Source: Thermoanaerobaculia bacterium (lineage in GTDB: Bacteria > Acidobacteriota > Thermoanaerobaculia > Gp7-AA8). From it: a stretch of DNA of 64,000 nucleotides. Below the pieces are notes generated by a model. It was not told the DNA's origin. It did not search any database and saw only the letters and a list, made by a program, of their open reading frames with translations. The stretch covers positions 5,257 to 69,256 of the forward strand of contig DATLXH010000128.1 in the NCBI GenBank assembly GCA_035576005.1. The letters are read 5' to 3'. This document shows, piece after piece, positions 1 through 64,000 of this stretch (positions within the stretch are counted from its first letter, which is position 1; every line of letters begins with the position of its first letter). The translations under genes were made by a program, and so were the position numbers.

Positions 1-697
1 TTGCTCGGGTGACGCCGAGAGCCGTATGTGCAATCGCAAGAGAGCCCTGCCACGATGCGACTACGCCGCGCTGTAGGACATACGGAAGCCGATGCAACTG
101 AGTAAGCAGCCGCTCGACATCAGCAGCAATCTTCGCTGCGTGATCGTCGGCGACGACGCCGGGCTTCTCGCCGAGCAGCCACGGTGGCTCGGCCGCGAGC
201 GTCAGCTCGGCTCCATCTTCCACGTTAAAGACGTGCCATTGCATCAAGAAGACGCCGCCAAGGCGCTTTTGGTACGACCACGTCATCGTGGCGCGGTACG
301 ACCGGTCGTCGTAGCTGAACGTTGGCGATTTCCAGCCGTGCCGGCCTGCGTAGTTGTTTACGCCCGACCACTTTGATGCGATCGCGCTTGGTTTCTTGAT
401 GGGACCTTTTTGCACCGCTGCGTCCGGATTCGGTCCCAGCCGCTCCTCCGCGTCTGCCGACAGCGTGATCAGTGCACGGTCTGTCGCGCGGATCGCTGCA
501 GCAGCAGTGCGTGAAGCTTCGTTCCTGCACTCCTCGATAAGCGCGCAAAACAGTCGGTCGCCCGCCGCGTTCGGGCGCAGCAGTCCGTGCTGCTTGCGGT
601 ACATGTCGATGGCATTGCCAAGGACTGGAAGCAGCCAGTCAATCCGCTCATGCCGACTGATGTCGGCGCGGCTCTTTCCCTCTCGCTCTCTTGGCAT
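1..697 (-). CDS. hypothetical protein; 3' end runs off the left window edge (start ATG at 697, 232+ codons without stop)
   Basis: Stop-free minus-strand frame from the ATG (rc of cat at 695-697) to position 1, with GC-rich third positions. The plus-strand ORFs covering this region (92..376, 354..710) are short and in other frames. It was not in the ORF track because it is edge-truncated. Confidence 0.45.
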   Translation of the reverse strand, partial: MPREREGKSRADISRHERIDWLLPVLGNAIDMYRKQHGLLRPNAAGDRLFCALIEECRNEASRTAAAAIRATDRALITLSADAEERLGPNPDAAVQKGPIKKPSAIASKWSGVNNYAGRHGWKSPTFSYDDRSYRATMTWSYQKRLGGVFLMQWHVFNVEDGAELTLAAEPPWLLGEKPGVVADDHAAKIAADVERLLTQLHRLPYVLQRGVVASWQGSLAIAHTALGVTRA

Positions 698-967
698 GTT
701 CTCGATGTGACTGCGTGTCGCCCATGTGACGGTCACATGCGGCTCACATGGAAAGTGTGGCCACGTACCGGTCGACGCCCTCTCCCTGCCCGCCTAGTCT
801 CGCATTTATCGATTCTCGGTGCATCGAGGACGAGAGATCGGTACCAGAAGGAGGCGAGCAGCAAAAGTTTAACCCCCCGGCCGCACGAACGGTCAGGGGG
901 TTCGGAGGCAAGCGCCGCCGGCGCTTCACACATTCATCCCACAACCCTTTTGAAGTGGAGAGAAAAG

Positions 968-1309
968 ATGAACATGCTTCAGCGCGTTGGTAATGATGTA
1001 CCCGGTCAGGTTGAACCTGTCAAACCGAGACAGGTCTATCCCACCGGTGAGCCACTTTATGACGTCGACGACTTGGATGCGCGTGCCGACGCGAATCTCC
1101 GTCGCGGCAACGGAATCATCGACGAGATCGTCTACCCGCGTCTTGCCGCAAGGGGCGTATCGAAAGCCGATTACCACCGCGTGGTGATGGGCATGGTCAG
1201 GTCAATCCAGTGGTCCCGCGAGTTCGGCGGCCCCACCGCGAAGCTTCTTGGAGTCGTCCCCAGCGGTCTCAACGGAACTGCCGCCGAGCCGAAGGTGTGC
1301 AAGTGCTGA
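968..1309 (+). CDS. hypothetical small protein (113 aa)
   Basis: ATG at 968 preceded by a GGAGAGAAAAG RBS-like stretch. This is the protein-like C-terminal part of track ORF 587..1309. Its stop overlaps the next gene start. Confidence 0.4.
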   Translation: MNMLQRVGNDVPGQVEPVKPRQVYPTGEPLYDVDDLDARADANLRRGNGIIDEIVYPRLAARGVSKADYHRVVMGMVRSIQWSREFGGPTAKLLGVVPSGLNGTAAEPKVCKC

Positions 1310-2190
1310 CGCCGATCGATTATAGCCACTCTGTGGGTGCCGCCGGAGGGCGGCCCCCACTCCGCTCCCTGCTTCTTGCCCTGCTTCTACTCAGTGCATC
1401 GCTTGTTCTGGCCTGCGCGCCGAAAACCGCCGTCGGCGGGGCCGCTGCTATCCCAGGGGCGCAGGCGAGTAACGCGTTGCCAGCCAGCAACTCGCCGACA
1501 TCGCAGACGACGCTGTCGAGGCCGTGCGTCGGCTGGCCGAAGCGTGCGGCGATCCTCTTTGATCAGTCCTCATCGACCGGCCAGACCCGCACCGAGCATC
1601 CGGCTGTCCAACAGCTCGACCCACTGATCGATTGCTCCATCCGTTCTGGCGGAGAACTCATCGTCGGTTCGATCCGTGACACATCAAACGAGACGCTCAC
1701 GCGCCTGCTCGTCTCGCCCGGCCCGGTCCGGCCGACGCCCACGCCGACAACCAACAACGCGGTCCTCGACTACGACAGTGCAGCAGCCTTCGAAGCGGAA
1801 CTCGCAGCGTTCAACGTTCGTGAGGCTGCGTGGCAGGCTCGAGTGACGGTGAACGTTGCCCAATTTCGCAAGTTGACGGCCGAGTTGCTGGCGAGGCGGG
1901 CGGACGCAACGGCAACCGCGCTCGCCGAGGCCGTCACGCGAGCGTATGTAGCATTGGATGAACCCACCCCGTTTGCGTGGTTGGAGAACGCAGAGCGGGT
2001 GCTCGTGCTCGTGACCGACGGTGACCAGACCGCGAGCTCTCGCGTCGTTCCGATGCCGGCGCGACCCACCACCGTGTATGCCGTGAACGGTGACGGTCGT
2101 CGCGTCGATCTGCAGCACCTCAGCCCAATTCCCTTCGAGTCCTTTGATCGGGCGGTCGTCTCGCTCACCGGAGGACGCGATGATCAGTAA
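1303..2190 (+). CDS. von Willebrand factor A (vWA) domain lipoprotein
   Basis: GTG start with signal plus lipobox (LLLLSASLVLAC). It has the MIDAS motif DxSxS (FDQSSSTG) and a later LVLVTDGDQT motif typical of vWA domains. Confidence 0.6.
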   Translation: MLTPIDYSHSVGAAGGRPPLRSLLLALLLLSASLVLACAPKTAVGGAAAIPGAQASNALPASNSPTSQTTLSRPCVGWPKRAAILFDQSSSTGQTRTEHPAVQQLDPLIDCSIRSGGELIVGSIRDTSNETLTRLLVSPGPVRPTPTPTTNNAVLDYDSAAAFEAELAAFNVREAAWQARVTVNVAQFRKLTAELLARRADATATALAEAVTRAYVALDEPTPFAWLENAERVLVLVTDGDQTASSRVVPMPARPTTVYAVNGDGRRVDLQHLSPIPFESFDRAVVSLTGGRDDQ

Positions 2191-3085
2191 GGAGGCAATC
2201 TACGCCGCTCTGGTCACGCTGGCCCGGACGATTGTTCGTGCGGGGCGTGAGACGCTCGACTCGATCAGTCGCGCCGAGTCAGCGACGGACCGGCTCGAAC
2301 GATTCGTGCAGCTTCATGCTGCCAGCCTTGCGATGTGGGCCGAGAAGAAGTCGACCTTCATCGGCTTTCTGATCAAGCTCGCAGTCGCTTTCGCGACCGA
2401 CTTCGCGCTGCTCGAGCCGCTCGCCCGGGCGCTGGTCATCCGCATCATCCCTGGGGCCGAGATCGCGGCGACGGTCGCGGCGATCTTTGCGCCGATTCCG
2501 GTGATCGTCGCGGAGTGCTTCATCGCCGTGAAGTACGCGAAGGCGAAGGAGTGGGAGGGCCGCCTCGGCACCACGGCGCACTCCGGACGCTGGCTGGCCC
2601 TCGGGCTGATCGTCGCGGCCATCCCGGCCACGCTCGTGCTCGCGCTCGGAATGATGTCGACGGTCACTGCTGCTGCTCTCGGATGGGCGGCGCTGGCAGG
2701 CCGTCAGGCACTCAACATCGTGCTGGCGCTCGTGTCGGTAACGTTGCACGTGCTGGTCGTCTTCAGCGGGACGACGCCGAGCGATTTCGTAAAGGCGGTC
2801 GACGCGGTGATCGGAAAGATTCGCCGCCAGAAGATCGTCGACAACGCCTGGGAACTCGTGAGGGTGAAATACAACGCCACCCTCGCCCTCGCCTCCAGGT
2901 ACGAGAACGCGAGGACGGAGCACGACGGCGTGCACGGAGTGGTTGCCGTGTATCCCTTTCCCGAAAGCGTCCTGAAGCTCATCCGGCGGGAGTTGCCCAA
3001 TTTCGGGCGGCCGAGAAAAGGCAGCGACCTGCCCTTCATCCCGATCGACCCGGACGATGAGCCCGAGCAGCCGGTCTACCACTGA
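2180..3085 (+). CDS. polytopic membrane protein, hypothetical (cargo partner of the vWA lipoprotein)
   Basis: ATG at 2180 with a GGAGGA RBS at 2170-2175. It has 4-bp overlap coupling with the upstream gene and several hydrophobic helices. Confidence 0.5.
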   Translation: MISKEAIYAALVTLARTIVRAGRETLDSISRAESATDRLERFVQLHAASLAMWAEKKSTFIGFLIKLAVAFATDFALLEPLARALVIRIIPGAEIAATVAAIFAPIPVIVAECFIAVKYAKAKEWEGRLGTTAHSGRWLALGLIVAAIPATLVLALGMMSTVTAAALGWAALAGRQALNIVLALVSVTLHVLVVFSGTTPSDFVKAVDAVIGKIRRQKIVDNAWELVRVKYNATLALASRYENARTEHDGVHGVVAVYPFPESVLKLIRRELPNFGRPRKGSDLPFIPIDPDDEPEQPVYH

Positions 3086-3167
3086 GGCAGCTGGGGAGCG
3101 TGAACACTGCGCTCCCCAGCAGCTTCGACCTTCACTCCACGACAGGGAGAGCCCTGTCCTGCAGCGA

Positions 3168-3368
3168 ATGCCGAAGCGATCCCTGGAAGCGGATGCCCGC
3201 GCGGCACTTGAAGCGCGCAGAGCGGCACCGTTCGACGACGAGGAGTGGTCAGTGGCACGCGAGCGACTCTTGGAGTTCTTCGCGTTGCTTGGCCGCTGGG
3301 CCGACCGACATGCAAATGCCGAATCGATCGGCGACAATGCCTCGACGCCGGAGAGGAGATCGAATTGA
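3168..3368 (+). CDS. small hypothetical protein (67 aa) upstream of the recombinase; possible Xis/regulatory protein
   Basis: ATG at 3168. Its TGA overlaps the recombinase ATG (TGATG coupling). Basic and acidic helical composition. Confidence 0.3.
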   Translation: MPKRSLEADARAALEARRAAPFDDEEWSVARERLLEFFALLGRWADRHANAESIGDNASTPERRSN

Positions 3369-4996
3369 TGGCTGAGAACAAGGTCAATGCGGTGCTGTAC
3401 GTTCGCGTGAGCAGCCGAGAGCAGGCGATCGAGGGCTACTCCATCGAGGCGCAGCGCCGGTTTCTCGTGCAGCATGCGGCGGCCGCCGGATTCCAGATCG
3501 TCGCTGAGTTCAGCGATGAGGAGACCGCCAAAACCACCGGCCGGCCAGGCTTCGAAGCACTTTTGGCGTACATTCGCTCGCGTTCGGATGTGCGGACCAT
3601 CCTGGTCGAGAAAACGGACCGACTGCTGCGGAACTTTCGCGATTTCATCACGATCGATGAAGCAGAGATCGACGTCGTCTTCGCAAAAGAAGGCACCACC
3701 TTCGGTCCGAACAGCCACTCGTCGCAGCGATTTCTGCAGACGATCAAGGTCGGCATGGCCAGGCACTACATCGAGAACCTGAGCGAGGAAGTGAAGAAAG
3801 GTCTCCATGAGAAATGCCGCCTCGACGGTGCATGGCCCGCGCTCGCGCCGCTCGGGTATCGGAATGTCAGCGACGCATTCGGGATCGCTCCTGATCCGGT
3901 CAAAGCGCCGCTCGTGAAGCAGCTCTTCGAAGAGGCGGCGCGTGGCGACAGGAGTCATCGCACACTAGCGGCCTTCGCGTATGACATCGGTCTCCGGACG
4001 CGGGATGGTCATCGCATCGGGAAGAGCCATATCGCGAAGATCATCAGTAACCCGCTCTACGCTGGCCAGTTCTCGTGGGGCGGCAAACAGTACGAAGGTA
4101 AGTACGAGCCGCTGGTGACGACGACGCTGTTCCATCGGGTGCAGCACGCACTCTCCGCGAAGAGCAAGAGCAAGACACGAAAGTTCCTTTTTCCGCTTTC
4201 CGGTCTGCTTTCTTGCGGTGTCTGTGGCGGTCGCATGTCCGGCGACTTGAAGGTGAAAGTCACATCCAAAGCCCGCCATGAATTCGTGTACTACAGCTGC
4301 GGTGGCCGAATGGGGTGTCGCGAGTATTTCCCTGAGCGGATCTTCGAAACAAAGATCGTCTCGATCCTCGATTCTCTCAAACTCGACGGCGCTGTCTCGG
4401 CCTGGATCGGTGAAGAGTTGGCGCGGTGGTATGACACATCCACCGAGCAGGAACAGGTAGAAAAGGAACGGCGCGAGCGGCGAATCGGGCAGCTTCGGAC
4501 GCGGATGCGGAAGGCCTGGGAAGAGAAGGAAGAGGGGACGCTCGATGCCGGCAGCTACCGCTCGTTCGTCTCCGATTGGCAGGCGGAGATCGACGAGCTG
4601 CTCCGCTCGATGACGATGGCGCGGCCCACGGTCAGCCGAGGCGCATTTCTGCGGGCGGGTGCAGCGCCTCTCGAACTCCTGCAAGCTGCACCGGCTCTGT
4701 ACGTTACGCAATCCCGTGAGGAGAAGAACGCTCTCTGCAAAATCGTCTTCTCGAACCTCACTGTGGCGAAGGACGATGGCGAGGCAAGTCTCTCAGCCGA
4801 CTTGTGTTCGCCGTTCGACGCACTGGTCGGGATCGGCACGCTTCCACCCGGAAGTGGAGATTGGCTGGGGAGGAAGGATTCGAACCTTCGAATGTCGGCT
4901 CCAAAGGCCGATGCCTTACCACTTGGCGACTCCCCAACGAAGTGCAGAATGCACCGTCACGAATCGAAATTTCGGATGGGTGGCTACGCAGTGTAG
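3368..4996 (+). CDS. large serine recombinase (resolvase/invertase N-domain + recombinase domain + zinc ribbon); 3' ~45 codons are antisense of tRNA-Gln
   Basis: N-terminal VLYVRVSSREQ catalytic Ser motif, followed by recombinase-domain and CxxC...C zinc-ribbon segments. The frame has no stop until 4996 and therefore reads through 4862-4936 (tRNA antisense). The true C-terminus is uncertain. Confidence 0.85.
   Translation: MAENKVNAVLYVRVSSREQAIEGYSIEAQRRFLVQHAAAAGFQIVAEFSDEETAKTTGRPGFEALLAYIRSRSDVRTILVEKTDRLLRNFRDFITIDEAEIDVVFAKEGTTFGPNSHSSQRFLQTIKVGMARHYIENLSEEVKKGLHEKCRLDGAWPALAPLGYRNVSDAFGIAPDPVKAPLVKQLFEEAARGDRSHRTLAAFAYDIGLRTRDGHRIGKSHIAKIISNPLYAGQFSWGGKQYEGKYEPLVTTTLFHRVQHALSAKSKSKTRKFLFPLSGLLSCGVCGGRMSGDLKVKVTSKARHEFVYYSCGGRMGCREYFPERIFETKIVSILDSLKLDGAVSAWIGEELARWYDTSTEQEQVEKERRERRIGQLRTRMRKAWEEKEEGTLDAGSYRSFVSDWQAEIDELLRSMTMARPTVSRGAFLRAGAAPLELLQAAPALYVTQSREEKNALCKIVFSNLTVAKDDGEASLSADLCSPFDALVGIGTLPPGSGDWLGRKDSNLRMSAPKADALPLGDSPTKCRMHRHESKFRMGGYAV
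4862..4936 (-). tRNA. tRNA-Gln (anticodon TTG)
   Basis: rc = TGGGGAGTCGCCAAGTGGTAAGGCATCGGCCTTTGGAGCCGACATTCGAAGGTTCGAATCCTTCCTCCCCAGCCA. 7-bp acceptor stem, D-arm GCCAAGTGGTAAGGC (Gln-like), anticodon stem TCGGC/GCCGA with loop CTTTGGA (anticodon TTG), T-arm GAAGGTTCGAATCCTTC, encoded CCA. Confidence 0.85.
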
Positions 4997-5060
4997 ATGA
5001 GCGAAGTCCTGCAAGCCGCGAAACTGTAATCCCCCTCTCCCGGCGGGAGAGGGGCTAGGG

Positions 5061-5528
5061 GTGAGGGTCTCACACCCGAGGTACGATCGTAATGTGAACC
5101 ATGAACCGCTGAAACTACGTGAGCAAGCACGAGAGCTGCGAAGGCGAGAAACGTCCGCAGAGTCCGCGATGTGGAAGAACCTCCGACGTCGAGGTTTCCT
5201 CGGACTCAAGTTCAGAAGACAGCACGAAGTTGGCAGGTATATCGTTGATTTCTTCTGCGAGGAACTCAAGCTGGCGATCGAGCTTGATGGCGCGTCACAC
5301 TTCGAGCCTGCGGTGATTGAGCTTGATGCAAAACGAACTCGCGTTTTGCAGCAGTTCGGAATCACTGTAATCCGAATCGAGAACGAGGAGTTCTTAGTGA
5401 ACGGTGGGTTGGTGATGGAGAGGATTCGAGACATCGTCGTGCAGCTCAGCAGGGACCCTCACCCGCCGCTCGACGCGGCACCCTCTCCCGCGGGGAGAGG
5501 GGAGCGGCCAGAGCCGGGCTTCACCTGA
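5061..5528 (+). CDS. DUF559 (very-short-patch-repair-like endonuclease fold) domain protein
   Basis: WKNLRRRGFLGLKFRRQHEVGRYIVDFFC...ELDGASH...RTRVLQQFGITVIRIENEE is the typical DUF559 signature. GTG start at 5061, or internal ATG at 5166. Flanked by inverted REP-like palindromes. Confidence 0.65.
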   Translation: MRVSHPRYDRNVNHEPLKLREQARELRRRETSAESAMWKNLRRRGFLGLKFRRQHEVGRYIVDFFCEELKLAIELDGASHFEPAVIELDAKRTRVLQQFGITVIRIENEEFLVNGGLVMERIRDIVVQLSRDPHPPLDAAPSPAGRGERPEPGFT

Positions 5529-5540
5529 TCCGCGAGCGGG

Positions 5541-7511
5541 CTAGACCGCCTTCTCGAGTCTTGCGGTCACGCGCACCAGATCCTCGTGTGACCCGACCAG
5601 AATCAGCGTATCGCCTGCAACGATTCTCTCCTCCTGCGGTGGGGGAGAGATCGGCTTCCCGTCGCGAATGACTACCGGGACCGCAATATGGTCTTGCTCG
5701 AGCTGCAGCTCCGCGAACGTTTTCCCTTCCACGAAGCTGTCGGGCATCGCGAGAAATGTCTCCGACGTCCCCGCGCCCATAATCGCGGAGAGCCGTCTCC
5801 CTTCGCTCGTGCGACCTTCCGGATCACGAAGCATTCTGTACCCTTCGTCGCGAAGAATCCTCAGCTGAGCCGCGACGATGTTGCCTGGGAGTCTGAACAC
5901 TCGGAGAGCTCTGACAACGATCTCGATCGAAGTCTCGAACTCCTCGGGGATGACCTCATCAGCCCCGAGCGCCCGGAGCGCGTCGACTTCGGCGACGTAT
6001 CGAGTTCGCACGATGAGCCGGACGGTTGGACTGATGCCGCGCACGGTTTTCACGATTCGTCGCGTCCCATCAGAGTCTGAGATCGCAACGATGACGGCCA
6101 GAGCCCGCTCGACGCCCGCACTCGACAGACCGTCGGGATCCGCCCCGTCCGTCAGAATGACTTTACTTCCGGCTAGCCGCGCTGCCGCCGCCCGTTCCAC
6201 ATCTTCTTCGAGTACGACGTGAGGAATGCCCGTCTGTGAAAGCACGCGCGCGACATTCTGTCCGTTGAGACCATATCCGACGATCACGATATGGCTGCGC
6301 AGGTCATGGCCTTCATCCGTCTCCGTGGGCTCTTCTCGCGATCGAAATCGCTCGGAAAGAATCGTGCCGGCGGAGATCAGCAGAGGTGCGCCGGCCAGAG
6401 TGATGACGGCCGTCGAGATGAACAGCTGCTCCTCCCACGGACCCAGAATCCGGTACTCTTTCGCCGCCTGGGAAAGCAGAAATGAGAACTCGCCTACCGG
6501 AGCGATCGCAAAAGCAGCGCGAATCGACGTTCTCGGCAACGACGCAGACGACCTGATGGCAGGGTAGGCCGCGAGAACTTTAATGGCGACCGCCGCGAGT
6601 ACCGTCCCTATGACGAGCAGCGGATTCCCTGCGACGAATCGAGGATCCAGAAGCATCCCGATGGACGCGAAGAAGAGAGCGGAGAGGAAGTCACGAAACG
6701 GCCGGAGGATGGCGAAGATCTCATGGACGTAATCTGTCTCGGCGATCACAACGCCGGCCGCAAAAGCGCCGAGCGCTGCTGAAATGCCGAGCTGGTGTGT
6801 GAGGGCGATCGTGGCGACGATCAACACGATCGCGGCGGCCGTGAAACTCTCGCGAGTCCCGAGGCGCGCGATCAGCTCGAACAGCCTCGGGACGATAAAT
6901 CGCGCCACAGCGACGAGCACCACCACGCCGACGATGGCGAGGGTCACGCGTATGACCACCTGATCGAGGGGCGGAGCGCTGTCCGCTCCGATCGCAAAGG
7001 CGGGGACCAGCAGCATGAGAGGGATGACCGCAAAATCCTGAAAGATCGATACCCCGAGGAACTTTCGTGCGAAGGGTGCTCCCATCTCGTCCCGCGTTGC
7101 AAGAATGGGCAGGACCACGGCCGTCGAGCTCAGAGAGACCAGAAGTCCGTAGAAGACGCCGAGATGCAGCGGGATGTTGAGAAGCATCGACGCGCCAGTG
7201 ACGATCAGAACCGTAAAGATCATCTGAAGGCTGCCGGAGACCAGCGTGGTTCGCCCGAGGGCGCGGACACGCTCGAGAGGGATGTGAAGGCCTATGAAGA
7301 AGAGGATCAGTGCGACCCCGAGCTCTGCGATGGTCTCCACCTGGGCAGTGTCATCGATCCACGCAAGGGCATGCGGGCCGATCACCACTCCTGTCACGAG
7401 ATAGCTGAAGACCGCCGGCAGCTTGAGCCTTCTGGCCAGGAACTGGATCGGAAACGCCGCCGTCAAAATGATGGCGACATCAATAAGAAGGTGTTGGTCC
7501 TGCATCGTCAC
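5541..7511 (-). CDS. kefB: CPA2-family monovalent cation:proton antiporter (KefB/KefC-like K+ efflux) with RCK (TrkA-N/TrkA-C) domains
   Basis: Multi-TM N-half followed by HIVIVGYGLNGQNVARVL Rossmann (TrkA-N) and a C-terminal TrkA-C-like segment. Length 656 aa. Confidence 0.85.
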   Translation of the reverse strand: MTMQDQHLLIDVAIILTAAFPIQFLARRLKLPAVFSYLVTGVVIGPHALAWIDDTAQVETIAELGVALILFFIGLHIPLERVRALGRTTLVSGSLQMIFTVLIVTGASMLLNIPLHLGVFYGLLVSLSSTAVVLPILATRDEMGAPFARKFLGVSIFQDFAVIPLMLLVPAFAIGADSAPPLDQVVIRVTLAIVGVVVLVAVARFIVPRLFELIARLGTRESFTAAAIVLIVATIALTHQLGISAALGAFAAGVVIAETDYVHEIFAILRPFRDFLSALFFASIGMLLDPRFVAGNPLLVIGTVLAAVAIKVLAAYPAIRSSASLPRTSIRAAFAIAPVGEFSFLLSQAAKEYRILGPWEEQLFISTAVITLAGAPLLISAGTILSERFRSREEPTETDEGHDLRSHIVIVGYGLNGQNVARVLSQTGIPHVVLEEDVERAAAARLAGSKVILTDGADPDGLSSAGVERALAVIVAISDSDGTRRIVKTVRGISPTVRLIVRTRYVAEVDALRALGADEVIPEEFETSIEIVVRALRVFRLPGNIVAAQLRILRDEGYRMLRDPEGRTSEGRRLSAIMGAGTSETFLAMPDSFVEGKTFAELQLEQDHIAVPVVIRDGKPISPPPQEERIVAGDTLILVGSHEDLVRVTARLEKAV

Positions 7512-7620
7512 ACATTCTACAGTCGCGTTCCTTCAGGTCGGATTGGTCTCTCCCGCTAGCTAGCCCGCACTCGAGGACGCACCGTTGAGGTATCCTCGTC
7601 GCTCGATCGAGGAGGCTTTG

Positions 7621-9723
7621 ATGAAGCGTTTCAATTCGGCGGCGTTCGCTGCCATTCTGTTTGTCGCGAACGTAGTAGTCGCACAGCCGCATCCAGCGCC
7701 TCCCGTAGCGAAGCGCGTTCCGAAGTCCTCGACCATTCATGGTGAAACCCGAGTGGACGATTACGGCTGGCTACGCGACAAGGCGAATCCGGAAGTCATC
7801 GCGCATCTGGAATCGGAGAACGCCTACGCGAAGGCGATGCTCGGGAAGACCGCAGGTTTCGCGGACAACCTCTACGCCGAGATGCTCGGTCGCATCAAAC
7901 AGACGGACGTCAACGTCCCGTACCGAAAGGGCGCCTGGTATTACTACTCTCGCACGGTCGAGGGGAAGCAATACCCCGTCTACGCACGAAAAAAAACAAT
8001 GGATGGCGCCGAAGAGATCATGCTCGACGTCAACAAGCTGGCAGAGGGTCAGAAATTCATGAGTGTCGACGCGCTGGAGGTCAGCGATGACGGCAACCTG
8101 CTCGCGTATTCAACCGACAACACGGGTTATCGCCAGTACCGGCTGCAGGTGAAGGATCTCCGCACCGGAAAACTTTTACCCGATACGGCAGAGAAAACGG
8201 GGTCGGTCCTCTGGGCTGCCGACAACAAGACCATCTTCTACGCCGTCGAAAATGAAGCGAAGAGGCAATCCCGTTTCTACCGCCACACCCTCGGCTCTAC
8301 GGGTGCAGACACGCTTGTTTACGAAGAGCCGGACGAGTTGTACGACCTTTATGCGGAGCGCTCGCGAAGTGGCGACGTGATCTTCATCGTCTCGGACAGT
8401 AAAACCACCAATGAAGTACGTTTCCTGATGGCTGCTGATCCAACGGCTCAGCCACGTGTCATGGCGCCGCGAAAGAATGACCTCAAGTACTATCCCGAGC
8501 ATCGCGGAGATCGGTTCTATCTCCTGACGAACGATACAGGCATCAACTATCGCGTCGTGAGCGCGCCGGTTGCGGAACCGCAGCAGTCAAACTGGACAGA
8601 GGTCGTCGCGTACCGCAAGCCGGTAAAAATCGACTCCATCCATGGCTTCCGTGACCATCTCGTCCTGCGGGTGCGCGAGAACGGTCTGAGTCACATTGAA
8701 ATCCTCGACCTGCGTGACAAAAAAACCCATCGCGTCAGTTTTCCCGAGCCCGCCTATCTGGTTGTGGCTGGATCGAATGAAGAGTTCGACACGAACCGCT
8801 TCCGCTACGCCTATCAGTCACTGGTCACGCCGGGATCCACGTATGACTACGACATGGACGAGCGGAAGTCGACGCTGCTCAAGCGCACGGACGTCCTCGG
8901 CGGATTCGACCTGGCGAATTACAAATCCGAACGGATCTTTGCTACCGCGCAGGATGGCGTCAGGGTGCCCATCGCGCTGGTTTACAAAAAAGGTGTAAAT
9001 CCCCGCGGGCGTAACCCGCTGCTTCTTTACGCATACGGCTCATACGGCTCGTCAACCCCGGACAGCTTCTCGTCGAACCGGCTCGCCTTGCTCGACCGCG
9101 GCGTCATCTTCGCAATCGCACACATTCGCGGCGGCGGTGAGATGGGTAAGGAGTGGCACGAAGCCGGCCGGATGATGACCAAGAAGAACACCTTCAGCGA
9201 CTTCATTGCCGCGGCCAGCCATCTAGTGAAAGAAAAGTACACCGCACCAGACAAGCTGGCGGCAATGGGTGGGAGCGCAGGAGGGCTGCTCATGGGCGCG
9301 GTCGTTAACATGCGCCCCGATCTGTTCAAGGCAATCGTTGCTTACGTCCCGTTCGTCGACGTGATCAATACGATGCTCGACGCGAGCATCCCGCTCACAA
9401 CGCAGGAGTACATCGAGTGGGGCAATCCGAACGAAAAGGCCGCGTACGCTTACATGAAGAGCTACGACCCTTATTCGAATATCGCGAAGACAAAGTACCC
9501 GGCAATGCTGGTGCGGACGTCACTCAACGACAGCCAGGTCGGCTACTGGGAGGCGGCGAAGTGGGTGGCAAAGCTCCGAGCGACGAAGACGGACAGGAAT
9601 CCGATCCTGTTCCGCGTCAATCTCGGCGCCGGTCATGGCGGAGCATCAGGCCGCTACGACAAGCTCAGGGATGAGGCCGCTGATTACGCGTGGCTACTCT
9701 CGCAGCTGGGGATCGCGAAGTAA
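7621..9723 (+). CDS. ptrB: oligopeptidase B / S9 prolyl-oligopeptidase family serine protease, secreted
   Basis: ATG at 7621 after a GGAGG RBS, with an N-terminal signal peptide. Beta-propeller N-domain and C-terminal catalytic GGSAGGLL (GxSxG) plus His/Asp region (GAGHGG). Confidence 0.85.
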   Translation: MKRFNSAAFAAILFVANVVVAQPHPAPPVAKRVPKSSTIHGETRVDDYGWLRDKANPEVIAHLESENAYAKAMLGKTAGFADNLYAEMLGRIKQTDVNVPYRKGAWYYYSRTVEGKQYPVYARKKTMDGAEEIMLDVNKLAEGQKFMSVDALEVSDDGNLLAYSTDNTGYRQYRLQVKDLRTGKLLPDTAEKTGSVLWAADNKTIFYAVENEAKRQSRFYRHTLGSTGADTLVYEEPDELYDLYAERSRSGDVIFIVSDSKTTNEVRFLMAADPTAQPRVMAPRKNDLKYYPEHRGDRFYLLTNDTGINYRVVSAPVAEPQQSNWTEVVAYRKPVKIDSIHGFRDHLVLRVRENGLSHIEILDLRDKKTHRVSFPEPAYLVVAGSNEEFDTNRFRYAYQSLVTPGSTYDYDMDERKSTLLKRTDVLGGFDLANYKSERIFATAQDGVRVPIALVYKKGVNPRGRNPLLLYAYGSYGSSTPDSFSSNRLALLDRGVIFAIAHIRGGGEMGKEWHEAGRMMTKKNTFSDFIAAASHLVKEKYTAPDKLAAMGGSAGGLLMGAVVNMRPDLFKAIVAYVPFVDVINTMLDASIPLTTQEYIEWGNPNEKAAYAYMKSYDPYSNIAKTKYPAMLVRTSLNDSQVGYWEAAKWVAKLRATKTDRNPILFRVNLGAGHGGASGRYDKLRDEAADYAWLLSQLGIAK

Positions 9724-9748
9724 CGTCGACTATCGGGTCAAGCGCGGC

Positions 9749-9926
9749 ACTAGTGGAGTGTATTCGATGAATTGGTACCACCTGGCTTGGTCTCGCCGCC
9801 GTGAGCTTCGTTGCGACTCCTCAGCATAGTCACCACTATTCCTGCGTCGCCGCGCCTCGCCCACGTCGCCGATCCCATCGCCATCTGGTACCAATTCATC
9901 AAATACACTCCACTCGCCGACGAATG
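9749..9926. mobile_element. ~178-bp MITE-like element with ~30-bp terminal inverted repeats (GGAGTGTATTYGATGAATTGGTACCA)
   Basis: Left TIR 9755-9780 and right TIR 9897-9922 are reverse complements (28/30). They lie in the convergent intergenic gap between ptrB and kynU. Confidence 0.5.
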
Positions 9927-9939
9927 GAGTCGGGGATTA

Positions 9940-11148
9940 TCACGTCACGATCACGTCGCGGGATGACTGGCGCATCCACCTTCGGTTGCGAAGCACGTCA
10001 TCGAGAACTCCGAACGCTATCTCGATTTCCTCATCGGTCGTATAAAAGTGCGGTGAGAAGCGGACTCCGGAGTTCGGTCGATAGTCGCAGACCACGTCCT
10101 CCGCATTGAGCTCAGCGGCAACCTCCTTCGCGTGAGGGACTGCGAAAGAGATAGAGCCTCCACGCTGGTTGGGCGAGCGTGGTGTCCGGATCTCGAATCC
10201 TCGCTCGTCGGCGAGTGCGATGATTCTCTCAGTCTGGCGGAGTGATTTGTCTCGAATTGCTTTCATCCCGCCGGAGGCTGCCTGAGCGACGATTTTAGGA
10301 CCCTCTCTGGCTGCGTAGAGTGCCGGGATGGGAGGTGTGCCGAGAGCGAAGCGTAGCGCGTCGTCGCGATAGCGCATGGGCGGGGGTTCAAAACCGAACG
10401 GATTCGCGTGCGCCATCCAGCCTGTAAAGCTGGGCTCCAGGCGTGGTCTCAACTCCGGATTGACATAGAGGAAGGCACCTCCCGGACCACCACAAAGCCA
10501 TTTGAGCACGCCTCCCACAGCAATGGGAGCGTCCCACGCCGCCACGTCGATATCCACGATTCCCGCGGACTGAAAAACGTCGAGGACGAGTGTGGCGCCA
10601 ACCTCGCGGCAACGCGTCGCGATGGGAGCGACATCGATCATGAAAGAGGACTCGAAGAGTACGTGGGAGATCGGAACGATCTGCGTGCGCTCGTCAATGG
10701 CTTCGAGGAGTTTATCGAGGTCGAACCCGAGGCCGCTTCCATCATGTGGAACGTTGACAATCTCGGCTCCGAGTCTCTGCGCGAGGCGATCGTAGATGTA
10801 CCGGACTGACGGAAATTCTCCCTCGACCATGACCACGCGGTTTCGCGGGCCGCTGTAGTCGAACGCTGAGAGCACGACCGCCTCCGCGGTGGTCACGTTC
10901 GGGAGCATGACGATCGACCCGGGAGCCGCGCCGATGAGCGGAGCGATGATGTCACCGATCTCAATCGACATCATCCACCATTGATCCCCCCACGCCCGTA
11001 CGCCGCGCGTGGCCCACATCTCGGCGTACTCAGCGAGCGCGTCGCGCGTTGCTTCAGGCATCGCTCCCAGCGAGTGGGAGACCAGATACTTGCACTGCTG
11101 AAGAATCGGGAACTGCGGTCTGAATCGAAGCAGCGGATCGGCTTCCAT
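9940..11148 (-). CDS. kynU: kynureninase
   Basis: Start MEADPLLRFRPQFP with an AAGGAG RBS 5 nt upstream (ATG at 11148). Class-V aminotransferase fold residues are conserved through to the C-terminus. Confidence 0.85.
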   Translation of the reverse strand: MEADPLLRFRPQFPILQQCKYLVSHSLGAMPEATRDALAEYAEMWATRGVRAWGDQWWMMSIEIGDIIAPLIGAAPGSIVMLPNVTTAEAVVLSAFDYSGPRNRVVMVEGEFPSVRYIYDRLAQRLGAEIVNVPHDGSGLGFDLDKLLEAIDERTQIVPISHVLFESSFMIDVAPIATRCREVGATLVLDVFQSAGIVDIDVAAWDAPIAVGGVLKWLCGGPGGAFLYVNPELRPRLEPSFTGWMAHANPFGFEPPPMRYRDDALRFALGTPPIPALYAAREGPKIVAQAASGGMKAIRDKSLRQTERIIALADERGFEIRTPRSPNQRGGSISFAVPHAKEVAAELNAEDVVCDYRPNSGVRFSPHFYTTDEEIEIAFGVLDDVLRNRRWMRQSSRDVIVT

Positions 11149-11556
11149 AAGCTCCTTGGATACTATGAAGCCGCGTAGTCTACCGTCACCGCGTCGCTTC
11201 ACGGGCGTCAGAGGGATCTGACGGCTGTTCTGCACCCAGCGGGAGGCCGGTGCGGGAGAGGTCACCTTGGAACTTGGAATGACGACGTTTGGCGAAGTGA
11301 CTCCTTCTGCACATCAGCGTTGGAACGCTCCCTCACGATCGGGTTATGAAGGCAATCGAGTTGTTTGGAACCAGGGTCGCGGCGGTGGTTCGTCGTGAGA
11401 CCGCGGCACAGGTCGTTGCCGGCGCTTGAGAACAGGCCACGCTCTGGAGAAATCACTTTGTCTGCGCCGGGAAGCATCAGCCCGCACTTTTGCTCGCTCG
11501 ACGACGCTGCCGCGCCTCTCAGAAATAACCGGTTGGGCGCTCTGTTGCGCTCGGGA

Positions 11557-11980
11557 GATGCAGGATGGCCCGGCCTTCGACGACGTTTCACCTTCGCCCT
11601 CTCCGACCCGCATGGAAGTGCTTCGCCGAGGGTTGCGGCGTCGCTGCCCGAAATGTGGAGTGGGCTCTGTGTTTCGCCGTGGTCTCGAATTTAATCAGCG
11701 GTGTCCTGTGTGTAATCTTCTCCTGCAGCGCGACTACGGCGATACGTGGGTGTTCATGGTTCTGACCGACCGCATCCCGGTCGTCGTCGGCATCGTCCTG
11801 GTATTTTTCGGTTTCCAGACGACGACATGGCTGACGGGCACTGCTTTCCTTCTGGCTCTGGTGATCCCTCTGCTCGCAACAATGCGTGAACGTCAATCGC
11901 TTGCGCTCGCGCTTGATTATCTCGTTCGGGTCTACCTTCGCGATCCGACGGACGAGATCCACGGCGGCCGGGCTCGCTGA
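11557..11980 (+). CDS. DUF983 family membrane protein (zinc-ribbon + 2 TM)
   Basis: RRCPKCGVGSVFRRGLEFNQRCPVCNL zinc ribbon followed by two hydrophobic helices. The start is ambiguous (ATG at 11557 or 11611). Confidence 0.55.
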
Positions 11981-12081
11981 AAATATCCCAGCCTTACCAG
12001 TTTCAATGAAGTCCAGCTCCGGAGTTCTCAGGCGGAGAAGTACAGCGTTCCAATCGGCCGGTCTCGACCTTCGACTGTCAA

Positions 12082-12726
12082 TCAGCGATCTGATGAAGTC
12101 GTTGTCGCATCGGATGAGGAGAGCTCAGATCTGGCGGTCACGCAGATGCCGAGGTCCCGCAGTAAACCGTCGCGGAGGCCATAGACCCATCCGTGCACGG
12201 CCAACGACTGCCCGCGAGCCCATGCGTCCCGAACCACGGAGGTCTGGGCTACATTGCGCACCTGTTCGATCACGTTGAGCTCGCACAGACGGTCATGCTG
12301 CTGTTCTTCGGTGTCCAGGTCCTCGAGCTGTGCCTGGTGTTTGTAGCGGACGTCCTGGACGTGACGAAGCCAGTTGTCGATGAGTCCGAGCTTCTGATCG
12401 CGCAATGCTGCGAGTACGCCCCCACAGCCATAGTGGCCGCAAACAATAATGTGCTGGACGCCGAGGACATCAACTCCGAACTGAATCCCTGAGAGGCAAT
12501 TGAGATCTGTGTGCGCCACGACGTTGGCGACGTTGCGATGAACGAACATCTCGCCCGGCAGCAGTCCTACAATCTGATTCGCTGGAACTCGGCTGTCCGA
12601 GCAACCGATCCAGAGGTATTGAGGCGACTGTTGAGCCGCCAGACGTTGGAAAAAATCGGGATCCTGGCGGGTGGTTTCGGCGGCCCACGCGCGATTGTTC
12701 GCGAACAGCTGATTCAAAAAACGCAT
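12082..12726 (-). CDS. can: beta-class carbonic anhydrase
   Basis: WIGCSDSRVP ... HYGCGG zinc-ligand motifs (Cys-Asp-Arg and His-x-x-Cys). Length 214 aa. Confidence 0.85.
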   Translation of the reverse strand: MRFLNQLFANNRAWAAETTRQDPDFFQRLAAQQSPQYLWIGCSDSRVPANQIVGLLPGEMFVHRNVANVVAHTDLNCLSGIQFGVDVLGVQHIIVCGHYGCGGVLAALRDQKLGLIDNWLRHVQDVRYKHQAQLEDLDTEEQQHDRLCELNVIEQVRNVAQTSVVRDAWARGQSLAVHGWVYGLRDGLLRDLGICVTARSELSSSDATTTSSDR

Positions 12727-13009
12727 GTCGAGGTCTCACGGTTGGTCGGAAGGGTGGGCCGGAATCGATTATCGCACGCCCGCCACCGCGGCTCCTCGCG
12801 CCGTTCATGGCGCGCATTTCTCACAGCATTCCCGCTATTCACTGCCGCAGGCATTGTCATCCCTGTAGCGTCGAGCGAGGGATTTCGGAGGGGGCCTTAC
12901 GCTGTAAGTCATGATTCGGAACCGTTGTTCGTGCAAGAAGCCCCCGCCCGGACCCCTCGCTCTACGCTTCTGATGACACCGGTTCACTGTCTGACGTCGT
13001 TGAGCCGCG

Positions 13010-13185
13010 AAGCGGCGTATCCCTCTCCCCGGCGGGGAGAGGGAAGCGAGCGGAGCGAAGCAGGGAGAGGGGCGTGAAAGTCTCGTCAGTCCGTCGAAAA
13101 GGGCGAGGTCTTCGTATCTCTCGCGGCCCCTCTCCCGGTCGCGTACGCGACCACCCTCTCCCCGCCGGGGAGAGGGATTCGCCCC
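13010..13185. repeat. composite REP-like element (family R), bounded by 23-bp palindromes CCCTCTCCCCGGCGGGGAGAGGG
   Basis: It shares >85% identity, in inverse orientation, with 39205-39370, 54405-54600 and 55100-55265. Confidence 0.6.
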
Positions 13186-13377
13186 TCCCATGGCGCGAGT
13201 CCCGCCGGGTGTCATCACCTCTTCATCAGCGTTCCACGCTGTTGTCGCGCTCGGGATGACACTCTGTGTGTGTTAACAGAGGTCTGTGAGAATGCGGGCT
13301 CGCACCTGCAAGCTCCTGCATCAGACTCGTTTAACTGGCTAAGGGAGTTGGCGTGTTCAGCCAGACTGCCATCTGCC

Positions 13378-14337
13378 TTACTTCGATCGCGAGTTCCAGA
13401 TTGCGCGCGAGATCTCTGCGATGAGATGGTGGGCCTTGTCGCCGTCTGCCATGCCTCGGGTGAGAATCACCAGGACGTAATGACTGGCGTCCGATGGATA
13501 AACGATCGCGGCGTCATGGCTGATTTTCGTAATCGAGCCCGTCTTGTGCGCGACACGGATTCCGGCAGGAACGCCGGCCGGAATACCGGAGTTGAACTCC
13601 TGCGCTTCGAGAATGCGCAGCATGGCATCGCTCGCCTTCTGGGAAATGGCGCCTCGTTCGGCAATTCTTCGAAGGACGAGCATCAGGTCGTAGGCCGTGA
13701 CCACATTGTTCATTCCGGCGTGATACGCCTTGTCGTCTTCGACTCCGCGAAGAACCTTGATGTCATTGGCCCCGAGCTCTTTCATCAGCGTCATCACTCG
13801 GGGAGCGCCGATGAGATCGATGAGAACGTTCGTGGCGAGATTCGAGCTTCGTACGATCATGCGGCGCATGAGCTCCTCGAGTGGGAGTGTCGAACCGATG
13901 GATTCGTAGAGTGAGGGGTCGGAGTCCTCTTTCGGATCGAGTGAGTAGCGCGATCCATCGAGGATGCTGACGAAGTCGTTTTTGACCGGCACGCCCTGGT
14001 CAAGAGCCAATGCCCCGCGGTCGACGCTCTCCATCAACCCGAGCATGACGGGCACTTTCATCGTGCTGGCTGCGTGAAATACGATTCTTTCGTTCCGGAA
14101 GAAGCTCTGTCCGCTGGCAGAGTCGTGGTACGCCACTGCGACTTCGGCGCCGTTAGAGCGGGCCAGCTGTTCGATCTGCCGGGCGAGCGACACGGGTTGG
14201 CTGCTCGCGCATCCCACCAGAACAAAGGTGAGGGTCGTACAGAAAATCCAGCTGGCGACTCTGGTCCCGCGAAGGCTCCCGACTGCGCAATATGAGGCAG
14301 GGGCGGTTGCTTCGCCGCGTATTCCGTGTGAGGCCAT
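13378..14337 (-). CDS. class A beta-lactamase-family serine hydrolase lipoprotein
   Basis: Lipobox LVGCASS. S-x-x-K (STMKV), SxN (SSN) and KTG (HKTGS) motifs are present. Confidence 0.8.
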   Translation of the reverse strand: MASHGIRGEATAPASYCAVGSLRGTRVASWIFCTTLTFVLVGCASSQPVSLARQIEQLARSNGAEVAVAYHDSASGQSFFRNERIVFHAASTMKVPVMLGLMESVDRGALALDQGVPVKNDFVSILDGSRYSLDPKEDSDPSLYESIGSTLPLEELMRRMIVRSSNLATNVLIDLIGAPRVMTLMKELGANDIKVLRGVEDDKAYHAGMNNVVTAYDLMLVLRRIAERGAISQKASDAMLRILEAQEFNSGIPAGVPAGIRVAHKTGSITKISHDAAIVYPSDASHYVLVILTRGMADGDKAHHLIAEISRAIWNSRSK

Positions 14338-14481
14338 CCTGTTCTCCGTGTGCACTCGACGTGGACTGCTGCTCAAGTGACAAAAGAATCATACCGTTCG
14401 AGACCTGAATTATGACTGCGGGTGATCGAAACGATACCGTGGAAGAAAGAGCTTCGGGCGAGCGGGGGCAGGAGGCAATTG

Positions 14482-15327
14482 ATGATTCGATTTGTCATGC
14501 AGTCAGGCCTGGCACTTTTACTCGTATTGCTCGTTGGATCTCCGGTCCGTGCACAAGCTGAGAGCGCCGCATCCAATGTCGTCACGACGCGTGAGATGGA
14601 TCGAATCAACTGGATGGAATTTCGGGACGTGGTGCCGAGCCGGATTCAGACAGTTCTGCTGCCGACCGGAACGCTGGAGCCACATGGAGTGATCAATAAC
14701 GGAGCGGATAACACGGCACCCACGGCGATGGCGCATCAGATCGCGCCTCGGCTCAACGCGATGATCGCGCCGACGCTTTCTTACGGGATGACAGGAAGTC
14801 TCGAGGCGTATCCGGGAGCATTTCAGATCACCGAGGCAGCTTACAGGCCGTTCATCAAACAACTGCTGGAAGGGCTGGCGAAAAACGGCTTTAAGAACAT
14901 CATCATTCTCAACGGTCATGGGGGCGGACAGACGGCCGTGCTCACCGCGGTGGCCGCCGAGGTTGCTTCCGAGAAACGCGTCCGAACGCTGGTGATCAAC
15001 TGGTGGTCGTTCGCGTCCGATCTTACGAAAGAGGTCTTTGGCGAAGACGGGGGACACGCCGGCTGGAACGAGACTGCGTTCGTCCAGGCCGTTGACCGCA
15101 CGCTCGTCCATCCTGACAAATACAGCCCCGATCTCGCGACCGCTTACCCTGTCCCCGGAACCTGGTCTGCGGCGCCATTTCCCTCATCGATCGGTTTGTA
15201 TCAGGCCGGTCAGGGATATCCGAAATTCGACCAGAAGAAAGCAGACGAGTATTTTCGGAAAGTGAATGACAAGGTGGCTGCCCTTGTCACCGACACGATC
15301 GCCAGATGGAATCGTGCGGGACTGTGA
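14482..15327 (+). CDS. creatininase (creatinine amidohydrolase) family protein, secreted
   Basis: ATG after an AGGAGG RBS, with a signal peptide. LLPTGTLEPHG matches the creatininase family metal-binding motif. Confidence 0.75.
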   Translation: MIRFVMQSGLALLLVLLVGSPVRAQAESAASNVVTTREMDRINWMEFRDVVPSRIQTVLLPTGTLEPHGVINNGADNTAPTAMAHQIAPRLNAMIAPTLSYGMTGSLEAYPGAFQITEAAYRPFIKQLLEGLAKNGFKNIIILNGHGGGQTAVLTAVAAEVASEKRVRTLVINWWSFASDLTKEVFGEDGGHAGWNETAFVQAVDRTLVHPDKYSPDLATAYPVPGTWSAAPFPSSIGLYQAGQGYPKFDQKKADEYFRKVNDKVAALVTDTIARWNRAGL

Positions 15328-15344
15328 TTGATCCGGAAAAAATA

Positions 15345-15372
15345 AAGGCGGGACGTTCACGTCCCGCCTTTC
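15345..15372. terminator. bidirectional intrinsic terminator hairpin
   Basis: AAAGGCGGGACGTTCACGTCCCGCCTTT is a perfect 11-bp stem flanked by A/T runs. It sits between convergent genes. Confidence 0.6.
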
Positions 15373-15393
15373 TCAAGTCAGATCAGTTCCAAA

Positions 15394-15831
15394 TCAGTCG
15401 CGATCGCGACCTTTACCGGAGCGCGTCTCATTGCCCGACAGGACGCCGTCGCCGTTGCGGTCATGAACTCTGAAAGAGTTGTCATTTCCGCGCCACTCCG
15501 CACGGGTGATTCGCCCGTCGTTGTTCGCATCCATCCCGCGAAAGCGTGAGTTGTTGCGACCTTTCATTGTGTCGCGGCCATTCCTGGCTTCAGTCTGGGA
15601 TACCCGGCCGTCGCGGTTTGTGTCGAGTCGATCGAAATTACGATCGTTGCCCTTCCATTCATCCCTGTTCACGGAGCCGTCGTTGTTACGGTCGTGTTTG
15701 TCGAACTTCTCTGCGGCCTTCGCCTCTTTTTTCGCCTGTTTCCGAGCGTCATTCTTTTTCGCCATCGCAACGGGCGCTGAAGCGAGGAGGAGTGCTAGAG
15801 CTGCAGCAGTGCCAACCATTTTTGCGTTCAT
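15394..15831 (-). CDS. secreted EF-hand calcium-binding protein (4 EF-hand loops)
   Basis: ATG with an AAGGAGA RBS, signal peptide, and four DxDxDG-type loops (DRNNDGSVNRDE, DTNRDGRVSQTE, DANNDGRITRAE, DRNGDGVLSGNE). Confidence 0.75.
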   Translation of the reverse strand: MNAKMVGTAAALALLLASAPVAMAKKNDARKQAKKEAKAAEKFDKHDRNNDGSVNRDEWKGNDRNFDRLDTNRDGRVSQTEARNGRDTMKGRNNSRFRGMDANNDGRITRAEWRGNDNSFRVHDRNGDGVLSGNETRSGKGRDRD

Positions 15832-16043
15832 AGAGGTCTCCTTTCGTACGTCTTGTGTCATTGCGTCGATGGTGCCAGAAATTGTGTTGGGATAACTCAT
15901 TGATAAAAGGACGCTTACTGGAAACCCTGTGTTGCTGGACGCGCGAGAGTGCACTCCTGCGAGGTCAGGTCGTATCCAGCGGAGGAGCTTGATCTTTCCC
16001 CGAGGGGATGACCGAAGGATCTGCAAGATGACGGTGTCATTAG

Positions 16044-16326
16044 CCTTTTCTCACAGACCTTCGCCGCGAGGTGGCTGAGAGCGGCCTGGATGCGAGGCGC
16101 ACGACGGCTTCGCGACGAGAGCATAGCTGACACTGTGTTGAGAGCAACCGGGGCGGGTGTAGGGACGCAGGGCCTGCGTCCGGCACCCAGACATTCGCAT
16201 CAGGAATTCTGCATCCCGGCATGAACGCTCGTCCAAAGCGATGGCCGAGGACAATCTTCTCGGTCAGGGACAGGGTACCGGACGCACGCGGTGCGTCCCT
16301 ACGCTCGCATTCCGTGAGAAATGCGG
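16044..16326. mobile_element. MITE family B (~283 bp), related termini to family A
   Basis: Termini TTTCTCACAGACCTTCGCCGCGAG ... CGCATTCCGTGAGAAATGCGG. It is ~90% identical to 23404-23681. Confidence 0.6.
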
Positions 16327-16416
16327 ATAGCGTTTGACGTTGGGCAAGAGGTTGATGAGACACCGCGTGGAAGGCGAGGCCAGTCACGACCACTTCCATT
16401 CCGGTCCTATCGAGCA

Positions 16417-18153
16417 CTACCGGACTGCGCGTCTTCTCGCGCGGTTCGTGACGACGAACAAATACCCGTCGTTCTGCGTGTAGATGCGCCCGTCGTCGCC
16501 GATCGACAGAGGTGTGTATGCCGCTCCCAGCGCGAGCCTGAGAAAGATTCGTTGCCGCAGGGTACCGCCCTGGTTGATCGCGTAAAGATGGCCGTCTTCG
16601 CTGTTGGCATACACCACACCACGCCGATCGACCGCGATTGCATTGACACACCATTCGAACCCGTTCGGATGGTCCTCGCTGCACTGCACGACGCCGTTGT
16701 CGCCCCGTGCGCAACTTTTCGTCTCTTTGTTCTGATGCTTCCACTCCACTGCCAGTGAAGAGCTCAGCTGGGTGATGAAGTACGCTTCCGGATCGTTCGG
16801 AGTCACCGACGTTCGGTCGCGGGGACATTGCGTGTTGTCGAAACAGTACGACCCCACACCGTAACGGTTCTCCTTGATCACAATGGAGTACGTGCCATCG
16901 TGCTGATAGATGGCGGGAGTCAGGTCCCATCCAAACCCGTAGGCTCCGACGTAGCCTCCGTTCGGATTGAACATCATGAGATGGCCCTGCGCGTAGTTGT
17001 ATCGCGTGTAGGCGCCGTACAGGATCTTTCCATCGGGAGTGATGGTGGGCGAGGAACTGGAATTGTCGAGGACGCGCCCGGAGCCTGGCTGATTGTCCGA
17101 GGGGTCGACTCCCGTGATCGCGTCAATTCGACAGCCTCCTGGAGATCCATTCGGCGGAATACTGACGTTGCATCCGTCGGAGAAGCGGTTGCGAAGGCTC
17201 GCCGCCCACTTCGGCGTGAGGTTGGGATTGACCGCCACGAGATAGCCCCAGCGATCGTTCAGATGCGCGCGGCTGATCATATAAATCGTGCCGTCGGATC
17301 CGACCGCCGGTGCGACGTTGATTCCCGGTCGCTGCGCTCCGCAGCGTGACTCCGGAGCCACGGCATCGCGGCTGGGAGGGTGGGGAAGGGGAAGCGCGGA
17401 CGTGAATTGTGTCGCACACAGAGCGCTGGCCAGTGGTGCACCGGGTGTCAGCGACTGAAAGGTCGCTCTTGTCACGTTCCCATTCGAACCAACTTTCACC
17501 AGCCACGAGTTGGGCGGGTCGGTGGACCAGGGGGATTGACTGTTGAGCTGAATCGCCGTGTAGTAGACGTTGCCTGAGTCATCGAGCACCGGTGGCCCGG
17601 CGGTGAAGACCGAGGGATTCACCTCGCCGAAAGGATTGAAGCGCGTGATGAGCTTGCCGTCCTCCCGGCTGATCTTGTCAATCGAGCCGCCGAATGCGGG
17701 AGCCCAGACAGCCTCCCCGGTGATCGCCGTGTGATAGACAGGCTCCCACGAGGGGCCGGGGCTACCCCAGGGAACCGGCTTCCAATCCGTCGTGTAGGTC
17801 CAGCGGGTCACGAGGTGACCGCCGGTCCTTCGGAGGTTATGGACACTCCAGGTCTGCGTCTCCCGTGTCGTCGGGCCCGTGTAGGTGCCGCTCTTGATGA
17901 CGACGAAAGCATCACTGCCGTCTACGAGCGGGGCCTGGTAGTGAACGAGGAGGTTTCCGCCGGCGTTCGCCTCCTCCTGGTCGGCGAACGGATCGAGGAC
18001 AATTTCATTTTCAATCAGATCGAGTGAGCGGCCCGCGGCGGAGGAGTTGTTGTCGTGGCGTGGTCCGCGGCCCCACTGCGCCCATTGTGCAAACACGGGC
18101 TCGGTGATCAGCAGAGCAGTGAGTGATACGAGAAGGGGAAGGGAATTGGGCAT
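16417..18153 (-). CDS. secreted beta-propeller (PQQ-like repeat) protein
   Basis: Signal peptide and repeated G-x-hydrophobic-Y-A motifs (GHLYAINQGG, DGRIYTQNDGYLFVV). Length 578 aa. Confidence 0.65.
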   Translation of the reverse strand: MPNSLPLLVSLTALLITEPVFAQWAQWGRGPRHDNNSSAAGRSLDLIENEIVLDPFADQEEANAGGNLLVHYQAPLVDGSDAFVVIKSGTYTGPTTRETQTWSVHNLRRTGGHLVTRWTYTTDWKPVPWGSPGPSWEPVYHTAITGEAVWAPAFGGSIDKISREDGKLITRFNPFGEVNPSVFTAGPPVLDDSGNVYYTAIQLNSQSPWSTDPPNSWLVKVGSNGNVTRATFQSLTPGAPLASALCATQFTSALPLPHPPSRDAVAPESRCGAQRPGINVAPAVGSDGTIYMISRAHLNDRWGYLVAVNPNLTPKWAASLRNRFSDGCNVSIPPNGSPGGCRIDAITGVDPSDNQPGSGRVLDNSSSSPTITPDGKILYGAYTRYNYAQGHLMMFNPNGGYVGAYGFGWDLTPAIYQHDGTYSIVIKENRYGVGSYCFDNTQCPRDRTSVTPNDPEAYFITQLSSSLAVEWKHQNKETKSCARGDNGVVQCSEDHPNGFEWCVNAIAVDRRGVVYANSEDGHLYAINQGGTLRQRIFLRLALGAAYTPLSIGDDGRIYTQNDGYLFVVTNRARRRAVR

Positions 18154-18206
18154 GTGAAGATTCTAACCGTCGCGCTCTGCGTCTCGTTCCCGCGAGGGAG
18201 CGAGCC

Positions 18207-18689
18207 TCACCGCCGTATGACATTCCGCGCGTCCGCGGAGAATGGTATGTCGATCACCCCGATGATCGTCCTGTAGTGCGCATTTCCCCGAATCGTGTAA
18301 CGGCTGTCCCCACCTCGGAAGCGGTCAGCGATCTCACCAACCAGCTCGCGCAGCTCATCCCCGCTCGCACGCGCAGTCAGCTGCAGCGTGCCGGAGCCGC
18401 GCGCCGGAAGATCGATTTTCTCGGTCGAGCGGCCGCGCATCACTCTTCGATCGTTGACCAGTAGCTCGAAGTCGATCCCTTCCAGTTTGACTCGAATGTC
18501 GTTCTCGTTGCGAACCCGGAGCGTCGCGTCAGCCTCGACGATCGAGGCAGAAACGGGAATGGCAAATGAGAAATGCGGCCTGATCTCGTCCACCTCGTAA
18601 GAGAACTTCTCGGGGTCAATGTCCTGTAGCGAGCTACGGCAGGCCAGGGAAACGAGAAGGAGCAGCGGGAAGAGCATTCGTCTTCGCAT
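18207..18689 (-). CDS. LEA_2/WHy-like small lipoprotein
   Basis: Lipobox LLLLVSLAC and a ~150-aa beta-rich body. Placement is by similarity to bacterial LEA14-like lipoproteins only. Confidence 0.5.
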   Translation of the reverse strand: MRRRMLFPLLLLVSLACRSSLQDIDPEKFSYEVDEIRPHFSFAIPVSASIVEADATLRVRNENDIRVKLEGIDFELLVNDRRVMRGRSTEKIDLPARGSGTLQLTARASGDELRELVGEIADRFRGGDSRYTIRGNAHYRTIIGVIDIPFSADARNVIRR

Positions 18690-18779
18690 GGCCGTCTTTT
18701 TTGCAACGCCGGGGCCAGAGGGCGCGACGTCCAACGAAGCGATGCTGGAGACGCCAGCATGTCCTCGCGAACCTGTTGC

Positions 18780-18897
18780 GAAGCTTTGGAGTGCGGCAGC
18801 CGCAGCTGCCGCTCTCTGCGTCGAACGCGCGCGATTGAAAAATCCTCTCCACGTGACTCAGAAAGCGGCAGCTGCGGCTGCCGCACTCCAAAGGCTT
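18780..18897. other. long stem-loop (34-bp arms, ~49-nt loop) in the intergenic region
   Basis: GAAGCTTTGGAGTGCGGCAGCCGCAGCTGCCGCT ... AGCGGCAGCTGCGGCTGCCGCACTCCAAAGGCTTC. Confidence 0.45.
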
Positions 18898-18929
18898 CGC
18901 CCGGCTACAATGAAGAGAAGATTGCTCCG

Positions 18930-19727
18930 TTACTTCGCGTGGACCTGAGCCGCACTAGCGGCGTAGATGCGGAGGGTCTTCGGGTCCTGCAGGAATGCTG
19001 CAACGCCGAGGTTGTCGGTCATCCACGCCTTATCGAGATTGAATGTTGTCGAGCCGTTGTTGCTCGAGCCCGGAGCAAGCGACGAGACCTTCGTCAGTTT
19101 CCTGACGACAAAATCATTGCGCAGCTTCCGTCCCGAGTTCTCACCCTTCCGGACGTCTGTGATGACGCTGTTCTCGAAGAGCGCCACCATGAGGTCGAGA
19201 GCAGTGGAATTGATTGTCGTATCGGCACGAGCATCGAGATCGACATGCAGTGTGGTCGCACGGTCAGCTGGGTTTGTCACTCTGAATCTGATCTGAGCTG
19301 CGGGGGTAACTCGAAGAGCTGCGTCGATCTGCTTTCTGATGACTGCCGAATCGGAGCCGACTCCCTGCGTGGTGCCATTCACGACCAGCTGCGGTGTGTA
19401 GACCTGGCTCGAGCGAAAGACCTGCGCGTAGCTGTTCTGCCGGCGCGACCAATCGGCAGAGGAGAACGGATCGGACCAGCCCAGGCGGTTCCAATAGTCG
19501 ACGTGAAAGGCCAGGGGGAGCACCTTGCCGCGCAGGCTCCGATCTGAGCCAAGCGCCGTGAGCAGCTTGTCTGCCGATGGGCAGCTCGAACATCCCTGGG
19601 AGGTGAAAAGCTCGAGTACCACCACGGGAGCAGACGTAGCCCCTCGATCGGCAGCGGAGGCATTGGATGTCGTGGAAAGCGTCATGGCAGTGAGCCAGAG
19701 GAGAGTGATCCGTTTCAAGGTCATCAT
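18930..19727 (-). CDS. DUF1223 family secreted thioredoxin-fold protein
   Basis: Signal peptide and the ELFTSQGCSSCP CxxC motif characteristic of DUF1223. Confidence 0.75.
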   Translation of the reverse strand: MMTLKRITLLWLTAMTLSTTSNASAADRGATSAPVVVLELFTSQGCSSCPSADKLLTALGSDRSLRGKVLPLAFHVDYWNRLGWSDPFSSADWSRRQNSYAQVFRSSQVYTPQLVVNGTTQGVGSDSAVIRKQIDAALRVTPAAQIRFRVTNPADRATTLHVDLDARADTTINSTALDLMVALFENSVITDVRKGENSGRKLRNDFVVRKLTKVSSLAPGSSNNGSTTFNLDKAWMTDNLGVAAFLQDPKTLRIYAASAAQVHAK

Positions 19728-19756
19728 GCTACTTAGACGCGACTCGCTCACGATCG

Positions 19757-20644
19757 TCACACCCCAGCTTGTTCCAGCGGGTGCTGAATGAGCTGCAGAA
19801 AGTTGCCGACGAGGAAGGGATCGTGAAATGTTCCGGCGCGAGCTTTCAGGATCTGCATCGCAGCTTTCTGATTTTGTGATTTCTGATAGGGGCGGTTCGT
19901 GGAGATGGCGTCGTAAGTATCCGCGAGCGATGTCATCTGACTCGCGAAGTTCGGCCGGCGCGGTCGCGTGAGAACCGGGTAGCTCGGCACTCCGTCATAG
20001 CGCAGATGATGTTCGTAGGCGACCAGGATTGCGAGGGGGTTTGTCGCCTCCATACCGGCCAGGTGCCAGGCCCCCAGCTCGGCATGACCTGTCATGATTT
20101 TCCACTCCTCATCGTTCAAACGGCCATTCTTGTTGAGCACTTCGAGCGGCACGTTCAACTTTCCGATGTCATGTACGAGCGCGGCGAGTCCGAACTGCGC
20201 CAGCTGGTCTCCCGAGATGCCGAAACTTCTCGCCTGAGCGAGTACGAGAAGCGAGACGTTGATCGAATGAACGAACGTATATTCGTCGTGTTCCTTGAGA
20301 GGAGCCAGAGGCAGGACCTCCCGGGTTGAGCGCGAGAGCGAATCGATCAGGCTCCAGATCATCTCCTGCATCGGCCCCAGCCCACCCGCCCCTTCACGTC
20401 GTATTCTGACGAATGCCTCGCGGACCGAATCCACTTTCGAAGCAGTCAGAGGAGTATGAGGATTGTGGTCGACGCGTTCCGGCGACTCCTCGTCCAATGT
20501 TCCCGCTTCAATGCGGCCGACCACGACATTCGCGCTCGCGCGCGGCTTGCCCTCGCCAATGAAGGACTGGACGAGCTCGTCCGACTCCTCGAGCGTGATC
20601 CCGCTGCTGAGTGTCAGGCGTTCCACCCCTTTTCGTTTCAGCAC
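19757..20644 (-). CDS. HD-GYP domain c-di-GMP phosphodiesterase (coordinates give the GTG-initiated core; a conserved in-frame N-terminal extension reaches ~20893 with no canonical start)
   Basis: HD motif (ALVHDIGK) and HHLRYDGVPSYP (GYP-like). The upstream in-frame stretch, without ATG/GTG/TTG, is homologous to the N-terminus of the neighbouring HEAT-repeat protein. Confidence 0.75.
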   Translation of the reverse strand: MLKRKGVERLTLSSGITLEESDELVQSFIGEGKPRASANVVVGRIEAGTLDEESPERVDHNPHTPLTASKVDSVREAFVRIRREGAGGLGPMQEMIWSLIDSLSRSTREVLPLAPLKEHDEYTFVHSINVSLLVLAQARSFGISGDQLAQFGLAALVHDIGKLNVPLEVLNKNGRLNDEEWKIMTGHAELGAWHLAGMEATNPLAILVAYEHHLRYDGVPSYPVLTRPRRPNFASQMTSLADTYDAISTNRPYQKSQNQKAAMQILKARAGTFHDPFLVGNFLQLIQHPLEQAGV

Positions 20645-20900
20645 CTGAACGAAATGTTGCTGGTTGAGGCTTCCTTTCCGCAGCGGCTGCTGGTCCGCTA
20701 CGAGATCGTCCCCAACGAGGAGGAACGTGATTGCATCGCCCCCGCGCTGCGTGGTGAGGGCCTTGAGCGCTTGACGAATCCTCTCAGCCGCTTCGACCGA
20801 CCGAGGGTGACTCGCTCCGTACAGAGCCCGAAGGTTGATCGCTCGTGAGACGGCGTGAACGACGCCTTCGATCAGTAACGTGGTCTGGCTGGTATCCGGC

Positions 20901-23195
20901 TCAGGCAGGAGTGACCCCTCTCATCGTTTCGTCTCCTCGCAAAGCCGGCTCTTTGCCGGAGCGTGTTAGATGCATGCTGATTTTGCGGATCTCGGGATCC
21001 CGCGACTTCAACCCCCGGCTCACGATCTCGGCACGAGCCGATGGAGGGTACCCCTCGAGCGACTTGTAGGCCGCCCGGCTTTCATGAATCGAGACCGGCA
21101 GGAATCGCTTTTGAAAAAATTGGTCCAGTCGTTCCAGTGCAGTGGCATCTCCCAATTCGCCGAGGGCCTTGAGCGCCTTGATGCGAAGGGAGCGACGGCG
21201 CCCGAACAAATCCGACCGGTCGAGAATCTGCAGCAGAGGCTCGACCGCTTCGCGGATGCCGTAGCTCCCGACCAGTACCACGGCCGCCTCGGCAAGCTTC
21301 GGATCGGGATCATTGATCGCCTTCCTGAGCAGCTCATGCGGCACCTCGGGATCGAAGGCGAGGAGGCTCTTGATCGCCTCGAACCTCACCCGGAGATCGG
21401 TATGGTGGGCGCACCGGCGGACCTCAGTCATCGACGAGCGGTCGCCTACGTTGCGAAGCAGGACGATCATGTTCCGAATCACGAACCAGCGATCGTCACT
21501 CAGAAGACGCGTAGCCTCGGGGACGATGATGCTGCCGAGCGACGAGACGAGATTGTAAAGTTTTCGCCTCCGCGAGCGGTTCTCTTCTGCGGCAAGAGCC
21601 AGGAGGAACCTCTGTGAAGCGACGCCGCCGAGGGCTTTTACGAGCTTGTCGAGAGAAGCTTGAGCGGCGCTTCCAGGTGTCTGGCTTTCCAGTAGTCCCG
21701 TAATCGCCTCCTCGGTGACAAGCTCTCCGAAGAACTGTGTGAGCTCTTCGTTTTGAGGCGCGCTTGTGGCGAGGGTCGATCCGAAATCCTGTAGCGAGCG
21801 CACGAGCTCCAAAGCCTGATCGATCTGGCCGTTGCTCAGGTAGAAGTGAAAAACGTCGTGGAGCTGACCGAGGGGACCTGCGAGAGCGAGTCGTGCCCCG
21901 TGTCGTGAGATCAGTTCGAGCAGTGTCGATGAGACGTTGTCCGTAGCGCTTCCTGGCGTGACAGTATCGAGGCGACGTGACAGCTCTTCCCTCGAGTACT
22001 CCGTCTGCTGAGCGACTTCGGGAAAACGGAGGGCGATCTCGCCGAGCAGAGTCTGATGATCCTCGGGGTTGAAGCGGTCGATGTCCTCGTCCCGCAAGAG
22101 CACCATCAGCTCGGCAGCCAGCGAAGAAGATTCCTCGTCTCTCGCCCGCTCGGCTGGGTGATCTTTGCTGATGACGGACAGTGCCCGTGCGAGACGGAGC
22201 GCATGCGAGGAGAGCGTCGAGCCCTCGGCACGGACCTGTCGCATTGCTTTGAGCACGATGTCGGGAGGCATCGAGTTACAGAGGACCTGGAGCGCCTGCC
22301 CGGCGGCTTCGTCGGAAGTGAGCGCTCGCATGGCAGCGGTGAGGACCGTTTCTCTCATCTCCTCCGGAAGAGCGCGTAAAAGTTCGGCCACCTGTTGAGC
22401 AGCAACCTTGCGCGAACCGCCGTCGCTCCGCGTCAGATAGCTGCTCACTGCTGCGGCAACGGATGAAGCCAGGTTTCCCGCTTGAGACTGGCGGCCGGTC
22501 ACCATGAATCCGCCGATTTCGTCGAAGGGTGAGTCCGACCATTCACCGCGGTCGTCGGCTACGTCTGCCACCGATGGCGCGCTATCGCTAACCTGAGCCT
22601 GCAGCAGCTCAGCTACCAGTTGAGAGATCTCTCCGGGACCCTGCGTCGTGAGTCGATGCGCGCCCTCCTGCGACAGACGTTTTCCCGTCAGCAGTGCCTG
22701 AATGAGTGCATCCCGGAGCGAGGCCGGCCGATCCGGAGGTAGTGATTGCTCCAGACCTTCAGTGGCTCGTATCGCCGAGTAGTCGACGGGTTGGAGTCCG
22801 ATCTGACGAACACCGGCGGATGTCATCTCATCCCAGAACGGAATTCGAGCTCGAGCGGGGTCGGATCCAAGCGCTCTCAAAAAAATATCCAGCTCTTCTG
22901 CGGTGACGGCTCTTCCGATCCGCAGGAGCGCGACGTCTCGCATATAAAGAGCCTGGGCGAATTTCTGAGCCTGGTCGAAATCGAGTCTCTGATCATTGAA
23001 AATGAGGCCATCGCGGCTGACCCCGACCACCAGGTCGCCGATGCTGCCGGTCAGCTTGCCCAGGCGCCCCAGGACCGTCTCGATGGCCCCATCGAGAGCC
23101 GGATGCCCTTTCGGATACGCGCCGAGCTTTTTCCACGCGATCGCGAGACCTCGGACTACGTCTGACAGCAGCACGATCACCGACTGATCAGGCAT
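20901..23195 (-). CDS. HEAT/PBS-lyase-repeat protein with an N-terminal domain paralogous to the HD-GYP N-domain
   Basis: 764 aa. The C-terminal third has HEAT-like repeats (DLRVRFEAIKSLL, DPDPKLAEAAVVLVG, LRIKALKALGELGD). The N-terminal MPDQSVIVLL...HPALD...LT aligns with EPDTSQTTLL...HPRSV...LT of the HD-GYP extension. Confidence 0.65.
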   Translation of the reverse strand: MPDQSVIVLLSDVVRGLAIAWKKLGAYPKGHPALDGAIETVLGRLGKLTGSIGDLVVGVSRDGLIFNDQRLDFDQAQKFAQALYMRDVALLRIGRAVTAEELDIFLRALGSDPARARIPFWDEMTSAGVRQIGLQPVDYSAIRATEGLEQSLPPDRPASLRDALIQALLTGKRLSQEGAHRLTTQGPGEISQLVAELLQAQVSDSAPSVADVADDRGEWSDSPFDEIGGFMVTGRQSQAGNLASSVAAAVSSYLTRSDGGSRKVAAQQVAELLRALPEEMRETVLTAAMRALTSDEAAGQALQVLCNSMPPDIVLKAMRQVRAEGSTLSSHALRLARALSVISKDHPAERARDEESSSLAAELMVLLRDEDIDRFNPEDHQTLLGEIALRFPEVAQQTEYSREELSRRLDTVTPGSATDNVSSTLLELISRHGARLALAGPLGQLHDVFHFYLSNGQIDQALELVRSLQDFGSTLATSAPQNEELTQFFGELVTEEAITGLLESQTPGSAAQASLDKLVKALGGVASQRFLLALAAEENRSRRRKLYNLVSSLGSIIVPEATRLLSDDRWFVIRNMIVLLRNVGDRSSMTEVRRCAHHTDLRVRFEAIKSLLAFDPEVPHELLRKAINDPDPKLAEAAVVLVGSYGIREAVEPLLQILDRSDLFGRRRSLRIKALKALGELGDATALERLDQFFQKRFLPVSIHESRAAYKSLEGYPPSARAEIVSRGLKSRDPEIRKISMHLTRSGKEPALRGDETMRGVTPA

Positions 23196-23289
23196 CGAGA
23201 GAGATTCTAGCCCGCATTCAACGCCTTTGATCGCCCACTTTAACGAGTATGCGTGAATCGCCCTTTGCTCGACGGTTGCTGCACTGTTT

Positions 23290-23681
23290 GAACTTTCTCA
23301 CAGACTTCGCCGCGAAGCCGCGTGACAGACGAGAGTTCTGTCTGACATACGCGTGAGGACTGACACTCCTGTGGTGTCACGCGACACTCTCGTTGGTCGT
23401 CCTGGGGCGACCTTCGCCGCGAGATGGCCGAGAGCGGCCTGGAAGCGAGGCGCACGACGGTTTCGCGACGAGAGCATAGTTGCCACTGTGTCGAGAGCAA
23501 CCGGGGCGGGTGTAGGGACGCAGGGCCTGCGTCCGGCACCCAGACATTCGCATCAGGAATTCTGCATCCGGGCATGAAACCCTCGTCCAAAGCGATGGCC
23601 GACGACAATCTTCCCGGTCAGGGACAGGGTGCCGGACGCACGTTGTGCGTCCCTGCGCTCGCATTCTGTGAGAAATGCGGG
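23290..23681. mobile_element. MITE family B copy 2, carrying a nested ~92-bp insertion (23313-23403) flanked by an 11-bp duplication CTTCGCCGCGA
   Basis: 23404-23681 aligns to 16065-16326. The left terminus TTTCTCACAGACTTCGCCGCGAAG sits at 23293 and is separated from the body by an insert containing a GACAGAC...GTCTGTC hairpin. Confidence 0.5.
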
Positions 23682-23743
23682 TTAAGCTGGGCCCAGGCTC
23701 GCGCTGAGCTGGTAAAAGACAGTGCGGATCAGGGAACACGACC

Positions 23744-24352
23744 ATGGACAAGCTCGACGCGGTGGGGTGCAGAATCATTGGCTCATTGATCGAAAAGCAG
23801 CTCACCACTCCCGACAACTACCCCCTCACCCTCAATGCTCTGGTCGCAGCCTGCAACCAGAAAACGAATCGCGAGCCTGTCACTGAGCTGGGAGAGGATG
23901 AAGTCTCTCGCGCTCTCGATCGACTGCAGCAACGCTCGCTTGCATGGCGAGTGCTCGGAGGACGATCGGTACGCTGGGACCATAACGCTGACAAACGATG
24001 GCTTCTGACGCCGGAAACGAAGGCGCTGATCGCCCTTCTGCTGCTTCGCGGCCCTCAAACCTCGGGCGAGCTGCGGAGCCGGAGCGATCGAATGTTTCTC
24101 TTTGAATCGATCGACGATGTGGAAAGCGCGCTGCGTGCGCTCTCTGGCCGTGACGAGCCGCTCGTGGCGTCAATTCCCCGTCGGGCCGGTCAAAAAGAGG
24201 ATCGTTGGATATCGCTGGCGGGCGACATCCCGCCGGACGACAAACCGGCCCGAGCCTCGGAGGCGATGGAAGTTCGACTCGCTCGCCTCGAGGCGCTGGT
24301 TGGGCGGATGGAAGCTGAGCTGGCCGAGCTCAAATTGAAACTGGGCGAGTGA
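23744..24352 (+). CDS. yceH: YceH/DUF480 (UPF0502) family protein
   Basis: PLTLNALVAACNQKTNREPV...SE..V matches the DUF480 signature. Coiled-coil C-terminus. Confidence 0.8.
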   Translation: MDKLDAVGCRIIGSLIEKQLTTPDNYPLTLNALVAACNQKTNREPVTELGEDEVSRALDRLQQRSLAWRVLGGRSVRWDHNADKRWLLTPETKALIALLLLRGPQTSGELRSRSDRMFLFESIDDVESALRALSGRDEPLVASIPRRAGQKEDRWISLAGDIPPDDKPARASEAMEVRLARLEALVGRMEAELAELKLKLGE

Positions 24353-24357
24353 GCTAG

Positions 24358-24527
24358 CTCGCATTTCCTTCGGACCTTCGCGCGAAGCGACCGATAGCGG
24401 CCTGTCTGAATCGCTGCACAACGCTTAGCTCCTCGACATAGTGTCGACTATGTCTTCGTCGCAAAACCGTCGTGGTATCCAGGCCACTCTCCGCCGCCTC
24501 ACAACGAAGGTCGGTGAGAGGTGCGGG
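24358..24527. mobile_element. degenerate MITE family A copy
   Basis: Central CTCGACATAGTGTCGACTATG core and GGTCGGTGAGAGGTGCGGG right terminus, with diverged left terminus. Confidence 0.4.
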
Positions 24528-24535
24528 CTAGAGGC

Positions 24536-24934
24536 TCAGGCGTGGCGCATGTGCCGCTCGACCGAGCCATAAAAATCGCTGGCTCCGAACGGTTTCGGCA
24601 TCACTCCGCACGAGCGACCTTCCAGATCGCTGAGCCGGTCTTCGCCAGCGGCGCTGATTACGAGAACGTGACCCTGAAGACACTGCATCTCGCTGTCGAT
24701 GAAGTCCAGCACGTCCCATCCCGACTTCCTCGGCATCATCAGGTCAAGAACGACAAGATCGAAATTGGAGCTGCCATTCTCGGACGTTTCGCTCTGGAGT
24801 ATCGCGATTGCATCCTCGCCGTCAACTGCTTCGGTGGTCTTGTAGCCTCTCCGCCTCAAAAGGGTGGCGATAAGATTTCGAAGCGTCGGATCATCGTCAG
24901 CAACGAGAACGTTCAGAGTGTTAGGACTTGTCAT
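24536..24934 (-). CDS. single-domain response regulator (CheY-like receiver)
   Basis: VLVADDDP...D (phospho-acceptor in LVVLDLMMP)...K receiver signature. Length 132 aa. Confidence 0.8.
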   Translation of the reverse strand: MTSPNTLNVLVADDDPTLRNLIATLLRRRGYKTTEAVDGEDAIAILQSETSENGSSNFDLVVLDLMMPRKSGWDVLDFIDSEMQCLQGHVLVISAAGEDRLSDLEGRSCGVMPKPFGASDFYGSVERHMRHA

Positions 24935-25055
24935 GTGTCATCCCGCGTCAAGTGACGCTCGACGCTTCTGTGCAAGGGAAGTGCACAGTTTCACAGGCCC
25001 CGACCTCGTGCTGTCGGCTCAAGCCGGAGTTTCCCTCGAACGGAGAAACTTATTA

Positions 25056-25230
25056 CCCGCATTTCTCACAGACCTTTGTCGTGAGACGGCGGAGAGTGGC
25101 TTGGATGCGAGGCGCACGGCGAGTTTGCGACGAAGGCATAGTCGACACTATGTCAAGGAGCGAAATTGCCGTGCAACGAAGCAGACAGGCCGCTATCCGT
25201 CGTCTCGCGGCGAAGGTCTGCTTCGGGCGG
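25056..25230. mobile_element. MITE family A copy (right terminus degenerate)
   Basis: CCCGCATTTCTCACAGACCTTTGTCGTGAGACGGCGGAGAGTGGCTTGGATGCGAGGCGCACGGCG... is identical to other copies. Confidence 0.55.
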
Positions 25231-25287
25231 CCTGAACCGGACAGACCCGCCGCGAAGCGAAGGGTCTGTCCCATGAATCGTCAGTCC

Positions 25288-26124
25288 TCAGGGCTTTGTC
25301 GCAGGTGCCGTCGTAGTAGTCGGAGGGCGACGACGAAAGAGACTGCGCATCCGCTGGCGTGCGGTAGGTTTCGCCGGTGCAGTTGCTGTCGAGTTCGTGA
25401 CGGCTACGCTGCCATCCGCTCTCTGACTGATCGAGACGCCTCCGCTCCCGCCGGACGTGGCGACCTCGCCTGCTGCAGTGTTTGATGATGTCGTGCTGCT
25501 CGAAACGGAGCTGGTAGCCGCTGCAGCTCCAGCGGGCGGTGGAACAGCCGCTCGCGTCGGTGACGCGATCGTCACGGGTCGTTCAGCACGGGTGGCCGGA
25601 ACCGAGCTTCCTGCCGCATTGGAACGAGGCGACGAGCCGGACGTCGGCGCGAGATCTACGCTCACGGCTGGGGTCGTGGAGATCGTGTTGCTGCCTCCCG
25701 CCACCCTGGCCTGCACGCCAGTCGAATCGGTAATAGGCGTTGCTCCTACAGTGGGCTCGGACGGAACGACCGCGCCAGCAGGATTGATGACGGTCCCCGT
25801 AACGGACGAACTGACATTGGACGTAGGAGCCACGGTAAGTCCCGTGGTGCCGGCGACAGTTGTCGTCCCGGGCTGCGAGACCGACCCTCCCGTAGCGGGG
25901 CTGGTGGTACCGAGATACCTCGTCTCGTCCGTATAGCCGGTTGCTGCAGGCGCCGGGGCCGGGGTCGAAGGAACCGTTGCAGCAACCGTAGTCGGTCCCG
26001 ACGCGGCAGGGACTTGTGCAGTTCTCACCGCGTCCTGGCTAGTCGCGCAGGAGGTCAGTGCAAGTGTTCCGACGAGTAATGCGGGAGCAATGGAACGTTT
26101 CACTGCAGCGGCTGTGCGATCCAT
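25288..26124 (-). CDS. Thr/Ser/Ala/Pro-rich low-complexity lipoprotein
   Basis: Lipobox LALTSC followed by ~250 aa of low-complexity TSPA-rich sequence. Confidence 0.55.
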   Translation of the reverse strand: MDRTAAAVKRSIAPALLVGTLALTSCATSQDAVRTAQVPAASGPTTVAATVPSTPAPAPAATGYTDETRYLGTTSPATGGSVSQPGTTTVAGTTGLTVAPTSNVSSSVTGTVINPAGAVVPSEPTVGATPITDSTGVQARVAGGSNTISTTPAVSVDLAPTSGSSPRSNAAGSSVPATRAERPVTIASPTRAAVPPPAGAAAATSSVSSSTTSSNTAAGEVATSGGSGGVSISQRADGSVAVTNSTATAPAKPTARQRMRSLFRRRPPTTTTAPATKP

Positions 26125-26260
26125 GAGGATCCTCCTGGGGTTGATTAGCTTTCACTTAGAGCAACATATGTGCCCTCAGACTCCGGGCAGCGTCCCCGGC
26201 CGATTCATCGACACCGGACGTGAGCACGCCTCCTTGCTGAGACACCCAGTGTCAAATCCT

Positions 26261-27469
26261 TCAGACCTCGGCAGCCTCCTCGACGACTCTCAAGACCTTC
26301 GCAACCTCGCTCTGGAGTGTCAGCGAGCCGGCCCGTCGCAACAGCTCTCTCCGCTGCCGGGATCGAAGCTCATGGTCGCCCGCCAGCCGCACGATCTCGT
26401 CCGCGAAATGGCTCGGCGAGTCAGGGGGAACGAGCGTTGCCATTTCCCCGCTCAGCAGCTCCCGCATCGCGGGAAGCGCTGTCGCAACAATTGGTACGCC
26501 GAGTGAGAGGTACTCGAAGGTCTTGCGCGGGATGACCATACGATTCATTGCTGTGTCGAGTGACGGAATCACCGCCAGATCGGCTCGTGTCAATTCCGCC
26601 GGGACCTCTTCGTACGGAACCCAGCCTCGGATCTGAACCTGCTGCCCCCAGGACGATTCGGCAACGCGACTTCGGATCTCAGGCATCGCGCGACCTGTCC
26701 CGATAAGCAAAAACTCCGCGCGAATCCTGCTGCAAACCGACGCGAACACTTCCAGAAACTCGAGTACGCCGTCGCGCCGGTCGATACCTCCATGAAAGAC
26801 GATGCGAAACGGTTCCGCAGCATCACGAACCGGAGGTTCGATCTCAGCTCGAAAGCGCCGAGCGTCTGCTGCGTCATAAGACACTGACGCCGTAACCCTA
26901 TAGCGTTCCTCCAGGTAGTCGCGCATCGCCGCAGTCAAAACGATTACGCTGCCCGCCTCCCGGAGAAACTTCTTTTGATACCAGGGCCCCAGCAACGCAG
27001 CAGCCGACCGGAGGAGACCGGTTTCGAAGGGATAGATCTCGAGCAGATCAACTTCCCAGAGATCGGCGATCAGCGGCGTTCCAACCCTGGATCTACCCTT
27101 CGAGTGCCTGGCAGGGCGCCGTGCCAGGCGCCTCGCCAGCGGAGCGCTGCCGAGGCGATGAGCGTATATGACATCGTAAGTCGAGCGAAGTTGCGGCTCG
27201 AGAGCGAGCGCGCGATACGCGAAGCGGAGATGCTGTTGCATCTTCATCTTCGAAAAACGATCGATCGCGGGCGTTGGAAAGAGCGTCACTGCTGGTCCGA
27301 GATCGAGATCAGTCGCCGGAGCTACCAGATCAATTTCGTGACCTGCGGCCGCAAGAACCTGGAGGATCGCATGGCCACGAAGATTACTTCCCGACAGGGG
27401 AAAGAGCGATTCGGCATGGATGAAGACGATCCTCACCCGACGCCTTCCGGCACCTTCGCTCCGTGCCAC
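26261..27469 (-). CDS. GT4-family glycosyltransferase
   Basis: C-terminal IPSLDT...PRKTFEYLSLGVPIVAT (the E-x7-E region of GT-B retaining glycosyltransferases). Confidence 0.8.
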   Translation of the reverse strand: MARSEGAGRRRVRIVFIHAESLFPLSGSNLRGHAILQVLAAAGHEIDLVAPATDLDLGPAVTLFPTPAIDRFSKMKMQQHLRFAYRALALEPQLRSTYDVIYAHRLGSAPLARRLARRPARHSKGRSRVGTPLIADLWEVDLLEIYPFETGLLRSAAALLGPWYQKKFLREAGSVIVLTAAMRDYLEERYRVTASVSYDAADARRFRAEIEPPVRDAAEPFRIVFHGGIDRRDGVLEFLEVFASVCSRIRAEFLLIGTGRAMPEIRSRVAESSWGQQVQIRGWVPYEEVPAELTRADLAVIPSLDTAMNRMVIPRKTFEYLSLGVPIVATALPAMRELLSGEMATLVPPDSPSHFADEIVRLAGDHELRSRQRRELLRRAGSLTLQSEVAKVLRVVEEAAEV

Positions 27470-27588
27470 GAACGCGGCAGGATCTCGAGCTGCGTTCCCG
27501 CGGAAAGCGCACTCACAGACGCACCTGCGGGCACCCGGTACACGCCTTGCTAAGGAAGGTGTGAGTATAGAAAGAAGGAGGAAATTGC

Positions 27589-27888
27589 ATGAATCGTAAA
27601 GTCATTCTCTCGCTGCTAGCCCTCGTTATGGTGTTCTCGGTTGCCTGTAAGTCGCTCAATCAGATGACACCCAGTGGCATGGACGACGGAGCCATTGAAC
27701 TGGAAGTGCGTGCAAAGATTGGTGAGGACGTATCCAACAAGGCCCTCGACGTAGGTGTTTCATCCAAGGATGGAGTCGTTACCCTTTCAGGTACGGCGAA
27801 TTCTGAGGATCAGAAACGGAAGATCGGCGAAGCTGCCAACGACGTCAAAGGCGTCAAGGCAGTCATCAATAATCTTCGTGTGAATTAA
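27589..27888 (+). CDS. BON-domain lipoprotein (OsmY-like)
   Basis: AAGGAGG RBS, lipobox VFSVAC, and a single BON domain (GVVTLSGTANSEDQKRKIGEAANDVKGVKAVINNLRV). Confidence 0.8.
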   Translation: MNRKVILSLLALVMVFSVACKSLNQMTPSGMDDGAIELEVRAKIGEDVSNKALDVGVSSKDGVVTLSGTANSEDQKRKIGEAANDVKGVKAVINNLRVN

Positions 27889-27907
27889 GTTCAACCGCAT
27901 TGATTTT

Positions 27908-27939
27908 TGAAAAGAGGCGGCCGAAAGGCCGCCTCTTTT
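27908..27939 (+). terminator. intrinsic terminator
   Basis: GAAAAGAGGCGGCCGAAAGGCCGCCTCTTTTC perfect hairpin plus T-run. Confidence 0.65.
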
Positions 27940-27942
27940 CGT

Positions 27943-28052
27943 GTAGGACAGACACTTGTGTGTCTTTCGTTCTTTTCGAATAGGACAGACACTCTTGCTG
28001 TCTCCGTGGAAAATGCAGGGGTCCCGTGACAGACAAGAGTGTCTGTCCTACA
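27943..28052. repeat. hairpin repeat family C (three units of the GACAGACA..TGTCTGTC hairpin; outer units TGTAGGACAGACAC / GTGACAGACAAGAGTGTCTGTCCTACA)
   Basis: Imperfect palindrome with three GACAGAC.../GTCTGTC hairpin units. The same 27-nt unit occurs at 33615, 35581 and 63427. Confidence 0.55.
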
Positions 28053-28812
28053 ACGAATTCGCGATCCGGTTGGCAATGAGCCGGTATCCTTCTTCACCCG
28101 GATGGAACCGATCGAGACTCAGCCGGCTCGAATGAGAAAAAAGATCTGACGTCTGCACCACGGTCAGATCGGCATCCCCTTCGAATCGCCTGACCAGCTC
28201 GCCGTTCCATCGATTGACAAACCGGCTCACGAGCTTTCCGTAATCAGAGCCCGTGAATGGATTGTAGAGTCCGACGAGAAAAATCCGGGCTGCGGGATTT
28301 GCTGTCCGGATTCTTCCGACGACTTCAACCACACTATCGAGCACTCGACCGATCACTGCATCCGGGTTCGCTGGTGGATTCGATCTCGTTTCGGCATCGC
28401 CGAACAGGTCGTTGCCGCCAATCGACACAACGACCACGTTGGCATCCCCGATCAACTTCTGAACGTTCCGGCTGTCCAGCAGCTTGAGCAGGTCCCTGGT
28501 TCGCGCTCCATTGACCGCGACGTTCACCATTGGCGACCGTTTTCGTTTCATCCGACCCAACTCTGCGTCGAGGTTGCCGCCGATGCCGAGGCCGCTGACA
28601 TCGCCGGTACCTCGAGCGAGCGAATCGCCAAGAATCATCATCCGAAGCTCGTCCTGCTTTACCGCAGGAGTCGGCGAGGCGGCAAATCGAGCGCCATCCG
28701 AAAGGGGAACGCCGAGATCTCCTCTTGCGAACGCGACCAGGCCATAGCCAAAAAGGACGATCCCCGCGAGCGTCGCTGCAGTCGGAAGATACCAGTGAAG
28801 GATTCGGCGCAT
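28048..28812 (-). CDS. SGNH/GDSL-family hydrolase, membrane-anchored
   Basis: GDSLARG (block I), GGNDL (block III) and DRFHPGEEGY (block V, DxxH). Confidence 0.75.
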   Translation of the reverse strand: MRRILHWYLPTAATLAGIVLFGYGLVAFARGDLGVPLSDGARFAASPTPAVKQDELRMMILGDSLARGTGDVSGLGIGGNLDAELGRMKRKRSPMVNVAVNGARTRDLLKLLDSRNVQKLIGDANVVVVSIGGNDLFGDAETRSNPPANPDAVIGRVLDSVVEVVGRIRTANPAARIFLVGLYNPFTGSDYGKLVSRFVNRWNGELVRRFEGDADLTVVQTSDLFSHSSRLSLDRFHPGEEGYRLIANRIANSL

Positions 28813-28904
28813 GGTTCGCTGTGCAACTGAGTCGGCGGACAACCTCTTCCACTCTTCGCGCGTATTGAGTGGTAGCGTCTGTGCAGTCCGCGATTCCTGT
28901 CGAC

Positions 28905-29813
28905 ATGGAACCAACCCTTGTAGCCTCCAATCTCACGAAGACGATCGCCGGGAAGGTCATCGTCGATTCGCTCTCGTTCGAGACCTTCCCCGGAGAAGTC
29001 TTCGGCTTTCTCGGTCCGAATGGCGCGGGAAAGACCACGACGATCAGAATGCTCGTCGGACTGATCCGCCCCACCAGCGGTTCGGTCACGATCTGCGGGC
29101 ACGACGTGCGTCGCGAATTTGAGAAGGCGATGCGCTGCATCGGCTGCATGGTCGAGACTCCCGACCTCTATAAGTTCATGACGGGCCGCGAGAATCTCGA
29201 GCATTTCTCGCGCATGCTCGGGAAGGTGAATCGTGAACAGATCGAGCACGTGGCCGGTCTCGTGTCACTGGCACACAGGCTCGATCATCGAGTCGGAACG
29301 TATTCACTCGGAATGCGTCAGAGACTTGGAATTGCGCAGGCACTTCTTGGCAGTCCTCGGGTTCTAATACTCGACGAGCCGGCGAACGGACTGGATCCTG
29401 CTGGCATCCGTGAGATCCGCGGGTTGCTTCGTAGTCTTGCGTCGGAAGGGATGAGCATCCTGGTCTCGAGCCATCTGCTCGCGGAGATCGAGCTCATGTG
29501 CGATCGGGTTGCGATCATTCACAAGGGAAAGATGGTGACGAGCGGAAAGGTGTCCGAGCTCATCTCGTCGACCCGCTCGCTCGAGATCAGGGTCGATGAT
29601 CCCGCGCGAGCGGCGGACATTGCGAAGAGTCATGGCTACTCCCCTTCCGTGGACGAAGACACTCTTCGTTTCGCAATCGACGAGTCGCTTGCGCCGCCAC
29701 TGATTGCAGCTCTGGTGGAGAATGGAGTCGCGGTTTTTCACGCGACCGCGGAGCTTCAAACACTCGAAGAGATGTTCATCGAGGCAACGGGAGGCGAGTC
29801 GGTCGCGACGTGA
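28905..29813 (+). CDS. ABC transporter ATP-binding protein (ABC-2/bacitracin-export type)
   Basis: Walker A GPNGAGKTT, Q-loop, signature LSLGMRQRL, Walker B ILILDEP, H-loop. Confidence 0.85.
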   Translation: MEPTLVASNLTKTIAGKVIVDSLSFETFPGEVFGFLGPNGAGKTTTIRMLVGLIRPTSGSVTICGHDVRREFEKAMRCIGCMVETPDLYKFMTGRENLEHFSRMLGKVNREQIEHVAGLVSLAHRLDHRVGTYSLGMRQRLGIAQALLGSPRVLILDEPANGLDPAGIREIRGLLRSLASEGMSILVSSHLLAEIELMCDRVAIIHKGKMVTSGKVSELISSTRSLEIRVDDPARAADIAKSHGYSPSVDEDTLRFAIDESLAPPLIAALVENGVAVFHATAELQTLEEMFIEATGGESVAT

Positions 29814-29814
29814 G

Positions 29815-30792
29815 ATGACATTCAACCGGCTCGTCGAGAACGAGACTCTCAAGATGATTCGCAGGAAGCGGTTCATGATCGTCATCGGGATCATGATCGC
29901 AATCCTCGCGATGATCGCTTACTCACAGTACCGGCAACTGAACCAGCGGAAATCGCGGAACTGGCGGGTCGATACACAGCAGCGGATCGCGAACTATCAG
30001 AACATGGTGCGTCGCGGACGAATCGCCCCGACGTGGGCGCGATCTCTCCGGGCCGAGATCGCGAGGCTGCAGTTCTACATCGACAACGACATTGATCCGG
30101 AGCGACCGACTGCGCCTTTCTTTGCACGGAACTTCGCGAATGCTGCTGGCTTTCTTCTACTCCCCCTTCTGGTGGCCATCCTTGGAAGCGATATCGTTTC
30201 AGCCGAGACCGCCGAGGGCACAGACAAGCTGCTACTGACGAGGCCGGTCCGTCGTTGGAAAATCCTCGGCGCAAAACTCGTCACGCTGTATGGGTTCGCG
30301 ACGCTGACGCTTCTTTGCGGTGGCCTGCTCGCGTACCTGATCTCCGCGATCGTTCTGGAACCCGGCGGGTGGAACGCTCCGACGTTCAGCGGATTTCAGC
30401 TCTCTGCGCGCGGCGTGGACCTCGAAGGGGTTCGAGAACTGCCTCTCTGGAAAGACGCGCTCGTTGCCTACGGCCTGAGCTGGATTGCGATGATTTCGGT
30501 CGCCTCGATCTCCGTGATGCTTTCCGTCATGTTCCGCTCGAGCGCCGCATCGATCGGCACCATGCTGGCCGCCCTGATCGGCGGCACGATCCTCTCGCGC
30601 GTGAGCCCCGACTGGACTGCAGCAAAGTATCTCTTCGTAACCGCACTTCCCATCGCCAGCTATTACAGTGGCGAGGCGCCGCCATACGACGGAATGACGA
30701 TCGAATTCTGCATTGCCCTGCTCATGCTGTGGGGGGTGACTGCAGTGGCAGTAGCATTCGTGACGTTCACCGCGAGGGATACCTTTGGATAG
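29815..30792 (+). CDS. ABC-2 family transporter permease
   Basis: Starts 2 nt after the ATPase stop. It has 6 predicted TM segments and an ABC-2 type architecture. Confidence 0.7.
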   Translation: MTFNRLVENETLKMIRRKRFMIVIGIMIAILAMIAYSQYRQLNQRKSRNWRVDTQQRIANYQNMVRRGRIAPTWARSLRAEIARLQFYIDNDIDPERPTAPFFARNFANAAGFLLLPLLVAILGSDIVSAETAEGTDKLLLTRPVRRWKILGAKLVTLYGFATLTLLCGGLLAYLISAIVLEPGGWNAPTFSGFQLSARGVDLEGVRELPLWKDALVAYGLSWIAMISVASISVMLSVMFRSSAASIGTMLAALIGGTILSRVSPDWTAAKYLFVTALPIASYYSGEAPPYDGMTIEFCIALLMLWGVTAVAVAFVTFTARDTFG

Positions 30793-30856
30793 ACGATCAG
30801 ACTACCTGCAAACGATTCCCGTCGGAGCGCGTTCGGCCAGCGCGGCTATCGTTGTC

Positions 30857-31387
30857 ATGTTCATGGCGCTAACTTTCGGATGCAGCAAAAAACTCGAGGG
30901 GCCGCCCGTCGACACGCGCGAGACAATCGCCATGATGTATGTGACAGCGCCCACCCTCGAGATTCGGGGTCGCGCTTCCGGCGACTCGCCTCTTGTCGCC
31001 ACGTACAAGCAGGGCGAGACAGTCTCAGTGGTTGCTGTCGCCGGGCAGTGGGCCGAAGTCCGGACGGGAAGCGCGACAGGATGGGCATTACAGGACGGCC
31101 TCAGCCGGAACAAAAGAGAAACGGCTCTTCCCGACAATACGACCGTGCGCTTCGTCAAAGCTCCGATGGCTGTTGCATCCTCAGCCCGCGCCTCGGGCGA
31201 GATCGTTCTGGAGGCGTTCGTCAACAGCGGCGGATCTGTCGTGTCAGTTAAGACCGTCGAAAACACAACGGGCTCACTCGATCTGGAGCGTCGCAACCGC
31301 GACGAGCTCACAGGCGCGATCTTCGAGCCAATGATCGTCGATGGAAAGCCTCAGACGTTCATCTACACGCATCGCGCCACGTATTGA
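30857..31387 (+). CDS. lipoprotein with SH3b-like and TonB-C-like segments
   Basis: Lipobox LTFGCS. SH3b-like GQWAEVRTGSATGWALQDGL. The C-terminal ~90 aa resemble a TonB_C fold. Start is uncertain. Confidence 0.45.
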   Translation: MFMALTFGCSKKLEGPPVDTRETIAMMYVTAPTLEIRGRASGDSPLVATYKQGETVSVVAVAGQWAEVRTGSATGWALQDGLSRNKRETALPDNTTVRFVKAPMAVASSARASGEIVLEAFVNSGGSVVSVKTVENTTGSLDLERRNRDELTGAIFEPMIVDGKPQTFIYTHRATY

Positions 31388-31391
31388 TTAA

Positions 31392-31569
31392 CCCGCATTT
31401 CTCACAGACCTTTGTCGTGAGACGGCGGAGAGTGGCCTGGATGCGAGGCGCACGGCGATTTTGCGACGAAGGCATAGTCGACACTATGTCAAGGAGCGAA
31501 ATTGCCGTGCAACGAAGCAGACAGGCCGCTATCCGTCGTCTCACGACAAAGGTCTGTGAGAAATGCGGG
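31392..31569. mobile_element. MITE family A (178 bp; whole element is an imperfect palindrome)
   Basis: CCCGCATTTCTCACAGACCTTTGTCGTGAGACGG...GTCGACACTATGTC...CCGTCGTCTCACGACAAAGGTCTGTGAGAAATGCGGG. Flanked by TTAA...TAG. Confidence 0.65.
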
Positions 31570-31598
31570 CTAGCTCCTTCCCCGCGCCTGCAGCGCAG

Positions 31599-32279
31599 TC
31601 ATGGTCTGAACGTATAACTGTATTGAACGAAGAGCCGGTCACCTCGCTGATTCGCTCCGCTTCCAACATCGAAGTTCTCGTGGTCATAACCAGGTGTGAT
31701 GACTGAGCGACTTTGACCGACGCGGATCGGAAGCGCGACCTGAATACGGATTCCTGTGGCGTCGCCCGAGGTATCGACGAGTCCCTCGCTCACATCCGCT
31801 GTCCCGCGATAGTAGAGAGCCGATACCTCGACGCCGACTCTGCGCGGATGCTTGTGATAGCGAATTCCGGCGAAAGGCAGCGTCTGCTCGACTTTGAAGA
31901 GCGACTCCGTGGCGAAGAAGTACTGGACGACTTCGATTCTGTCGTCGCGAACACCGCCGACTACCTCAACAACCGGCGAGACCGAATAACCTGCGTAGAG
32001 CTCTTTCCATGTTCGCTTGTACTCGCTGCCGCTGCCGAAGAAAAACGATTCCGTCGAACTGTCGCCGTCCGTAAAGTTTCCTCCAAACCTCCATCGGCCT
32101 GTCTGATAGTCCACCGAAGCGGAGGCCAGAAACGCGACGTGTGACTCGTCCACGACCCTCCCCGCACTGTCACTGTTCTCGCGTGTGACTCGTCCTGAGA
32201 GAGAGAACTGGGCCTCCGCCACGGCGGGGAGGAGCGAAGCTACAGCGATGATTCCTGCAAGGATGATGGGCTTGATCAT
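31599..32279 (-). CDS. outer-membrane beta-barrel protein, hypothetical
   Basis: Signal peptide, alternating amphipathic beta strands, and an aromatic-rich C-terminus (YSYTFRP). Confidence 0.55.
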   Translation of the reverse strand: MIKPIILAGIIAVASLLPAVAEAQFSLSGRVTRENSDSAGRVVDESHVAFLASASVDYQTGRWRFGGNFTDGDSSTESFFFGSGSEYKRTWKELYAGYSVSPVVEVVGGVRDDRIEVVQYFFATESLFKVEQTLPFAGIRYHKHPRRVGVEVSALYYRGTADVSEGLVDTSGDATGIRIQVALPIRVGQSRSVITPGYDHENFDVGSGANQRGDRLFVQYSYTFRP

Positions 32280-32439
32280 GAGCGATCCTTTCGTTGCGAA
32301 GTTCCGCCCACCATGAAGTGATCGAGTGCGCGAGTCCTCAGGAATCTATTGGATTTTCATGAATGCGTCTCGTTCCACCTTGCCGCGCCACAGAGATCGG
32401 CCCTGCGTGCGCCCGAAACGTTCTCCTTCGCCTTGTTAA

Positions 32440-32618
32440 CCCGCATTTCTCACAGACCTTCGCCGTGAGACGACGGACAGCGGCCTGTCTGCTTCGTTGC
32501 ACGGGCAATTTCGCTCCTTGACATAGTGTCGACTATGCCTTCGTCGCAAAATCGCCGAGCGCCTCGCATCCAAGCCACTCTCCGCCGTCTCACGACAAAG
32601 GTCTGTGAGAAATGCGGG
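32440..32618. mobile_element. MITE family A (inverse orientation)
   Basis: The same 179-bp element, flanked by GTTAA...TAAG. Confidence 0.65.
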
Positions 32619-32715
32619 CTAAGGAAAGAAACCTGTTCGATCGCGTTGACGTCCTTCTCGCGATCCGGCAACATCCGCCCTCGGTTTCCTGTCGCTGCCA
32701 CAAAAAGGAGAGCAA

Positions 32716-33239
32716 TGAACGAAGAGGCCCGGCCATGGAACGCGAGGAAAATCCTCACGGATCTCTGCGAAAAGGACCGACGGATCGAAGTCCTGACCGC
32801 TTTCTGGAAAAATGGCGACCAACAGACGAGAGCGGTCACCGCGTCGCTGCTCGCGACAGCACTTCGGTTTCGCCAGGAGTCCATCCGTAAGGCTTCGCCG
32901 GCAAAGAAGGCCGAGCTTCTGGCTTCGAGGATGACTCAGCCGGAGCTCGAGGAGGCACTCGAGGTTGCGCTGATGGTCTACCACACGACAAAAGCGAAAG
33001 CCCTGATGTCGAGCCTCCTGGATCACTGGGAGATCCCGCACGTAGAGGGATCGATCGAAGCCGACGATTACAAAGCTCCTTCCCTCCAGCAGGTTCGCGA
33101 CGCTGTATCAGCCGTTCGGGATGAGTTTCCGCAGGCCGATATCGTGCTGTACCTTGCTACCGCCGGACTTTTGATGGGTGCTTCACAACCACCATGGCGC
33201 GAGGCGACGTGGCCAGTGGTGGATGAACTGGTCGGATAG
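32716..33239 (+). CDS. hypothetical protein (174 aa)
   Basis: ATG at 32716 after an AAAAAGGAGAG RBS. The track ORF 32526..33239 starts inside the MITE, so the true start is taken after it. Confidence 0.55.
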
Positions 33240-33260
33240 AATCGTGAATCCGGAGGTCCG

Positions 33261-33527
33261 ATGACTGACGAGAAGAGAGACGACGCAGCAGGGCAGAACG
33301 AGACTCCGTCACGCGAACGCCAGTCCGCGTCTGAGGTTGGAGTCACCGGTGGCGCGAAGAAGAGCCAGATTCAGCAGATTGCCGAAGGAAGCTCTGTGAC
33401 GCGTCGGCGATACGGAATCAAGTCGCAGCCCTTCGGGCCCCAGCCGGCGACCACGACTCCCAACGCGGCGAAGCTGTCGAGTGTGGCCAGTTCATCGCCC
33501 GAGAAATTCAACGGGGGGCGGGACTAG
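33261..33527 (+). CDS. small Gly/Ser-rich hypothetical protein (88 aa)
   Basis: GGAGG RBS 6 nt upstream of ATG. Low complexity, so uncertain. Confidence 0.3.
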   Translation: MTDEKRDDAAGQNETPSRERQSASEVGVTGGAKKSQIQQIAEGSSVTRRRYGIKSQPFGPQPATTTPNAAKLSSVASSSPEKFNGGRD

Positions 33528-33614
33528 CAGGCCCCTCGTGTAGCGCAGGCGTCTCGCCTGCCTTGTGTCCCGTCCATCCGGATCTTTCCACACCTCGAAG
33601 GCAGGCAGGCGGAT

Positions 33615-33687
33615 GTAGGACAGACACTCTTGTCTGTCGCGCGTCGAAGCCGTTTCGATCATGCCTGGCAGACAAGAGTGTCTGTCC
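33615..33687. repeat. hairpin repeat family C (two inverted units)
   Basis: TGTAGGACAGACACTCTTGTCTGTC ... GACAAGAGTGTCTGTCCCAC. Confidence 0.5.
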
Positions 33688-33716
33688 CACTCTGCGCTAC
33701 ACGAGAACCATCGCGT

Positions 33717-34487
33717 TCAGACTCGCGGAAACAGAAACCTCAGCACATCGCCCGCCCGCGTCCCCCACGCTCGCTCGTTGTGGGATCCCCCCTCCACCTC
33801 GTGGTAGACGAGATCGGTTCCAGACACCCACCCTCTGGTGGTGAGCGCGTCTCGAAGCAGCCGAGCGTCCGAGATCCCTTCCGCACTCTCGGTCGTTCCC
33901 ATGTCGAGCCAGATGTCCAGCGGGAGTCTTGCCGGTAATTGCGCGACCTGCTGCACGATGACGCGATCGTGCCACCACACCGAGGGCGAGAGCACCGCGA
34001 CCTTCGAGAACACGTCGCTGTGACTGAGGGCGACATAAAGGGCCACAAGCGCACCTAGCGACGATCCGCCGATGGCATGATTCTCACGCTGTGGCAATGT
34101 CCGGTACCGGAGATCAATCATCGGTTTGAGCTCCTCTACCAGCATCCGCCCATAGCGATCCGCCCTGCCGCTCCCACGAAAGGCGTGATGGCTGGTCGGG
34201 GTGTACTCATGGATCCTCTTTTCACCTGTGTTGTCGATGCCGACGATGATCACGGGCTTGATGGCTCCCGCGGCAATGAGCGTGTCGGCAGTGGCCCCGA
34301 GTTTCCAGTCGACCCCTCCAAAGGCCGTCCTCGACTCGAACAGGTTCTGACCATCGTTCATGTAGAGCACCGGATATCGCTGCTTCTTCCGCCCGTCATA
34401 TCCGGGAGGAAGGTAGACCCGGATGGCGCGGTCAGTGGAGAGAATGTGAGACCGGAATCGGGAAAGCACCTGAAGTCGAGGAGACAT
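33717..34487 (-). CDS. alpha/beta-hydrolase esterase (enterochelin/putative esterase family)
   Basis: GGSSLGA nucleophile elbow (GxSxG), PVLYMNDGQNLF and His near the C-terminus. Confidence 0.75.
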   Translation of the reverse strand: MSPRLQVLSRFRSHILSTDRAIRVYLPPGYDGRKKQRYPVLYMNDGQNLFESRTAFGGVDWKLGATADTLIAAGAIKPVIIVGIDNTGEKRIHEYTPTSHHAFRGSGRADRYGRMLVEELKPMIDLRYRTLPQRENHAIGGSSLGALVALYVALSHSDVFSKVAVLSPSVWWHDRVIVQQVAQLPARLPLDIWLDMGTTESAEGISDARLLRDALTTRGWVSGTDLVYHEVEGGSHNERAWGTRAGDVLRFLFPRV

Positions 34488-34619
34488 GAAGGGAGCGCAT
34501 TGTAAGGGTTGCAGATCGGCGGTTGAAGACGGCATCAGCGAATCCAGCTTTGCGTTTGCATGTCGCCCGCGTGGACCACGACGGAATCCCGGGCGGACGC
34601 TTCAACGTTCCGCGATTGA

Positions 34620-35546
34620 ATGTCACCCAATCTGAAACGGGTCAAGATCGGCCTCGAGCTGACCTCAAAGTGCAACCTGCGGTGCGGGATGTGTCCGCTT
34701 CCAGTCCTGCGCCGCCCATACGAAGACATGGAGTGGCATCTCGTCGAAAAGGCTGAACGCGAGATCCATGGTCTCGGTCTCAAGCTCAAATGGCTTCATG
34801 AGATGGGCGAGCCGCTGCTCTATCCGCGGATCGACGATGCCATCCGCCTTTTCCCCGAAGCAAGCCTCTCGACGAACGGATTGCTGCTGACGGAAGCGAT
34901 GGGCGCGAGGTTGCTCAATGCGAACCTCAAACGGATCCGTATCTGCGTCGACTCACTCAATCCTGCGGTCTACCCCCTCGTCAGAACGGGCGGGGATCTC
35001 GACAAGCTGATCGACCTGACCAAGAGCTTTCTCGGGCAGGCGGCAGGACATCCGATCCGAATCGAAATTCAGCGGATGCGCTCGCGCCTGACTGTCGATG
35101 AATCAGCCGATGATTTTCGGAAGTTCTTCGACACCCGGTCGTTCAAGAATGCCCGGATCATCGAGAAGACCTGCGAGCCTCTCGATGTGAACGAAGAGAC
35201 GGACCTGCATGGAAAGTTTTTCGGTTGCGTCCAAGGCAGCTTCTTCACGTGGATCATCATCTTCGCTGATGGCCGGGTGACGCATTGCTGCTACGACGCG
35301 CACGGCGACCAGGTGATGGGCGACTTGAAAACCGAGCCACTGCTCGACATCGTCAATGGAGACCGCTTTGCTTCGATGAGCGACGCCTTCGCCCGGAATG
35401 ACCTCTCGGCGTTGCCCCGCTGCGCCGAATGTTTCAAGCACGGCGGGGACTCGTCAGCCCTCAACAGCGTCCTGGCGCGGGTTCAGAACCTTCCTGATTT
35501 TGCCAAGGACGTGGTCCGCAAGGTGATTGACGTTCGGTACCGGTAG
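34620..35546 (+). CDS. radical SAM enzyme with C-terminal SPASM/twitch-like Cys cluster
   Basis: CNLRCGMC (CxxxCxxC) near the N-terminus and a C-terminal CCYDAHGD...LPRCAEC cysteine cluster. Confidence 0.8.
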   Translation: MSPNLKRVKIGLELTSKCNLRCGMCPLPVLRRPYEDMEWHLVEKAEREIHGLGLKLKWLHEMGEPLLYPRIDDAIRLFPEASLSTNGLLLTEAMGARLLNANLKRIRICVDSLNPAVYPLVRTGGDLDKLIDLTKSFLGQAAGHPIRIEIQRMRSRLTVDESADDFRKFFDTRSFKNARIIEKTCEPLDVNEETDLHGKFFGCVQGSFFTWIIIFADGRVTHCCYDAHGDQVMGDLKTEPLLDIVNGDRFASMSDAFARNDLSALPRCAECFKHGGDSSALNSVLARVQNLPDFAKDVVRKVIDVRYR

Positions 35547-35577
35547 AGCGCATTTCAACGAACACCCCAGCGTGTTT

Positions 35578-35643
35578 CGCGTGACAGACAAGAGTGTCTG
35601 TCCTACATGCGCGTGTACGACAGACACTCTTGTCTGTCACGCG
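35578..35643. repeat. hairpin repeat family C (two inverted 27-nt units)
   Basis: GTGACAGACAAGAGTGTCTGTCCTACATGCGCGTGTACGACAGACACTCTTGTCTGTCACGCG. Confidence 0.55.
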
Positions 35644-35755
35644 ATAAGCTTGCAGAATCGCGCTCGCCCCCGCTCGGATGACACGGAATCGGTTCAGCGA
35701 TTGCAATCGTCCGGCAATCGACATGCGCACTACGGGACCAGGAGTCTTTCAGGTT

Positions 35756-37477
35756 ATGAATCGTCCCGTCACTTCCACGAACCCCGGACCAATCCACCGG
35801 CAACTGCTTCTTCTCCTCGCCCTCCTACTCTCGACTCCGTCGCTCTTCGCCGAGTGGCGTGAGGTCGCCACGGGCGTCACTTTCCAGGACTTCAGTCCCA
35901 ACCCTCCCATCACCTATCACGTTGCAAGAATCCGTCTCGGGTCTGAGGGAATCCGCGTGATCGCGACTCGTGAAAATCAGCGAGGCTCCACCGTCACGAA
36001 GTTCGCGACCGCAACCAAAGCGCTCGTTGCAATCAACGGCGATTACTTCGACCAGAAAATGGTTCCCGTGGGTCCCACTGTCAGTCCATGCGGCCCATGG
36101 ACGCAGAAAGTCGCGCAAACGAAAAGAAACCAGGCCCTACTGGTAGTTGGCAAGGGACGGGCTGAGATCTACCCCTTTGCCGACATCCCATCGGAACTTC
36201 CGACGTGGTCGGGAAGCGCGATCTCCGGGTGGCCGATGCTTGTGAACGACTGTCGCGCCCTGACCGCCAGTGAGCTTCCGGGAAGCGACGCGTTCACTCG
36301 CTCGCCGCATGCCAGAACAGCTGTCGGAATCAGCAAAGACAAAAAGACTCTCTACCTTGTCGTTGTCGACGGAAGGAAGAATGAGTCCGCTGGAGTCACG
36401 CTCGCCGCTCTCGGAGAATTCATGGAGGAGGAGCTTGGAGTCTGTACCGCACTCAACATGGACGGGGGCGGGTCCTCCACGATGGCTGTGGATGGGAAGC
36501 TGGCCTCCAAACCGACCAGTGGCAGCGAACGGGTAGTCGCGAATCACCTCGCCGTCGTTCGGACGAAGAACCTGGCGTCATGCCTCGACCCTGCTATCGA
36601 TCCCGGTACCACTCTGAGAATGGCCTCGGCCGACCTGTGGCGCGACATGGACGAGATCTTCGGAAGGACAGGGGTTCCCAGTTCAGGAGATCTATACAAA
36701 GTGACCTTTCCGCGGAGCGATCTTGAATGGAACGTTTCGACTCTCGAAGACGACTCCGAGCGCGAGCGCGCGCTTGCGCTCGTTTCCACGGTCGTATTCA
36801 AGCGCTCCGGAGACAGCGTCTTGTTCGCGGGCGATCTTCTTCTCAGAGACGATGAAGTCAGCCAGGTCACTGCCGCACTACGCGCAGGCGACATTCGTCA
36901 GATCAACGTTCACAACCATCTTCTCAGGCAGACTCCACAGCCCGTCTACCTGCACATCGCTGGAGAGGGATCGCCATCAACAGTCGCTCACACCATTCGG
37001 AAAGCACTCGATCAGACGGGCACCCCCAGCCGCACTTCGACGGCCGCGACGACTCAGGCCAACTGGCCCGCCGGATCCATCGCTCTCATCGAACAAGTCC
37101 TCGGGCGAAGCGGCCAGGCTTCGGGACGCGTCGAACAATTTTCGATCGCCCGGAACGAAAAGATCACTCTGCGGGGGTTGACAGTGCCCCCACTGCTGGG
37201 TGCCTCCAGCTTGATCAACTTCCAACCGATGCCGGATCAGCAAAGCATCGTAACTGGCGAGTTGCTCCTGACAGAGGCCGAGATCGGGCCGGTGACCAGA
37301 GAGCTCGAAAGAGGGGGGTTCGAGGTCGCGGAATCTCACGAGCGCCTCGGTGACGAGCAGCCTCGACTCTTCGCGCTTCACCTCTGGAGTTACAGCGATT
37401 CCGCAACGCAGGCAGCGACGCTACGAGCCGCAATCGACCGGACGAATCACGTGAGAGTCAGACAGCCGGCGGAGTAG
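35756..37477 (+). CDS. secreted phosphodiester glycosidase family (DUF2233/NAGPA-like) protein with C-terminal extension
   Basis: Signal peptide. ALVAINGDYFD ... AVGISKDKKTLYLVVVDGR ... LNMDGGGSSTM is the DUF2233 core. Confidence 0.65.
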   Translation: MNRPVTSTNPGPIHRQLLLLLALLLSTPSLFAEWREVATGVTFQDFSPNPPITYHVARIRLGSEGIRVIATRENQRGSTVTKFATATKALVAINGDYFDQKMVPVGPTVSPCGPWTQKVAQTKRNQALLVVGKGRAEIYPFADIPSELPTWSGSAISGWPMLVNDCRALTASELPGSDAFTRSPHARTAVGISKDKKTLYLVVVDGRKNESAGVTLAALGEFMEEELGVCTALNMDGGGSSTMAVDGKLASKPTSGSERVVANHLAVVRTKNLASCLDPAIDPGTTLRMASADLWRDMDEIFGRTGVPSSGDLYKVTFPRSDLEWNVSTLEDDSERERALALVSTVVFKRSGDSVLFAGDLLLRDDEVSQVTAALRAGDIRQINVHNHLLRQTPQPVYLHIAGEGSPSTVAHTIRKALDQTGTPSRTSTAATTQANWPAGSIALIEQVLGRSGQASGRVEQFSIARNEKITLRGLTVPPLLGASSLINFQPMPDQQSIVTGELLLTEAEIGPVTRELERGGFEVAESHERLGDEQPRLFALHLWSYSDSATQAATLRAAIDRTNHVRVRQPAE

Positions 37478-37489
37478 CAGGTAACCCGC

Positions 37490-37990
37490 TCATCGGTCAG
37501 GGGGGATGGCATCGATGACCTGAAGAAATCCAGTCAGGCCGACTCGATCGAGCTCTTTTCGAGGGGCATTCTGATACGCGATGATCGAGCGGGATTGCAC
37601 GAGGAACTTGATTCCATCCCAGAAACGATCGCCATCGCGGGCAGAGAGAGAGCGAAGCTCCAGTGCGGTCTGCGGACTCATACCCAATAGAAGAGGAACG
37701 TCGCGAAACAACACCAGATGAGTCTTTGCGACCTCAATCCCGTCGCGGGTCCGTGTAAAGACGAGGCCGGTCGAGTCATCCGGGCTGGACACGATCGCGA
37801 ATCGCGCTGTCTCGCCGAGAGGGCCGAAGAGATCGGGATTCTGGTCGGCCCAGCGTTGCCAGGCAGCAGCCTCAACGAGCGGTCCGGTATAGGCAAAGCC
37901 GAGAATGAATCTCGGAAGCCTCTGTGGTGCATTAAAGGTCGAGACGAGGATGACGAGAAGCATCATGGCCGGCAGGATCCTGGCCTTCAT
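37490..37990 (-). CDS. hypothetical secreted protein
   Basis: Signal peptide and a 166-aa ORF, convergent with the upstream gene. Confidence 0.5.
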   Translation of the reverse strand: MKARILPAMMLLVILVSTFNAPQRLPRFILGFAYTGPLVEAAAWQRWADQNPDLFGPLGETARFAIVSSPDDSTGLVFTRTRDGIEVAKTHLVLFRDVPLLLGMSPQTALELRSLSARDGDRFWDGIKFLVQSRSIIAYQNAPRKELDRVGLTGFLQVIDAIPPDR

Positions 37991-38043
37991 TCACCGGTCC
38001 CGCTCATCTTGACAAAGGTAGCACGCTGACGCATAACAGACTC

Positions 38044-38355
38044 ATGAGAAGACGACTCGGGGTCACACTGCTGCTGGCTGTCGCAATCACGAGCGCGGCG
38101 CTCGCGGAAAAGCCCAAACCGATGGAGTGTGACGCCTGGTCCTGCGGCGAAAAATGCGCTCCAGCGAAATATGAAGCGGGGCGCAGTTACTGGATGCCGC
38201 CCTGGCTCCTGGCCAATCCCCTTTACGGAGCGGCAATCCTCGAGAGCGCTGCTGTTGGAGGACTGCTGCTGATCGGCGGCATCGCCAGACGCAAGCGGAT
38301 CGCAGAGCCCGCGTTCACTGGCACCGACCGGCTATCGGGAGAAGTCATTCCTTGA
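38044..38355 (+). CDS. hypothetical small secreted/membrane protein
   Basis: Signal peptide, Cys-rich N-terminal part (CDAWSCGEKC) and a C-terminal TM helix. Confidence 0.4.
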   Translation: MRRRLGVTLLLAVAITSAALAEKPKPMECDAWSCGEKCAPAKYEAGRSYWMPPWLLANPLYGAAILESAAVGGLLLIGGIARRKRIAEPAFTGTDRLSGEVIP

Positions 38356-38789
38356 AACGACTGGCTCCTTTCGGTCTGATCCTGACCCTGCTTTCTGCCG
38401 TAGCGCTGTCAGTTCATTCGGAGACAGCTCCGGCAAAAGAGGGGAAACAGGTCGTGTGCGCCCTGTGCGGGGACTACACCTTCGACGTGAAACACGCAGT
38501 AACCGGGAAGTACAAAGGGAAGCACATTCATCTTTGCAGTCTCAAGGAGCTCAAGCTGCTCGAGGCAAAACCCGATCAGTATGTATGGGCGATCGATGTC
38601 GTCAGCGGTCAGAGGGTCCACAAGCTCGATACACCCTTCACGGCGGACCGCCGGGTGAACGTCCGGAAAGTCAAAGAGAAGAACAGACGGGAAATCTGGC
38701 CGCGGAGATTCTTCTTCGAGTCGCAGAAGAACCGTGATGAGTTTCTGCGCAATCCGGCCAGATACCTGAAAGAACCATACGACGTTTAG
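38352..38789 (+). CDS. TRASH/YHS-like metal-binding domain protein, secreted
   Basis: ATGA overlap coupling with the upstream gene. VVCALCGDYTF resembles a TRASH/YHS CxxCG motif. Confidence 0.45.
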   Translation: MKRLAPFGLILTLLSAVALSVHSETAPAKEGKQVVCALCGDYTFDVKHAVTGKYKGKHIHLCSLKELKLLEAKPDQYVWAIDVVSGQRVHKLDTPFTADRRVNVRKVKEKNRREIWPRRFFFESQKNRDEFLRNPARYLKEPYDV

Positions 38790-38809
38790 TTACTGCCACG
38801 GAGTGAGTG

Positions 38810-39160
38810 TCATTCGAAGGGACTCTCCCCGCGAAACAGCTTTCTGAGCGCATCGCGCAGCGCCGAACCCTTTGCCGTGAGCCGGTACTCAGATCGCGGC
38901 GGATCGACGGAGATAACCTTCCGCACCACGAGCCGTACATCCTCGAGCTCCTGCAGCCGGGCCGCGAGCGTCGATGAAGACAGACCACCGAGCTGCGACT
39001 GAATTTCGTTGAAATGGACCCGCTCCCTGGCGGCGATCACATTCAGGACCTGCAACGCATGACGGCGTCCAACCGCAAACACGAGCGGTTCCAATGCACA
39101 GAAACACGAGCCGATCTCGTCGTCGAGTTCGATGCATCCACAATCCCGGGCCACATGCAA
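38810..39160 (-). CDS. HxlR-family winged-helix transcriptional regulator
   Basis: VLNVIAARERVHFNEIQSQLGGLSSSTLAARLQELEDVRLVVRKV...PPRSEYRLTAKG is HxlR-type wHTH. Confidence 0.75.
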   Translation of the reverse strand: MHVARDCGCIELDDEIGSCFCALEPLVFAVGRRHALQVLNVIAARERVHFNEIQSQLGGLSSSTLAARLQELEDVRLVVRKVISVDPPRSEYRLTAKGSALRDALRKLFRGESPFE

Positions 39161-39204
39161 AGACTAACGTAAGTTGCCTACGATGCGCGACGACCCGAAG
39201 GCCC

Positions 39205-39370
39205 GAATCCCTCTCCCCGGCGGGGAGAGGGTGGTCGCGTCAGCGACCGGGAGAGGGGCCGCGAGAGATACGATGACCGCGCGTTTTAATGGAATCGCGA
39301 GACTCTCACGCCCCTCTCCCTGCTTCGCTTCGCTCGCTTCCCTCTCCCCGCCGGGGAGAGGGAACGCCGC
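39205..39370. repeat. composite REP-like element (family R)
   Basis: CCCTCTCCCCGGCGGGGAGAGGGTGGTCGCGTCAGCGACCGGGAGAGGGGCCGCGAGAGATACGA...CCCTCTCCCCGCCGGGGAGAGGGA. Confidence 0.6.
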
Positions 39371-39485
39371 TTCGCGGCTCACTCACGCGGGCTTCGAAAT
39401 GTCGAAGTGCGTTTGACATCGGGGGCGGAAGGCGAGAGATTGCAATGAGCGGCGCCGGCCCGGACGCCGCCAGGAGCGCGAGCCT

Positions 39486-40811
39486 ATGACGACGAGTCCC
39501 ACCACACAGCCCGGCGGTTATGGAGTCGAGCTCAACGACAACCCTCGGATGGGTGCAGCTCCGCTCGAGAAAGTCTACGCATTCTGGCTCGCCGGAATGA
39601 GCTGCGACGGCTGCTCCATCGCTGTTACGGGCGCCAGCGATCCGCCAGTCGAAGATCTACTGTTGGGAAGGATTCCCGGACTGCCGCGGGTGATCCTGTA
39701 TCACCCCGTTCTCTCCGCCGAAGCCGGCGACGAGTTCATCGCGAACTTTGATCTCGCCGCCGAGGGAAAGCTCGATGCCCCGTACGTCATCATTCTCGAG
39801 GGCTCGGCCACTGATGATTCGCTGCTCAAAGGCGATGGTTACTGGGTCGGACTGGGAGCGCGCGACGTTGGCGGAACTGACGGAAAAAAAGTCATCTCGG
39901 TCATGGAATGGATCGATCGACTGGCTCCCGGCGCTGCAGCCATGATTGCCATCGGCACCTGTGCGACCTGGGGCGGAATTCCGTCAGCAGTAGGGAACCC
40001 TACCGGTGCCATGGGTCTGATGGATTACCTGGGGAAGGACTATGTCAGCGCCTTCGGCCTGCCGGTCATCAACATTCCTGGTTGTGCTCCAGTCGGCGAC
40101 AACTTCACCGAAGTCGTGGCCATGGTTCTTCAATTCCTGCAGGGAACCGGGCCTCTTCCGGAGTTCGATCAGCTCGGCCGCCCGGCCTGGCAGTTTCGCG
40201 ATACCGTACACAACCGCTGCGTTCGGGGTGGCTATTACGAAGAAGGGATCTTCGCCAAGGAGTACGGCGATCCTGAGTGCCTCGTCGAGGTCGGATGCTG
40301 GGGCCCTGTCGTGCAATGCAACATCGTCGAGCGCGGTGCCATCCGCCATCACGGCGGCTGCATGAATCAGGGAGGCATCTGCATCGGCTGCACGATGCCC
40401 GGATTCCCCGACAAGTTCACACCCTTTTACACCGCACCACCGGGATCGTTCTTTTCAGCCGCGACAGCGACTACAACCGGCAAGATCGTGCGTTTCCTGC
40501 GCAGCTTTACGAAAAGCTCAGGCAACCGTTCCGTTCTATGGGACAAGCAGAATTCGATGCCGAGTGGATGGGCCATGCAGGCCCGTCCTGAGGGCTACCT
40601 CGAACAGTTCGTTCATCACTTCTATCGCAAACGCCAACTGTCGAGCTCCCTCGAGCCAGGACGAACGATTCCGGAGACACAGTTTCGTGATGGGTACGAG
40701 GTTCCCAGGATGGCCGAGCAGAAAGAGGTCGGCCACGGGGACATGCCCGTGATCTCAGGCCAGGAGCGACGACGAGCGAAGCTCGCGCGTGACGCTGCCG
40801 GGCTCCCGTAG
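39486..40811 (+). CDS. [NiFe]-hydrogenase small subunit, no Tat signal (group 1h/5-like, HhyS-type) with long C-terminal extension
   Basis: CxxC...GTCATWGG, CPV, and distal cluster Cys pattern (CxxGC...C). No RRxF twin-arginine motif at the N-terminus. Confidence 0.9.
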   Translation: MTTSPTTQPGGYGVELNDNPRMGAAPLEKVYAFWLAGMSCDGCSIAVTGASDPPVEDLLLGRIPGLPRVILYHPVLSAEAGDEFIANFDLAAEGKLDAPYVIILEGSATDDSLLKGDGYWVGLGARDVGGTDGKKVISVMEWIDRLAPGAAAMIAIGTCATWGGIPSAVGNPTGAMGLMDYLGKDYVSAFGLPVINIPGCAPVGDNFTEVVAMVLQFLQGTGPLPEFDQLGRPAWQFRDTVHNRCVRGGYYEEGIFAKEYGDPECLVEVGCWGPVVQCNIVERGAIRHHGGCMNQGGICIGCTMPGFPDKFTPFYTAPPGSFFSAATATTTGKIVRFLRSFTKSSGNRSVLWDKQNSMPSGWAMQARPEGYLEQFVHHFYRKRQLSSSLEPGRTIPETQFRDGYEVPRMAEQKEVGHGDMPVISGQERRRAKLARDAAGLP

Positions 40812-40944
40812 CAGGTATGCGACTCATGATGAACTCGACAGGGGAGCGACACTGTCGGACCGGTTTCCCCGCACTGACGAGAATCTCTTCATTCAAACAA
40901 ACGGCGTTCTCTCTGCCACACCTCAGCTCCGAAGGAGCAGCTAG

Positions 40945-42804
40945 ATGTGCTTCAAGAATCTTCCAATTGAATTCGATGCCGCCGGTCGCGCTTCGCTGAT
41001 CGGCGGCGCTAAAGATCCGTTCGCGTATCAGCGGAAAGACATTTCCCGCGACGAGATTCGCAAGCTAATGGAGCAGAACGGTTTCGTTAAATCCATGGAC
41101 TTCGATCCTGTCACGCGCATCGCGGGAGCCCTGGCCTTTCATACGACCGTCGATCTCAAGCAGCGAAAGGTCCTCGAGGCAGCATCCATGGCCACGTTGT
41201 TCCGCGGCTACGAGGTCATCCTCAAAGGTCGTGACCCTCGCGATGCAATCTTCATCAGCAGCAGAGCGTGCGGGGTCTGCGGCGGCGTGCATGCCACCTG
41301 CGCATCACTGGCGCTGGAGATGGCCTTCGGAATCAAGCCTCCCCCGCTCGGGATCGTCATCCGGAACCTGGCCCTGAGCATGGAGTTCGTCTGGGACAAC
41401 ATCATGCATCTCTTCATGCTGGCCGGGCCGGACTACTCCGAGGAGATCATCAAGCGCACCGACCGCTGGCTCTGGGATCGGGCCACTCAGACGTCCACGA
41501 AGTTCGAGCACATCCACGGCTACAAGAATGTGGGCGCGATGCTGACCGATCTCAATCCACTGAGCGGAAAGCTCTACCTCCATGGACTCGAATTGACGCG
41601 AGTCGCTCGTGAGGGCTACGTCACGTTGATGAGCAAGTATCCCCATCCTGAGACGATCGTTCCGGGAGGAGTGAGTCACAACGTTACGGTGCAGAGCTTC
41701 AACATCTTCCGCAACCGGCTCATGAAGATGTTCGACTTTGCCAAGACGGCCATCGGAATCTGGGAAGAGATCACGAACTTTTTCTATGAAGCGAACCCCG
41801 AGTACAAGAAGGTCGGTACCCGCCCTCTGAACTTCGCCGACACAGGAATCTGGGACGATCCCTTTGCTTACGACGGAACGTACGAGAATTGCGACGATTG
41901 GGGAGAGCGCCGCTGGGCCACTCCCGGGGTCATCATCGACGGAAAACAGGTCACCACGAAACTTCGCCAGATCAACCTCGGGATCGAAGAGTTCATCGAG
42001 CACTCTTTCTACGAGCCATGGACCGGTCACCCTCACAAGACCGATCCCTCAGGCTCGCCACTCAGCCCTAACCATCCGTGGAACAAGGAGACCAAACCGA
42101 AACCAGAAGGGACGAACTGGCGAGAAAAGTACAGCTGGTCCACCGCTCCTCGCTGGGACCGCGTCGCTGTCGAGACCGGTACCTTCATTCGCATGTGGAA
42201 CACCGTGCTGGCCGGAAAGCTCCCTCATCAACGCTTCCTCGAGCTAACCGAGAACAGCATGCGCATCACCATTCCGGCCTTTGAGAAACCGGAAATGATC
42301 GCTGAGTGGAAGATTCCGGATCAGTGGAATGCCTTCGAGCGCAACCTCAGTCGCGCTTACGCAGTGGCCTACAACGCAGCGGTCGCTTACGACAACTGGC
42401 TCATCGGGATGGATCTGCTCAAAAAGGGAGACTCTCGAGTTTCCACGCCGTTCGAGGTCCCGAAAACGAACCGGCTCGGTGTTGGTTTCTGGGGTGCAGG
42501 ACGAGGCTGGCTCACACATCACATCGAGATCGACAAAGGCGCGATCGTCAACTACCAGATCATCACACCGTCAACACTCATGGCCTCACCGATGGATCCG
42601 TGGGGTAGTCCCGGCCCTTACGAGGAAGCGGTCCTGGCCACCCCCATTCTCGAGCAGTTCGAGAAGCCGGAGGACTTCAAAGGAATCGACATCCTTCGCA
42701 CGATCCGCAGTTTCGATCCCTGTATGCCATGCACTACGCACATCTACGCGGGGGATCAGGTTGTCACCCAGGACGTAAATACGTGTGCGTGCGGAGTGGA
42801 GTGA
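40945..42804 (+). CDS. [NiFe]-hydrogenase large subunit
   Basis: GAAGGAG RBS. L1 motif RACGVCGGVH near the N-terminus and L2 motif DPCMPCTTH at the C-terminus. Confidence 0.9.
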   Translation: MCFKNLPIEFDAAGRASLIGGAKDPFAYQRKDISRDEIRKLMEQNGFVKSMDFDPVTRIAGALAFHTTVDLKQRKVLEAASMATLFRGYEVILKGRDPRDAIFISSRACGVCGGVHATCASLALEMAFGIKPPPLGIVIRNLALSMEFVWDNIMHLFMLAGPDYSEEIIKRTDRWLWDRATQTSTKFEHIHGYKNVGAMLTDLNPLSGKLYLHGLELTRVAREGYVTLMSKYPHPETIVPGGVSHNVTVQSFNIFRNRLMKMFDFAKTAIGIWEEITNFFYEANPEYKKVGTRPLNFADTGIWDDPFAYDGTYENCDDWGERRWATPGVIIDGKQVTTKLRQINLGIEEFIEHSFYEPWTGHPHKTDPSGSPLSPNHPWNKETKPKPEGTNWREKYSWSTAPRWDRVAVETGTFIRMWNTVLAGKLPHQRFLELTENSMRITIPAFEKPEMIAEWKIPDQWNAFERNLSRAYAVAYNAAVAYDNWLIGMDLLKKGDSRVSTPFEVPKTNRLGVGFWGAGRGWLTHHIEIDKGAIVNYQIITPSTLMASPMDPWGSPGPYEEAVLATPILEQFEKPEDFKGIDILRTIRSFDPCMPCTTHIYAGDQVVTQDVNTCACGVE

Positions 42805-42848
42805 TCGGAGCCCGGGATTTCCGCTCCTTCACCTGAGCTGGCAGAACC

Positions 42849-43430
42849 ATGCGAATTCTCATCGCCGGCGTCGGCTATTCGAACCTGAGCGACATGTCGC
42901 TCGGTCCGCTGCTCATTGAGATCCTAACTCAGCGCGCATGGCCTGAGGGCGTGGAGATTGACGACCTCAGTTATGGTCCGGTCTTCATTTGTCACAGCCT
43001 CGGCGAGCGCCCCGCATATGACCGGATCGTTCTGATCGGCGCCGTGTCGCGGGAAGAGGCTCCTGGAACCATCCGGCGCTTTCGCTGGGCCCATGAGCTC
43101 CCCTCCACTGACGAGATTCAGGCCCGTGTCGTGGAGGCTGCCACGGGCGTCACCAGTCTGGAGAATCTGCTGGTGGTCTCCACATACTTCAAGAGGCTTC
43201 CTGCTGATGTCGTGGTGCTCGAAATCGAACCTTTCGTCGATACGTTCGGCGCTGCGCTCAGCGACGATCTGAACGCTCTTCTGCCAGCGTTCATCGAGGA
43301 GTTGACGCGAGTCTGGTCCAGCCCCGACCCGCTCCCTTTGCTCGAGACCTATCGATTCATCATCGCCAATCCCGCGGACAGGCCGACGGGTTGGATCATC
43401 CGCGAAGCAGACTGGGGAGGATCGAATTGA
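42849..43430 (+). CDS. hydrogenase maturation protease-family protein (HyaD/HupD-like, divergent)
   Basis: MRILIAGVGYSNLSD...GP N-terminus of the family, but it lacks the canonical DDG motif. Confidence 0.65.
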   Translation: MRILIAGVGYSNLSDMSLGPLLIEILTQRAWPEGVEIDDLSYGPVFICHSLGERPAYDRIVLIGAVSREEAPGTIRRFRWAHELPSTDEIQARVVEAATGVTSLENLLVVSTYFKRLPADVVVLEIEPFVDTFGAALSDDLNALLPAFIEELTRVWSSPDPLPLLETYRFIIANPADRPTGWIIREADWGGSN

Positions 43431-43456
43431 GAGTTTTTTGGGAACTCTCCATCGTT

Positions 43457-43690
43457 CGCGTGCTCCCCTCTCCCCGGCGGAGATCGTCTCAAAAGGCCAA
43501 GATGAAAAGCCGAACGGAGAACGCAGAACGAAGAATGAAGAATTTAGAAAGAAAAAAGCGAAAAAAGACTGAAAAAACTCGGAATCCCCCGCTTTGTTTT
43601 CTTCATTCTTCATTCTTCATTCTGCGTTCTGCGTTCGGTTTCTCAAATCTTACTTTTGAGACGATCCCCGCGGGGAGAGGGGAAACCAAA
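43457..43690. mobile_element. AT-rich ~230-bp inverted-repeat element inserted into a REP-like 23-bp palindrome
   Basis: Arms AGATCGTCTCAAAAGGCCAAGATGAAAAGCCGAACGGAGAACGCAGAACGAAGAATGAAGAAT ... ATTCTTCATTCTGCGTTCTGCGTTCGG..CTTTTGAGACGATC. Flanks are CCCCTCTCCCCGGCGG | CCCGCGGGGAGAGGGG. Confidence 0.5.
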
Positions 43691-43740
43691 ACCACTGAGG
43701 CGACTTCCTGTTTCGCAGGAATCCGCCTAGGATCACAGCC

Positions 43741-44514
43741 ATGAAAATCGCAATTGCCGGAAAGGGTGGATCGGGTAAGACCACGATCGGCGGAACGCTG
43801 GCGCGACTGCTCGCGCGTGGCGGCCTGTCTGACGTACTGGCCATCGACGCAGACTCCAATCCAAATCTCGCGCTCACGCTCGGTCTTTCGAGAGAAGCAT
43901 CACAGCAGCTCCGCCCGTTGACGCGCGACATTCTCAAACGGGTGACCGGCGAAGATGGAGAGCAGAGAACGGTGCTCGCAAAGACCCCCGCAGCGGTTGT
44001 GGATGAATACGGAGTGCAGACGCCCGATGGAGTCATGCTCCTGCTCATGGGACGCGTCGAGCACGCCGGCGCCGGCTGAATGTGCGGAGCCCACGCTGCC
44101 GTGCGCAGCCTACTGACTGAAATGATCGCAGAGAACGACCGTCCGACAATCGTGGACATCGAAGCGGGTCTCGAGCATCTGAGCCGGGGAACTGCACGCA
44201 GCGTCGACACGATGCTGGTGATCTTCGAGCCGTACTTCAAATCGATGGAGACGGGCGCACGCATGACGGCGCTGGCTCGGGAGCTGGGAATCCCCCGGGT
44301 CCTTGGAGTTGCCAATAAAGTGACCCCGGCAGATGAGAAAGACCTTGCCGCCTTCTGTCTTTCCCGGGACATGGAGCTGGCGGCGACAATTCCCCGTGAC
44401 GAAGTGATGGCCACGGCTGATCGAAACGGCTCCGGGCCACTGGACGTGAGTAGCAGCAGCCCCGCCATCGACGCGATCGGAAAGCTCGCGGAGCGCTTGA
44501 AAGCTGATGGCTGA
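43741..44514 (+). CDS. cooC: CooC-family (MinD/ParA-type) nickel-insertion ATPase interrupted by an in-frame TGA at codon 113 (first Cys position of the CxC Ni-binding motif). Selenocysteine candidate or pseudogene; the track splits it into 43741..44079 and 44080..44514.
   Basis: Deviant Walker A KGGSGKTT. Downstream DIEAGLEHLSRGT is the CooC hallmark. The sequence reads ...EHAGAG-TGA-ATG-TGC..., i.e. G-[U/*]-M-C. The second half has no RBS of its own. Confidence 0.6.
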
Positions 44515-44517
44515 CGG

Positions 44518-44997
44518 ATGAGGACACTCGTTGCAGGCTTCGGAAACATTCTTCTCGGCGACGACGGGTTCGGCGTCGAGGTGGTCCGACGCCTCGAGCG
44601 CGAAGGGAAGCTCCCTGAGAACACTGAGCTCATCGATGTAGGAATCGGTGGTTTCGATTTCGTTCTCCGCCTCATGGACGGATACGACCGGGTGGTTGTC
44701 GTCGATGCCGTGCGCCGCCGTGAAAGGCCCGGCACCCTCCATGTTTTTCGCCCTGCTCCGACGGACGTCGTCCTCGAGACAGGAGAACGTCTCGACCCGC
44801 ACTTTGCGGAACCGGCGCGAGCGATGATCATGGCCCGTCAGATGTCGTGCCTTCCTGACGACGTCACCGTGGTCGGATGCGAAGTACTGAGTTGCGATCT
44901 GGGCGTCGGCCTCAGCGAGCCCGTGGAAGCTGCAGTCCGGGAAGCGATGGACAGGGTCAAGTCTCTGACCCGCATTTTTCACGGAGCTTTGTCGTGA
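44518..44997 (+). CDS. [NiFe]-hydrogenase maturation endopeptidase (HupD/HoxW/HycI family); 3' end fused into a MITE
   Basis: GNILLGDDGFG (GNxxxxDDGxG) motif. The last ~9 codons are encoded by MITE-A sequence from 44969. Confidence 0.75.
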   Translation: MRTLVAGFGNILLGDDGFGVEVVRRLEREGKLPENTELIDVGIGGFDFVLRLMDGYDRVVVVDAVRRRERPGTLHVFRPAPTDVVLETGERLDPHFAEPARAMIMARQMSCLPDDVTVVGCEVLSCDLGVGLSEPVEAAVREAMDRVKSLTRIFHGALS

Positions 44998-45146
44998 GAC
45001 GGCGGAGAGTGGCTTGGATGCGAGGCGCACGGCGATTTTGCGACGAAGGCATAGTCGACACTATGTCGAGGAGCGAAATTGGCGTGCAACGAAGCAGACA
45101 GGCCGCTATCCGTCGTATCACGGCGAAGGTCTGTGAGAAATGCGGG
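44969..45146. mobile_element. MITE family A copy inserted at the 3' end of the hydrogenase protease gene
   Basis: CCCGCATTTTTCACGGAGCTTTGTCGTGAGACGGCGGAGAGTGGCTTGG ... GAAGGTCTGTGAGAAATGCGGG, followed by TTAATAA. Confidence 0.65.
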
Positions 45147-45165
45147 TTAATAACGGAGCACGCCC

Positions 45166-45972
45166 ATGCAATTTGAAGAGCTCGAAGAATTGATGACCCG
45201 CCTCGAGTCCACCACTGACAACAGCGAGCGACAGCAGATCTACGGGATCGTCGGTCCAATTCTCGATTTTCATCGCCAGGCCTTCGCTCGCGTAGTGGAG
45301 ATTCTCGAGGAGGAAGGGGCACGCCACCTGCTGGACCGCATCGTGCGCGATCCGTTGCTGGAGAGCCTGCTGCGTGGTTACGAGCTCATAGAACTGGGAT
45401 TGGATCAGCGTGTTCTGGCAGCGCTGGAGATCGCCCGCCCGATGCTCAAGATGCACGGAGGAGATGTCTCGCTCGTAAAGATGCGAGGGAAGGTCGCCGA
45501 GCTCGAGCTCACTGGATCGTGCCAGGGCTGCGCGGCCTCCATGACCACTCTGCGCAACCTCATCGAGAAAAATCTCTACCAGCAGGTGCCGGAGCTCCGA
45601 GGAATCGAGGTGGCAGGTCTGACCGCGGCAGGCGCGAGCTCCCAGACCTGGCTTCCGCTCGTGCATCTGTACGAGGTGCGGGACGGGGAATGGCTCAAGG
45701 TTCAGCTCTTCGACGACCAGCTTCTGGTCTGCTCGATGGACGAACATCCTTTTGTATTCGAGAATCGTTGTCCCGCGGGAGGCGAGCCGCTCGACACAGC
45801 GGCTTTCGGGTACCTCTCCATCGGTTGCGTCGAGCACGGCCATCAGTTCGATCTTCGTACCGGCCTGAGCGCCGTCAATCCCGCGTTGCGCCTGCGGATC
45901 TACCCTGCCATCATCGATGATGCCGTCGTCAGGATCGCGTATGAGCCAAACAACGTTCCAGTTGCAGGATGA
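45166..45972 (+). CDS. NifU-like Fe-S assembly domain fused to a Rieske-like [2Fe-2S] domain (hydrogenase-associated)
   Basis: GGDVSLVKMRGKVAELELTGSCQGCAASMTTL (NifU C-terminal-type CxxC) and a C-terminal CPAGG...CVEHGH Rieske-like ligand pattern. Confidence 0.65.
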   Translation: MQFEELEELMTRLESTTDNSERQQIYGIVGPILDFHRQAFARVVEILEEEGARHLLDRIVRDPLLESLLRGYELIELGLDQRVLAALEIARPMLKMHGGDVSLVKMRGKVAELELTGSCQGCAASMTTLRNLIEKNLYQQVPELRGIEVAGLTAAGASSQTWLPLVHLYEVRDGEWLKVQLFDDQLLVCSMDEHPFVFENRCPAGGEPLDTAAFGYLSIGCVEHGHQFDLRTGLSAVNPALRLRIYPAIIDDAVVRIAYEPNNVPVAG

Positions 45973-46294
45973 CATCCTCCAGATGCTGTACTGGATGCGG
46001 GGCGAGCATCTGGGCGACGACGTGTCGAGCGAGCAGCTGAATCAGTTCCTGAAGGTTGACGAGCCACTGCTCGCCGCTTCGATCGAACGACTGGTCGATC
46101 GCAGTCTCCTCGAGAGAGTTGGAGATGCCAGACTACGGCTGACAGCCGTCGGCATCGAAGAGGGGAAGAAACGGTTCCTCGAAGAGTTCTCCACCTATCT
46201 CGGAAAGGAGTCGCACATCGCGTGCAGCGATCCCGAATGCGACTGCAGCAGCGCCGACTGGGTTGGAGCGTGCCGCTCGAGCACGTCGGTTTAG
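45941..46294 (+). CDS. small hydrogenase-associated protein with C-terminal Cys cluster (CSDPECDC...C)
   Basis: ATG overlapping the upstream stop (ATGA). Predicted helical N-terminus, and a Cys-rich tail. Confidence 0.45.
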   Translation: MSQTTFQLQDDILQMLYWMRGEHLGDDVSSEQLNQFLKVDEPLLAASIERLVDRSLLERVGDARLRLTAVGIEEGKKRFLEEFSTYLGKESHIACSDPECDCSSADWVGACRSSTSV

Positions 46295-46359
46295 CAGTCT
46301 AGACACATGGGAAGCTGAAGTTTGAAACCAGCAGGGCTGCAGGCCCGGGAATCGTCGTA

Positions 46360-46557
46360 GCCCCAGCCTTACGGGCTTGTTGCCTAACTTCACAGAGGAG
46401 CGTTCGTCATCCTGAGGAGCGCTTTTGCGACGAAGGATCTCAAAATGCGACGCTGTGAAAATCAATGAGTTACGTATTTTGAGATCCTTCGCTTTCGCTC
46501 AGGATGACGAATCGCTGGTGAGAGTGGAGTTAGGCAACACGCCCGTAAGGCTGGGGC
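46360..46557. mobile_element. ~200-bp lower-GC palindromic element (MITE-like) with ~85-bp arms
   Basis: GCCCCAGCCTTACGGGCTTGTTGCCTAACTTCAC...CGTCATCCTGAGGAGCGC...GAAGGATCTCAAAAT || ATTTTGAGATCCTTCGCTTTCGCTCAGGATGACGA...GTTAGGCAACACGCCCGTAAGGCTGGGGC. Confidence 0.5.
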
Positions 46558-46799
46558 GTTAGTTGACCTAGAGCACGGTGAGCCCCGCAAGGGGCGGCAT
46601 CGATGCCGCCGCTTCGCGGCTCCGTGGAATTCTCGTACAGTCACACCCCACCCTCACGGGTGGGGCTAAACGATATCGCCGCTTCGCGGCTGGGAGGACG
46701 CACCAGTTCATCACCTCTTCACCAGCCGTTCCCGGCTGTTCTCCCGCTACAGGGATGACACGCTCGCGGGTTGATAGAAGGGTTGTGAGAAAATGCCGC

Positions 46800-47648
46800 T
46801 TAACTCGACGGCGCGGCGAAGAGGGATGGATCGAGCGGCACGTTGAACTTGACGTCCTCATACCGGGTCTCGGACGTCTTCTTTCCAATCTTTCCCTTCG
46901 CATCGGCTTGGTATCCGGTGCGAAGCATCGGAAAGCGGATCCCGTCGATCACAGTTTCTTCGGAGTACTCCGTGTAGCTGTACTTACCCGCCTCGTACTC
47001 CAGGTGATTGGCTACCAGCCGACCGTCGCCGGCAAACATGTATGTCCAGGTGTGGAGTCCGCCCGCGTCGCCGGCTCCCTTGTCATAGGTCACGCGAACT
47101 TTGTCGACTTTGGTGCCATCGGCCAACGTCTCGCTGCCTGCGCTGGCGAGGTTCGCCCCACGATCGGTGAGCTTGAAGGGCATCGAAACGACATAGTGCG
47201 ATCCGAAGGTGGCATTCCTGGCGCCGTTCTTCTCGCTGACACCCGTTGCCACCACCCCATCCGCGACCCTCCATGCTTCCCATCCATGGTTGATCAGCAC
47301 GATCTTCCTGCCATCGTCTTCCCACGTGATCCGCATCTTCGGTCCTGGCCGCAGCACGTACTGATGGGTCTGCACCCGGGTGCTTTCCACGGTGCCATCC
47401 TCGCGGAACTTCGTCGTGGTCTTACGAAAAGATAGAGAGTGTTTTGAGCTCCACTCCTTCCATCCGCCGGCGTAGTCAATCCCACGCTGGACAACCTGTC
47501 CTGCTCCATCCTTCGAAAGACGCTCGATCGGGGAGGCCTCCGCCGGTTCACTGGCAGGAGGTTGGGAAACTGTTTCGACAGGGGCCTTCTGGCAGGCCGC
47601 CAGTACGAGAAGGAGCGCGGCTGCTGAGAGTCGTTTCATCGTCTTCAA
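46800..47648 (-). CDS. hypothetical lipoprotein (opposite strand, inside the hydrogenase cluster)
   Basis: Lipobox LLLVLAAC. Length 282 aa. Confidence 0.55.
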   Translation of the reverse strand: MKTMKRLSAAALLLVLAACQKAPVETVSQPPASEPAEASPIERLSKDGAGQVVQRGIDYAGGWKEWSSKHSLSFRKTTTKFREDGTVESTRVQTHQYVLRPGPKMRITWEDDGRKIVLINHGWEAWRVADGVVATGVSEKNGARNATFGSHYVVSMPFKLTDRGANLASAGSETLADGTKVDKVRVTYDKGAGDAGGLHTWTYMFAGDGRLVANHLEYEAGKYSYTEYSEETVIDGIRFPMLRTGYQADAKGKIGKKTSETRYEDVKFNVPLDPSLFAAPSS

Positions 47649-47753
47649 ATGATACCGTAAACCTCCCGGCCACCGACCTCAGCCGCTTCGAAAAGTCGAA
47701 GCTGAGTTGACATCAAGACCCCCTTCGGAAGAAATTGTGGCAGGAGAACATCA

Positions 47754-48041
47754 ATGGATAGCATGACTCTCTGGCAAATCTCCTGGGCAATCGGAGCATT
47801 GGTTGTCGTCATCGTTGCCGTGCTTCTCCTGCTCATCCTCGCAGCTGCCCGACGCATCGATAACCGGGCCAAAGAAATCTGGCAGGCGGGAAAGGAGATC
47901 GCTTCCAATACGGTCTCCATCTGGATGTTGCAGAAAACCAATGTCGTCGCCGGTGAGATCCTCGGTGTTGCGCAGGGGATTGCTGCCGGCGCCGGGGCAA
48001 TAGACGCCAAGCTGGCAGGCCTGGCCGGGAGCAAGAAGTAA
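47754..48041 (+). CDS. small single-pass membrane protein, paralog 1 of a tandem array of four
   Basis: N-terminal TM helix plus an amphipathic Ala/Ile/Gly-rich C-terminal region. Stop and start overlap the next paralog (TAATG). Confidence 0.5.
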   Translation: MDSMTLWQISWAIGALVVVIVAVLLLLILAAARRIDNRAKEIWQAGKEIASNTVSIWMLQKTNVVAGEILGVAQGIAAGAGAIDAKLAGLAGSKK

Positions 48042-48331
48042 TGCGACCGGTTCTGCTGGCCACCCTCATCTATCTCGGGATTCTGGTGGCCGTGCTCGCT
48101 GTGGGTCTGATCATGATCGCCTGGCGGCTATGGGCCACAGGCACGGCACTGGCCGCGATTCGCGACGAGCTGGCTTCCGTTAGGGACGACACTTCACCGC
48201 TGGCGTCCCACATCGGGGCGATCAATGGCGCGCTCTCGCAGTTAGGGGGCGGTCTGGCATCGGTACTGGCACGGCTCGGACGCGCCAACAGCGCGCTGGG
48301 CCGGATCATTGGGAAATCCAAGGTAGCCTGA
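48041..48331 (+). CDS. small single-pass membrane protein, paralog 2
   Basis: Same architecture. TSPLASHIGAINGALSQLGGGL aligns with TTPLTSAIPGVAGNLTSIGEGL of paralog 4. Confidence 0.5.
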   Translation: MRPVLLATLIYLGILVAVLAVGLIMIAWRLWATGTALAAIRDELASVRDDTSPLASHIGAINGALSQLGGGLASVLARLGRANSALGRIIGKSKVA

Positions 48332-48338
48332 GGACGAG

Positions 48339-48635
48339 ATGCCCCTATCCGTCCACATCATCTGGTGGATCACCCTGGCCCTGGCGCTGGGGATCACGGT
48401 CCTTGCCACGGCGTACCTCATTCTCGTCGTTCGGGAGTGTGGACAGATTATGGAACTTGCACGACGAACCATTCCATCGGCACAGCTGATTGCCCGAAAC
48501 ACGAAGGCCATCGCCAGTCTCACGGCGGTCCTCGACCTTGCACCGACACTGCTCAAAGTAGCGGGGAACATCGACCGCGAGTCGGAGACGATTGCTTCCA
48601 CCATCGAATCCGTCGCGCCACGAGCGTCCGCATGA
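48339..48635 (+). CDS. small single-pass membrane protein, paralog 3
   Basis: Same architecture. ATGA overlap with paralog 4. Confidence 0.5.
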   Translation: MPLSVHIIWWITLALALGITVLATAYLILVVRECGQIMELARRTIPSAQLIARNTKAIASLTAVLDLAPTLLKVAGNIDRESETIASTIESVAPRASA

Positions 48636-48925
48636 TTCTCTGGACCGTTCTCAGCTGCGTCCTTTTTCTAACGCTCCTGGCGTTCCTTACCTGGGCGCTC
48701 AACAAAATCCTTCATGCCCTTCAGGCCATCCGCAGCAGCCTCGAGAAAATTGCCATGGGCGTCAAAGCCATCAGCGTCGAGACCACGCCACTCACCAGCG
48801 CGATTCCGGGAGTAGCCGGCAACCTCACCAGCATTGGAGAAGGCCTGGTGATCGTCGAGAAACATCTCACTGGCAGCGCCGCCAGTCTTCCGGGTGCTGC
48901 TCGTGCACTCGGGCTCCTTCCGTGA
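48632..48925 (+). CDS. small single-pass membrane protein, paralog 4
   Basis: Same architecture. Its stop overlaps the hypF GTG start. Confidence 0.5.
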   Translation: MILWTVLSCVLFLTLLAFLTWALNKILHALQAIRSSLEKIAMGVKAISVETTPLTSAIPGVAGNLTSIGEGLVIVEKHLTGSAASLPGAARALGLLP

Positions 48926-51315
48926 CCTCGGGCGGCCACGCTCTCGTCGCCGAACAGACTTCGGCAAGGAGCGGCCTGCGTGTCCGCGGAGTCGTGCAGG
49001 GAGTCGGTTTCCGTCCTTTTGTCTACCGGCTGGCGCGCCAGTATGGGATGTCCGGATTCGTTCGCAACGATTCGGGGGGCGTCTGGATAGAAATCGAAGG
49101 CAGGCACGCGATACTCGCCGAGTTTCCTGATCTGCTCCGTCGCCAGGCTCCCGCGGCCGCTGTCATTCAAGCGATCGAAAGCTTTCCACTTCCCCTGAAG
49201 TTCGACGGCAATTTTTCGGTCATTGAGAGTGCAGCCACGCCCGGGAATCGCGCTCGCATTCCCTGCGATCTCGCTACCTGCAGCTACTGCCTCCAGGAGC
49301 TCTTCGACCCGATGAATCGACGGTATCTCTACCCCTTCATTAACTGCACTGCCTGCGGTCCCCGCTTTTCGATTGTTCGCGATACGCCGTACGACCGAGC
49401 TCGGACGACCATGGACGCCTTTTCCCTATGCGCTGCCTGCCTGGATGAATACCAGAGCCCGGCTGATCGTCGATTCCATGCGGAACCAAACGCCTGCGCC
49501 GTTTGCGGTCCCAGGCTTCAGTTCGTTTCTTCCAGGCCGGAAGAAAATACGCCGCTCTCCGACTCAACAAACAGGGAAGCGCTTGCGCGCGCCGTTGCCT
49601 TGCTCCAGAAGGGCTTGATCGTGGCCATCAAAGGTCTGGGAGGGTTTCATCTCGCCGTTGACGCCACCAACGACGTTGCTGTGCGGAGACTCCGCGATCG
49701 TAAGCAAAGACCTCACAAACCATTCGCCGTGATGGCGCGCGACGCAATCATGGCCTCTACGATCGCTGAGGTTGGTGAAAGTGAAGCCAGGCTACTGACG
49801 TCCGTGCAACGTCCGATCGTCCTGCTCCCAGCGAGAAAGTCGGCTCTTCCGAACTCCATAGCGCCGGCCAGCGACGAGATCGGAGTCATGCTTCCCTACA
49901 CGCCGCTTCATCATCTGTTGCTCGATGCCCTGCCGCTTCTGGTCATGACCAGCGGAAATCGTGCAGATGAGCCGATCGTCATCGACAACGACGTAGCGAT
50001 CGAGCAGCTCTCCGGAATCGCCGACGCCTTCCTCCTGCATGATCGAGAGATTCATGCACGAGTGGACGATTCCGTCACTCGGGTCGCGAACGGGACTCGC
50101 AGAATGCTTCGACGCTCCCGTGGGTTTGTGCCCGATCCGATCGAGCTTCAGCTTCCGGTTCGCCACGCAGCCGAGAGGCAGGGGCAACCATTCCCTTCCG
50201 ACAACGAGGACAACGTACCTTCAGCAGGCCCGACCCCTTCGATTCTGGCGGTGGGCGCGGAGCTCAAAAACACGCTATGCATCACGCGTGGCAGCGAGGC
50301 TTTCCTGTCCCAGCACATCGGAGACCTGGAGTCGCCGGAGTCTCTCGAGTTCTTCAAGGAAACCACCACCCGCCTTTCCCGCCTTCTATCCGTGACGCCC
50401 GCCGTCGTCGCCCACGACCTTCATCCCGATTACGCATCGACACGATGGGCACTGGCCAGCGGACTGCGACGAATCCCGGTGCAGCATCATCACGCTCACA
50501 TCGCCTCCTGTCTGGCTGAGAATGGGAGGAGCGAGCGCGTGATCGGCGTGGCCTTCGATGGCACCGGCTGCGGTCCGGCGGGCGAGTTATGGGGCGGGGA
50601 GTTCCTTCTCGCTGACGCCAGAAATTCAGAGCGGGTCGGCCACCTCCGCCCCCTAGGACTGATTGGCGGAACGGCCGCGATTCGAGAGCCGTGGCGCCTC
50701 GCAGTCGCAGCACTCGATGATGCCGGGGAGGAAACGGACATCCTGAGAGACATCGATCCGTACCGACGTGAAATGGTGTTGTCCATGAGCCGTAAAGGAA
50801 TTCGAACTGTCCGATCGACGAGCGCTGGCCGCTGGTTCGACGCCGTTGCCGCTCTTTGCGCAGTGCGTGAAGAGATTACCTACGAAGCGCAGGCAGCGAT
50901 CGAGCTCGAGGCACTTGCGTCACGTGATGACGTCGAGCCATACAGTTTCACGCTCACAGAAGATGCAGTCTTCGAGGTCGACCTCCGTCCTGCCATTCGC
51001 GAAATCGTCGGCGACCTCCGGGCGGGACTCGCTACAGCCATCATCTCGTCGCGTTTTCATCAGACTATGGCGAGCTTGATTTCCGCTGGGGCAGTCGCTG
51101 CGCGCAGCAGAGGAGGTCCGGCCATCATCGCGCTCTCTGGAGGCTGCTTTCAAAATCGGCTTCTCAGTGAACGGGCACGGACGCTTCTCGAAAGAGACGG
51201 CTTCGAGGTTCTCCAGCATCGCCACGTTCCCGCCAACGATGGCGGGATTGCACTCGGTCAGGCGTTCGTGGCGGCGCACTTGCTGGCTTCCGAGACAGGG
51301 TACGATGCGAGTTAG
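48922..51315 (+). CDS. hypF: [NiFe]-hydrogenase maturation carbamoyltransferase HypF
   Basis: Acylphosphatase domain (VRGVVQGVGFRPFVYRLA), two CxxC-x18-CxxC zinc fingers, and YrdC-like and Kae1/YgjD-like C-terminal domains. Confidence 0.9.
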   Translation: MTSGGHALVAEQTSARSGLRVRGVVQGVGFRPFVYRLARQYGMSGFVRNDSGGVWIEIEGRHAILAEFPDLLRRQAPAAAVIQAIESFPLPLKFDGNFSVIESAATPGNRARIPCDLATCSYCLQELFDPMNRRYLYPFINCTACGPRFSIVRDTPYDRARTTMDAFSLCAACLDEYQSPADRRFHAEPNACAVCGPRLQFVSSRPEENTPLSDSTNREALARAVALLQKGLIVAIKGLGGFHLAVDATNDVAVRRLRDRKQRPHKPFAVMARDAIMASTIAEVGESEARLLTSVQRPIVLLPARKSALPNSIAPASDEIGVMLPYTPLHHLLLDALPLLVMTSGNRADEPIVIDNDVAIEQLSGIADAFLLHDREIHARVDDSVTRVANGTRRMLRRSRGFVPDPIELQLPVRHAAERQGQPFPSDNEDNVPSAGPTPSILAVGAELKNTLCITRGSEAFLSQHIGDLESPESLEFFKETTTRLSRLLSVTPAVVAHDLHPDYASTRWALASGLRRIPVQHHHAHIASCLAENGRSERVIGVAFDGTGCGPAGELWGGEFLLADARNSERVGHLRPLGLIGGTAAIREPWRLAVAALDDAGEETDILRDIDPYRREMVLSMSRKGIRTVRSTSAGRWFDAVAALCAVREEITYEAQAAIELEALASRDDVEPYSFTLTEDAVFEVDLRPAIREIVGDLRAGLATAIISSRFHQTMASLISAGAVAARSRGGPAIIALSGGCFQNRLLSERARTLLERDGFEVLQHRHVPANDGGIALGQAFVAAHLLASETGYDAS

Positions 51316-51332
51316 CGGGCTAGGGGGAAACC

Positions 51333-51623
51333 ATGTGTCTCGGTATACCAGGTGAGATTCTCGAGTTACGAGTCGAGAAAGGATTGCCATTCGGCAAAGT
51401 GAAGTTCGGCGGCATCACCCGGTCCGTCTGCCTGGCCTACGTGCCTGAGGCCTCCGTAGGCGAGTTCGTGGTCGTTCACGTCGGCTTTGCCATCTCCATC
51501 ATCGACGCCGAGGAGGCAGCGCAGGCATACAAAATCCTCGAAGAGATCGGTCAGATCGGAGAGCTCACCGCGGACCTTCCACCCGACATCCTCGCCAACC
51601 TTCCTTCCAGCAAAGTCCAATGA
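51333..51623 (+). CDS. hypC: hydrogenase assembly chaperone HypC/HupF
   Basis: N-terminal MCLGIPGEI signature. Confidence 0.9.
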
Positions 51624-52726
51624 AATACCTCGACGAATACCGCGATAGTGCGGTGGCTGCCGCCCTGGTCCGTGAGATCAAAACCGTGGCCACGCGCCCG
51701 TGGGTACTCATGGAAGTCTGCGGCGGACAGACGCATTCGATCGTCCGCTACGGCATCGATCGCATGCTTCCCACCTCGGTCGAGCTCGTTCACGGACCAG
51801 GCTGTCCCGTCTGCGTCACGTCCCTCGAGACAATCGATCGCGCTCATGCAATCGCCAGCCGTCCCGACGTCATTTTCACGTCCTTCGGCGACATGCTCCG
51901 AGTTCCCGGATCGCGTGGTGATCTGCTGGCGCTCAAGAGTCGTGGAGCTGACGTCCGCGTGGTCTACTCTCCGCTGGACGCCGTCCGAATTGCGCGCGAC
52001 AACCCTACCCGGCAGGTCGTGTTCTTCGGCATTGGATTCGAAACCACGGCGCCAGCAAATGCCATGGCGGTTTTCAGCGCCAAGAAGGAAGGGCTGAAGA
52101 ATTTCTCGATGCTCGTTTCTCACGTGCTGGTGCCACCGGCCATGGCATCGATCCTCCAGGCTCCGGGCAATCGCGTGGAAGGCTTCCTCGGGCCCGGTCA
52201 TGTCTGCTCGATCATGGGGACCAGAGAGTACGAGTCGTTGTCGGCCCGGTTCAAAGTACCGATCGTGATCACTGGTTTCGAGCCGATCGATCTGCTCGAG
52301 GGCATCCTCATGACGGTAAGACAGCTGGAAAGTGGACAGGCAACCGTCGAGAATCAGTACGCGCGCGCAGTGAGTGCGGAAGGGAATCTCCCCGCACAAA
52401 AAATCCTGTTTGAGGTCTTCGAGATCACCGATAGAAAGTGGCGCGGTGTCGGCTCCATCCCCAAGTCCGGATACAAGCTCCGCTACGAATACCGGGAGCA
52501 CGACGCTGCGAAACTTTTCGAGGTCGAGGATATCGAGACGGCCGAGCCGGAGGTCTGCATCAGCGGACTCATTCTTCGCGGCCTCAAAAAGCCGCACGAC
52601 TGTCCGGCCTTCGGGAAAGAGTGCCGGCCCGAGCATCCCATCGGAGCGACGATGGTTTCGGCTGAAGGCTCCTGCGCCGCCTACCTCCAGTATGGACGGT
52701 ATCCAGAAGCACACGAGTCGGTATGA
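51620..52726 (+). CDS. hypD: hydrogenase maturation factor HypD
   Basis: [13 protein letters not shown] and FEPID-type conserved motifs. ATGA overlap with hypC. Confidence 0.9.
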
Positions 52727-53331
52727 CTGGTACCCATGAGCGCGTCGACCTTCGTGATGCCATCCTTCGGAAAGCAGGAGAAAGCGCGGAGCTGAAGACA
52801 CGGTTCTTCGAGGAGAACGCGGATCTTCTCATCCGTTGCGTGGAACGGCTCGCCGAATCGTTTCGCTCCGGAGGTCGGCTGCTTGTCATGGGCAACGGAG
52901 GATCGGCTTGTGACGCGCAGCATGTGGCCATCGAGTTTCAGCATCCCATCATCGAGAAGCGCAAACCGCTGCCTGCCATGGCCCTCACTGTCGACACCGC
53001 CGCACTCACCGCCATCGGAAATGACGGCGACTTCGCGCGCGTGTTCGTCGAACAACTGGACATGCTGGGCCGCACCGGCGATGCAATTCTCGGGATCTCT
53101 TCCTCAGGTGCATCGGCAAACGTGAATCGTGCGTTGAAGCGAGGACGCGAGATGGGTCTCGTCACCATCGGCTTCTCGGGACGGGACGGCGGCCGGATGC
53201 CCGAGCTATGCGACTTCTGTTTCACTGTCCCCAGCTGGTCGATCCACCGCATCCAGGAAGTGCACACGACGCTGCTGCATCTTCTGTGGGACCTTGTCCA
53301 CGTCTCTATGGGAGAGGACGATGTCCTCTGA
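52723..53331 (+). CDS. SIS-domain protein (GmhA-like sugar-phosphate isomerase fold) embedded in the hyp operon
   Basis: [15 protein letters not shown] and [16 protein letters not shown] motifs. Coupled by overlap to hypD and hypE. Confidence 0.8.
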
Positions 53332-54385
53332 TTCCGGTAGCTCCACTCCCTTCTCCGACTGTCCACTCCCTTTCCGCGACACGTCCCAGATCCTGCTCGG
53401 ACACGGAAGCGGCGGGAAGCTCACCGGAGAACTGATCGAGAAGCTTCTGTTGCCAGCATTCAACAATGACGTTCTGTCTCAGCTCGACGATCAGGCGATT
53501 CTAACCATCGGCGACTCACGCATCGCCTTCACGACCGACAGCTATGTCGTCACCCCGATCTTTTTCCGGGGCGGCGACATCGGCTCACTGGCGGTGAACG
53601 GCACAATCAATGACCTGGCCATGGGTGGGGCGGTGCCAAAGTTCCTCTCTCTCGCGCTGATTCTCGAAGAAGGTCTTGCCATGGGGGATCTCGAGCGCGT
53701 CGTGGCCTCAATACGCGATGCTTCGCGAGCTGCCGGTGTGGCGATTGTTACGGGCGACACGAAAGTCGTGGGACGCGGCAGCGGTGACAAAATCTTCATC
53801 AATACCGCCGGGATCGGCATCGTCCCCGAGGGCGTTACTCTTTCGTCGAAGCAGGTCAGGCCGGGTGATGACATCCTGCTCTCCGGTCCGATCGGCGATC
53901 ACGGAATTGCGATCCTTTCTCAACGCGAAGGGCTCGAGTTCGACGGAGAGATTGCAAGCGACACTGCTCCGCTTCACACGCTCGTGGCCGCTATGCTCAA
54001 AGCGTCGTCGTCGATCCATGCGATGCGTGATCCCACACGCGGCGGTCTGGCAGCGACACTCGTGGAGATCGCGACACGGCAACACCTCGGCATGGAAATC
54101 GACGAACCATCCATCCCTGTGCGAGAAGTCGTCCGCGGTGCGTGCGAGATTCTCGGACTCGACCCGATGTTCGTGGCGAACGAAGGGAAGCTCGTCGCCT
54201 TCGTACCACCGGAGAGCACCGATGACGTCCTGCGCGCCATGCGCGAACATCCTCTGGGTAGAGACGCCGTGCGGATCGGTGGCGTTATCAAAGATTCGTC
54301 CGGGCGCGTTCGCCTCCGCACCCCGATTGGTGGCTATCGGCTACTCGACCTTCCCTTTGGGGAGCTTCTCCCACGAATCTGCTGA
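53321..54385 (+). CDS. hypE: hydrogenase maturation factor HypE
   Basis: PurM-like fold and the C-terminal PRIC motif. Confidence 0.9.
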   Translation: MSSDSGSSTPFSDCPLPFRDTSQILLGHGSGGKLTGELIEKLLLPAFNNDVLSQLDDQAILTIGDSRIAFTTDSYVVTPIFFRGGDIGSLAVNGTINDLAMGGAVPKFLSLALILEEGLAMGDLERVVASIRDASRAAGVAIVTGDTKVVGRGSGDKIFINTAGIGIVPEGVTLSSKQVRPGDDILLSGPIGDHGIAILSQREGLEFDGEIASDTAPLHTLVAAMLKASSSIHAMRDPTRGGLAATLVEIATRQHLGMEIDEPSIPVREVVRGACEILGLDPMFVANEGKLVAFVPPESTDDVLRAMREHPLGRDAVRIGGVIKDSSGRVRLRTPIGGYRLLDLPFGELLPRIC

Positions 54386-54404
54386 GACGCGACACGCAGA
54401 CTAA

Positions 54405-54600
54405 ACCCTCTCCCCGGCGGGGAGAGGGTGGTCGCGTAAGCGACCGGGAGAGGGGCCGCGAAAGATACGATGGCCTCAACTATCGCGAAACCCCTGCTCA
54501 ACACGGCCCTTATCGTGTCGACCCTGACCGCATGAATTGCGAGACTTTCGCGCCCCTCTCCCTGCTTTCGCTTCGCTCGCTTCCCTCTCCCCGCCGGGGC
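54405..54600. repeat. composite REP-like element (family R), right terminal palindrome truncated by an insertion
   Basis: CCCTCTCCCCGGCGGGGAGAGGGTGGTCGCGTAAGCGACCGGGAGAGGGGCCGCGAAAGATACGA...CCCTCTCCCCGCCGGGG|. Confidence 0.6.
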
Positions 54601-55113
54601 ATATGCGCTAACTTTACCTCGCGGGGTCGCAGGCCCCCGGTCCCTCAGAGGGTAGCCGGTGGTGCGAGCGTTAGCGAGTGACCACCGGGATGCGTCGGCG
54701 AAAGACAGTTCGACCCCGGATGGGGTCGCGTAGTTCTCACCAGAGATAGCGCTCGTCGTACTCGACATTGTGCTCTTCGAGAAACTCCGTGTACTTCCCC
54801 TGGAACGTTCTCCCGCGGTGATGTTTCTCCTGTTCCCGAACGGACTTTCGAACTGACGGTACGGCTGATTTGCTCACCGAGAACGCCACTCAGCGTCGAT
54901 GAAGGGAACACGGTCCTTCGTGCTAAGCACGATGGGAATGGGAAGGCTGCTATGTGTCGACGGCATCGCAAGATCCTACGCGGCCCCTCCGGGGTCGAAT
55001 GACTTCCGCGAATCCATAGACCCGGTGGTCACTCGCTAACGCTCGCACCACCGGCTACCCTATGAGGGACCGGGGCCTAGATCCGCGAGGTAAAGTTAGC
55101 GCGTATGCCCCAG
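54598..55113. mobile_element. ~515-bp non-coding element with ~93-bp terminal inverted repeats, inserted into the shared palindrome of two tandem REP-like elements
   Basis: Left TIR GGGGCATATGCGCTAACTTTACCTCGCGGGGTCGCAGGCCCCCGGTCCCTCAGAGGGTAGCCGGTGGTGCGAGCGTTAGCGAGTGACCACCGG. Its reverse complement is at 55020-55113 (~92% identity). No convincing ORF inside. Confidence 0.55.
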
Positions 55114-55265
55114 CGGGGAGAGGGTGGTCGCGTAAGCGACCGGCAGGAGGGGCCGCGAGAGATACGAAGACCTCGCCTTTTCCGACGGACTGGCGAGACT
55201 TTCACGCCCCTCTCCCTGCTTCGCTTCGCTCGCATCCCTCTCCCCGCCGGGGAGAGGGATGCGCC
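55100..55265. repeat. composite REP-like element (family R), left terminal palindrome truncated
   Basis: |AGCGGGGAGAGGGTGGTCGCGTAAGCGACC...CCCTCTCCCCGCCGGGGAGAGGGATGCGCCGCTTCGCGGCTC. Confidence 0.6.
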
Positions 55266-55353
55266 GCTTCGCGGCTCAACCATGTCAGTCAGTGAACCGA
55301 TTTCTGCTTCGACTGTCGGAATGCTTTCGGTACGAGCGCGTTCTCATTGACGC

Positions 55354-55710
55354 ATGCTGAGTCTCCTTCGGTCGATCCTCATCCTCACGGCGATTCTTTC
55401 GATAAGCCCTGCGGCGCACGCAGCGGATCGTCAGGTCCTCGTGTTCGACATCAAAGGGATGCATTGCTCGGGATGTGCGTCCGGGATCAAAGCGATGCTC
55501 GTGCGAGTGCAGGGAGTTACGAAAGCGGAAGTGAGCTACGAGGAAACACGCGCGCGCGTGGAGTACGATCCCGCCAGAACGACTTCGGCGACGATCATCG
55601 ACACCGTCGAGAAGATGGGTTACAAAGTCAGGCCGCGAAAAGTAGTCAGGCAATCTGAGCGGCAAGGTGCACGAAGTAAGCACCTGCGCCGATCAACGCC
55701 AGTCCGCTGA
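55354..55710 (+). CDS. periplasmic heavy-metal-associated (HMA) domain protein (MerP/CopZ-like)
   Basis: Signal peptide, and GMHCSGCASGIK (GMxCxxC) in a betaalphabetabetaalphabeta-length domain. The 3' end overlaps the convergent membrane-protein gene. Confidence 0.75.
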   Translation: MLSLLRSILILTAILSISPAAHAADRQVLVFDIKGMHCSGCASGIKAMLVRVQGVTKAEVSYEETRARVEYDPARTTSATIIDTVEKMGYKVRPRKVVRQSERQGARSKHLRRSTPVR

Positions 55711-56345
55711 ACACCTCCGCCGCGCGCCGTCCCCGCTCGACTCGCGCAATCCATCCGGCAACGCGACCCGCAAACAAGCCGGTCAGTAGAAACGGCAGGC
55801 CACGTCCAATGCCGTATGAGAGCGACAGAACAGCCCCGTAAAGCGGCTTCCCGACCGCCGCAGCGATGGTGAGCAGAAGCATCAGTGGTCCCGCCGAAGT
55901 CGTGAGGGTGGCCACGGTGTAGGAAAGGCCGTAGACGAATGCGCCTCCGATCCCTCCGCGTTTCTCCACCTTCGGGTTCGAGAAACGACGTCGCAACAGA
56001 GGGGCGGATAGCGCGATGAGCCCGGCTACGATCGACAATATCGCCGTTGCCAGAGCGAAACCTGCGCTCCATCGCACGAGCAGACGGCCGAAGTAGGCCG
56101 CGGCCGTGCCGAGCACGAGCAGGCTGAGGGTGACGCCGGCGAAGAACGACGCGGCCAGTATCAGGCCGCCTCGACGCGATTTCTCCGCCTGGCCATGTTC
56201 ATACGCACCGATGTAACCGATCATCCCCACACCTGCGGGGAAGGTGCAGGGTCACGTGGTGGTGGACAGCACCCCTCCGATCAATGCAGACAGAAGGGCG
56301 ATGATCGGTTGATGCTGGATGGCTGAGGAGACACGCTCCAGGAAT
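55646..56345 (-). CDS. DsbD_2/CcdA-like polytopic membrane protein with an in-frame TGA immediately before a conserved Pro-Cys (…GGVLSTTT-TGA-PCTFPAG…). Selenocysteine candidate or pseudogene; the track lists only 55646..56230.
   Basis: The frame from TTG (56343) or a later start is stop-free except for the single TGA at 56245-56247. The upstream 33 codons encode a TM helix homologous to the CcdA TM1 LxxGLLSFLSPC region. The rest of the protein has no Cys. Confidence 0.5.
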
Positions 56346-56508
56346 TCAAATGGATTCAATTCTCATATCTCGACAACGGTGATTGGTCCACCGCTTCGAG
56401 AGCCTCCTCGATCTGGTTGGAACTGGACGCGCAAGGCCCGGCACCGCGAACGTCGACGGAACACTCACGAGTAACCGGGCTGACTGTGCAGCCCGGTACT
56501 CGTTACCG

Positions 56509-56652
56509 TTACGTCTTGACCATGTCGCGCCCGCAGCAGCAGCGTGGCGACTTGTCGCCGTTGCAGCTTTCCGGAGCACCCTTCGTAACTTCAATCTCAC
56601 ACCCACAGTTCGCGTCGGGACATTTGAAGCGCTCGCCTTTCTTGAATGGCAT
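56509..56652 (-). CDS. 47-aa cysteine-rich peptide (7 Cys): MPFKKGERFKCPDANCGCEIEVTKGAPESCNGDKSPRCCCGRDMVKT
   Basis: Strong AAAAAGGAGAG RBS 7 nt upstream of ATG (56652). Lies between merR and the CcdA-like gene on the same strand. Below the 60-aa ORF-track cutoff. Confidence 0.55.
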   Translation of the reverse strand: MPFKKGERFKCPDANCGCEIEVTKGAPESCNGDKSPRCCCGRDMVKT

Positions 56653-56696
56653 GACGTTCTCTCCTTTTTCGATGCGACATCCGTCGCAACTGTCTT

Positions 56697-57137
56697 CTAC
56701 AACTCAGACCGTACCGCGGTTCCTATTCCCGAAGGCTCCGGAACTTCCTCGATGGCGTCGAGAATCGGACAGGCGCTCGTGGGACCTTCACCGGTGCACG
56801 CGAGCGTGATCTCGACCAGAGCAGCGCGCATGGCGTGCAACGATGCAATCTTCCCGTCAATGTGCGCAAGCTTCAATTCCGCCTCGCTCTTCACCTCAGC
56901 ACAACCCCTTGCCGGATCGAGTCTCAATTCGAGTAACTGTTTGATCTCGGCGAGTGAAAATCCGAGCTCCTGAGCCCGGCGGACGAAACGGATCCGCCGC
57001 GTCGCATCCTCATCGTAGTGACGAAATCCTGATAACGGACGTCCCGGACGAGTAAGCAGTTTCTTGCGCTCATAGAAGCGAATCGTCTCTACGCCGACAC
57101 CAGAGGCGGCGGCGAGCTCGCCGATCGTCATTGACAT
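56697..57137 (-). CDS. merR: MerR-family metal-responsive transcriptional regulator
   Basis: N-terminal HTH (MTIGELAAASGVGVETIRFYERKKLL), coiled-coil, and C-terminal metal-binding Cys pair (ACTGEGPTSAC). Confidence 0.85.
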   Translation of the reverse strand: MSMTIGELAAASGVGVETIRFYERKKLLTRPGRPLSGFRHYDEDATRRIRFVRRAQELGFSLAEIKQLLELRLDPARGCAEVKSEAELKLAHIDGKIASLHAMRAALVEITLACTGEGPTSACPILDAIEEVPEPSGIGTAVRSEL

Positions 57138-57144
57138 CGGGAAA

Positions 57145-57175
57145 GGATATCGTCTGTACTATGGTACGGAGTCAA
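57145..57175 (-). promoter_or_regulatory. MerR-type promoter: -35 TTGACT, 19-bp spacer containing dyad CCGTACCATAGTACAG, -10-like ATATCC. Nearly identical to the Tn21 merOP dyad TCCGTACATGAGTACGGA.
   Basis: rc of 57145-57175 = TTGACTCCGTACCATAGTACAGACGATATCC. It ends ~7 nt before the merR ATG, giving a leaderless or near-leaderless transcript. Confidence 0.55.
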
Positions 57176-57281
57176 ATATCGCAATGATGTGGCTGCCACC
57201 ATTGAGCTGGGTTCCGGCTTCACGTCCTGCCGACACATCCACGAAAAGGCCTTCCTTGGGTCCGGGAGCCTGCAGCCGCCG

Positions 57282-58391
57282 ATGAAACGAGCTGCAGCAA
57301 CTCTTCTCTTCTCAATCCTGTTTCGTTGCGACAGCGTAGGACCGGCCTCACCGGCATCGGTGCCGGCTACGACTGTGCCCTCGGCGACGACGACCGCGGC
57401 GACCGCGGCGACGACGACGAAAGTCCGCGGTATGAACTTCGCCCACTCCCTGGGGCGTCGCTCGGGCGGAGGGCGCGGCTATGGTTCTGAGGCGTCTTTG
57501 CAGTCGCTGCGTTCGCTCCGTTCGCTCCACGTCGATTCGATTGCCATCACCCCTTTCGGATTTCAGCGCCGACCCGACGACACTCGCATCATCTGGGTCG
57601 GTGAGGGAGATGGCGGCCGCTGGATCGATGAGACGGACGACTCTCTGCGCGCTGTGATAACCCAGGCACACCAGCTCGGCCTTCGCGTGCTGCTCAAACC
57701 ACACCTGTGGCTTCGCCCACCCGACTGGCCCGGCTCAATCGATCATGCCACCGAAGCAGAGTGGGCACTCTGGTTCGCAGAGTACGGGAAGTTCATCCTT
57801 CACTACGCCCGCCTCGCCGAGTCCATGCAAGTGGAGATGCTCTCGATTGGCAACGAGCTCACAAAATCCACATCGCACGAACAGCCCTGGCGCGATTTGA
57901 TCGCACAGATTCGCGCGGCTTATCGCGGAAAGCTGACGTATGGCGCCAATATGAATGAAGTCTTCGACGTTCCCTTCTGGGATGCCGTCGACGTCATCGG
58001 AGTCAGCGCTTACTTTCCTCTAAACGCGAGAAAGAACCCAACGACGGACGAGATTGCAATCGGCTGGACTCCGATCGTGGCCCGACTGTCACGACTGTCC
58101 AGGAGAACGAATCGACCTGTGCTCTTCACCGAGCTTGGTTACACCAGCCGCGACTACGCGACTGCTGAGCCCTGGAAGGAGGAGGGCGGAGAGCTCAACC
58201 TTCAACTACAGGCGGAGGCGTACCAGGCATTTTTCCAGGCCGTCTGGCCGCAACCCTGGTTTGCCGGGGTCTACTTCTGGAAGTGGGAGTCTCACCTCAA
58301 CCACTCGACCAGCACCGATGTCAGCTTCGCCATCGAGCACAAGCCGGCCGAGGCAGTCGTACGGAAGCACTTCGATCTAAAAGTGAAGTGA
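57282..58391 (+). CDS. secreted TIM-barrel glycoside hydrolase (GH5/GH113-like)
   Basis: Signal peptide with Thr/Ala linker. Catalytic-type GNELT (acid/base Glu) and FTELGYTS (nucleophile Glu) motifs. Confidence 0.6.
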   Translation: MKRAAATLLFSILFRCDSVGPASPASVPATTVPSATTTAATAATTTKVRGMNFAHSLGRRSGGGRGYGSEASLQSLRSLRSLHVDSIAITPFGFQRRPDDTRIIWVGEGDGGRWIDETDDSLRAVITQAHQLGLRVLLKPHLWLRPPDWPGSIDHATEAEWALWFAEYGKFILHYARLAESMQVEMLSIGNELTKSTSHEQPWRDLIAQIRAAYRGKLTYGANMNEVFDVPFWDAVDVIGVSAYFPLNARKNPTTDEIAIGWTPIVARLSRLSRRTNRPVLFTELGYTSRDYATAEPWKEEGGELNLQLQAEAYQAFFQAVWPQPWFAGVYFWKWESHLNHSTSTDVSFAIEHKPAEAVVRKHFDLKVK

Positions 58392-58528
58392 CATTGGGCC
58401 GTGCTAACCAACGCCATTTTTCTTCGTCCAACTGGGAACTTTTCTTTCTCGCAGTCGTAACAGTTCTGTGTCAGCCGTTCTCATAAGGATTCGAACCGCT
58501 GTAGGATGGGTCACCCCAGAGGCCAACC

Positions 58529-59068
58529 ATGAAACGGATTCTGCTACTCGCCTTGATTGTCGTTGCTACGACGCCGACGACCCACGCGCTGAGAATTGAT
58601 CCCGCTCCCGATCCGGCGGCAGGTGGAGGGAGCAGCAGCCGTCGGTTGAGCCCCGCGGACTTCAAGCTGAATATGGTCGTGACGCAGGCGAGCGGAGATC
58701 TCGACCGCTGGCTGGCGACAGAACCGGGCGGGAACCGTCGAAGCAGGCCTCGGGAGTTTCGGGCCAATCAGAAGGGAAGCGTTCATCTGGTTCTCACCGA
58801 CTTCAAGATCGCTCAGTTCGAAGCAATGGGACTAACCGCTGAAGTTCAGCTCTACGGTCCGGACGGCAAGCTGTTGTACCGTCCCCCTGACCTTGCGCGC
58901 TCTGCGTGGGGCCGCCCACGAAGGGGCTACATGGCACTCGTTCCCGAGGTCACGTTCGCGTTTGATCAGGCGGACAAGGCAGGAATCTATACGTACCGCG
59001 CGACCGTCACCGACACCAATAAGACGACCATCGCCCGCGCCGAAGAGAAGATCATCTTTCTCAACTGA
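58529..59068 (+). CDS. hypothetical secreted protein
   Basis: Signal peptide and a 179-aa ORF, followed by a palindromic hairpin. Confidence 0.55.
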   Translation: MKRILLLALIVVATTPTTHALRIDPAPDPAAGGGSSSRRLSPADFKLNMVVTQASGDLDRWLATEPGGNRRSRPREFRANQKGSVHLVLTDFKIAQFEAMGLTAEVQLYGPDGKLLYRPPDLARSAWGRPRRGYMALVPEVTFAFDQADKAGIYTYRATVTDTNKTTIARAEEKIIFLN

Positions 59069-59104
59069 ATTGTGGCCGGACATTCCAATGTCCGGCGGAT
59101 CAGC

Positions 59105-59282
59105 CCCGCATTTCTCACAGACCTTCGCCGCGAGACGACGAATAGCGGCCTGTCTGCTTCGTTGCACGGCAATTTCGCTCCTTGAGATAGTGTCGACTAT
59201 GCCTTCGTCGCAAAATCGCCGTGCGCCTCGCATCCAAGCCACTCTCCGCCGTCTCACGACAAAGGTCTGTGAGAAATGCGGG
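59105..59282. mobile_element. MITE family A copy (inverse orientation) inserted inside a palindromic hairpin
   Basis: Flanks TGTGGCCGGACATTCCAATGTCCGGC (59072-59097) and GCCGGACATTGGAATGTCTGGCCACA (59313-59338) are inverted copies. Confidence 0.65.
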
Positions 59283-59566
59283 CTAGTGGTGGTGCGCTGC
59301 GTGGCATCCCAGGGAAGCCGGACATTGGAATGTCTGGCCACAATTCAGTTGATGGGTTAGGCGTGTCGATTCCAGCGGTTGCAGCGCAGCGTCGACGTTC
59401 TCCGGTGGCTTGGAGGTTGCGGCCGCACGCCGTGCGGCCCTACCCCAACGCTTCAAGGGCGACCCGAAAGGATTCAACCTGATAATCTCGCGTCGCAAAA
59501 ACCGTTGACCGTTCGCCCCGTATACCCTCCTGCCTCAAAGCTTTCGCAAGGAGAAGGACCAATCAG

Positions 59567-60814
59567 ATGAAACGACGAACAAAGATCATCATTGCCACCG
59601 TGGCGTTGTTGCTGGTCGCAGCAATCGCGTTTGGAGTCGTGAAAAAACGGGGGAAGAAGGGCGTTGAGGTCACGACTGCGAAAGTCGAGCGCGCCGACCT
59701 GTCGAGCAAAGTCACGGCGAACGGGAAGATCGAGGCACAACGCAAGGTCGATCTCTCCGCCAACGTCATGGGCCAGATCACCAATCTCGCGGTTCGAGAA
59801 GGCGACGTCGTAGCGAAGGGAGACTTCCTCCTGCAGATCGACAAGACTCAACTTGCGGCATCTGCAGCCGGTGCAGAAGCCTCGGTGCGAGCGCTTTTCC
59901 ACGATCGTGGAGCGGCACGGGCGAATGCCGCCGAGGCCTCCCGAAACTATGAGCGGGCCCAGAAAAGCTACGCCGAGAAACTGATCCCACTCGCGGAGCT
60001 CGAGCGTTCGCGCTCTGCCCTCGAGAGTGCTAGAGCAAGCGCGTCCGCGCTCGAGGGAAGAATTGAACAGGGCCGCGCCAGCGTGGCGGGGGCACGCGAC
60101 ACGCTTTCAAAAACGACGATCAAGGCACCAATGGGAGGGATCGTTACCGCCCTCCCGGTTGAGGAAGGTGAAGTCGCCGTGATCGGGACGATGAACAATC
60201 CCGGCACCATCCTCATGACAATCTCCGACATGAGCGTAGTCGAGGCCGTGATGGATGTGGACGAGACCGACATCCCGAACGTTAAAGTCGGCCAGGCGGC
60301 GACGGTGACCGTCGATGCCTATCCGAACAAGACATTTCAGGGGAAGGTTACGGAGGTCGCATCGAGTCCACGCGATCGAGGGGCCGCAGCCGGAAGCGAG
60401 GCCATCAACTTCGAAGTGAAGATCCAGATCCAGGATCCCCCTGCTGCCATCCGTCCCGGATTCTCCTGCTCGGCAGAGATCCTGACCGGTACGAGACCGA
60501 AGGCCACCTCAGTGCCGATCCAGGCATTGATCGTTCGAGAGAAGGAAATCAAGGGAAAGCCTGCGGGCACCAAGCCCGAGGAAGAAGAAGGGGTCTACCT
60601 TTTCGACGCCAAAACCGGTATCGCCAAATTCCGGACGATCACCACCGGTCTAACAGGTGAAAGCTCGACTGAAGTCGTCACCGGAATCAAGGAAGGTGAC
60701 GAGATCATCACCGGGCCGTTCAAGGCATTGCGCGAGATCAAAGACGGCGACAAAGTCCGAATCGCGAAAGAGAAGGATGGCAAGGGAAAGGAAGAGGACA
60801 AGGCGGGTAAGTAG
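59567..60814 (+). CDS. efflux transporter periplasmic adaptor subunit (HlyD/MacA-type membrane fusion protein)
   Basis: N-terminal TM anchor, coiled-coil hairpin, lipoyl and beta-barrel segments (TIKAPMGGIVT..., VTVDAYPNKTFQGKVTEV). Confidence 0.85.
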   Translation: MKRRTKIIIATVALLLVAAIAFGVVKKRGKKGVEVTTAKVERADLSSKVTANGKIEAQRKVDLSANVMGQITNLAVREGDVVAKGDFLLQIDKTQLAASAAGAEASVRALFHDRGAARANAAEASRNYERAQKSYAEKLIPLAELERSRSALESARASASALEGRIEQGRASVAGARDTLSKTTIKAPMGGIVTALPVEEGEVAVIGTMNNPGTILMTISDMSVVEAVMDVDETDIPNVKVGQAATVTVDAYPNKTFQGKVTEVASSPRDRGAAAGSEAINFEVKIQIQDPPAAIRPGFSCSAEILTGTRPKATSVPIQALIVREKEIKGKPAGTKPEEEEGVYLFDAKTGIAKFRTITTGLTGESSTEVVTGIKEGDEIITGPFKALREIKDGDKVRIAKEKDGKGKEEDKAGK

Positions 60815-60870
60815 CGTCGAATCATTGACGCTGATTGCACAAACAGATCCGCGCCAGGGGAAGAAAGACG

Positions 60871-62082
60871 ATGGAAGTAATCCGTACCGCGATGACAGCA
60901 CTCCGGACCCACAAGCTCCGAAGCTTCCTCACACTCCTGGGAGTGATCATCGGGGTGATGACGGTCATCTCGGTCATCTCCGTCATCGCCGGGCTCAATC
61001 AATACATTGCAGAAAAGGTCTTCCAGCTCAACCCCGATGTTTTCATCGTCACTCAGTTCGGGATCATCACGAGTCGGGAGGAGTTTCTGGCAGCTGTACG
61101 GCGAAAGACCCTGTCCATGGCTGACGTGCGGGCGGTAGAGAGTCGATGCGAAACGTGTGGAAGCATCGGAGTCTCGGTTTCCGGAAGACGTGAGGTCAAG
61201 AGTGGAAACAAGAAGATTCGGGGCGTTCAAACATTCGGCAGTACAGCGAATGTCGCCGAGATCAACAACCTGGACCTCGAGGCCGGCCGGTTCCTAACCT
61301 CCAGTGAGGATGATCATGCGGCCCTGGTGGCAATCATCGGTTCGGACGTGCGCGAAGAGCTCTTCGGAAAACTCGACCCGATCGGCCGGAAGATCGTCGT
61401 GTCAGGCAAGCCACTCAAGATCATCGGCCTTCTGGCCAAGCAGGGGTCGGTGCTGGGAAGGAGCCAGGACCTTCAGATGTACATGCCTCTGTCGACCTTT
61501 CGAAAGAACTTCGGGACGAGGCGCAGCCTCGACATCTTCATCCGCCCCCGAAACGGAATCGCGGCTCTCGAATCGTGCAAGGACGAAGTTCGCGTCATCC
61601 TGAGAAGCCGGCGTCACACACCCTTCCGGAGCGACGATCCGTTCGCGATGGTGACCGCTCAGGCACTCCAGAATGTCTGGAAGAATATCTCCGCGGGAGC
61701 TTTCGCTCTGATGACCTTCATTTCCGGCATTTCGCTCGTGGTCGGAGGGATCGTCATCACGAACATCATGCTCGTGTCCGTGATCGAGAGGACCCGCGAG
61801 ATCGGGATCAGACGAGCGATCGGCGCCAGACAGCGGGACATCCAGCTGCAGTTCCTGGTGGAGGCGATTCTGCTCTCATTTTTCGGTGGGCTGATCGGAG
61901 TCATCCTCGGTGTCTCGATCAGTAAAGCGATCGCCATGCTCTTTCCGCTGCCGACGCTCGTTACTCCGGGACTGATTGCCGCAGGTCTGGGCGTGGCGAT
62001 CCTGACAGGGGCCACTGCCGGATTCTTCCCCGCGCTTCGTGCCGCGAAGCTGGCCCCAGTCGAGGCGCTTCGTTATGAGTAA
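60871..62082 (+). CDS. ABC transporter permease, FtsX/MacB-type (4 TM with large periplasmic domain)
   Basis: MacB-like periplasmic domain between TM1 and TM2. C-terminal FtsX motif ...ERTREIGIRRAIGA.. Confidence 0.8.
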   Translation: MEVIRTAMTALRTHKLRSFLTLLGVIIGVMTVISVISVIAGLNQYIAEKVFQLNPDVFIVTQFGIITSREEFLAAVRRKTLSMADVRAVESRCETCGSIGVSVSGRREVKSGNKKIRGVQTFGSTANVAEINNLDLEAGRFLTSSEDDHAALVAIIGSDVREELFGKLDPIGRKIVVSGKPLKIIGLLAKQGSVLGRSQDLQMYMPLSTFRKNFGTRRSLDIFIRPRNGIAALESCKDEVRVILRSRRHTPFRSDDPFAMVTAQALQNVWKNISAGAFALMTFISGISLVVGGIVITNIMLVSVIERTREIGIRRAIGARQRDIQLQFLVEAILLSFFGGLIGVILGVSISKAIAMLFPLPTLVTPGLIAAGLGVAILTGATAGFFPALRAAKLAPVEALRYE

Positions 62083-63391
62083 AGCTGCAGCGATCCCTCT
62101 TGGTGACTCGCGAAGTTTTCTGCGGGCGTGGCTGGCCGGCCTCCGCGAGAACACGAGATTCGCATCGACCGCCCTTCTCGCTCACAAATTGAGGACCGTG
62201 CTGACGATTCTCGGGATCGTCATCGGAATCACGACTGTCATCGCCATGGTCTCGATCATCGAGGGCTTCAATAACAACGTCATCGCCAATTTCCAGGCGT
62301 TCGGTGCCACGCTCGTGCAGTTTCAGAAGATGGATCCTCGATTCGGGCCGGGTGGCCACAACAACGACGAGGCTCAGCGACTGCGCAAAGAGCTCACCGT
62401 CGAGGACGCAGAAGCGATCAAGAAGCTTTCCCCTTCCATGAAGGCGGTTTCACCGGAACGCTACTGGTTTACCGGAGGCGGGGGCGGCGCGCCCGACGTG
62501 AAGTACGACGGGATCGAAGCGACGCCCGATACGATCGTCGGCGTCACCGAGGACTATCAGGTCGCGAACAATCACTTTGTCGGAACGGGACGATTCTTCA
62601 CCGACGCGGACGTCCGTCATTCCTTCGATGCCGTGGTTCTCGGCGCAGGGATCTCCGACACGCTTTTTCCCCATCGCGATCCCCTGGGGAAACGTGTGAC
62701 GATCTACGGGCGGCGATACGTGGTGATTGGAATCATGGAAGCACAGGGTGAGACCTTCTTCGAATCGACTGACTCGCACGTCTATCTGCCGATCACGACT
62801 TTTGATTCGCGATTCCCGTGGATTAAACGTGACCGCGGCGTGAACATCGCCACTGTGCCCAGGCGTCCCGAATGGGTTGGAAAAATCACAGAAGAAGGGA
62901 CTGTCGTGCTGCGCGCGCGGCGCAAGGTCCCATTCAATAAGCCGAATGACTTCGGTCTGATGACGCCCGACAAGCTGATCGGAAACTTCAAGGCCATCAC
63001 CGGCGGCATCACCCTGGCCATGGTGTTCATTTCTTCGATTGCGCTGCTGGTAGGGGGCGTCGGTGTGATGAACATCATGCTCGTCTCGGTGACAGAGCGA
63101 ACTCGCGAGATCGGAATTCGAAAAGCGATCGGAGCGGTGAGGCGTGACATCGTGACGCAGTTCCTCACCGAGGCGATGGCTCTCGCAGCGGTGGGTGGCG
63201 TGATTGGAATCCTTCTCGGACTGGCGATCGCGCTTCTGGTGAGAACTGTCAGTCCGCTGGCGACCTCTACTCCATTATGGTCCGTCGCTGCAGGCCTGAT
63301 CGTTTCGGTCTCGATTGGCCTTTTTTTCGGAATCTATCCGGCATACAAGGCCGCCTCGCTCGACCCGATCGAAGCATTGCGCTACGAGTAG
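62075..63391 (+). CDS. second ABC transporter permease, FtsX/MacB-type (paralog)
   Basis: Same architecture (ERTREIGIRKAIGA). Its start overlaps the upstream stop. Confidence 0.8.
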   Translation: MSKAAAIPLGDSRSFLRAWLAGLRENTRFASTALLAHKLRTVLTILGIVIGITTVIAMVSIIEGFNNNVIANFQAFGATLVQFQKMDPRFGPGGHNNDEAQRLRKELTVEDAEAIKKLSPSMKAVSPERYWFTGGGGGAPDVKYDGIEATPDTIVGVTEDYQVANNHFVGTGRFFTDADVRHSFDAVVLGAGISDTLFPHRDPLGKRVTIYGRRYVVIGIMEAQGETFFESTDSHVYLPITTFDSRFPWIKRDRGVNIATVPRRPEWVGKITEEGTVVLRARRKVPFNKPNDFGLMTPDKLIGNFKAITGGITLAMVFISSIALLVGGVGVMNIMLVSVTERTREIGIRKAIGAVRRDIVTQFLTEAMALAAVGGVIGILLGLAIALLVRTVSPLATSTPLWSVAAGLIVSVSIGLFFGIYPAYKAASLDPIEALRYE

Positions 63392-63426
63392 AGCCTGGCG
63401 GCAGTGCATTCGGAATCCGGCATTCC

Positions 63427-63454
63427 GCGTGACAGACAAGAGTGTCTGTCCTAC
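63427..63454. repeat. single unit of hairpin repeat family C
   Basis: GTGACAGACAAGAGTGTCTGTCCTACA. Confidence 0.5.
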
Positions 63455-63462
63455 ATTGACCC

Positions 63463-63948
63463 TCAGGACTCGGAAGGCGGGTTTATTTTTCGATATCCGC
63501 TGCGAAAGTAGAGGAGGGGCTCGCCATCCCGCATCTCTGCGGCCGTTACCTCTCCGACAAAAATCGAATGGTCGCCGCCAGGCAGGGTATCCCTCAGCTG
63601 GCATTCGATGTTAGCCAGCGCACCATCGATGAGGGGTAAACCGAGCTCCCCCTCGTGGATGGGGAGATCGACGAACTTGTCTTCCGCTTTTGTCGCAAAG
63701 CGGTTCGAGATTGCCGTCTGATCCTCAGCCAGGATGTTGACTGCAAACTTTCCCGCCGCAACGATCGCATCGTGAGATTTGACGCTTTTCTCGACGCACA
63801 CGAGGATCAGCGGAGGGCGGAGAGAAAGCGAGGCGAAAGAAGCGACAGTCAAGCCGTTTCGCTCCCGTCCCGTCTGCGTGGTTACCACGGTGACGCCGCA
63901 GGCGAAATGGCCCATCGCCTGGCGGAATGCAGCTTCGTCAATCGGCAT
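63463..63948 (-). CDS. flavin reductase-like (NAD(P)H:flavin oxidoreductase, RutF/HpaC family) protein
   Basis: FRQAMGHFACGVTVVTT...NGLTVASF..SLSLRPPLI is the flavin_reduct domain signature. Confidence 0.8.
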   Translation of the reverse strand: MPIDEAAFRQAMGHFACGVTVVTTQTGRERNGLTVASFASLSLRPPLILVCVEKSVKSHDAIVAAGKFAVNILAEDQTAISNRFATKAEDKFVDLPIHEGELGLPLIDGALANIECQLRDTLPGGDHSIFVGEVTAAEMRDGEPLLYFRSGYRKINPPSES

Positions 63949-64000
63949 AGATGTCTCCTTCACGCATTTCTATCACAGCGGGAGGCAGGGAGGTGGAGGT

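Follow-up and report, generated by a model that had tools for sequence, protein, structure and literature searches.

Does the stretch between positions 43741 and 44514 of the window analyzed here, 64,000 nucleotides of DNA from a soil Thermoanaerobaculia bacterium (Acidobacteriota), hold one functional gene read through an internal stop codon, or only a broken or divided one? The locus lies on the forward strand within a hydrogenase gene cluster. In the raw sequence and its translation, the frame starts with the ATG at 43741, preceded by AGGA, and runs for 112 codons to ...RVEHAGAG before it meets a TGA (44077-44079), which is followed by ATG (44080) and TGC (44083). After this TGC the same frame runs on for 142 more codons to a stop at 44512-44514, so that the complete gene comprises 257 codons, including one proposed selenocysteine (Sec) codon, plus the stop. 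The TGA is the only in-frame stop within these 257 codons. Open reading frame calling cuts the sequence into two pieces of the same frame (43741-44079 and 44080-44514), and GenBank lists two entries, HXI13410.1 (112 aa, a fragment named "AAA family ATPase") and HXI13411.1 (137 aa, "hypothetical protein"). The presence of an in-frame TGA in a single frame for a CooC-type P-loop ATPase is confirmed. A change of the genetic code, with UGA as a sense codon, was rejected because many bona fide genes of the window end in TGA, hydL, hypD and hypE among them. We consider it likely that the locus is one functional gene for a Sec-containing CooC-type ATPase, which probably delivers nickel to a hydrogenase.

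The joined protein matches CbiA/AAA_31 in Pfam and aligns over residues 1-230 with CooC1 (PDB 3KJE; E=1.3e-35, ~35% identity), while its NCBIfam matches are to MinD/ParA models and are all sub-threshold. Homologue alignments identify a deviant Walker A motif or P-loop, GKGGSGKT (residues 7-14; 43759-43782, forward strand), in which G7, K8, G9, G10, G12, K13 and T14 are invariant; together with the homology to CooC1, this GKGGxGK[ST] signature places the protein in the CooC family (COG3640). The C-x-C motif of that family is present as U-M-C, with a predicted Sec in first position. In two alignments, which comprise 14 and 40 full-length homologues, the TGA falls on column C113, the first Cys of the motif G-C-x-C-x-x-H, of which G112, C113, C115 and H118 are invariant or nearly so, and residues 113 and 115 align with C112 and C114 of CooC1 (PDB 3KJE). 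The codon for Cys115, which is invariant and is the second ligand of the predicted U-x-C metal motif, occupies 44083-44085. A preliminary description of this DNA had claimed a CooC-like ATPase with a TGA exactly at the first Cys of C-x-C, and the alignments with CooC orthologs and with CooC1 bear this out; the sequence also agrees with its remark that the x of the motif is the ATG (44080) which starts the second open reading frame and lacks a ribosome-binding site. In a database of 5.8 billion proteins, the closest full-length homologues share 53-56% identity and no full-length near relative is visible, because the gene is annotated as split.

Relatives retrieved as DNA provide the main evidence on how the TGA is read. 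Of 80 species-level relatives, 18 have TGA as codon 113, whereas the remaining 62 have TGC or TGT. Cultured bacteria with the Cys form include Maribacter halichondriae (L063), Flagellimonas allohymeniacidonis (L070) and the Cyclobacteriaceae strain YHN15 (L036). The TGA-bearing relatives (loci L001-L010, L012, L013, L017, L025, L026, L038, L049 and L073) belong to at least seven phyla, with identity to the window down to ~40%, and their sources include Thermoanaerobaculia and other Acidobacteriota, Entotheonella, Deltaproteobacteria, Acidimicrobiia and other Actinomycetota, Chloroflexota, Verrucomicrobiota, and Dormibacterota. In all 18, the frame stays open to the normal C-terminus for a total length of 253-270 aa, with the N-terminal part 48-86% and the C-terminal part 40-79% identical to the window protein. 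Chance is ruled out as a source of the codon, since TGA stands at this position in 18 species-level relatives that are independent of one another. In the tree, sequences with Sec are intermingled with those with Cys, which is the usual pattern of a selenoprotein family and supports Sec. Two hallmarks of selenoprotein genes are thus found at this locus, namely a UGA aligned with a Cys of the homologues, and conservation in orthologues of both the UGA and the frame downstream of it. The window sequence of the gene itself recurs in independent Logan, JGI and ENA assemblies.

Shortly after the UGA lies a candidate apical hairpin of a bacterial SECIS element, GCUGC-CGUGC-GCAGC (44095-44109, forward strand), with stem strands at 44095-44099 and 44105-44109 and the loop CGUGC at 44100-44104. 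The hairpin begins 18 nt after the first and 15 nt after the last base of the TGA; a distance of 18 nt had been given before, and it holds when counted from the U of UGA. The stem spans 5 bp in the window and up to 8 bp in relatives (equivalent to 44092-44112). The published bSECIS model describes a loop of 3-9 nt, an upper stem of 4-16 bp, a position 16-37 nt from the UGA, a minimum free energy (MFE) of <= -7.5 kcal/mol, and a G as first or second base of the loop with G or U after it (PMC13188914). The window hairpin fits this model with a loop of 5 nt (CGUGC, G second, then U), a stem of 5 bp and a spacing of 20 nt, and the energy of its core, -7.5 kcal/mol, is borderline with respect to the limit. 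When 19 TGA-bearing sequences are compared, pairing is found in 77.8% of cells, as against 14-47% when the pairing partner is slid, and the covariation score is 0.31, as against <=0.13 with a slid partner; none of 500 shuffles reached 0.31. Two pairs in these sequences show compensatory changes: at pair 21-31, CG (8 sequences) alternates with UA (7), and at pair 22-30 there are GC (11), AU (5) and CG (1). Of the 18 Sec sequences, 14 form all five core pairs in register, compared with 1 of the 57 Cys sequences.

The energies of GU-centered hairpins separate Sec forms from the Cys forms taken together (p=5e-6) but only marginally from the 14 GC-rich Cys homologues (p=0.06), and the case for a SECIS element therefore rests on in-register pairing and covariation. 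When the window is taken alone, the 64 nt after the UGA fold with an MFE of -13.1 and z = -0.03, which is no better than shuffled sequences. The MFE is reached by a competing hairpin (nt 6-14 with 19-28) that consists of conserved Cys, Val and Arg codons; it was rejected as a SECIS element on the grounds that its loop lacks G and is separated from the UGA by only 11 nt. Invariance of G25, U26, C28 and G29 in the loop region is not evidence by itself, because conserved Val-Arg codons fix these bases, Cys forms included. Rfam gave no match to any SECIS family, either for the whole window at the gathering threshold or for both UGA regions at E up to 10, and a single chance match was all that these searches returned; a negative result is expected here, since the SECIS elements of bacteria are short and differ from one protein family to another. 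As judged from these comparisons, a hairpin that is peculiar to the TGA forms, shows covariation and fits the published bacterial model supports the insertion of Sec.

Genes for Sec decoding were searched for in the same DNA. ARAGORN detected no tRNA-Sec gene, either in the 64-kb window or in any of the 18 TGA loci, and Pfam revealed no selA, selB or selD among ~65 window ORFs, nor were these genes found in the 18 TGA loci. Independent support for decoding of Sec by this organism comes from a second selenoprotein-type gene of the window, which forms a Sec/Cys pair with a covarying hairpin of its own. This gene lies on the reverse strand (55646-56359, with a TTG start at 56359-56357) and encodes a DsbD_TM/CcdA-like membrane protein. 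Its UGA (56254-56252, reverse strand) belongs to a U-P-C motif, reading ...LSTTT-TGA-P-C-TFPAG, and is followed by a SECIS-like hairpin (56241-56224, reverse strand). The TGA aligns with a Cys of C-P-C in full-length homologues, and ~80 closer database homologues are gene calls that end just past the TGA codon. Four orthologues compared at the DNA level (60-95% identity) also have this TGA, and one stem position of their hairpin appears as C-G, U-A and G-C by way of synonymous third bases of Pro and Val codons. The preliminary description had noted the TGA-x-Cys pattern of this gene, which is confirmed, although its limits of 55646-56345 had to be corrected to those given above; the gene had also been taken to encode a metal-handling protein, and its genomic context is heavy-metal resistance. 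Apparently, the stand-alone DsbD_TM U-P-C protein of metal-resistance loci constitutes a second, uncatalogued Sec family. A six-frame scan of the window for a third gene combining a UGA, a hairpin and a Cys gave no convincing case; candidates at 16202 and 23555 were rejected as copies of a dispersed repeat.

These data bear on three other accounts of the TGA. A pseudogene, created by a TGC-to-TGA nonsense mutation or by a sequencing or assembly error in a Cys-form gene, would explain a TGA that is one base from TGC, the two annotated fragments, and Sec machinery not being seen in the window, but in at least seven phyla 18 further species-level genomes share the TGA and keep the frame conserved to the C-terminus, the same sequence was recovered in independent assemblies, and the hairpin is peculiar to TGA forms. 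We regard this account as exceedingly improbable, and the comparative data have in effect refuted it. Of the two readings that the preliminary description had offered, nonsense mutation and the favored Sec, the comparative evidence thus rejects the former and supports the latter. Alternatively, the gene might be truly split, such that an N-terminal P-loop half stops at the TGA, a C-terminal half is made by termination-reinitiation at the ATG, and the two polypeptides assemble. An ATG does follow the TGA in the window and in about two thirds of relatives, yet six TGA relatives carry CTG (L010, L012, L017), GCG (L013) or AAC (L026, L073) at this place, which are not start codons, and so the downstream half does not arise from an ATG restart. 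Cys forms, moreover, most often have Met at x (C-M-C), which marks the ATG as an inherited residue rather than a start, no ribosome-binding site precedes ATG 44080, and the first metal ligand would be lost; we give the split gene very little credence.

The remaining account accepts recoding of UGA through a SECIS element and SelB but assumes delivery of Cys or another residue, for example by a tRNA-Cys with a UCA anticodon that SelB accepts, in which case the product would be an ordinary C-x-C CooC protein. Examples of Cys-recoding tRNAs are known from a few bacteria, and sequence alone cannot show which amino acid is delivered. However, this route is rare, it offers no reason to keep UGA and hairpin over seven phyla when TGC would serve, and the interleaving of Sec and Cys forms is what selenoproteins normally show. 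We hold such recoding to be quite unlikely, and Sec, rather than any other residue, is in our view very likely to be inserted at this UGA.

The neighborhood of the CooC-type gene bears on its function. Upstream on the forward strand are genes for the small subunit (39486-40811; Pfam Oxidored_q6 and NiFe_hyd_SSU_C) and the large subunit (40945-42804; Pfam NiFeSe_Hases) of a [NiFe]-hydrogenase, and the latter is the probable client. Near its C-terminus the large subunit carries the motif DPCMPCTTH, with Cys and not Sec as Ni ligand, and the nearest solved structure is the group 1h enzyme 5AA5 (E=2e-137). Directly upstream of the CooC-type gene is a hydrogenase maturation protease-like gene (42849-43430, forward strand; NCBIfam TIGR00072 hydrog_prot, 7e-14), which is kept beside it in related loci. 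A HycI/HybD-type maturation endopeptidase gene (44518-44997, forward strand; Pfam HycI, 8.5e-20) starts 4 nt past the CooC-type stop, and because of this short distance the two genes are probably co-transcribed. Further downstream, again on the forward strand, are genes for a NifU-like and Rieske [2Fe-2S] protein (45166-45972; Pfam NifU and Rieske) and for a conserved 125-aa protein with a Cys-rich C-terminal tail (HIACSDPECDCSS..GAC) and no Pfam match (45917-46294), which is found with the CooC-type gene in most loci. These are followed by hypF, hypC, hypD, a gene for a SIS-domain protein, and hypE (48922-54385, forward strand), identified by Pfam with gene calls from the identical Logan contig L081. 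Four small single-TM proteins are also encoded among the neighbors. Of the 80 loci, 71 have hydrogenase structural or hyp genes next to the CooC-type gene, among them 17 of the 18 Sec loci, and both Sec and Cys forms occur in [NiFe]-hydrogenase clusters of the putative group 1h/1l/1m lineage. No domain of CO dehydrogenase (CODH) or acetyl-CoA synthase (ACS) was found among the Pfam-scanned ORFs of the window; since the gene stands in a [NiFe]-hydrogenase cluster and not in a CO dehydrogenase cluster, the likely client is a hydrogenase.

Neither HypA nor HypB has a Pfam match in the window, where hypF, hypC, hypD and hypE are present. Two regular expressions for HypA/HypB motifs also found nothing in the window and 80 loci (~1.1 Mb of flanking sequence), although hypCDEF are common in these 81 loci; the searches refer to the clusters, and the two genes could lie elsewhere in the genomes.

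We propose that 43741-44514 is one gene for a CooC-type ATPase of the MinD/ParA class with a deviant Walker A motif, whose codon 113, UGA, would be read as Sec with the help of a SelB-type factor drawn by the mRNA hairpin at 44095-44109. The predicted product has 257 residues and carries Sec-Met-Cys where ordinary CooC proteins have Cys-x-Cys. If it behaves like CooC1, two protomers with bound ATP would dimerize, and their two U-x-C motifs may form a four-ligand (2 Se + 2 S) interface site that binds Ni(II). Hydrolysis of ATP would then open the dimer and release the metal to the client, most likely the adjacent large subunit of the [NiFe]-hydrogenase of putative group 1h/1l/1m lineage, and the CooC-type protein would thereby take over the nickel-insertion step of HypA/HypB, which are absent from these clusters. 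On balance, we lean toward nickel as the metal and the hydrogenase as the client. The replacement of HypA/HypB is a tentative suggestion that may well prove wrong. In its widest form, which we likewise offer as a conjecture rather than an expectation, aerobic soil and sediment bacteria across a broad range (Acidobacteriota, Chloroflexota, Actinomycetota, Dormibacterota and Verrucomicrobiota) might use a CooC-type ATPase in place of HypA/HypB for high-affinity hydrogenases of the group 1h/1l/1m lineage, with a selenolate-thiolate (2Se/2S) Ni site in about one fifth of the sampled lineages.

A true selenoprotein could also serve another role, handling another metal or an Fe-S cluster, or acting as a MinD/ParA-like ATPase in the assembly or localization of a membrane-associated hydrogenase complex. 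Such a role is compatible with a family assignment by homology only, at ~35% identity to CooC1, with MinD/ParA matches in NCBIfam that are only sub-threshold, with the nearby NifU-like/Rieske Fe-S protein and small single-TM proteins, and with hypA and hypB possibly sitting elsewhere in the genome. Against it, the CooC-specific motif G-C-x-C-x-x-H, which MinD and ParA do not have, is invariant and has the Sec exactly within it, the gene is flanked by two maturation proteases of a kind that acts right after Ni insertion, and HypA/HypB motifs are missing from the scanned loci even though hypCDEF are common there. We judge another role to be unlikely, yet deserving of serious weight beside a Sec-containing CooC-type ATPase that delivers nickel.

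If confirmed, the CooC-type protein would represent a new selenoprotein family. It is missing from the 119-family selenoprotein catalogue of May 2026 (PMC13188914), has no match among the selenoprotein-specific models of NCBIfam, and literature searches returned nothing relevant on a Sec-containing CooC protein. It would also place selenium in the maturation pathway of a [NiFe]-hydrogenase rather than in the active site, and would be the first MinD/ParA-class metallochaperone shown to contain Sec. The hydrogenases concerned belong to a lineage credited with scavenging of atmospheric H2 in desert and polar soils, and if HypA/HypB are indeed replaced, maturation of atmospheric-H2-oxidizing hydrogenases in those organisms would be selenium-dependent. 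As a consequence of the split annotation, surveys of such clusters will undercount or miss the CooC-type gene. Natural Sec and Cys forms existing side by side make it testable why a Ni chaperone should employ Sec, which may have the advantage of a lower pKa, may exchange metal faster, or may resist irreversible oxidation in aerobes.

Among the nearest known systems is CooC1 of Carboxydothermus hydrogenoformans (PDB 3KJE/3KJG/3KJH/3KJI), which inserts Ni into the Ni,Fe CO dehydrogenase in an ATP-dependent manner and in whose structures the C-x-C motifs of two protomers make an interfacial metal site. CooC1 and the CooC-type protein share the fold family (by sequence), the GKGGxGKT motif, the DxxAGxEHLxRGT switch region and the position of C-x-C; the first Cys of CooC1 is, however, a predicted Sec in the window protein, which belongs to a [NiFe]-hydrogenase/hyp cluster and is only ~35% identical. 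A Sec-containing G3E GTPase metallochaperone is likewise an NTPase with Sec for Cys in a metal motif, as is proposed here, but it is not a MinD/CooC-type ATPase, its motif is UxxC rather than UxC, and its genomic context is different. In [NiFeSe] hydrogenases, Se serves as a ligand to Ni in H2 metabolism, as would also be the case here, but their Sec resides in the C-terminal DPUxxC of the catalytic large subunit, whereas the large subunit of the window reads ...DPCMPCTTH... and the predicted Sec is in a maturation factor. For the second gene, the TsoB rhodanese/DsbD fusion-like selenoprotein (NF045694) provides a precedent of a DsbD-type TM domain with Sec. The NCBIfam match of the window DsbD-like protein to this model is weak (6e-8, far below the cutoff), and TsoB is a fusion with UxxxxU, whereas the window protein is stand-alone with one predicted Sec in U-P-C.

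A hydrogenase cluster described in 2022 (PMC9561532) resembles that of the window in its adjacent small and large subunit genes, HybD-type peptidase, Fe-S assembly protein, CooC-type ATPase and small single-TM proteins. The group 1m MAGs of that study are all Actinobacteriota, in contrast to the Thermoanaerobaculia origin of the window, whose hydrogenase subgroup is putative, and the study does not mention selenocysteine or a split gene (PMC9561532). With regard to HypB/HypA, the CooC-type protein has no homology to them beyond the P-loop, its lack of a Pfam match to the cobW/HypB domain places it outside the HypB family, and neither the window nor any of the loci contains the ENVGNLVCP motif. 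The role is nevertheless the same as the one proposed here, in that NTP drives the supply of Ni to the large subunit ahead of its C-terminal proteolysis, and in this respect the CooC-type gene may work like HypB.

The CooC-type ATPase gene (43741-44514, +) opens with an ATG at 43741, preceded by AGGA, and reads through 112 residues (MKIAIAGKGGSGKTT...RVEHAGAG) to an in-frame TGA at 44077-44079, which is followed by ATG-TGC and then by 142 codons to the stop at 44512-44514. Sequence and translation agree with the preliminary description of this interrupted frame. The ORF list cuts it in two (43741-44079 and 44080-44514), and GenBank holds it, for this Thermoanaerobaculia MAG, as two proteins: an “AAA family ATPase” of 112 aa (HXI13410.1) and a “hypothetical protein” of 137 aa (HXI13411.1). 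The joined protein matches Pfam CbiA/AAA_31 and, over residues 1-230, CooC1 of Carboxydothermus hydrogenoformans (PDB 3KJE; E=1.3e-35). Whether 14 or 40 full-length homologues are aligned, G112, C113, C115 and H118 vary little or not at all, and the TGA occupies exactly column C113, equivalent to C112 of CooC1, which bears out its earlier placement at the first Cys of the C-x-C motif. The best full-length matches in a database of 5.8 billion protein sequences are only 53-56% identical, and genes 60-81% identical are present in genomes sampled at one per GTDB species; the closer full-length proteins are missing from the database because gene-calling programs break the TGA forms in two.

Relatives of the CooC-type gene were sought in one genome per GTDB species, which gave 80 loci, and the homologous codon was read in each. 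This codon is TGA in 18 (L001-L010, L012, L013, L017, L025, L026, L038, L049 and L073), from Thermoanaerobaculia and other Acidobacteriota, Candidatus Entotheonella, one deltaproteobacterial MAG, Acidimicrobiia, another Actinomycetota MAG, Herpetosiphonaceae, Promineifilaceae, Chloroflexia, Verrucomicrobiota and Dormibacterota. It is TGC or TGT in the other 62, among them Chthoniobacterales, many Bacteroidota, Bathyarchaeia and one Dormibacteria MAG. The Sec (TGA) and Cys (TGC or TGT) forms are interleaved in a neighbour-joining tree, the usual pattern for Sec/Cys protein families.

The preliminary description had also offered a nonsense mutation that killed the gene, a reading countered by the recurrence of the same TGA in 18 of 80 loci with the downstream frame conserved in all 18. 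All 18 frames stay open past the TGA and give products of ordinary length, 253-270 residues in total, with identities to the window gene of 48-86% before the TGA and 40-79% after it; judged by these sequence comparisons, the CooC-type gene is not a dead gene. Restart at the ATG that follows the TGA cannot account for the conserved downstream half, and since six TGA-bearing relatives have CTG, GCG or AAC at that codon, reinitiation there fails as an explanation. A change of genetic code is excluded because TGA is the ordinary stop of hydL, hypD, hypE and many other genes of the window. Insertion of selenocysteine at the UGA of the CooC-type gene is, in our assessment, very probable.

The hairpin GCUGC-CGUGC-GCAGC, remarked on at the outset, is present downstream of the UGA at 44095-44109 (+). 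In a gap-free alignment of the 54 nt from the TGA in 19 TGA-bearing sequences, columns 19-23 and 29-33 form a stem (16-23 and 29-36 in several lineages) that closes a 5-nt loop, columns 24-28, and RNAalifold returns the same 5-bp core as pair counting. Paired cells amount to 77.8% in register versus 14-47% with the 3' partner slid by 1-3 columns, and the covariation score is 0.31 in register, a value reached by 0 of 500 shuffles, versus at most 0.13 when slid. Pair 21-31 is C-G in eight sequences and U-A in seven, and pair 22-30 is G-C in 11, A-U in five and C-G in one; this covariation is partly synonymous, since the third base of an Ala codon falls in column 21 and that of an Arg codon in column 30. 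Four sequences lacking in-register pairs appear by eye to form the hairpin still (L004/L008 and L005/L007 via a one-base bulge, L025 via a one-base shift). All five core pairs are found in 14 of 18 distinct Sec sequences versus one of 57 distinct Cys sequences. That single Cys form, in a Chloroflexota MAG (L035, nt 1580-1633), groups with Sec forms in the tree and may have changed from Sec to Cys recently, keeping a relic SECIS.

With its 5-nt loop (G second, then U), 5-bp stem, 20 nt from UGA to loop and -7.5 kcal/mol, the window hairpin falls within published bacterial SECIS constraints (PMC13188914). In the Cys forms, too, Val-Arg codons hold G25, U26, C28 and G29 constant. Taken alone, the window sequence folds no better than its shuffles and prefers a competing hairpin; an energy-only comparison of Sec forms with GC-rich Cys homologues is marginal (p=0.06), and no Rfam family matches the hairpin. 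Since these single-sequence, energy and Rfam tests are weak, the case for a putative recoding signal is one of comparative evidence, not of thermodynamics.

A second TGA-x-Cys gene, flagged earlier at 55646-56345, does show the pattern, with its limits corrected to 55646-56359 (-). It encodes a stand-alone DsbD_TM/CcdA-type membrane protein with a TTG start, a UGA at 56254-56252 within ...LSTTT-UGA-P-C-TFPAG (a U-P-C motif) and a SECIS-like hairpin at 56241-56224. At the UGA site, C-P-C stands in full-length homologues (51-55% identity), some 80 closer database homologues (58-97%) are gene calls ending just past the UGA codon, and the TGA is kept in all four orthologous DNAs (L082, 95%; L085, 72%; L083, 61%; L084, 60%). 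The hairpin, UCCCNGC-AGGU/GGGC-GUNGGGR, begins 10 nt past the UGA codon and has its apical loop 17 nt past it, and one stem position is C-G, U-A or G-C through synonymous changes at the third base of a Pro codon and of a Val codon. Neighbouring genes concern heavy metals: HMA chaperones (in the window, an HMA-domain gene at 55354-55710), a Cu/Hg P-type ATPase, MerR, MerT and CusABC. The 2026 selenoprotein catalogue has no stand-alone DsbD_TM family as such, the one DsbD-type entry being the TsoB rhodanese/DsbD fusion (PMC13188914). Neither the 64-kb window nor the 18 TGA loci yielded selA, selB, selD or tRNA-Sec. The DsbD-like gene supports Sec decoding in this organism independently: it lies 12 kb from the CooC-type gene and is unrelated to it, and both keep a UGA at a Cys column and have a covarying hairpin of their own, a combination that is hard to explain unless this lineage inserts Sec.

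The CooC-type gene lies downstream of genes for the small (39486-40811) and large (40945-42804) subunits of a [NiFe]-hydrogenase and is flanked by hydrogenase maturation protease genes at 42849-43430 and 44518-44997. Farther downstream follow a NifU-like/Rieske gene, a Cys-rich 125-aa gene, four tandem single-TM 96-aa genes, hypF, hypC, hypD, a SIS-domain gene and hypE. The closest solved relative of the large subunit is the group 1h enzyme 5AA5 (E=2e-137). The window's large subunit retains Cys in the motif DPCMPCTTH, so it is not that of a [NiFeSe] enzyme. Hydrogenase or hyp genes adjoin the CooC-type gene in 71 of 80 loci, including 17 of the 18 Sec loci. HypA and HypB were found neither by Pfam in the window nor by a regular-expression motif scan of 81 sequences, in which hypC, hypD, hypE and hypF are frequent.

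CooC1 binds Ni or Zn at a single interfacial thiolate site built from the C-x-C motifs of its two ATP-bound protomers. By analogy, two protomers of the Sec form would create a 2Se/2S site and, on ATP hydrolysis, pass the metal on to the large subunit of the hydrogenase. Such delivery of Ni to the hydrogenase is somewhat favoured; full replacement of HypA/HypB by the CooC-type protein is a more doubtful proposition.

Several other features of the cluster were recorded. A short tandem array (43600-43640, +; TCTTCAT x4, then TCTGCGT x2) lies in the 310 nt that separate the CooC-type gene from the first protease-like gene. The conserved 125-aa protein (45917-46294, +), without a Pfam match and with the C-terminal tail HIACSDPECDCSSADWVGAC, accompanies the CooC-type gene in most loci at 31-62% identity; a role as metal-binding partner or regulator is conceivable, and the protein may be the “BirA homolog” described by Ray et al. 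Directly upstream of hypF, the four tandem genes at 47754-48925 (+) each encode a protein of about 96 aa that has a single transmembrane helix, at the N-terminus, and matches no Pfam family; these proteins resemble the small TM proteins described from hydrogenase clusters of group 1l (HylTM1-5) and group 1m. A match to the Rfam Acido-Lenti-1 sRNA (46646-46691, +; 47.1 bits, gathering score 37), intergenic and downstream of the 125-aa gene, is consistent with an acidobacterial origin.

Elsewhere in the window, dispersed intergenic repeats of several families, about 45-270 nt long and some palindromic (CCCCGGCGGGGAGAGGG...), occur at 25055-25236, 31391-31572, 44968-45149 and 59104-59285, at 16056-16326 / 23409-23680, and at 13027, 39206-39363, 54403-54475 and 55108-55259. 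One copy separates the HycI-type protease gene from the NifU/Rieske gene, and the repeats give rise to spurious ORFs and spurious “UGA plus hairpin” matches. A large serine recombinase ORF (3245-4996, +; Resolvase, Recombinase, Zn-ribbon) overlaps tRNA-Gln (4862-4936, -) and adjoins a DUF559 endonuclease-like ORF (5061-5528); together these may mark the border of an integrated element. An ORF at 38175-38789 (+) has a weak C-terminal YHS-domain match (E=7.5e-6, below the Pfam cutoff); one known Sec family (GxU) belongs to the YHS-domain proteins, but this ORF has no in-frame TGA and stops at TAG.

Searches of the literature turned up no Sec-containing CooC; neither the deep-Sep nor the BSepDB paper mentions CooC, ATPase or hydrogenase in its main text, and NCBIfam gives the protein only sub-threshold MinD/ParA matches, with no selenoprotein-specific model matching. 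Among the 119 prokaryotic selenoprotein families catalogued in May 2026 there is no CooC, MinD or ParA-type ATPase, the nearest analogue being a CobW-related G3E GTPase selenoprotein (UxxC) (PMC13188914). The CooC-type protein would act in the maturation of the hydrogenase lineage linked to oxidation of atmospheric H2, and its natural Sec and Cys forms permit direct tests. It is not a HypB; it is homologous to CooC1 and has the Walker A motif of the CooC family and the C-x-C motif at the family's position, but differs in context, with no CO dehydrogenase gene in the window. Together with the Sec/Cys pair, conserved UGA, conserved downstream frame and bSECIS by which selenoproteins are recognized computationally, these features point to a new selenoprotein family that would be a Sec variant of a known metallochaperone family.

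Follow-up and report, generated by a model that had tools for sequence, protein, structure and literature searches.

The array and its locus

The window analysed here, a 64-kb stretch (64,000 nucleotides) of a Thermoanaerobaculia contig, contains a [NiFe]-hydrogenase gene cluster in which four short open reading frames, here called A to D, lie directly ahead of hypF. A preliminary description of the sequence had placed four paralogous single-pass membrane proteins at 47754-48925, and all four ORFs are present there, encoding proteins of 95–98 aa; reading frames, BLASTP and hydropathy agree with that account. The features of the cluster, in order of position, are as follows.

39486..40811, + strand: [NiFe]-hydrogenase small subunit (SSU), 441 aa (Pfam; alignment to 5AA5 HofK)
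40548-40808, + strand: C-terminal extension of the small subunit, ~residues 355-441, ~87 aa
40945..42804, + strand: [NiFe]-hydrogenase large subunit (LSU), 619 aa, group 1l-like as judged from identities and a neighbour-joining (NJ) tree
42849..46294, + strand: rest of the structural/accessory operon, including a HycI-like 193-aa ORF
43741-44514, + strand: CooC/CbiA-like NTPase, with an in-frame TGA at 44077-44079
44518-44997, + strand: HycI protease
45166-45972, + strand: NifU-Rieske protein
45917-46294, + strand: Cys-rich ORF, 125 aa
46800..47648, - strand: 282-aa gene with a lipoprotein-type signal peptide, no Pfam match
47742..47746, + strand: Shine–Dalgarno (SD) sequence AGGAG, 7 nt 5' of the start of gene A, read from the sequence
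47754..48041, + strand: gene A, 95 aa, type-I HylTM-family subunit
48041..48331, + strand: gene B, 96 aa, type-II subunit
48339..48635, + strand: gene C, 98 aa, type-I subunit
48632..48925, + strand: gene D, 97 aa, type-II subunit
48922..51315, + strand: hypF, carbamoyltransferase maturation factor (Pfam Acylphosphatase, zf-HYPF, Sua5, HypF_C, HypF_C_2)
51333-51623, + strand: hypC, named from the Pfam label of its homologue in locus L001
51620-52726, + strand: hypD, named likewise
52723-53331, + strand: SIS-domain ORF, named likewise
53294-54385, + strand: hypE-like ORF, a name inferred only from its C-terminal PRIC motif

The start and stop codons of the array had been described as overlapping. 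This is correct for the junctions A/B (TAATG, 1 nt), C/D (ATGA, 4 nt) and D/hypF (GTGA, 4 nt, with the hypF GTG at 48922), but only three of the four junctions overlap because B and C are separated by a gap of 7 nt. Gene C has its own SD sequence, GAGGA (48330-48334), which overlaps the stop codon of B. The GTGA overlap, read directly from the sequence, bears out the earlier proposal that the last ORF is coupled to hypF, and hypF is thus translationally coupled to gene D. Within related arrays, overlaps of 4 or 1 nt occur at 86 of ~235 junctions. The AGGAG at 47742..47746 marks the beginning of a tmABCD-hypFCD(E) transcription unit, and a promoter scan of 46200-49000, which includes the region 5' of A, returned no sigma-70-like promoter. 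The array genes have a GC3 of 0.68-0.75.

The 282-aa gene on the opposite strand separates the structural operon from the array, and an equivalent gene occupies the same place in the related locus L004; the gene is outside the system but defines the operon boundary. Further upstream, the CooC-like neighbour gene is probably a selenoprotein gene, whose product would be 257 aa long if the TGA is read through, and no SECIS-type model was found with Rfam at its in-frame TGA. The CooC-like genes of MAGs include both a type with TGA and a type with Cys.

The placement of the array ahead of hypF, which had been taken as fixed within a hydrogenase maturation locus, turns out to be confined to the small clade of the window (the window, L004 and L006). 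In most lineages the array separates the structural genes or sits immediately upstream of them: 26 whole loci have the layout SSU-TM5-LSU, 15 loci have TM4-SSU-LSU, and the layout SSU-LSU...TM4-hypF occurs in the window and L004. The array is movable within the cluster and yet stays inside it. With D coupled to hypF, and with the array at the head of the hypFCD operon in the window and L004, a role in maturation or assembly can be envisaged, in which the array would act with HypF, HypC and HypD at the membrane during cofactor insertion and remain outside the mature enzyme. Such a role is very unlikely, however, as the 41 other whole loci keep the array beside the structural genes and away from hypF, the sister clade (L001, L008) has it upstream of the small subunit, and hyp genes are present in all [NiFe]-hydrogenase systems, also in those that have no such proteins.

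A family of single-pass helical proteins

Each of the four proteins has a single strongly hydrophobic 19-residue window near its N-terminus (Kyte-Doolittle mean 2.5-3.4), at residues ~1-31, and the hydropathy scan revealed no second hydrophobic segment in A, B, C or D. Among 303 family members a second segment is seen in only 3%, and the positive charge is greater after the transmembrane (TM) helix in 90%, with a mean K+R content of 0.40 ahead of the helix and 2.41 in the 15 residues past it. The predicted topology is therefore that of a single-pass protein with a short N-terminus outside and a cytoplasmic C-terminal part. C-terminal to the TM helix there follow ~65 residues of heptad-patterned helix, and Ala, Gly and Ser together make up 30-44% of the residues outside the TM window. 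The hydrophobic period of A–D is 3.43-3.53 residues, a pattern equalled by 0-1 of 1000 shuffled sequences; for gene B (period 3.50) and gene C (3.43) none of the 1000 shuffles reached it.

Modelling gives the same picture of a long, unbroken helix. AlphaFold2 predicts gene D, from an alignment of 146 sequences, as one continuous helix spanning residues 2-92 (pLDDT 94), and gene A, from its single sequence, as one helix spanning residues 3-91 (pLDDT 80). A Foldseek comparison of the D model with the PDB returned no matches, as expected for a lone long helix. Profile searches of the PDB matched only designed coiled-coil bundles and barrels, chemoreceptor coiled coils and viral fusion coiled coils. 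These matches were rejected as homologues and are read as an analogy of heptad pattern and composition.

The four genes are related to one another in pairs, as pairwise BLASTP links B with D (E 6.5e-7) and A with C (E 4.5e-5). Gene A carries the type-I motif IW..GK.IA.NT..I..L..TN, with 11 residues invariant across phyla in alignment A6, and gene B the type-II motif (D/E)T.PL....N..L...GGL, which rests on alignment A7. The motif earlier given as common to B and D is correct save for one miscounted spacer, which should read I....G and not I...G. A near-invariant Thr lies at equal depth across all subunit types. Profile-profile comparison relates the B and D groups with 99% probability and type I to type II with 93.7%, and all HylTM genes fall into a single superfamily that comprises two helix types.

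Iterative HMM searches started independently from each of the four proteins all arrived at the same 309 ORFs, every one of them in an array within a hydrogenase locus. Of 84 sources, 74 contain homologous arrays, which were found, with the exception of L075, in every related hydrogenase locus on a sufficient length of contig, so that the association with one class of hydrogenase suggested at the outset stands. Length is conserved across phyla, with a median of 97 aa, and the 26 close homologues of gene D are all 96-97 aa long. Against three orthologous arrays pN is much below pS. Of the 11 comparisons that could be computed (A against L001 could not), 10 give a dN/dS of ~0.09-0.3 and the remaining one, B against L001, gives 0.48; these values are rough since dS is saturated, exceeding 1 in most pairs. 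Absence of the array from related loci together with a dN/dS of ~1 had been named as the outcome that would refute the preliminary description, and these figures are the opposite of it. The array genes are real, conserved and under purifying selection.

It follows that there is next to no chance of the ORFs being spurious products of GC-rich DNA. Their small size and want of annotation are all that might suggest it; set against this are the conserved length, the low pN relative to pS, the residues invariant across phyla and the SD sites, and the reading is refuted by the family searches, the matches to the HMMs of five-gene arrays given below and pN/pS.

Scans of A–D with Pfam and NCBIfam gave no family above threshold, in agreement with the earlier statement that no named domain is recognised. 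DUF948 (PF06103), offered then as a lead, also has a TM helix at its N-terminus and a helical region after it, but the resemblance stays below threshold: the scores are 16.9 bits for D and 12.9 bits for C, against a gathering threshold of 37.2, and DUF948 was rejected as the family. We know of no link between DUF948 and hydrogenases. That A–D are generic DUF948-like or stress-related membrane coiled coils with no specific tie to hydrogenase is highly improbable. Of 77 family members, 8 do show weak DUF948 matches, the best at E 1.5e-5 (E 0.007 for D), yet all lie under the Pfam gathering score, the 309 family ORFs are without exception located in hydrogenase loci, and searches that start from the TM proteins and work outward also end in hydrogenase loci.

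The hydrogenase and the HylTM proteins

The enzyme encoded beside the array had been ascribed to group 1h (Hhy). Group 1l is distinguished by a four-Cys proximal cluster, a small-subunit C-terminal extension of ~100 aa relative to 1h, and a large subunit with less than ~40% identity to 1h. In the window the small subunit has the proximal-cluster motif GMSCDGCS, aligned with GLGCDGDS in 5AA5 HofK, and the C-x-G-C motif is found in 57 of 59 small subunits of related loci. Its C-terminus is extended, the protein being 441 aa long against 351 aa for HofK, with an alignment that stops at residue 354; the ~87-aa extension contains a conserved PSGW...FFYxKxQ...PGR. No twin-arginine (Tat) signal was detected in the small subunit. 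The large subunit is 41% identical to that of the 1h structure 5AA5 and 58-64% identical to the large subunits of SSU-5TM-LSU loci. An NJ tree of large subunits, built without bootstrap and without the HydDB reference set, puts the branch of the window clade between an Actinomycetota clade, which lies beneath it, and the five-gene radiation above. The sole 1h-type enzyme seen (L041) combines a 360-aa small subunit bearing CDGD with a 598-aa large subunit, and it lacks TM genes of its own. Group 1h was thus rejected for the window enzyme, which has CDGC and not CDGD, a 441-aa small subunit and TM genes in its locus; on sequence it is classed as group 1l-like. Enzymes of this class are thought to scavenge H2 at high affinity. 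In the soils of Antarctica and other deserts, group 1l-type hydrogenases have been reported as the dominant H2 scavengers, and reports also describe them as common in the sea.

Arrays of this kind are not new, having been described in 2020/2021 and modelled in 2026 (bioRxiv 10.1101/2020.08.06.239558; PMC13554262). HylTM1-5 are the TM proteins of the group 1l [NiFe]-hydrogenases of Hymenobacter roseosalivarius (Ortiz et al., bioRxiv 10.1101/2020.08.06.239558), where their ORFs lie between SMB94678 and SMB94698, and the layout of small subunit, five TM genes (HylTM1-5) and large subunit is the published hallmark of group 1l. Homology to HylTM was measured on canonical SSU-5TM-LSU arrays, with the Bacteroidota isolates L045 and L084 as proxies for H. 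roseosalivarius. HMMs for TM1 to TM5 were built from 34 five-gene arrays only, 33 of them between the small and large subunits plus the downstream array of L082, with the window excluded. Gene A matches TM2 best (E 1.2e-29; TM1 at E 7.6e-25), B matches TM5 (E 3.5e-25), C matches TM4 (E 1.9e-16) and D matches TM3 (E 9.4e-18). The same one-to-one assignment is obtained in all 18 true four-gene arrays, four of 22 apparent ones having been set aside as truncated five-gene arrays. The matched five-gene arrays include those of the Bacteroidota isolates Geojedonia litorea and Maribacter sp., and a profile search with Bacteroidota TM3 gave no named Hymenobacter protein among the best 120 of 1149 relatives.

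In common with HylTM1-5, the proteins of the window are single-pass, ~90-105 aa long and of low mutual identity, and their genes accompany those of a cytosolic hydrogenase whose proximal cluster is of the four-Cys kind and whose small subunit is extended. The window array differs in having four genes and not five, with one gene where five-gene arrays have the type-I pair TM1 and TM2, and an HMM search of the entire 64-kb window found no fifth family member. Its gene order, by orthology, is TM2-TM5-TM4-TM3. Whereas HylTM1-5 lie between the structural genes, the window array is 5 kb downstream of the large-subunit gene, in its own operon and coupled to hypF.

A further difference concerns cysteine. 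The second TM gene from the small-subunit side carries an H-x3-CPGCPxC motif in 20 of 33 five-gene arrays, and this tri-Cys gene is probably the published 'HylTM4' if the numbering starts from the HylL side. Unlike TM2, gene A has no such C-terminal motif and ends in ...AKLAGLAGSKK. Cys is absent from the A-type gene in all 16 four-gene arrays examined, and no conserved His or Cys column was found in four-gene arrays. In one Anaerolineae MAG the tri-Cys tail reads C-P-G-Sec.

Taken on sequence, A–D would represent a four-gene, relocated variant of the described HylTM proteins, and it is the four-gene, Cys-free, relocated form that is the variant here. Several Acidobacteriota and Chloroflexota lineages use the four-gene Cys-free version throughout, and the tri-Cys tail is therefore not essential to the core function.

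Predicted role of the array

It is likely that A–D together constitute a four-subunit membrane stalk of the HylTM type, serving the cytoplasmic group 1l-like [NiFe]-hydrogenase. A membrane scaffold or tether had been suggested in the preliminary description, and the same role was already proposed in the literature, as a prediction, for the homologous HylTM1-5; AlphaFold modelling portrays the latter as tube-like scaffolds next to HylS's C-terminal extension (PMC13554262). As candidates for linking the cytoplasmic group 1l-type enzyme to the respiratory chain, the HylTM proteins, in this predicted role, stand alone.

We infer the assembly of the stalk, its docking on the enzyme and its electron route as follows. 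Each subunit would cross the membrane once, through its TM helix, leaving a short N-terminus outside and ~65 residues in the cytoplasm, the latter forming an uninterrupted heptad helix of ~90-100 Å. The cytoplasmic helices could not stand alone and would therefore line up in register, side by side, to form a parallel hetero-oligomeric coiled coil or tube of two type-I (A, C) and two type-II (B, D) subunits, whose equal production the start/stop overlaps may help. The cytoplasmic end of the stalk would dock the core formed by the small and large subunits, the most plausible point of contact being the small subunit's conserved C-terminal extension. Docking would keep the distal Fe-S cluster close to the membrane, which would allow electrons from H2 to reach quinone. 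As the window array has no conserved Cys or His, it would be a structural anchor or conduit and not a cofactor-bearing electron carrier. For a structural subunit it is unusual to be cotranscribed with hypF and not with the structural genes, which counts against the stalk.

Membrane subunits that link [NiFe]-hydrogenases to the quinone pool are also known as the cytochrome b anchors (HyaC/HoxZ type) of group 1 uptake hydrogenases, which are polytopic, bind haem and serve periplasmic, Tat-exported enzymes. A–D, in contrast, have one TM helix each and no conserved His or Cys, and belong with a cytoplasmic enzyme. An anchor of the cytochrome b type was rejected for A–D, which are not polytopic and do not have the haem-ligating His.

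A parallel in concept is the HucM stalk of the group 2a hydrogenase Huc of Mycobacterium smegmatis, which work by Grinter and colleagues in 2023 is said to have presented as a quinone conduit. In both cases a high-affinity hydrogenase in the cytosol would be connected with the membrane, and with quinone, by a long helical scaffold. No sequence similarity of A–D to HucM was detected, and HucM is a single protein that forms a homo-oligomeric tube for another hydrogenase group, whereas arrays of the A–D type encode four or five different integral single-pass subunits.

By analogy with HucM in Huc, the helices could form an alpha-helical barrel with a hydrophobic lumen that carries (mena)quinone from the bilayer to the distal Fe-S cluster. 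This overlaps with the stalk but adds a transport role, and it is tentative and on balance unlikely. With no cofactor ligands in the window array, electrons would need another route across ~90 Å. The family profile matches designed open alpha-helical barrels with Ala/Gly/Ser-rich heptads (sc-apCC-6 at E 1e-13, and also the CC-Hex and CC-Hept types), and the 2026 paper speaks of 'tube-like structures' and raises direct transfer to the quinone pool as a possibility for HylTM (PMC13554262). However, a bundle of four helices is normally closed and has no lumen, the PDB matches stem from heptad composition and not from homology, and the monomer models are silent on a lumen.

It is doubtful, and decidedly speculative, that the four-gene Cys-free array is at once a minimal, possibly ancestral HylTM stalk and a heteromeric coiled-coil tube carrying quinone between the bilayer and a hydrogenase ~90 Å away, convergent with the HucM of Huc. 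If it were so, five-gene arrays would have come later, by duplication of a type-I gene and gain of a redox-active CPGCPxC tail. For the stalk itself, the continuous heptad helices and the near-invariant Thr layer provide concrete residues, in a minimal four-gene system, for study.

The window cluster also resembles those of group 1m [NiFe]-hydrogenases, which encode two small single-TM proteins of 82-92 aa (Ray et al. 2022, PMC9561532): both have adjacent small- and large-subunit genes, short single-TM ORFs elsewhere in the cluster and a CooC-type NTPase. Group 1m has been reported only in Actinobacteriota, with extra genes for TPR, BirA and DUF1059 proteins (PMC9561532). The Actinomycetota loci found here (L047, L062, L065, L078 and L082), which are candidates for group 1m, encode 84-92-aa members of the HylTM superfamily, with 4-5 family members in each against the two TM proteins reported.

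The tandem array upstream of hypF

The array consists of four small ORFs (tmABCD), each predicted to encode a protein with one transmembrane (TM) helix.

47754–48041, same strand as B–D: gene A, ORF of 95 aa
48041–48331, same strand as A, C and D: gene B, ORF of 96 aa
48339–48635, same strand as A, B and D: gene C, ORF of 98 aa
48632–48925, same strand as A–C: gene D, ORF of 97 aa

An AGGAG sequence is found 7 nt 5' of the start of gene A. The preliminary description had start and stop codons overlapping throughout the array, which holds for three of the four junctions, namely A/B (common TAATG), C/D (common ATGA) and D/hypF (common GTGA, hypF starting at the GTG at 48922), but not for B and C, which are separated by a 7-nt gap with a GAGGA Shine-Dalgarno sequence that overlaps the stop codon of B. 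Hydrophobicity bears out the proposed single N-terminal TM helix, as each protein has one strongly hydrophobic segment at its N-terminus, with no second such segment in any of the four, and Ala, Gly and Ser make up 30–44% of the remainder. Pairwise BLASTP confirms the suspected paralogy of B and D (E 6.5e-7) and also relates A to C (E 4.5e-5). In agreement with the reported absence of a named domain, scans of A–D against Pfam and NCBIfam returned no model past threshold.

The ORFs are genuine genes. Gene D has 26 homologues with 57–100% identity, all of 96–97 aa, and its exact sequence is on record from a Thermoanaerobaculia MAG. Comparison of A–D with the orthologous arrays of three related MAGs gives a pN of 0.14–0.33 against a pS of 0.49–0.77. 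Purifying selection, as opposed to a dN/dS of about 1, is apparent from ratios of ~0.09–0.3 in 10 of the 11 computable comparisons and 0.48 in the eleventh (B against the related locus L001), with 0.07–0.12 for the hydrogenase large subunit, all of them rough because dS is saturated; A against L001 was not computable and is left out of the eleven.

The host hydrogenase and its relatives

The enzyme associated with the array is encoded by two structural genes.

39486–40811: [NiFe]-hydrogenase small subunit (SSU), 441 aa
40945–42804: [NiFe]-hydrogenase large subunit (LSU)

The nearest solved structure for both subunits is 5AA5, the group 1h enzyme of Cupriavidus necator, and group 1h/Hhy was the class first assigned. 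Identity of the LSU to 5AA5 is no more than 41%, the SSU reads GMSCDGCS where 5AA5 has GLGCDGDS, and ~87 residues follow the last aligned position (441 aa versus 351 aa), features that speak against this assignment. Group 1l was distinguished from 1h by a proximal cluster with four Cys ligands and by ~100 additional residues at the C-terminus (Ortiz et al., bioRxiv 10.1101/2020.08.06.239558, Supplementary Note 1), and a group 1m, with adjacent subunit genes and two 82–92-aa single-TM proteins, has been split off in Actinobacteriota (Ray et al., PMC9561532). The window enzyme is a 1l-like hydrogenase, not 1h; it is termed 1l-like rather than strictly 1l because, in a simple NJ tree, its clade lies between the Actinomycetota clade that fits this 1m description and the radiation with five-gene arrays. 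The N-terminus of the SSU has no twin-arginine motif and the enzyme is therefore taken to be cytoplasmic. The sole 1h-type enzyme encountered (L041, with CDGD in its SSU and an LSU of 598 aa) lacks TM genes of its own.

Directly 3' of the LSU lies a 193-aa ORF (42849–43430, +) without a Pfam match in the window, whose position is kept in nearly all related loci and whose L001 homologue gives a weak HycI score; it is additional to the regular HycI protease at 44518–44997 and may represent another endopeptidase-like protein of divergent sequence.

An LSU alignment scanned against 185,579 species genomes returned 80 loci with LSUs 58–85% identical, from Acidobacteriota, Chloroflexota, Bacteroidota, Gemmatimonadota, Actinomycetota, Planctomycetota, Verrucomicrobiota and Armatimonadota, together with a Luteimonas; several are MAGs of the Mackay Glacier study, which defined group 1l. 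All ORFs were called in the related loci, and iterative HMM searches run separately from each of the four seeds (A, B, C, D) retrieved an identical set of 309 ORFs (median 97 aa) in 74 of 84 sources, every one in a tandem array within the hydrogenase locus, so that the array is conserved in related hydrogenase loci. Nine of the ten remaining sources are contigs ending short of the expected array site, and the tenth (L075) has frameshifts. In a further locus, L085, the SSU gene is called as two overlapping ORFs (9307–10637, 294 + 149 aa) on a long contig, for which a frameshift, misassembly or recoding could account.

Among whole arrays, 26 loci have five TM genes between SSU and LSU, the published hallmark of group 1l (Ortiz et al., bioRxiv 10.1101/2020.08.06.239558), and 15, mostly Acidobacteriota with some Chloroflexota, have four TM genes followed by SSU and LSU. 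The order SSU-LSU...four TM genes-hypF is shared by the window and L004, L006 being truncated at its contig end, and in Actinomycetota the TM genes, four or five in number, are placed divergently or downstream. Contigs found in reverse, through the TM proteins alone, show the same picture, including a Maribacter isolate (SSU-91-108-96-96-91-LSU) and a soil MAG (94-98-97-97-SSU-LSU). Five Actinomycetota loci (L047, L062, L065, L078 and L082) have adjacent SSU and LSU genes and 4–5 HylTM-superfamily genes of 84–92 aa, divergently upstream or ~4–5 kb downstream. They fit the published description of group 1m, yet carry 4–5 TM genes as opposed to the two reported (PMC9561532); should they belong to 1m, the TM proteins of that group are homologous to HylTM and exceed the published number.

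In the window and L004 the structural operon is parted from a second unit, tmABCD-hypF-hypC-hypD, by an opposite-strand gene.

46800–47648, minus strand: 282-aa ORF between the two hydrogenase operons

Its product has a lipoprotein-type signal peptide (MKTMKRLSAAALLLVLAAC) and no Pfam match, and L004 has a homologue at the same site. The array had been thought to hold a fixed position within a maturation locus, but in the sister clade (L001, L008) these four TM genes lie upstream of the SSU. Their adjacency to hypF therefore reflects a local rearrangement, and cannot serve as evidence of a role in maturation. The gap separating the structural operon from the opposite-strand gene holds an Acido-Lenti-1 RNA motif (Rfam RF01687; 46646–46691, +; E 1.6e-7, 47.1 bits with the gathering score at 37). 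A conserved 116–125-aa ORF 3' of the NifU-Rieske gene (45917–46294, +; L004 6370–6720) has a Cys-rich C-terminal tail, CSDPECDCS...C, and no Pfam match.

Helix types, topology and a predicted stalk

HMMs were built from five-gene arrays only, their genes being numbered TM1–TM5 in transcription order from the SSU.

Matches of the window proteins to the TM HMMs (E values)
A: best TM2, 1.2e-29; also TM1, 7.6e-25
B: best TM5, 3.5e-25; also TM3, 7.6e-11
C: best TM4, 1.9e-16; also TM1, 5.3e-14; TM2, 2.6e-13
D: best TM3, 9.4e-18; also TM5, 1.4e-13; TM4, 1.3e-05

The assignment is kept in 18 of 18 true four-gene arrays. Two helix types are evident, type I (A, C, TM1, TM2, TM4; IW..GK.IA.NT..I..L..TN) and type II (B, D, TM3, TM5; G.RAIE.ET.PL....N..L...GL), with a Thr nearly invariant at equal depth in all. 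Profile-profile comparison relates the B and D groups with 99% probability (E 3e-18), and types I and II, aligned in register, with 93.7% (E 1.8e-7).

TM2 has the C-terminal motif H-x3-CPGCPxC in 20 of 33 five-gene arrays (including L045 8767–9084 and L068 8793–9110), the carriers being Bacteroidota, Gemmatimonadota, part of Chloroflexota and Luteimonas. Neither the other 13 nor any four-gene array has this tail, which is thus optional within the family; four-gene arrays, that of the window included, have no conserved Cys or His. It matches the "tri-cysteine motif" assigned to HylTM4 (Ortiz et al., bioRxiv 10.1101/2020.08.06.239558), from which, and from accession order, the published HylTM numbering probably runs from the HylL side. 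A–D are a HylTM-kind system and, in comparison with the five HylTM proteins of group 1l, form a four-gene, Cys-free and relocated variant on a 1l-like enzyme.

Among 303 family members, mean K+R rises from 0.40 before the TM helix to 2.41 in the 15 residues after it, positive charge is greater after the helix in 90%, and a further hydrophobic stretch occurs in just 3%. Applied to these charges, the positive-inside rule predicts a cytoplasmic C-terminal part, which would share the compartment of the Tat-less enzyme. AlphaFold2 models D as a single continuous helix (residues 2–92, pLDDT 94, 146-sequence alignment) and A likewise (residues 3–91, pLDDT 80, single sequence). The cytoplasmic parts have a hydrophobic period of 3.43–3.53 residues, reached by 0–1 of 1000 shuffles; the family profile matches only designed coiled-coil bundles or barrels and natural coiled coils among PDB sequences, and a Foldseek structure search gave no matches.

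Since an amphipathic helix of 90–100 Å is unable to exist alone, the simplest reading of A–D would be a parallel hetero-oligomeric coiled-coil stalk, which may be rooted in the membrane via four TM helices, with coupled translation perhaps supplying the proteins in equal amounts. The SSU extension, with the blocks PSGW...FFYxKxQ...PGR conserved across all three kinds of locus (four-gene, five-gene, Actinomycetota), would be the obvious docking partner; docking through the HylS C-terminal extension has been proposed (bioRxiv 10.1101/2020.08.06.239558; PMC13554262). The original guess of a scaffold or tether agrees with this current HylTM hypothesis as a predicted role, and every step of the mechanism beyond the single pass, the inside C-terminus and the heptad helix is likewise a prediction.

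Putative selenocysteine sites

A CooC/CbiA-like P-loop NTPase is encoded in the window by a single reading frame that a TGA interrupts, so that it is called as two ORFs.

43741–44514: CooC/CbiA-like gene, ORFs 43741–44079 (112 aa) and 44080–44514 (144 aa), with TGA at 44077–44079

The TGA falls at the first Cys of a G-x-G-C-x-C-x-x-H motif; the aligned codon is TGA in 33 of 33 related loci, from at least five phyla, and TGC or TGT, for that same Cys, in 22 others. A hairpin of 5–8 bp lies 15–18 nt 3' of the TGA (window 44092–44112, core 44095–44109), its 5-bp core being perfect in 27 of 33 TGA genes versus 3 of 22 Cys genes. Both sides have changed in five of eight pairs, and the covariation score is 0.295 versus 0.144 in shuffles (reached by 0 of 500), with slid controls at ≤0.149. 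TGA and hairpin together carry the sequence signature of a selenocysteine site, and the gene probably encodes a nickel-insertion factor with selenocysteine, which gene callers break into two ORFs. Among the papers searched, no report of a Sec-containing CooC was found.

A second candidate site is found in an Anaerolineae MAG (L010 4288–4584), where the tri-Cys subunit of a five-gene array ends in ...HASGCPG-TGA-PWCALS*. The TGA (4561–4563) corresponds exactly to the second Cys of CPGCPxC and is followed after ~12 nt by the hairpin CGCUGU-CGUGA-ACAGCG; selenocysteine here, if true, would argue for a redox-active or metal-binding tail.

Follow-up and report, generated by a model that had tools for sequence, protein, structure and literature searches.

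An in-frame TGA predicted to encode selenocysteine in a CcdA-like membrane protein of an acidobacterial heavy-metal resistance operon

In a stretch of 64,000 nucleotides of DNA from a Thermoanaerobaculia bacterium (the window), we identified an in-frame TGA that, judged from comparative sequence analysis, is almost certainly a real selenocysteine (Sec) codon in a gene that belongs to a heavy-metal resistance operon and encodes a CcdA-like membrane protein. Three lines of evidence support this reading, namely an N-terminus shared by the orthologues, the alternation of TGA with TGC or TGT at the codon, and a SECIS-type hairpin with compensatory changes. The reading as a whole, with an intact selenoprotein gene, SECIS-directed Sec at UGA36 and a product that most likely serves as a soft-metal relay, is considered probable with good confidence.

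Results

The reading frame and its conservation

The initial annotation had described a frame open upstream of a TGA that directly precedes Pro-Cys, and had proposed that reading this TGA as a stop would cost the protein its Cys-bearing helix. Both descriptions agreed with the translation. The TGA is the sole interruption of a 237-codon frame on the minus strand, with no other stop or frameshift, and the frame is open for 36 codons upstream of it, or 35 when counted from the start codon (Table 1). CCC TGC (Pro-Cys) follows the TGA directly, so that the peptide across the codon reads GGVLSTTT-U-PCTFPAGVGMIGY, and the downstream ORF of 192–194 residues that gene callers would call is free of Cys altogether.

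Table 1. Features of the locus, given as positions in the window
Feature	Position	Strand	Description or basis
Secreted HMA-domain protein, MerP-like	55354..55710	+	Convergent; signal peptide, GMHCSGC; Pfam HMA
Full predicted selenoprotein gene	55646..56359	-	237 codons, TTG start, U36-P37-C38, CcdA/DsbD_TM-fold membrane protein
Stop codon TGA of the selenoprotein gene	55648-55646	-	Translation
SECIS-type hairpin UCCCCGC-AGGU-GUGGGGA	56224..56241	-	7 bp, 4-nt RGGY loop; RNAalifold consensus
TGC, Cys38 of the U-P-C motif	56246..56248	-	Profile alignment to CcdA 5VKV, homologue alignment
In-frame TGA, predicted selenocysteine codon, residue 36	56252..56254	-	TGA clade-wide; TGT/TGC in distant homologues
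Start codon TTG	56357..56359	-	One codon (GAA) past an in-frame stop; ATG, GTG or TTG there in orthologues
Small Cys-rich protein, 47 aa, 9 Cys	56509..56652	-	Between the regulator and selenoprotein genes; ORF list
MerR-family metal-sensing regulator, Cys79, Cys114, Cys123	56697..57137	-	Pfam MerR, MerR_1, MerR-DNA-bind

A metagenome scan with the single protein as query gave 2 loci only. In the set of loci compared here, TGA at codon 36 was kept in all 22 loci of one clade (20 distinct sequences with 57–95% protein identity), which come from independent assemblies and belong mostly to Acidobacteriota of several classes. Neighbouring third codon positions differed in 62% of pairwise comparisons while the TGA itself was invariant, which is more than chance would give. 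Orthologue alignment had been proposed as a check of the Sec reading, and it placed the alternation of TGA with TGC or TGT at exactly codon 36: in about 55 more distant homologues the aligned codon is TGT or TGC and the motif is an invariant C-P-C. More than 25 full-length database proteins carry the C-P-C aligned to the UGA, and the alignment with the Cys homologues runs from end to end. An unrelated N-terminus and a start at the downstream ATG had been named as the contrary outcome; instead, the orthologues share their N-terminus and the upstream start codon is at the identical position, 35 codons before the TGA, in all 19 loci compared.

Pairwise differences at codon positions 1, 2 and 3 were 0.33, 0.15 and 0.62 upstream of the TGA and 0.36, 0.27 and 0.63 downstream of it, and they were flat at 0.73 for all three positions in the 5' untranslated DNA. 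This pattern indicates that the 35 N-terminal codons are translated and that purifying selection acts on both sides of the TGA. Around 75 of the 109 database homologues have been called as proteins of about 192 amino acids starting just past the TGA, and these calls represent the usual mis-annotation of selenoprotein genes.

The SECIS-type hairpin

SECIS prediction, likewise proposed as a check, yielded a covarying SECIS-type hairpin 3' of the TGA, with its stem beginning 11 nt and its loop 17 nt past the UGA. All seven base pairs were paired in 100% of cells across the 20 distinct Sec-form sequences. The pair at alignment columns 18 and 27, which correspond to the wobble bases of Pro and Val codons, covaried among three Watson-Crick types (UA in 10 sequences, CG in 7 and GC in 3), and two further pairs changed compatibly among the Sec forms. 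These pairing and covariation values were not matched by any shuffle or slid register. Bacterial SECIS elements have been modelled with a loop of 3–9 nt, a stem of 4–16 bp, a G in the first two loop positions, a UGA-to-loop spacing of 16–37 nt and an MFE of at most -7.5 kcal/mol (PMC13188914), and the conserved hairpin agrees with this model throughout.

The mean hairpin energy was -10.9 kcal/mol in the Sec forms (range -9.7 to -12.4 kcal/mol) compared with -3.5 kcal/mol in the Cys forms, in which an average of 4.6 of the 7 pairs can form. The hairpin is short, and as its stem and loop overlap the codons for P-A-G-V-G, a peptide that is kept in close Cys forms, its conservation is partly driven by the protein; the three Cys forms in which the encoded peptide is likewise P-A-G-V/A-G each break at least one pair. 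The folding energy of the 63-nt region was no better than that of shuffled sequence (z = -0.47), and the case for a SECIS element therefore rests on covariation and not on energy. A search of the region against Rfam at E <= 10 returned no RNA family besides a chance snoRNA match, and Rfam seems to be without a model for this type of element.

A different hairpin, the 5-bp CCUGC/GCAGG stem, had been pointed out in the initial annotation. It is present in the window, where it overlaps the 7-bp hairpin. It is not conserved, since one pair is broken in 12 of the 20 orthologues, and this stem (alignment columns 5–9 with 19–23) showed zero covariation and was rejected as the SECIS element.

Fold and active motif

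The protein matched Pfam DsbD_TM (PF02683) at 39.2 bits, above the cut-off of 27.1. The structure was modelled by means of the AlphaFold prediction for a Cys homologue with 54% identity (pLDDT 74), in which helices are broken at the CPC and again at residue 156. Its best match in the PDB was CcdA (5VKV), with a Foldseek probability of 1.0, 28% identity and a TM-score of 0.47–0.49. The earlier suggestion that the first transmembrane helix (TM1) resembles that of CcdA held in the profile alignment, in which LAGVLS-FLSPCVLP of 5VKV corresponds to GGVLSxxxCPCTLP of the family; the SPC of CcdA aligns with U/C-P-C, and the TM1 active-site Cys matches Cys38. The TM4 Cys of CcdA has no counterpart in the same alignment (TPCIGP versus TSSAGP), and the family conserves no further Cys. 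The protein thus has the CcdA fold, yet it is not a canonical CcdA electron transporter. The product is predicted to have six helices and 237 residues, with U36-P-C38 as its only reactive residues, at a mid-membrane break of TM1.

Gene neighbourhood

The merR gene heads a co-directional series of merR, the small Cys-rich gene and the selenoprotein gene, and the convergent gene for the HMA-domain protein adjoins the latter. The HMA protein scored 75.6 bits with the NCBIfam model for the UxxU metal-binding (seleno)protein and 49.7 bits with that for MerP. Among Sec-form loci its gene adjoins the membrane-protein gene in 17 of 19, and among Cys-form loci in 67 of 70; the HMA protein is presumed to be the partner of the CcdA-fold protein. 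The small Cys-rich protein, encoded in 7 of the 19 Sec-form loci, gave a weak NCBIfam match to MymT (E 2e-4, below the cut-off) and may be metallothionein-like. The regulator gene was found in 17 of the 19 Sec-form loci; its product scored just under the NCBIfam cut-offs for MerR, ZntR, CueR and CadR, and its three-Cys pattern is that of divalent-metal sensors. A lookup of the exact sequence of the MerR protein of the window gave no database record. A true P1B-ATPase gene was present in approximately 10 of the 19 Sec-form loci, and the ATPase in related loci scored best as a Cu(I) type. Cys forms have HMA genes, P1B-ATPases and mer genes as neighbours. MerA was not found in the window and was seen only near some Cys forms, and a search for sigma-70-type promoters between 55200 and 57300 gave no match.

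Stop codons and selenocysteine machinery

TGA is the commonest stop codon in the window, where it ends 35 of 61 ORFs, including that of HypE at its canonical C-terminal PRIC. A global reassignment of UGA was rejected on account of this ordinary use. Scans for tRNA genes in the 64-kb window and in 20 Sec-form loci found no tRNA-Sec gene. When 20 of the large ORFs in the window were scanned with Pfam, no selA, selB or selD was detected, and the genes seen were those of a hydrogenase/hyp cluster and housekeeping genes only. Sec-utilising Acidobacteria have been documented (PMC1794560, PMC12013277).

A cooC-like gene with a TGA codon

The initial annotation had also drawn attention to a TGA in a cooC-like gene (43741-44514). 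This codon was located at 44077-44079, where it takes the place of the first Cys of the C-x-C motif of the family. Full-length homologues have Cys at this position, three further loci keep the TGA, and the database fragments of cooC-like proteins that are cut at this point number more than 120. A CooC fragment with 99% identity is filed under the name Thermoanaerobaculia bacterium. From these comparisons the gene is probably a second recoded gene in the window and would represent a second new selenoprotein family. Its product is of the CooC-like nickel-insertion ATPase type.

Discussion

Proposed mechanism

We propose that the ribosome passes UGA36, that the hairpin 11 nt downstream would serve as a bacterial SECIS element, and that SelB with Sec-tRNA(Sec) would insert selenocysteine at this position. 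The sequence comparisons show the recoding signals, the fold and the gene context; selenium insertion itself, like the nature of the metal and the direction in which it moves, is inferred. In evolutionary terms, the family has lost the TM4 Cys required for the thiol-disulfide shuttle of CcdA, and a vicinal Cys/Sec has been acquired two positions ahead of the TM1 Cys. The gene is part of a conserved soft-metal module composed of a MerR-type sensor, the small Cys-rich protein, the membrane protein, the MerP-like HMA protein and often a P1B-ATPase. The selenol-thiol pair most likely binds a thiophilic metal ion, such as Hg(II), Cu(I), Cd(II) or similar, which may be handed over between the HMA partner in the periplasm and the cytoplasmic face, in the way the Cys pair of MerT works with MerP. 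The initial annotation had likened U-P-C to the metal-translocation CPC of P1B-type ATPases; this analogy may apply, and what speaks for it is the gene context and the lost second redox Cys.

Alternative explanations

The main functional rival accepts Sec at UGA36 and takes U-P-C as a redox relay that cycles between selenenylsulfide and selenol-thiol, carrying reducing equivalents from the cytoplasm to the HMA partner or to periplasmic metal-thiolates as a one-helix variant of the CcdA/DsbD/ScsB shuttle. The fold and the TM1 motif are those of CcdA, which is an electron transporter, and the secreted HMA partner has a CxxC that must stay reduced. CxC pairs can also be redox-active. In Mia40 the redox-active motif is a CPC, and DsbD was originally obtained as a gene for copper tolerance. 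In addition, most catalogued bacterial selenoproteins have their Sec in redox motifs (PMC13188914). However, the TM4 Cys on which the known CcdA/DsbD mechanism depends is missing throughout the family, no gene for a thioredoxin-fold partner was seen in the loci that were annotated, and several of the catalogued heavy-metal selenoproteins use Sec in metal-binding motifs (MerT, HMA UxxU and SO_0444 UxC). We regard such a relay as a possible but tentative explanation of the data; as a choice of function for the Sec protein, metal relay and redox relay are roughly evenly balanced.

The identity of the inserted residue allows a further reading, in which hairpin-aided readthrough of UGA36 would place Cys or another amino acid there, through a Cys-charged tRNA-Sec-like tRNA (selC*/tRNA-ReC) and SelB or through near-cognate read-through. 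SelB-dependent UGA-to-Cys recoding has been described, and it is under survey in MAGs with Sec-type hydrogenases, including those of Acidobacteriota (PMC13582414); sequence alone cannot separate Sec from Cys at a SECIS-dependent UGA. Set against ordinary decoding of Sec, this route is rare. The same product could be had from a plain TGC codon without any cost, and still both the TGA and the hairpin are kept across a deep clade; Sec use in Acidobacteria is on record as cited above. Non-Sec insertion therefore appears improbable. We consider it very unlikely that UGA36 is a true stop, giving a 35-residue peptide and perhaps a separate 192-residue protein from a downstream GTG or ATG, with the hairpin acting in reinitiation or mRNA stability. 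Gene callers do annotate every database entry in this manner, an ATG or GTG is found 8–10 codons past the TGA, and TGA is a normal stop codon in the genome. Against this, the stop would fall inside TM helix 1, two residues before the only conserved Cys of the family and exactly on a codon that is Cys in contiguous homologues. The Met of the 'internal start' is not conserved (GVGM, GVGI, GVGV or GAGI in orthologues), the 192-aa product would lack any reactive residue, and the spacing and loop of the hairpin fit the SECIS model. Taken by itself, one in-frame stop in a window that derives from a MAG would normally point to a pseudogene, a random nonsense mutation or a sequencing or assembly error. 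This origin is refuted, with next to no probability left for it, by the presence of the same TGA in 20 distinct sequences from independent assemblies of several Acidobacteriota classes and by purifying selection on both flanks, with no further stops or frameshifts.

Relation to known systems

With CcdA/DsbD_TM proteins (PF02683; 5VKV from Thermus thermophilus) the predicted selenoprotein has the fold and the TM1 motif LS..xPCxxP in common. It differs from them in that TSSAGP replaces the TM4 TPCIGP throughout its family, in an additional Cys/Sec that takes the place of a Ser of CcdA two positions ahead of the TM1 Cys, and in a gene context of metal resistance instead of cytochrome c maturation. 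The MerT/MerP pair likewise combines a small membrane protein with vicinal thiols in TM1, a secreted HMA protein alongside and a MerR-type regulator, and MerT also has Sec for Cys in some lineages (PF02411 with C/SxxU; the MerT/CopZ fusion selenoprotein NF045683). The folds are unrelated, however, with six helices here and three in MerT; no MerT match was obtained for the CcdA-like protein in Pfam (PF02411) or NCBIfam, and the window differs from MerT/MerP/MerA systems in its absence of MerA. The SO_0444 Cu/Zn efflux transporter (NF033936), which is called as a selenoprotein by the NCBI genome annotation, is also a metal-transport membrane protein with Sec first in U-x-C, but it belongs to a different fold family without sequence relationship, and a search of our protein with NF033936 gave no match at E <= 0.1. 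P1B-type ATPases also have Cys-Pro-Cys at a transmembrane helix break in soft-metal proteins and are encoded nearby in about half of the loci. The likeness is one of motif only; ATPase domains are missing from the CcdA-like protein, and its fold is unrelated.

The only catalogued selenoprotein with a DsbD-type membrane domain is TsoB (rhodanese/DsbD fusion-like, NF045694). This was the only NCBIfam model to touch the CcdA-like protein, with 30.5 bits in the DsbD part only against a cut-off of 805; the TsoB profile spans 572 positions, and this protein carries a rhodanese domain together with UxxxxU, and not U-P-C in TM1. A 2026 review table and BSepDB (111 families) contain neither a CcdA/DsbD_TM-type nor a CooC-type selenoprotein, and searches of the literature likewise yielded no selenoprotein of the CcdA/DsbD or CooC kind. 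The protein almost certainly represents a new selenoprotein family that is absent from current catalogues, its gene being shown in truncated form in the databases.

Implications

It may be the first selenoprotein with a membrane-embedded Sec, in which U-P-C lies in a CcdA-fold translocation path that moves soft metals and which, together with the CooC-like Sec form, would be a sign that soil Acidobacteriota (Thermoanaerobaculia, Blastocatellia) have a metal-trafficking selenoproteome. We hold this to be nearly as likely true as false. If true, Sec in these proteins would stand in for the leading Cys of C-x-C metal sites and would not serve redox catalysis, and this use of selenium would have been overlooked by current annotation pipelines and catalogues. 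The public entries for the clade are all truncated at about 192 aa and lack the only reactive residues, and once the Sec codon is recognised, about 75 database clusters would regain their true product. The selenoproteome would gain one new family, probably two, from Acidobacteriota. The family also offers a natural experiment on the CcdA fold, with the TM4 Cys lost and a vicinal Cys/Sec gained, which lets one ask how an electron shuttle becomes a metal-handling or one-helix redox device and what the contribution of selenium is. Furthermore, selenium availability would be tied to heavy-metal tolerance in soil bacteria.

Acidobacteriota are a dominant phylum of soil, and their known selenoproteome is small. 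One MAG, JBKJQB01, carries the Sec forms of both the CcdA-like and the cooC-like gene.

Conservation of an in-frame TGA and of the hairpin behind it

A minus-strand frame of 237 codons was found to open with TTG at 56359-56357, separated by one codon from an in-frame stop, and to close with TGA at 55648-55646. Codon 36 (TGA at 56254-56252) is its sole interruption and stands directly before CCC TGC, and the gene product translates as MNPFEFLERVSSAIQHQPIIALLSALIGGVLSTTT-[TGA]-PCTFPAGVGMIGY... The ORF of an ordinary gene caller begins 3' of this TGA and holds no cysteine, in agreement with the initial annotation, which had stated that termination at this codon would cost the protein its Cys-bearing helix. 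When the TGA was read as Cys, the protein matched Pfam DsbD_TM with 39.2 bits (gathering score 27.1). Together these results bear out the TGA before Pro-Cys described in that annotation: the frame, the TGA and the CCC TGC were as read, and small coordinate details were not.

A search of 5.8 billion proteins gave 109 homologues of the membrane protein. About 75 of them (54-97% identity) are called as ~192-aa proteins beginning at Met or Val right after the TGA; in the alignment, the full-length homologues (228-238 aa, 36-55% identity) have C-P-C where the TGA stands (VLSTSxCPCTLPAG). At the DNA level we examined the 'truncated' relatives together with 80 loci of species-representative genomes. 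TGA is present at exactly codon 36 in 22 loci (20 distinct sequences), where the 35 conserved N-terminal codons are in frame with it. The Sec forms come from Thermoanaerobaculia, Blastocatellia/Pyrinomonadaceae, Chloracidobacterium, unclassified Acidobacteriota, one Gemmatimonadaceae MAG and one 3.5-kb contig binned as 'uncultured Clostridia' (locus L011, CAZPQE010000620.1), which is probably mis-binned since it is short and its protein nests among acidobacterial sequences. The aligned codon is TGT or TGC in about 55 more distant loci, the Cys forms, from Planctomycetota, Bacteroidota, Methylobacterium and other Acidobacteriota. In a rough neighbour-joining tree most of the 237-aa subfamily consists of Sec forms, and one small Cys clade adjoins the Gemmatimonadaceae Sec form, indicating at least one Sec/Cys switch inside the subfamily.

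At codon -35, an ATG, GTG or TTG was seen in each of the 19 Sec-form loci compared, so the relatives share the N-terminus and do not start at the downstream ATG. Pairwise differences at codon positions 1/2/3 were 0.33/0.15/0.62 upstream and 0.36/0.27/0.63 downstream of the TGA, whereas they were flat (0.73/0.73/0.73) 5' of the start codon; the N-terminal 35 codons are thus translated and under purifying selection. This selection and the retention of the TGA in 22 loci exclude a pseudogene or a sequencing error. Genome-wide reassignment of TGA was likewise ruled out, as it is the commonest stop in the window, ending 35 of the 61 ORFs, including that of HypE at its canonical C-terminal PRIC.

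The 63 nt from the TGA onward were aligned for the 20 distinct Sec forms, and RNAalifold gave a single consensus hairpin of 7 bp (columns 14-20 pairing with 25-31) with every cell paired. The pair between the Pro-codon and Val-codon wobble positions occurs in three Watson-Crick forms (U-A 10, C-G 7, G-C 3), the outer pair 15/30 shows one C-G to U-A change, and pair 19/26 departs from G-U twice, in one case as A-U and in the other as G-C. The observed pairing and covariation were matched by none of 500 shuffles and by no slid register. The stem starts 11 nt 3' of the UGA, which is the spacing required by the minimal E. coli fdhF SECIS. Fifty distinct Cys-form sequences served as a control and formed on average 4.6 of the 7 pairs (-3.5 kcal/mol). 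The three Cys forms with the same P-A-G-V/A-G peptide had at least one pair broken (-4.5 to -7.7 kcal/mol), so the peptide alone does not account for the hairpin. Taken by itself, the folding energy over the 63 nt gave no signal (z = -0.47). All four features of the bacterial SECIS model (PMC13188914) were found in the hairpin, namely an apical loop of 4 nt (RGGY; model 3-9 nt) with G within its first two positions, an upper stem of 7 bp (4-16 bp), a UGA-to-loop distance of 17 nt (16-37 nt) and an MFE of -9.7 to -12.4 kcal/mol (<= -7.5 kcal/mol). The initial annotation had pointed to another hairpin, a 5-bp CCUGC/GCAGG stem overlapping this one; it was rejected as the SECIS because one pair is broken in 12 of the 20 sequences and there is no covariation.

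Protein fold and gene context

The family profile matched CcdA alone among solved structures, and when a Cys homologue with 54% identity was modelled with AlphaFold (pLDDT 74), the model matched only CcdA 5VKV convincingly. Its helices break at residues 36-38 (the CPC) and at residue 156, where the CcdA fold has its two pseudo-symmetric half-helix junctions. The profile alignment places 'SPC' of CcdA TM1 opposite U/C-P-C, so that Cys38 is the CcdA TM1 cysteine and Sec stands at CcdA's Ser, and 'TPCIGP' of TM4 opposite 'TSSAGP'. The family therefore shares the fold of CcdA but not its TM4 Cys, and no conserved cysteine besides the TM1 motif was found in the family alignment, which makes the two-helix thiol-disulfide shuttle of CcdA impossible here. 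The chemistry of the family is concentrated in the vicinal pair of TM1. By the positive-inside rule, the Arg/Lys-rich loops 53-66, 119-136 and 207-217 would face the cytoplasm, with both termini in the periplasm.

In minus-strand order, a merR-family regulator gene and a gene for a small Cys-rich protein precede the selenoprotein gene. The regulator scored slightly under the cut-offs of MerR, ZntR, CueR and CadR alike. Among 19 Sec-form loci, a MerR gene and an HMA protein gene were each present in 17, a real P1B-ATPase gene in about 10 and a small Cys-rich protein gene in seven; the neighbouring P1B-ATPase scored highest as Cu(I) type (442 bits, cut-off 397). Cys forms lie in the same type of module, at times with other metal-resistance genes. 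In Tenacibaculum and Algoriphagus the 5' end of the membrane gene is overlapped by that of an HMA lipoprotein. ArsR- and MerA-type genes, identified by N-terminal sequences only, are near, and on one soil contig a complete mer operon adjoins, as do Tn7-like genes. The convergent HMA gene of Acidobacteria bacterium SCN 69-37 (locus L024) reads GMT-TGA-TGC (U-x-x-C) and the membrane protein has C-P-C, so Sec may occupy either partner of the module. An inverted repeat at 56455-56515 (9 bp without mismatch, or 24 nt at 75% when extended) overlaps the last codons of the small Cys-rich gene at its 3' end, upstream of the selenoprotein gene, and might be an attenuator or a processing/stability element within the operon.

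Features of the window and of one related locus
Feature	Position	Strand	Evidence or remark
merR-family regulator, Cys79/114/123	57137-56697	-	Pfam matches; NCBIfam scores under cut-off
47-aa protein, nine Cys	56652-56509	-	ORF list
SECIS-type hairpin UCCCCGC-AGGU-GUGGGGA	56241-56224	-	RNAalifold, 20 Sec forms
Secreted HMA protein gene, signal peptide, GMHCSGC	55354-55710	+	converges on selenoprotein gene 3' end; ORF list, HMM matches
HMA partner gene of L024 (Acidobacteria bacterium SCN 69-37)	~6700-7000, TGA near 6830	-	beside Cys-form membrane gene 6001-6654
cooC-like P-loop ATPase gene	43741-44514, TGA 44077-44079	+	inside [NiFe]-hydrogenase/hyp cluster
[NiFe]-hydrogenase cluster	39486-54385		hosts cooC-like TGA gene; content otherwise ordinary
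Hydrogenase small subunit	39486-40811
Hydrogenase large subunit	40945-42804
NifU-Rieske protein	45166-45972
HypF	48592-51315
HypD	51620-52726
SIS-domain protein			within hydrogenase cluster
HypE	53294-54385

Decoding, proposed function and novelty

Sec-using Acidobacteria are documented (PMC1794560; PMC12013277; PMC13582414). The window has one tRNA only (Gln) and no sel genes among the ORFs scanned, and a tRNA scan of the Sec-form loci found none. The initial annotation had pointed to the cooC-like gene as a second C-x-C site with TGA for its first Cys, and this proved correct: in full-length homologues (up to 56% identical) the codon is the first Cys of HAGAG-C-x-C, and three loci (L093-L095) keep it as TGA-ATG-TGC, with a hairpin predicted in each a few nt 3' of the TGA. 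More than 120 database entries are ~143-aa C-terminal CooC-like fragments beginning right after this codon; one fragment, 99% identical, bears the name Thermoanaerobaculia bacterium. One of the three loci (JBKJQB01) comes from a MAG that also has a membrane-protein Sec form. The cooC-like ATPase lends indirect support to Sec decoding in the host, and the ATPase is probably a second uncatalogued selenoprotein family.

The proposed function builds on the conserved UGA, its Cys counterpart, the covarying SECIS-type hairpin, the CcdA fold, the loss of the TM4 Cys and the metal-resistance neighbourhood. SelB and Sec-tRNA would place Sec at residue 36, and the U36-P-C38 pair, located where TM1 breaks in mid-membrane, would bind a thiophilic metal and exchange it with the periplasmic HMA partner, by analogy with MerP/MerT. 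Metal capture would be quicker owing to the lower pKa and higher soft-metal affinity of selenium. We regard such a metal relay as about evenly balanced. The main rival, a selenenylsulfide/selenol-thiol redox relay by which the CxxC of the periplasmic HMA protein would stay reduced, is a real though lesser possibility. As a variant of the decoding step, SelB might deliver Cys at UGA36 from a tRNA-Sec-like tRNA such as tRNA-ReC, cited in PMC13582414; this cannot be told from Sec insertion by sequence alone.

Related entries of the 2026 prokaryotic selenoprotein catalogue are MerT (C/SxxU), P1B-ATPase (UxxC), HMA metal-binding protein (UxxU) and the SO_0444 Cu/Zn efflux transporter (UxC); the only DsbD-related entry noted is the rhodanese/DsbD fusion TsoB (UxxxxU). 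Neither a stand-alone CcdA/DsbD_TM protein nor a CooC-type ATPase is in this catalogue, and neither is mentioned in the main text of the BSepDB paper (111 families) or in the deep-Sep paper. NCBIfam has no model for the membrane-protein family, its only match being TsoB (30.5 bits, cut-off 805). The membrane protein is a new family in a well-known type of system, Sec in place of Cys read by way of a standard bacterial SECIS in a heavy-metal setting, and not a new mechanism. To the selenoprotein specialist it would be unsurprising in kind, still useful as an uncatalogued family with a membrane-embedded Sec and a rewired fold, and because another family that is probably new shares its window.

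Additional sequence features

The hydrogenase large subunit ends ...NTCACGVE-TGA; the usual C-terminus is DPCxxCxxH. A palindromic intergenic repeat of ~180 nt, like a MITE or REP-type element, is present in at least five copies (25055-25236, 31391-31572, 32440-32625, 44968-45149, 59104-59285), up to 98% complementary to one another. A second intergenic family (12975-13186, 39199-39363, 54403-54475 + 55187-55259) flanks the hydrogenase cluster on both sides with intact or split copies. Between the halves of the copy 3' of hypE lie ~710 nt that carry a 55-nt inverted repeat of their own (54635-54689 / 55021-55075) and look like a nested insertion. Additionally, a direct repeat of ~270 nt (16056-16326 and 23409-23680; 92-95% identical) recurs 7.35 kb apart. 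An Rfam Acido-Lenti-1 small RNA at 46646-46691 (+) (47.1 bits, gathering score 37) is consistent with an acidobacterial origin of the window. A large serine recombinase ORF at 3245-4996 (+) runs into tRNA-Gln at 4862-4936 (-), which may be a mobile-element integration site or an over-called ORF end.
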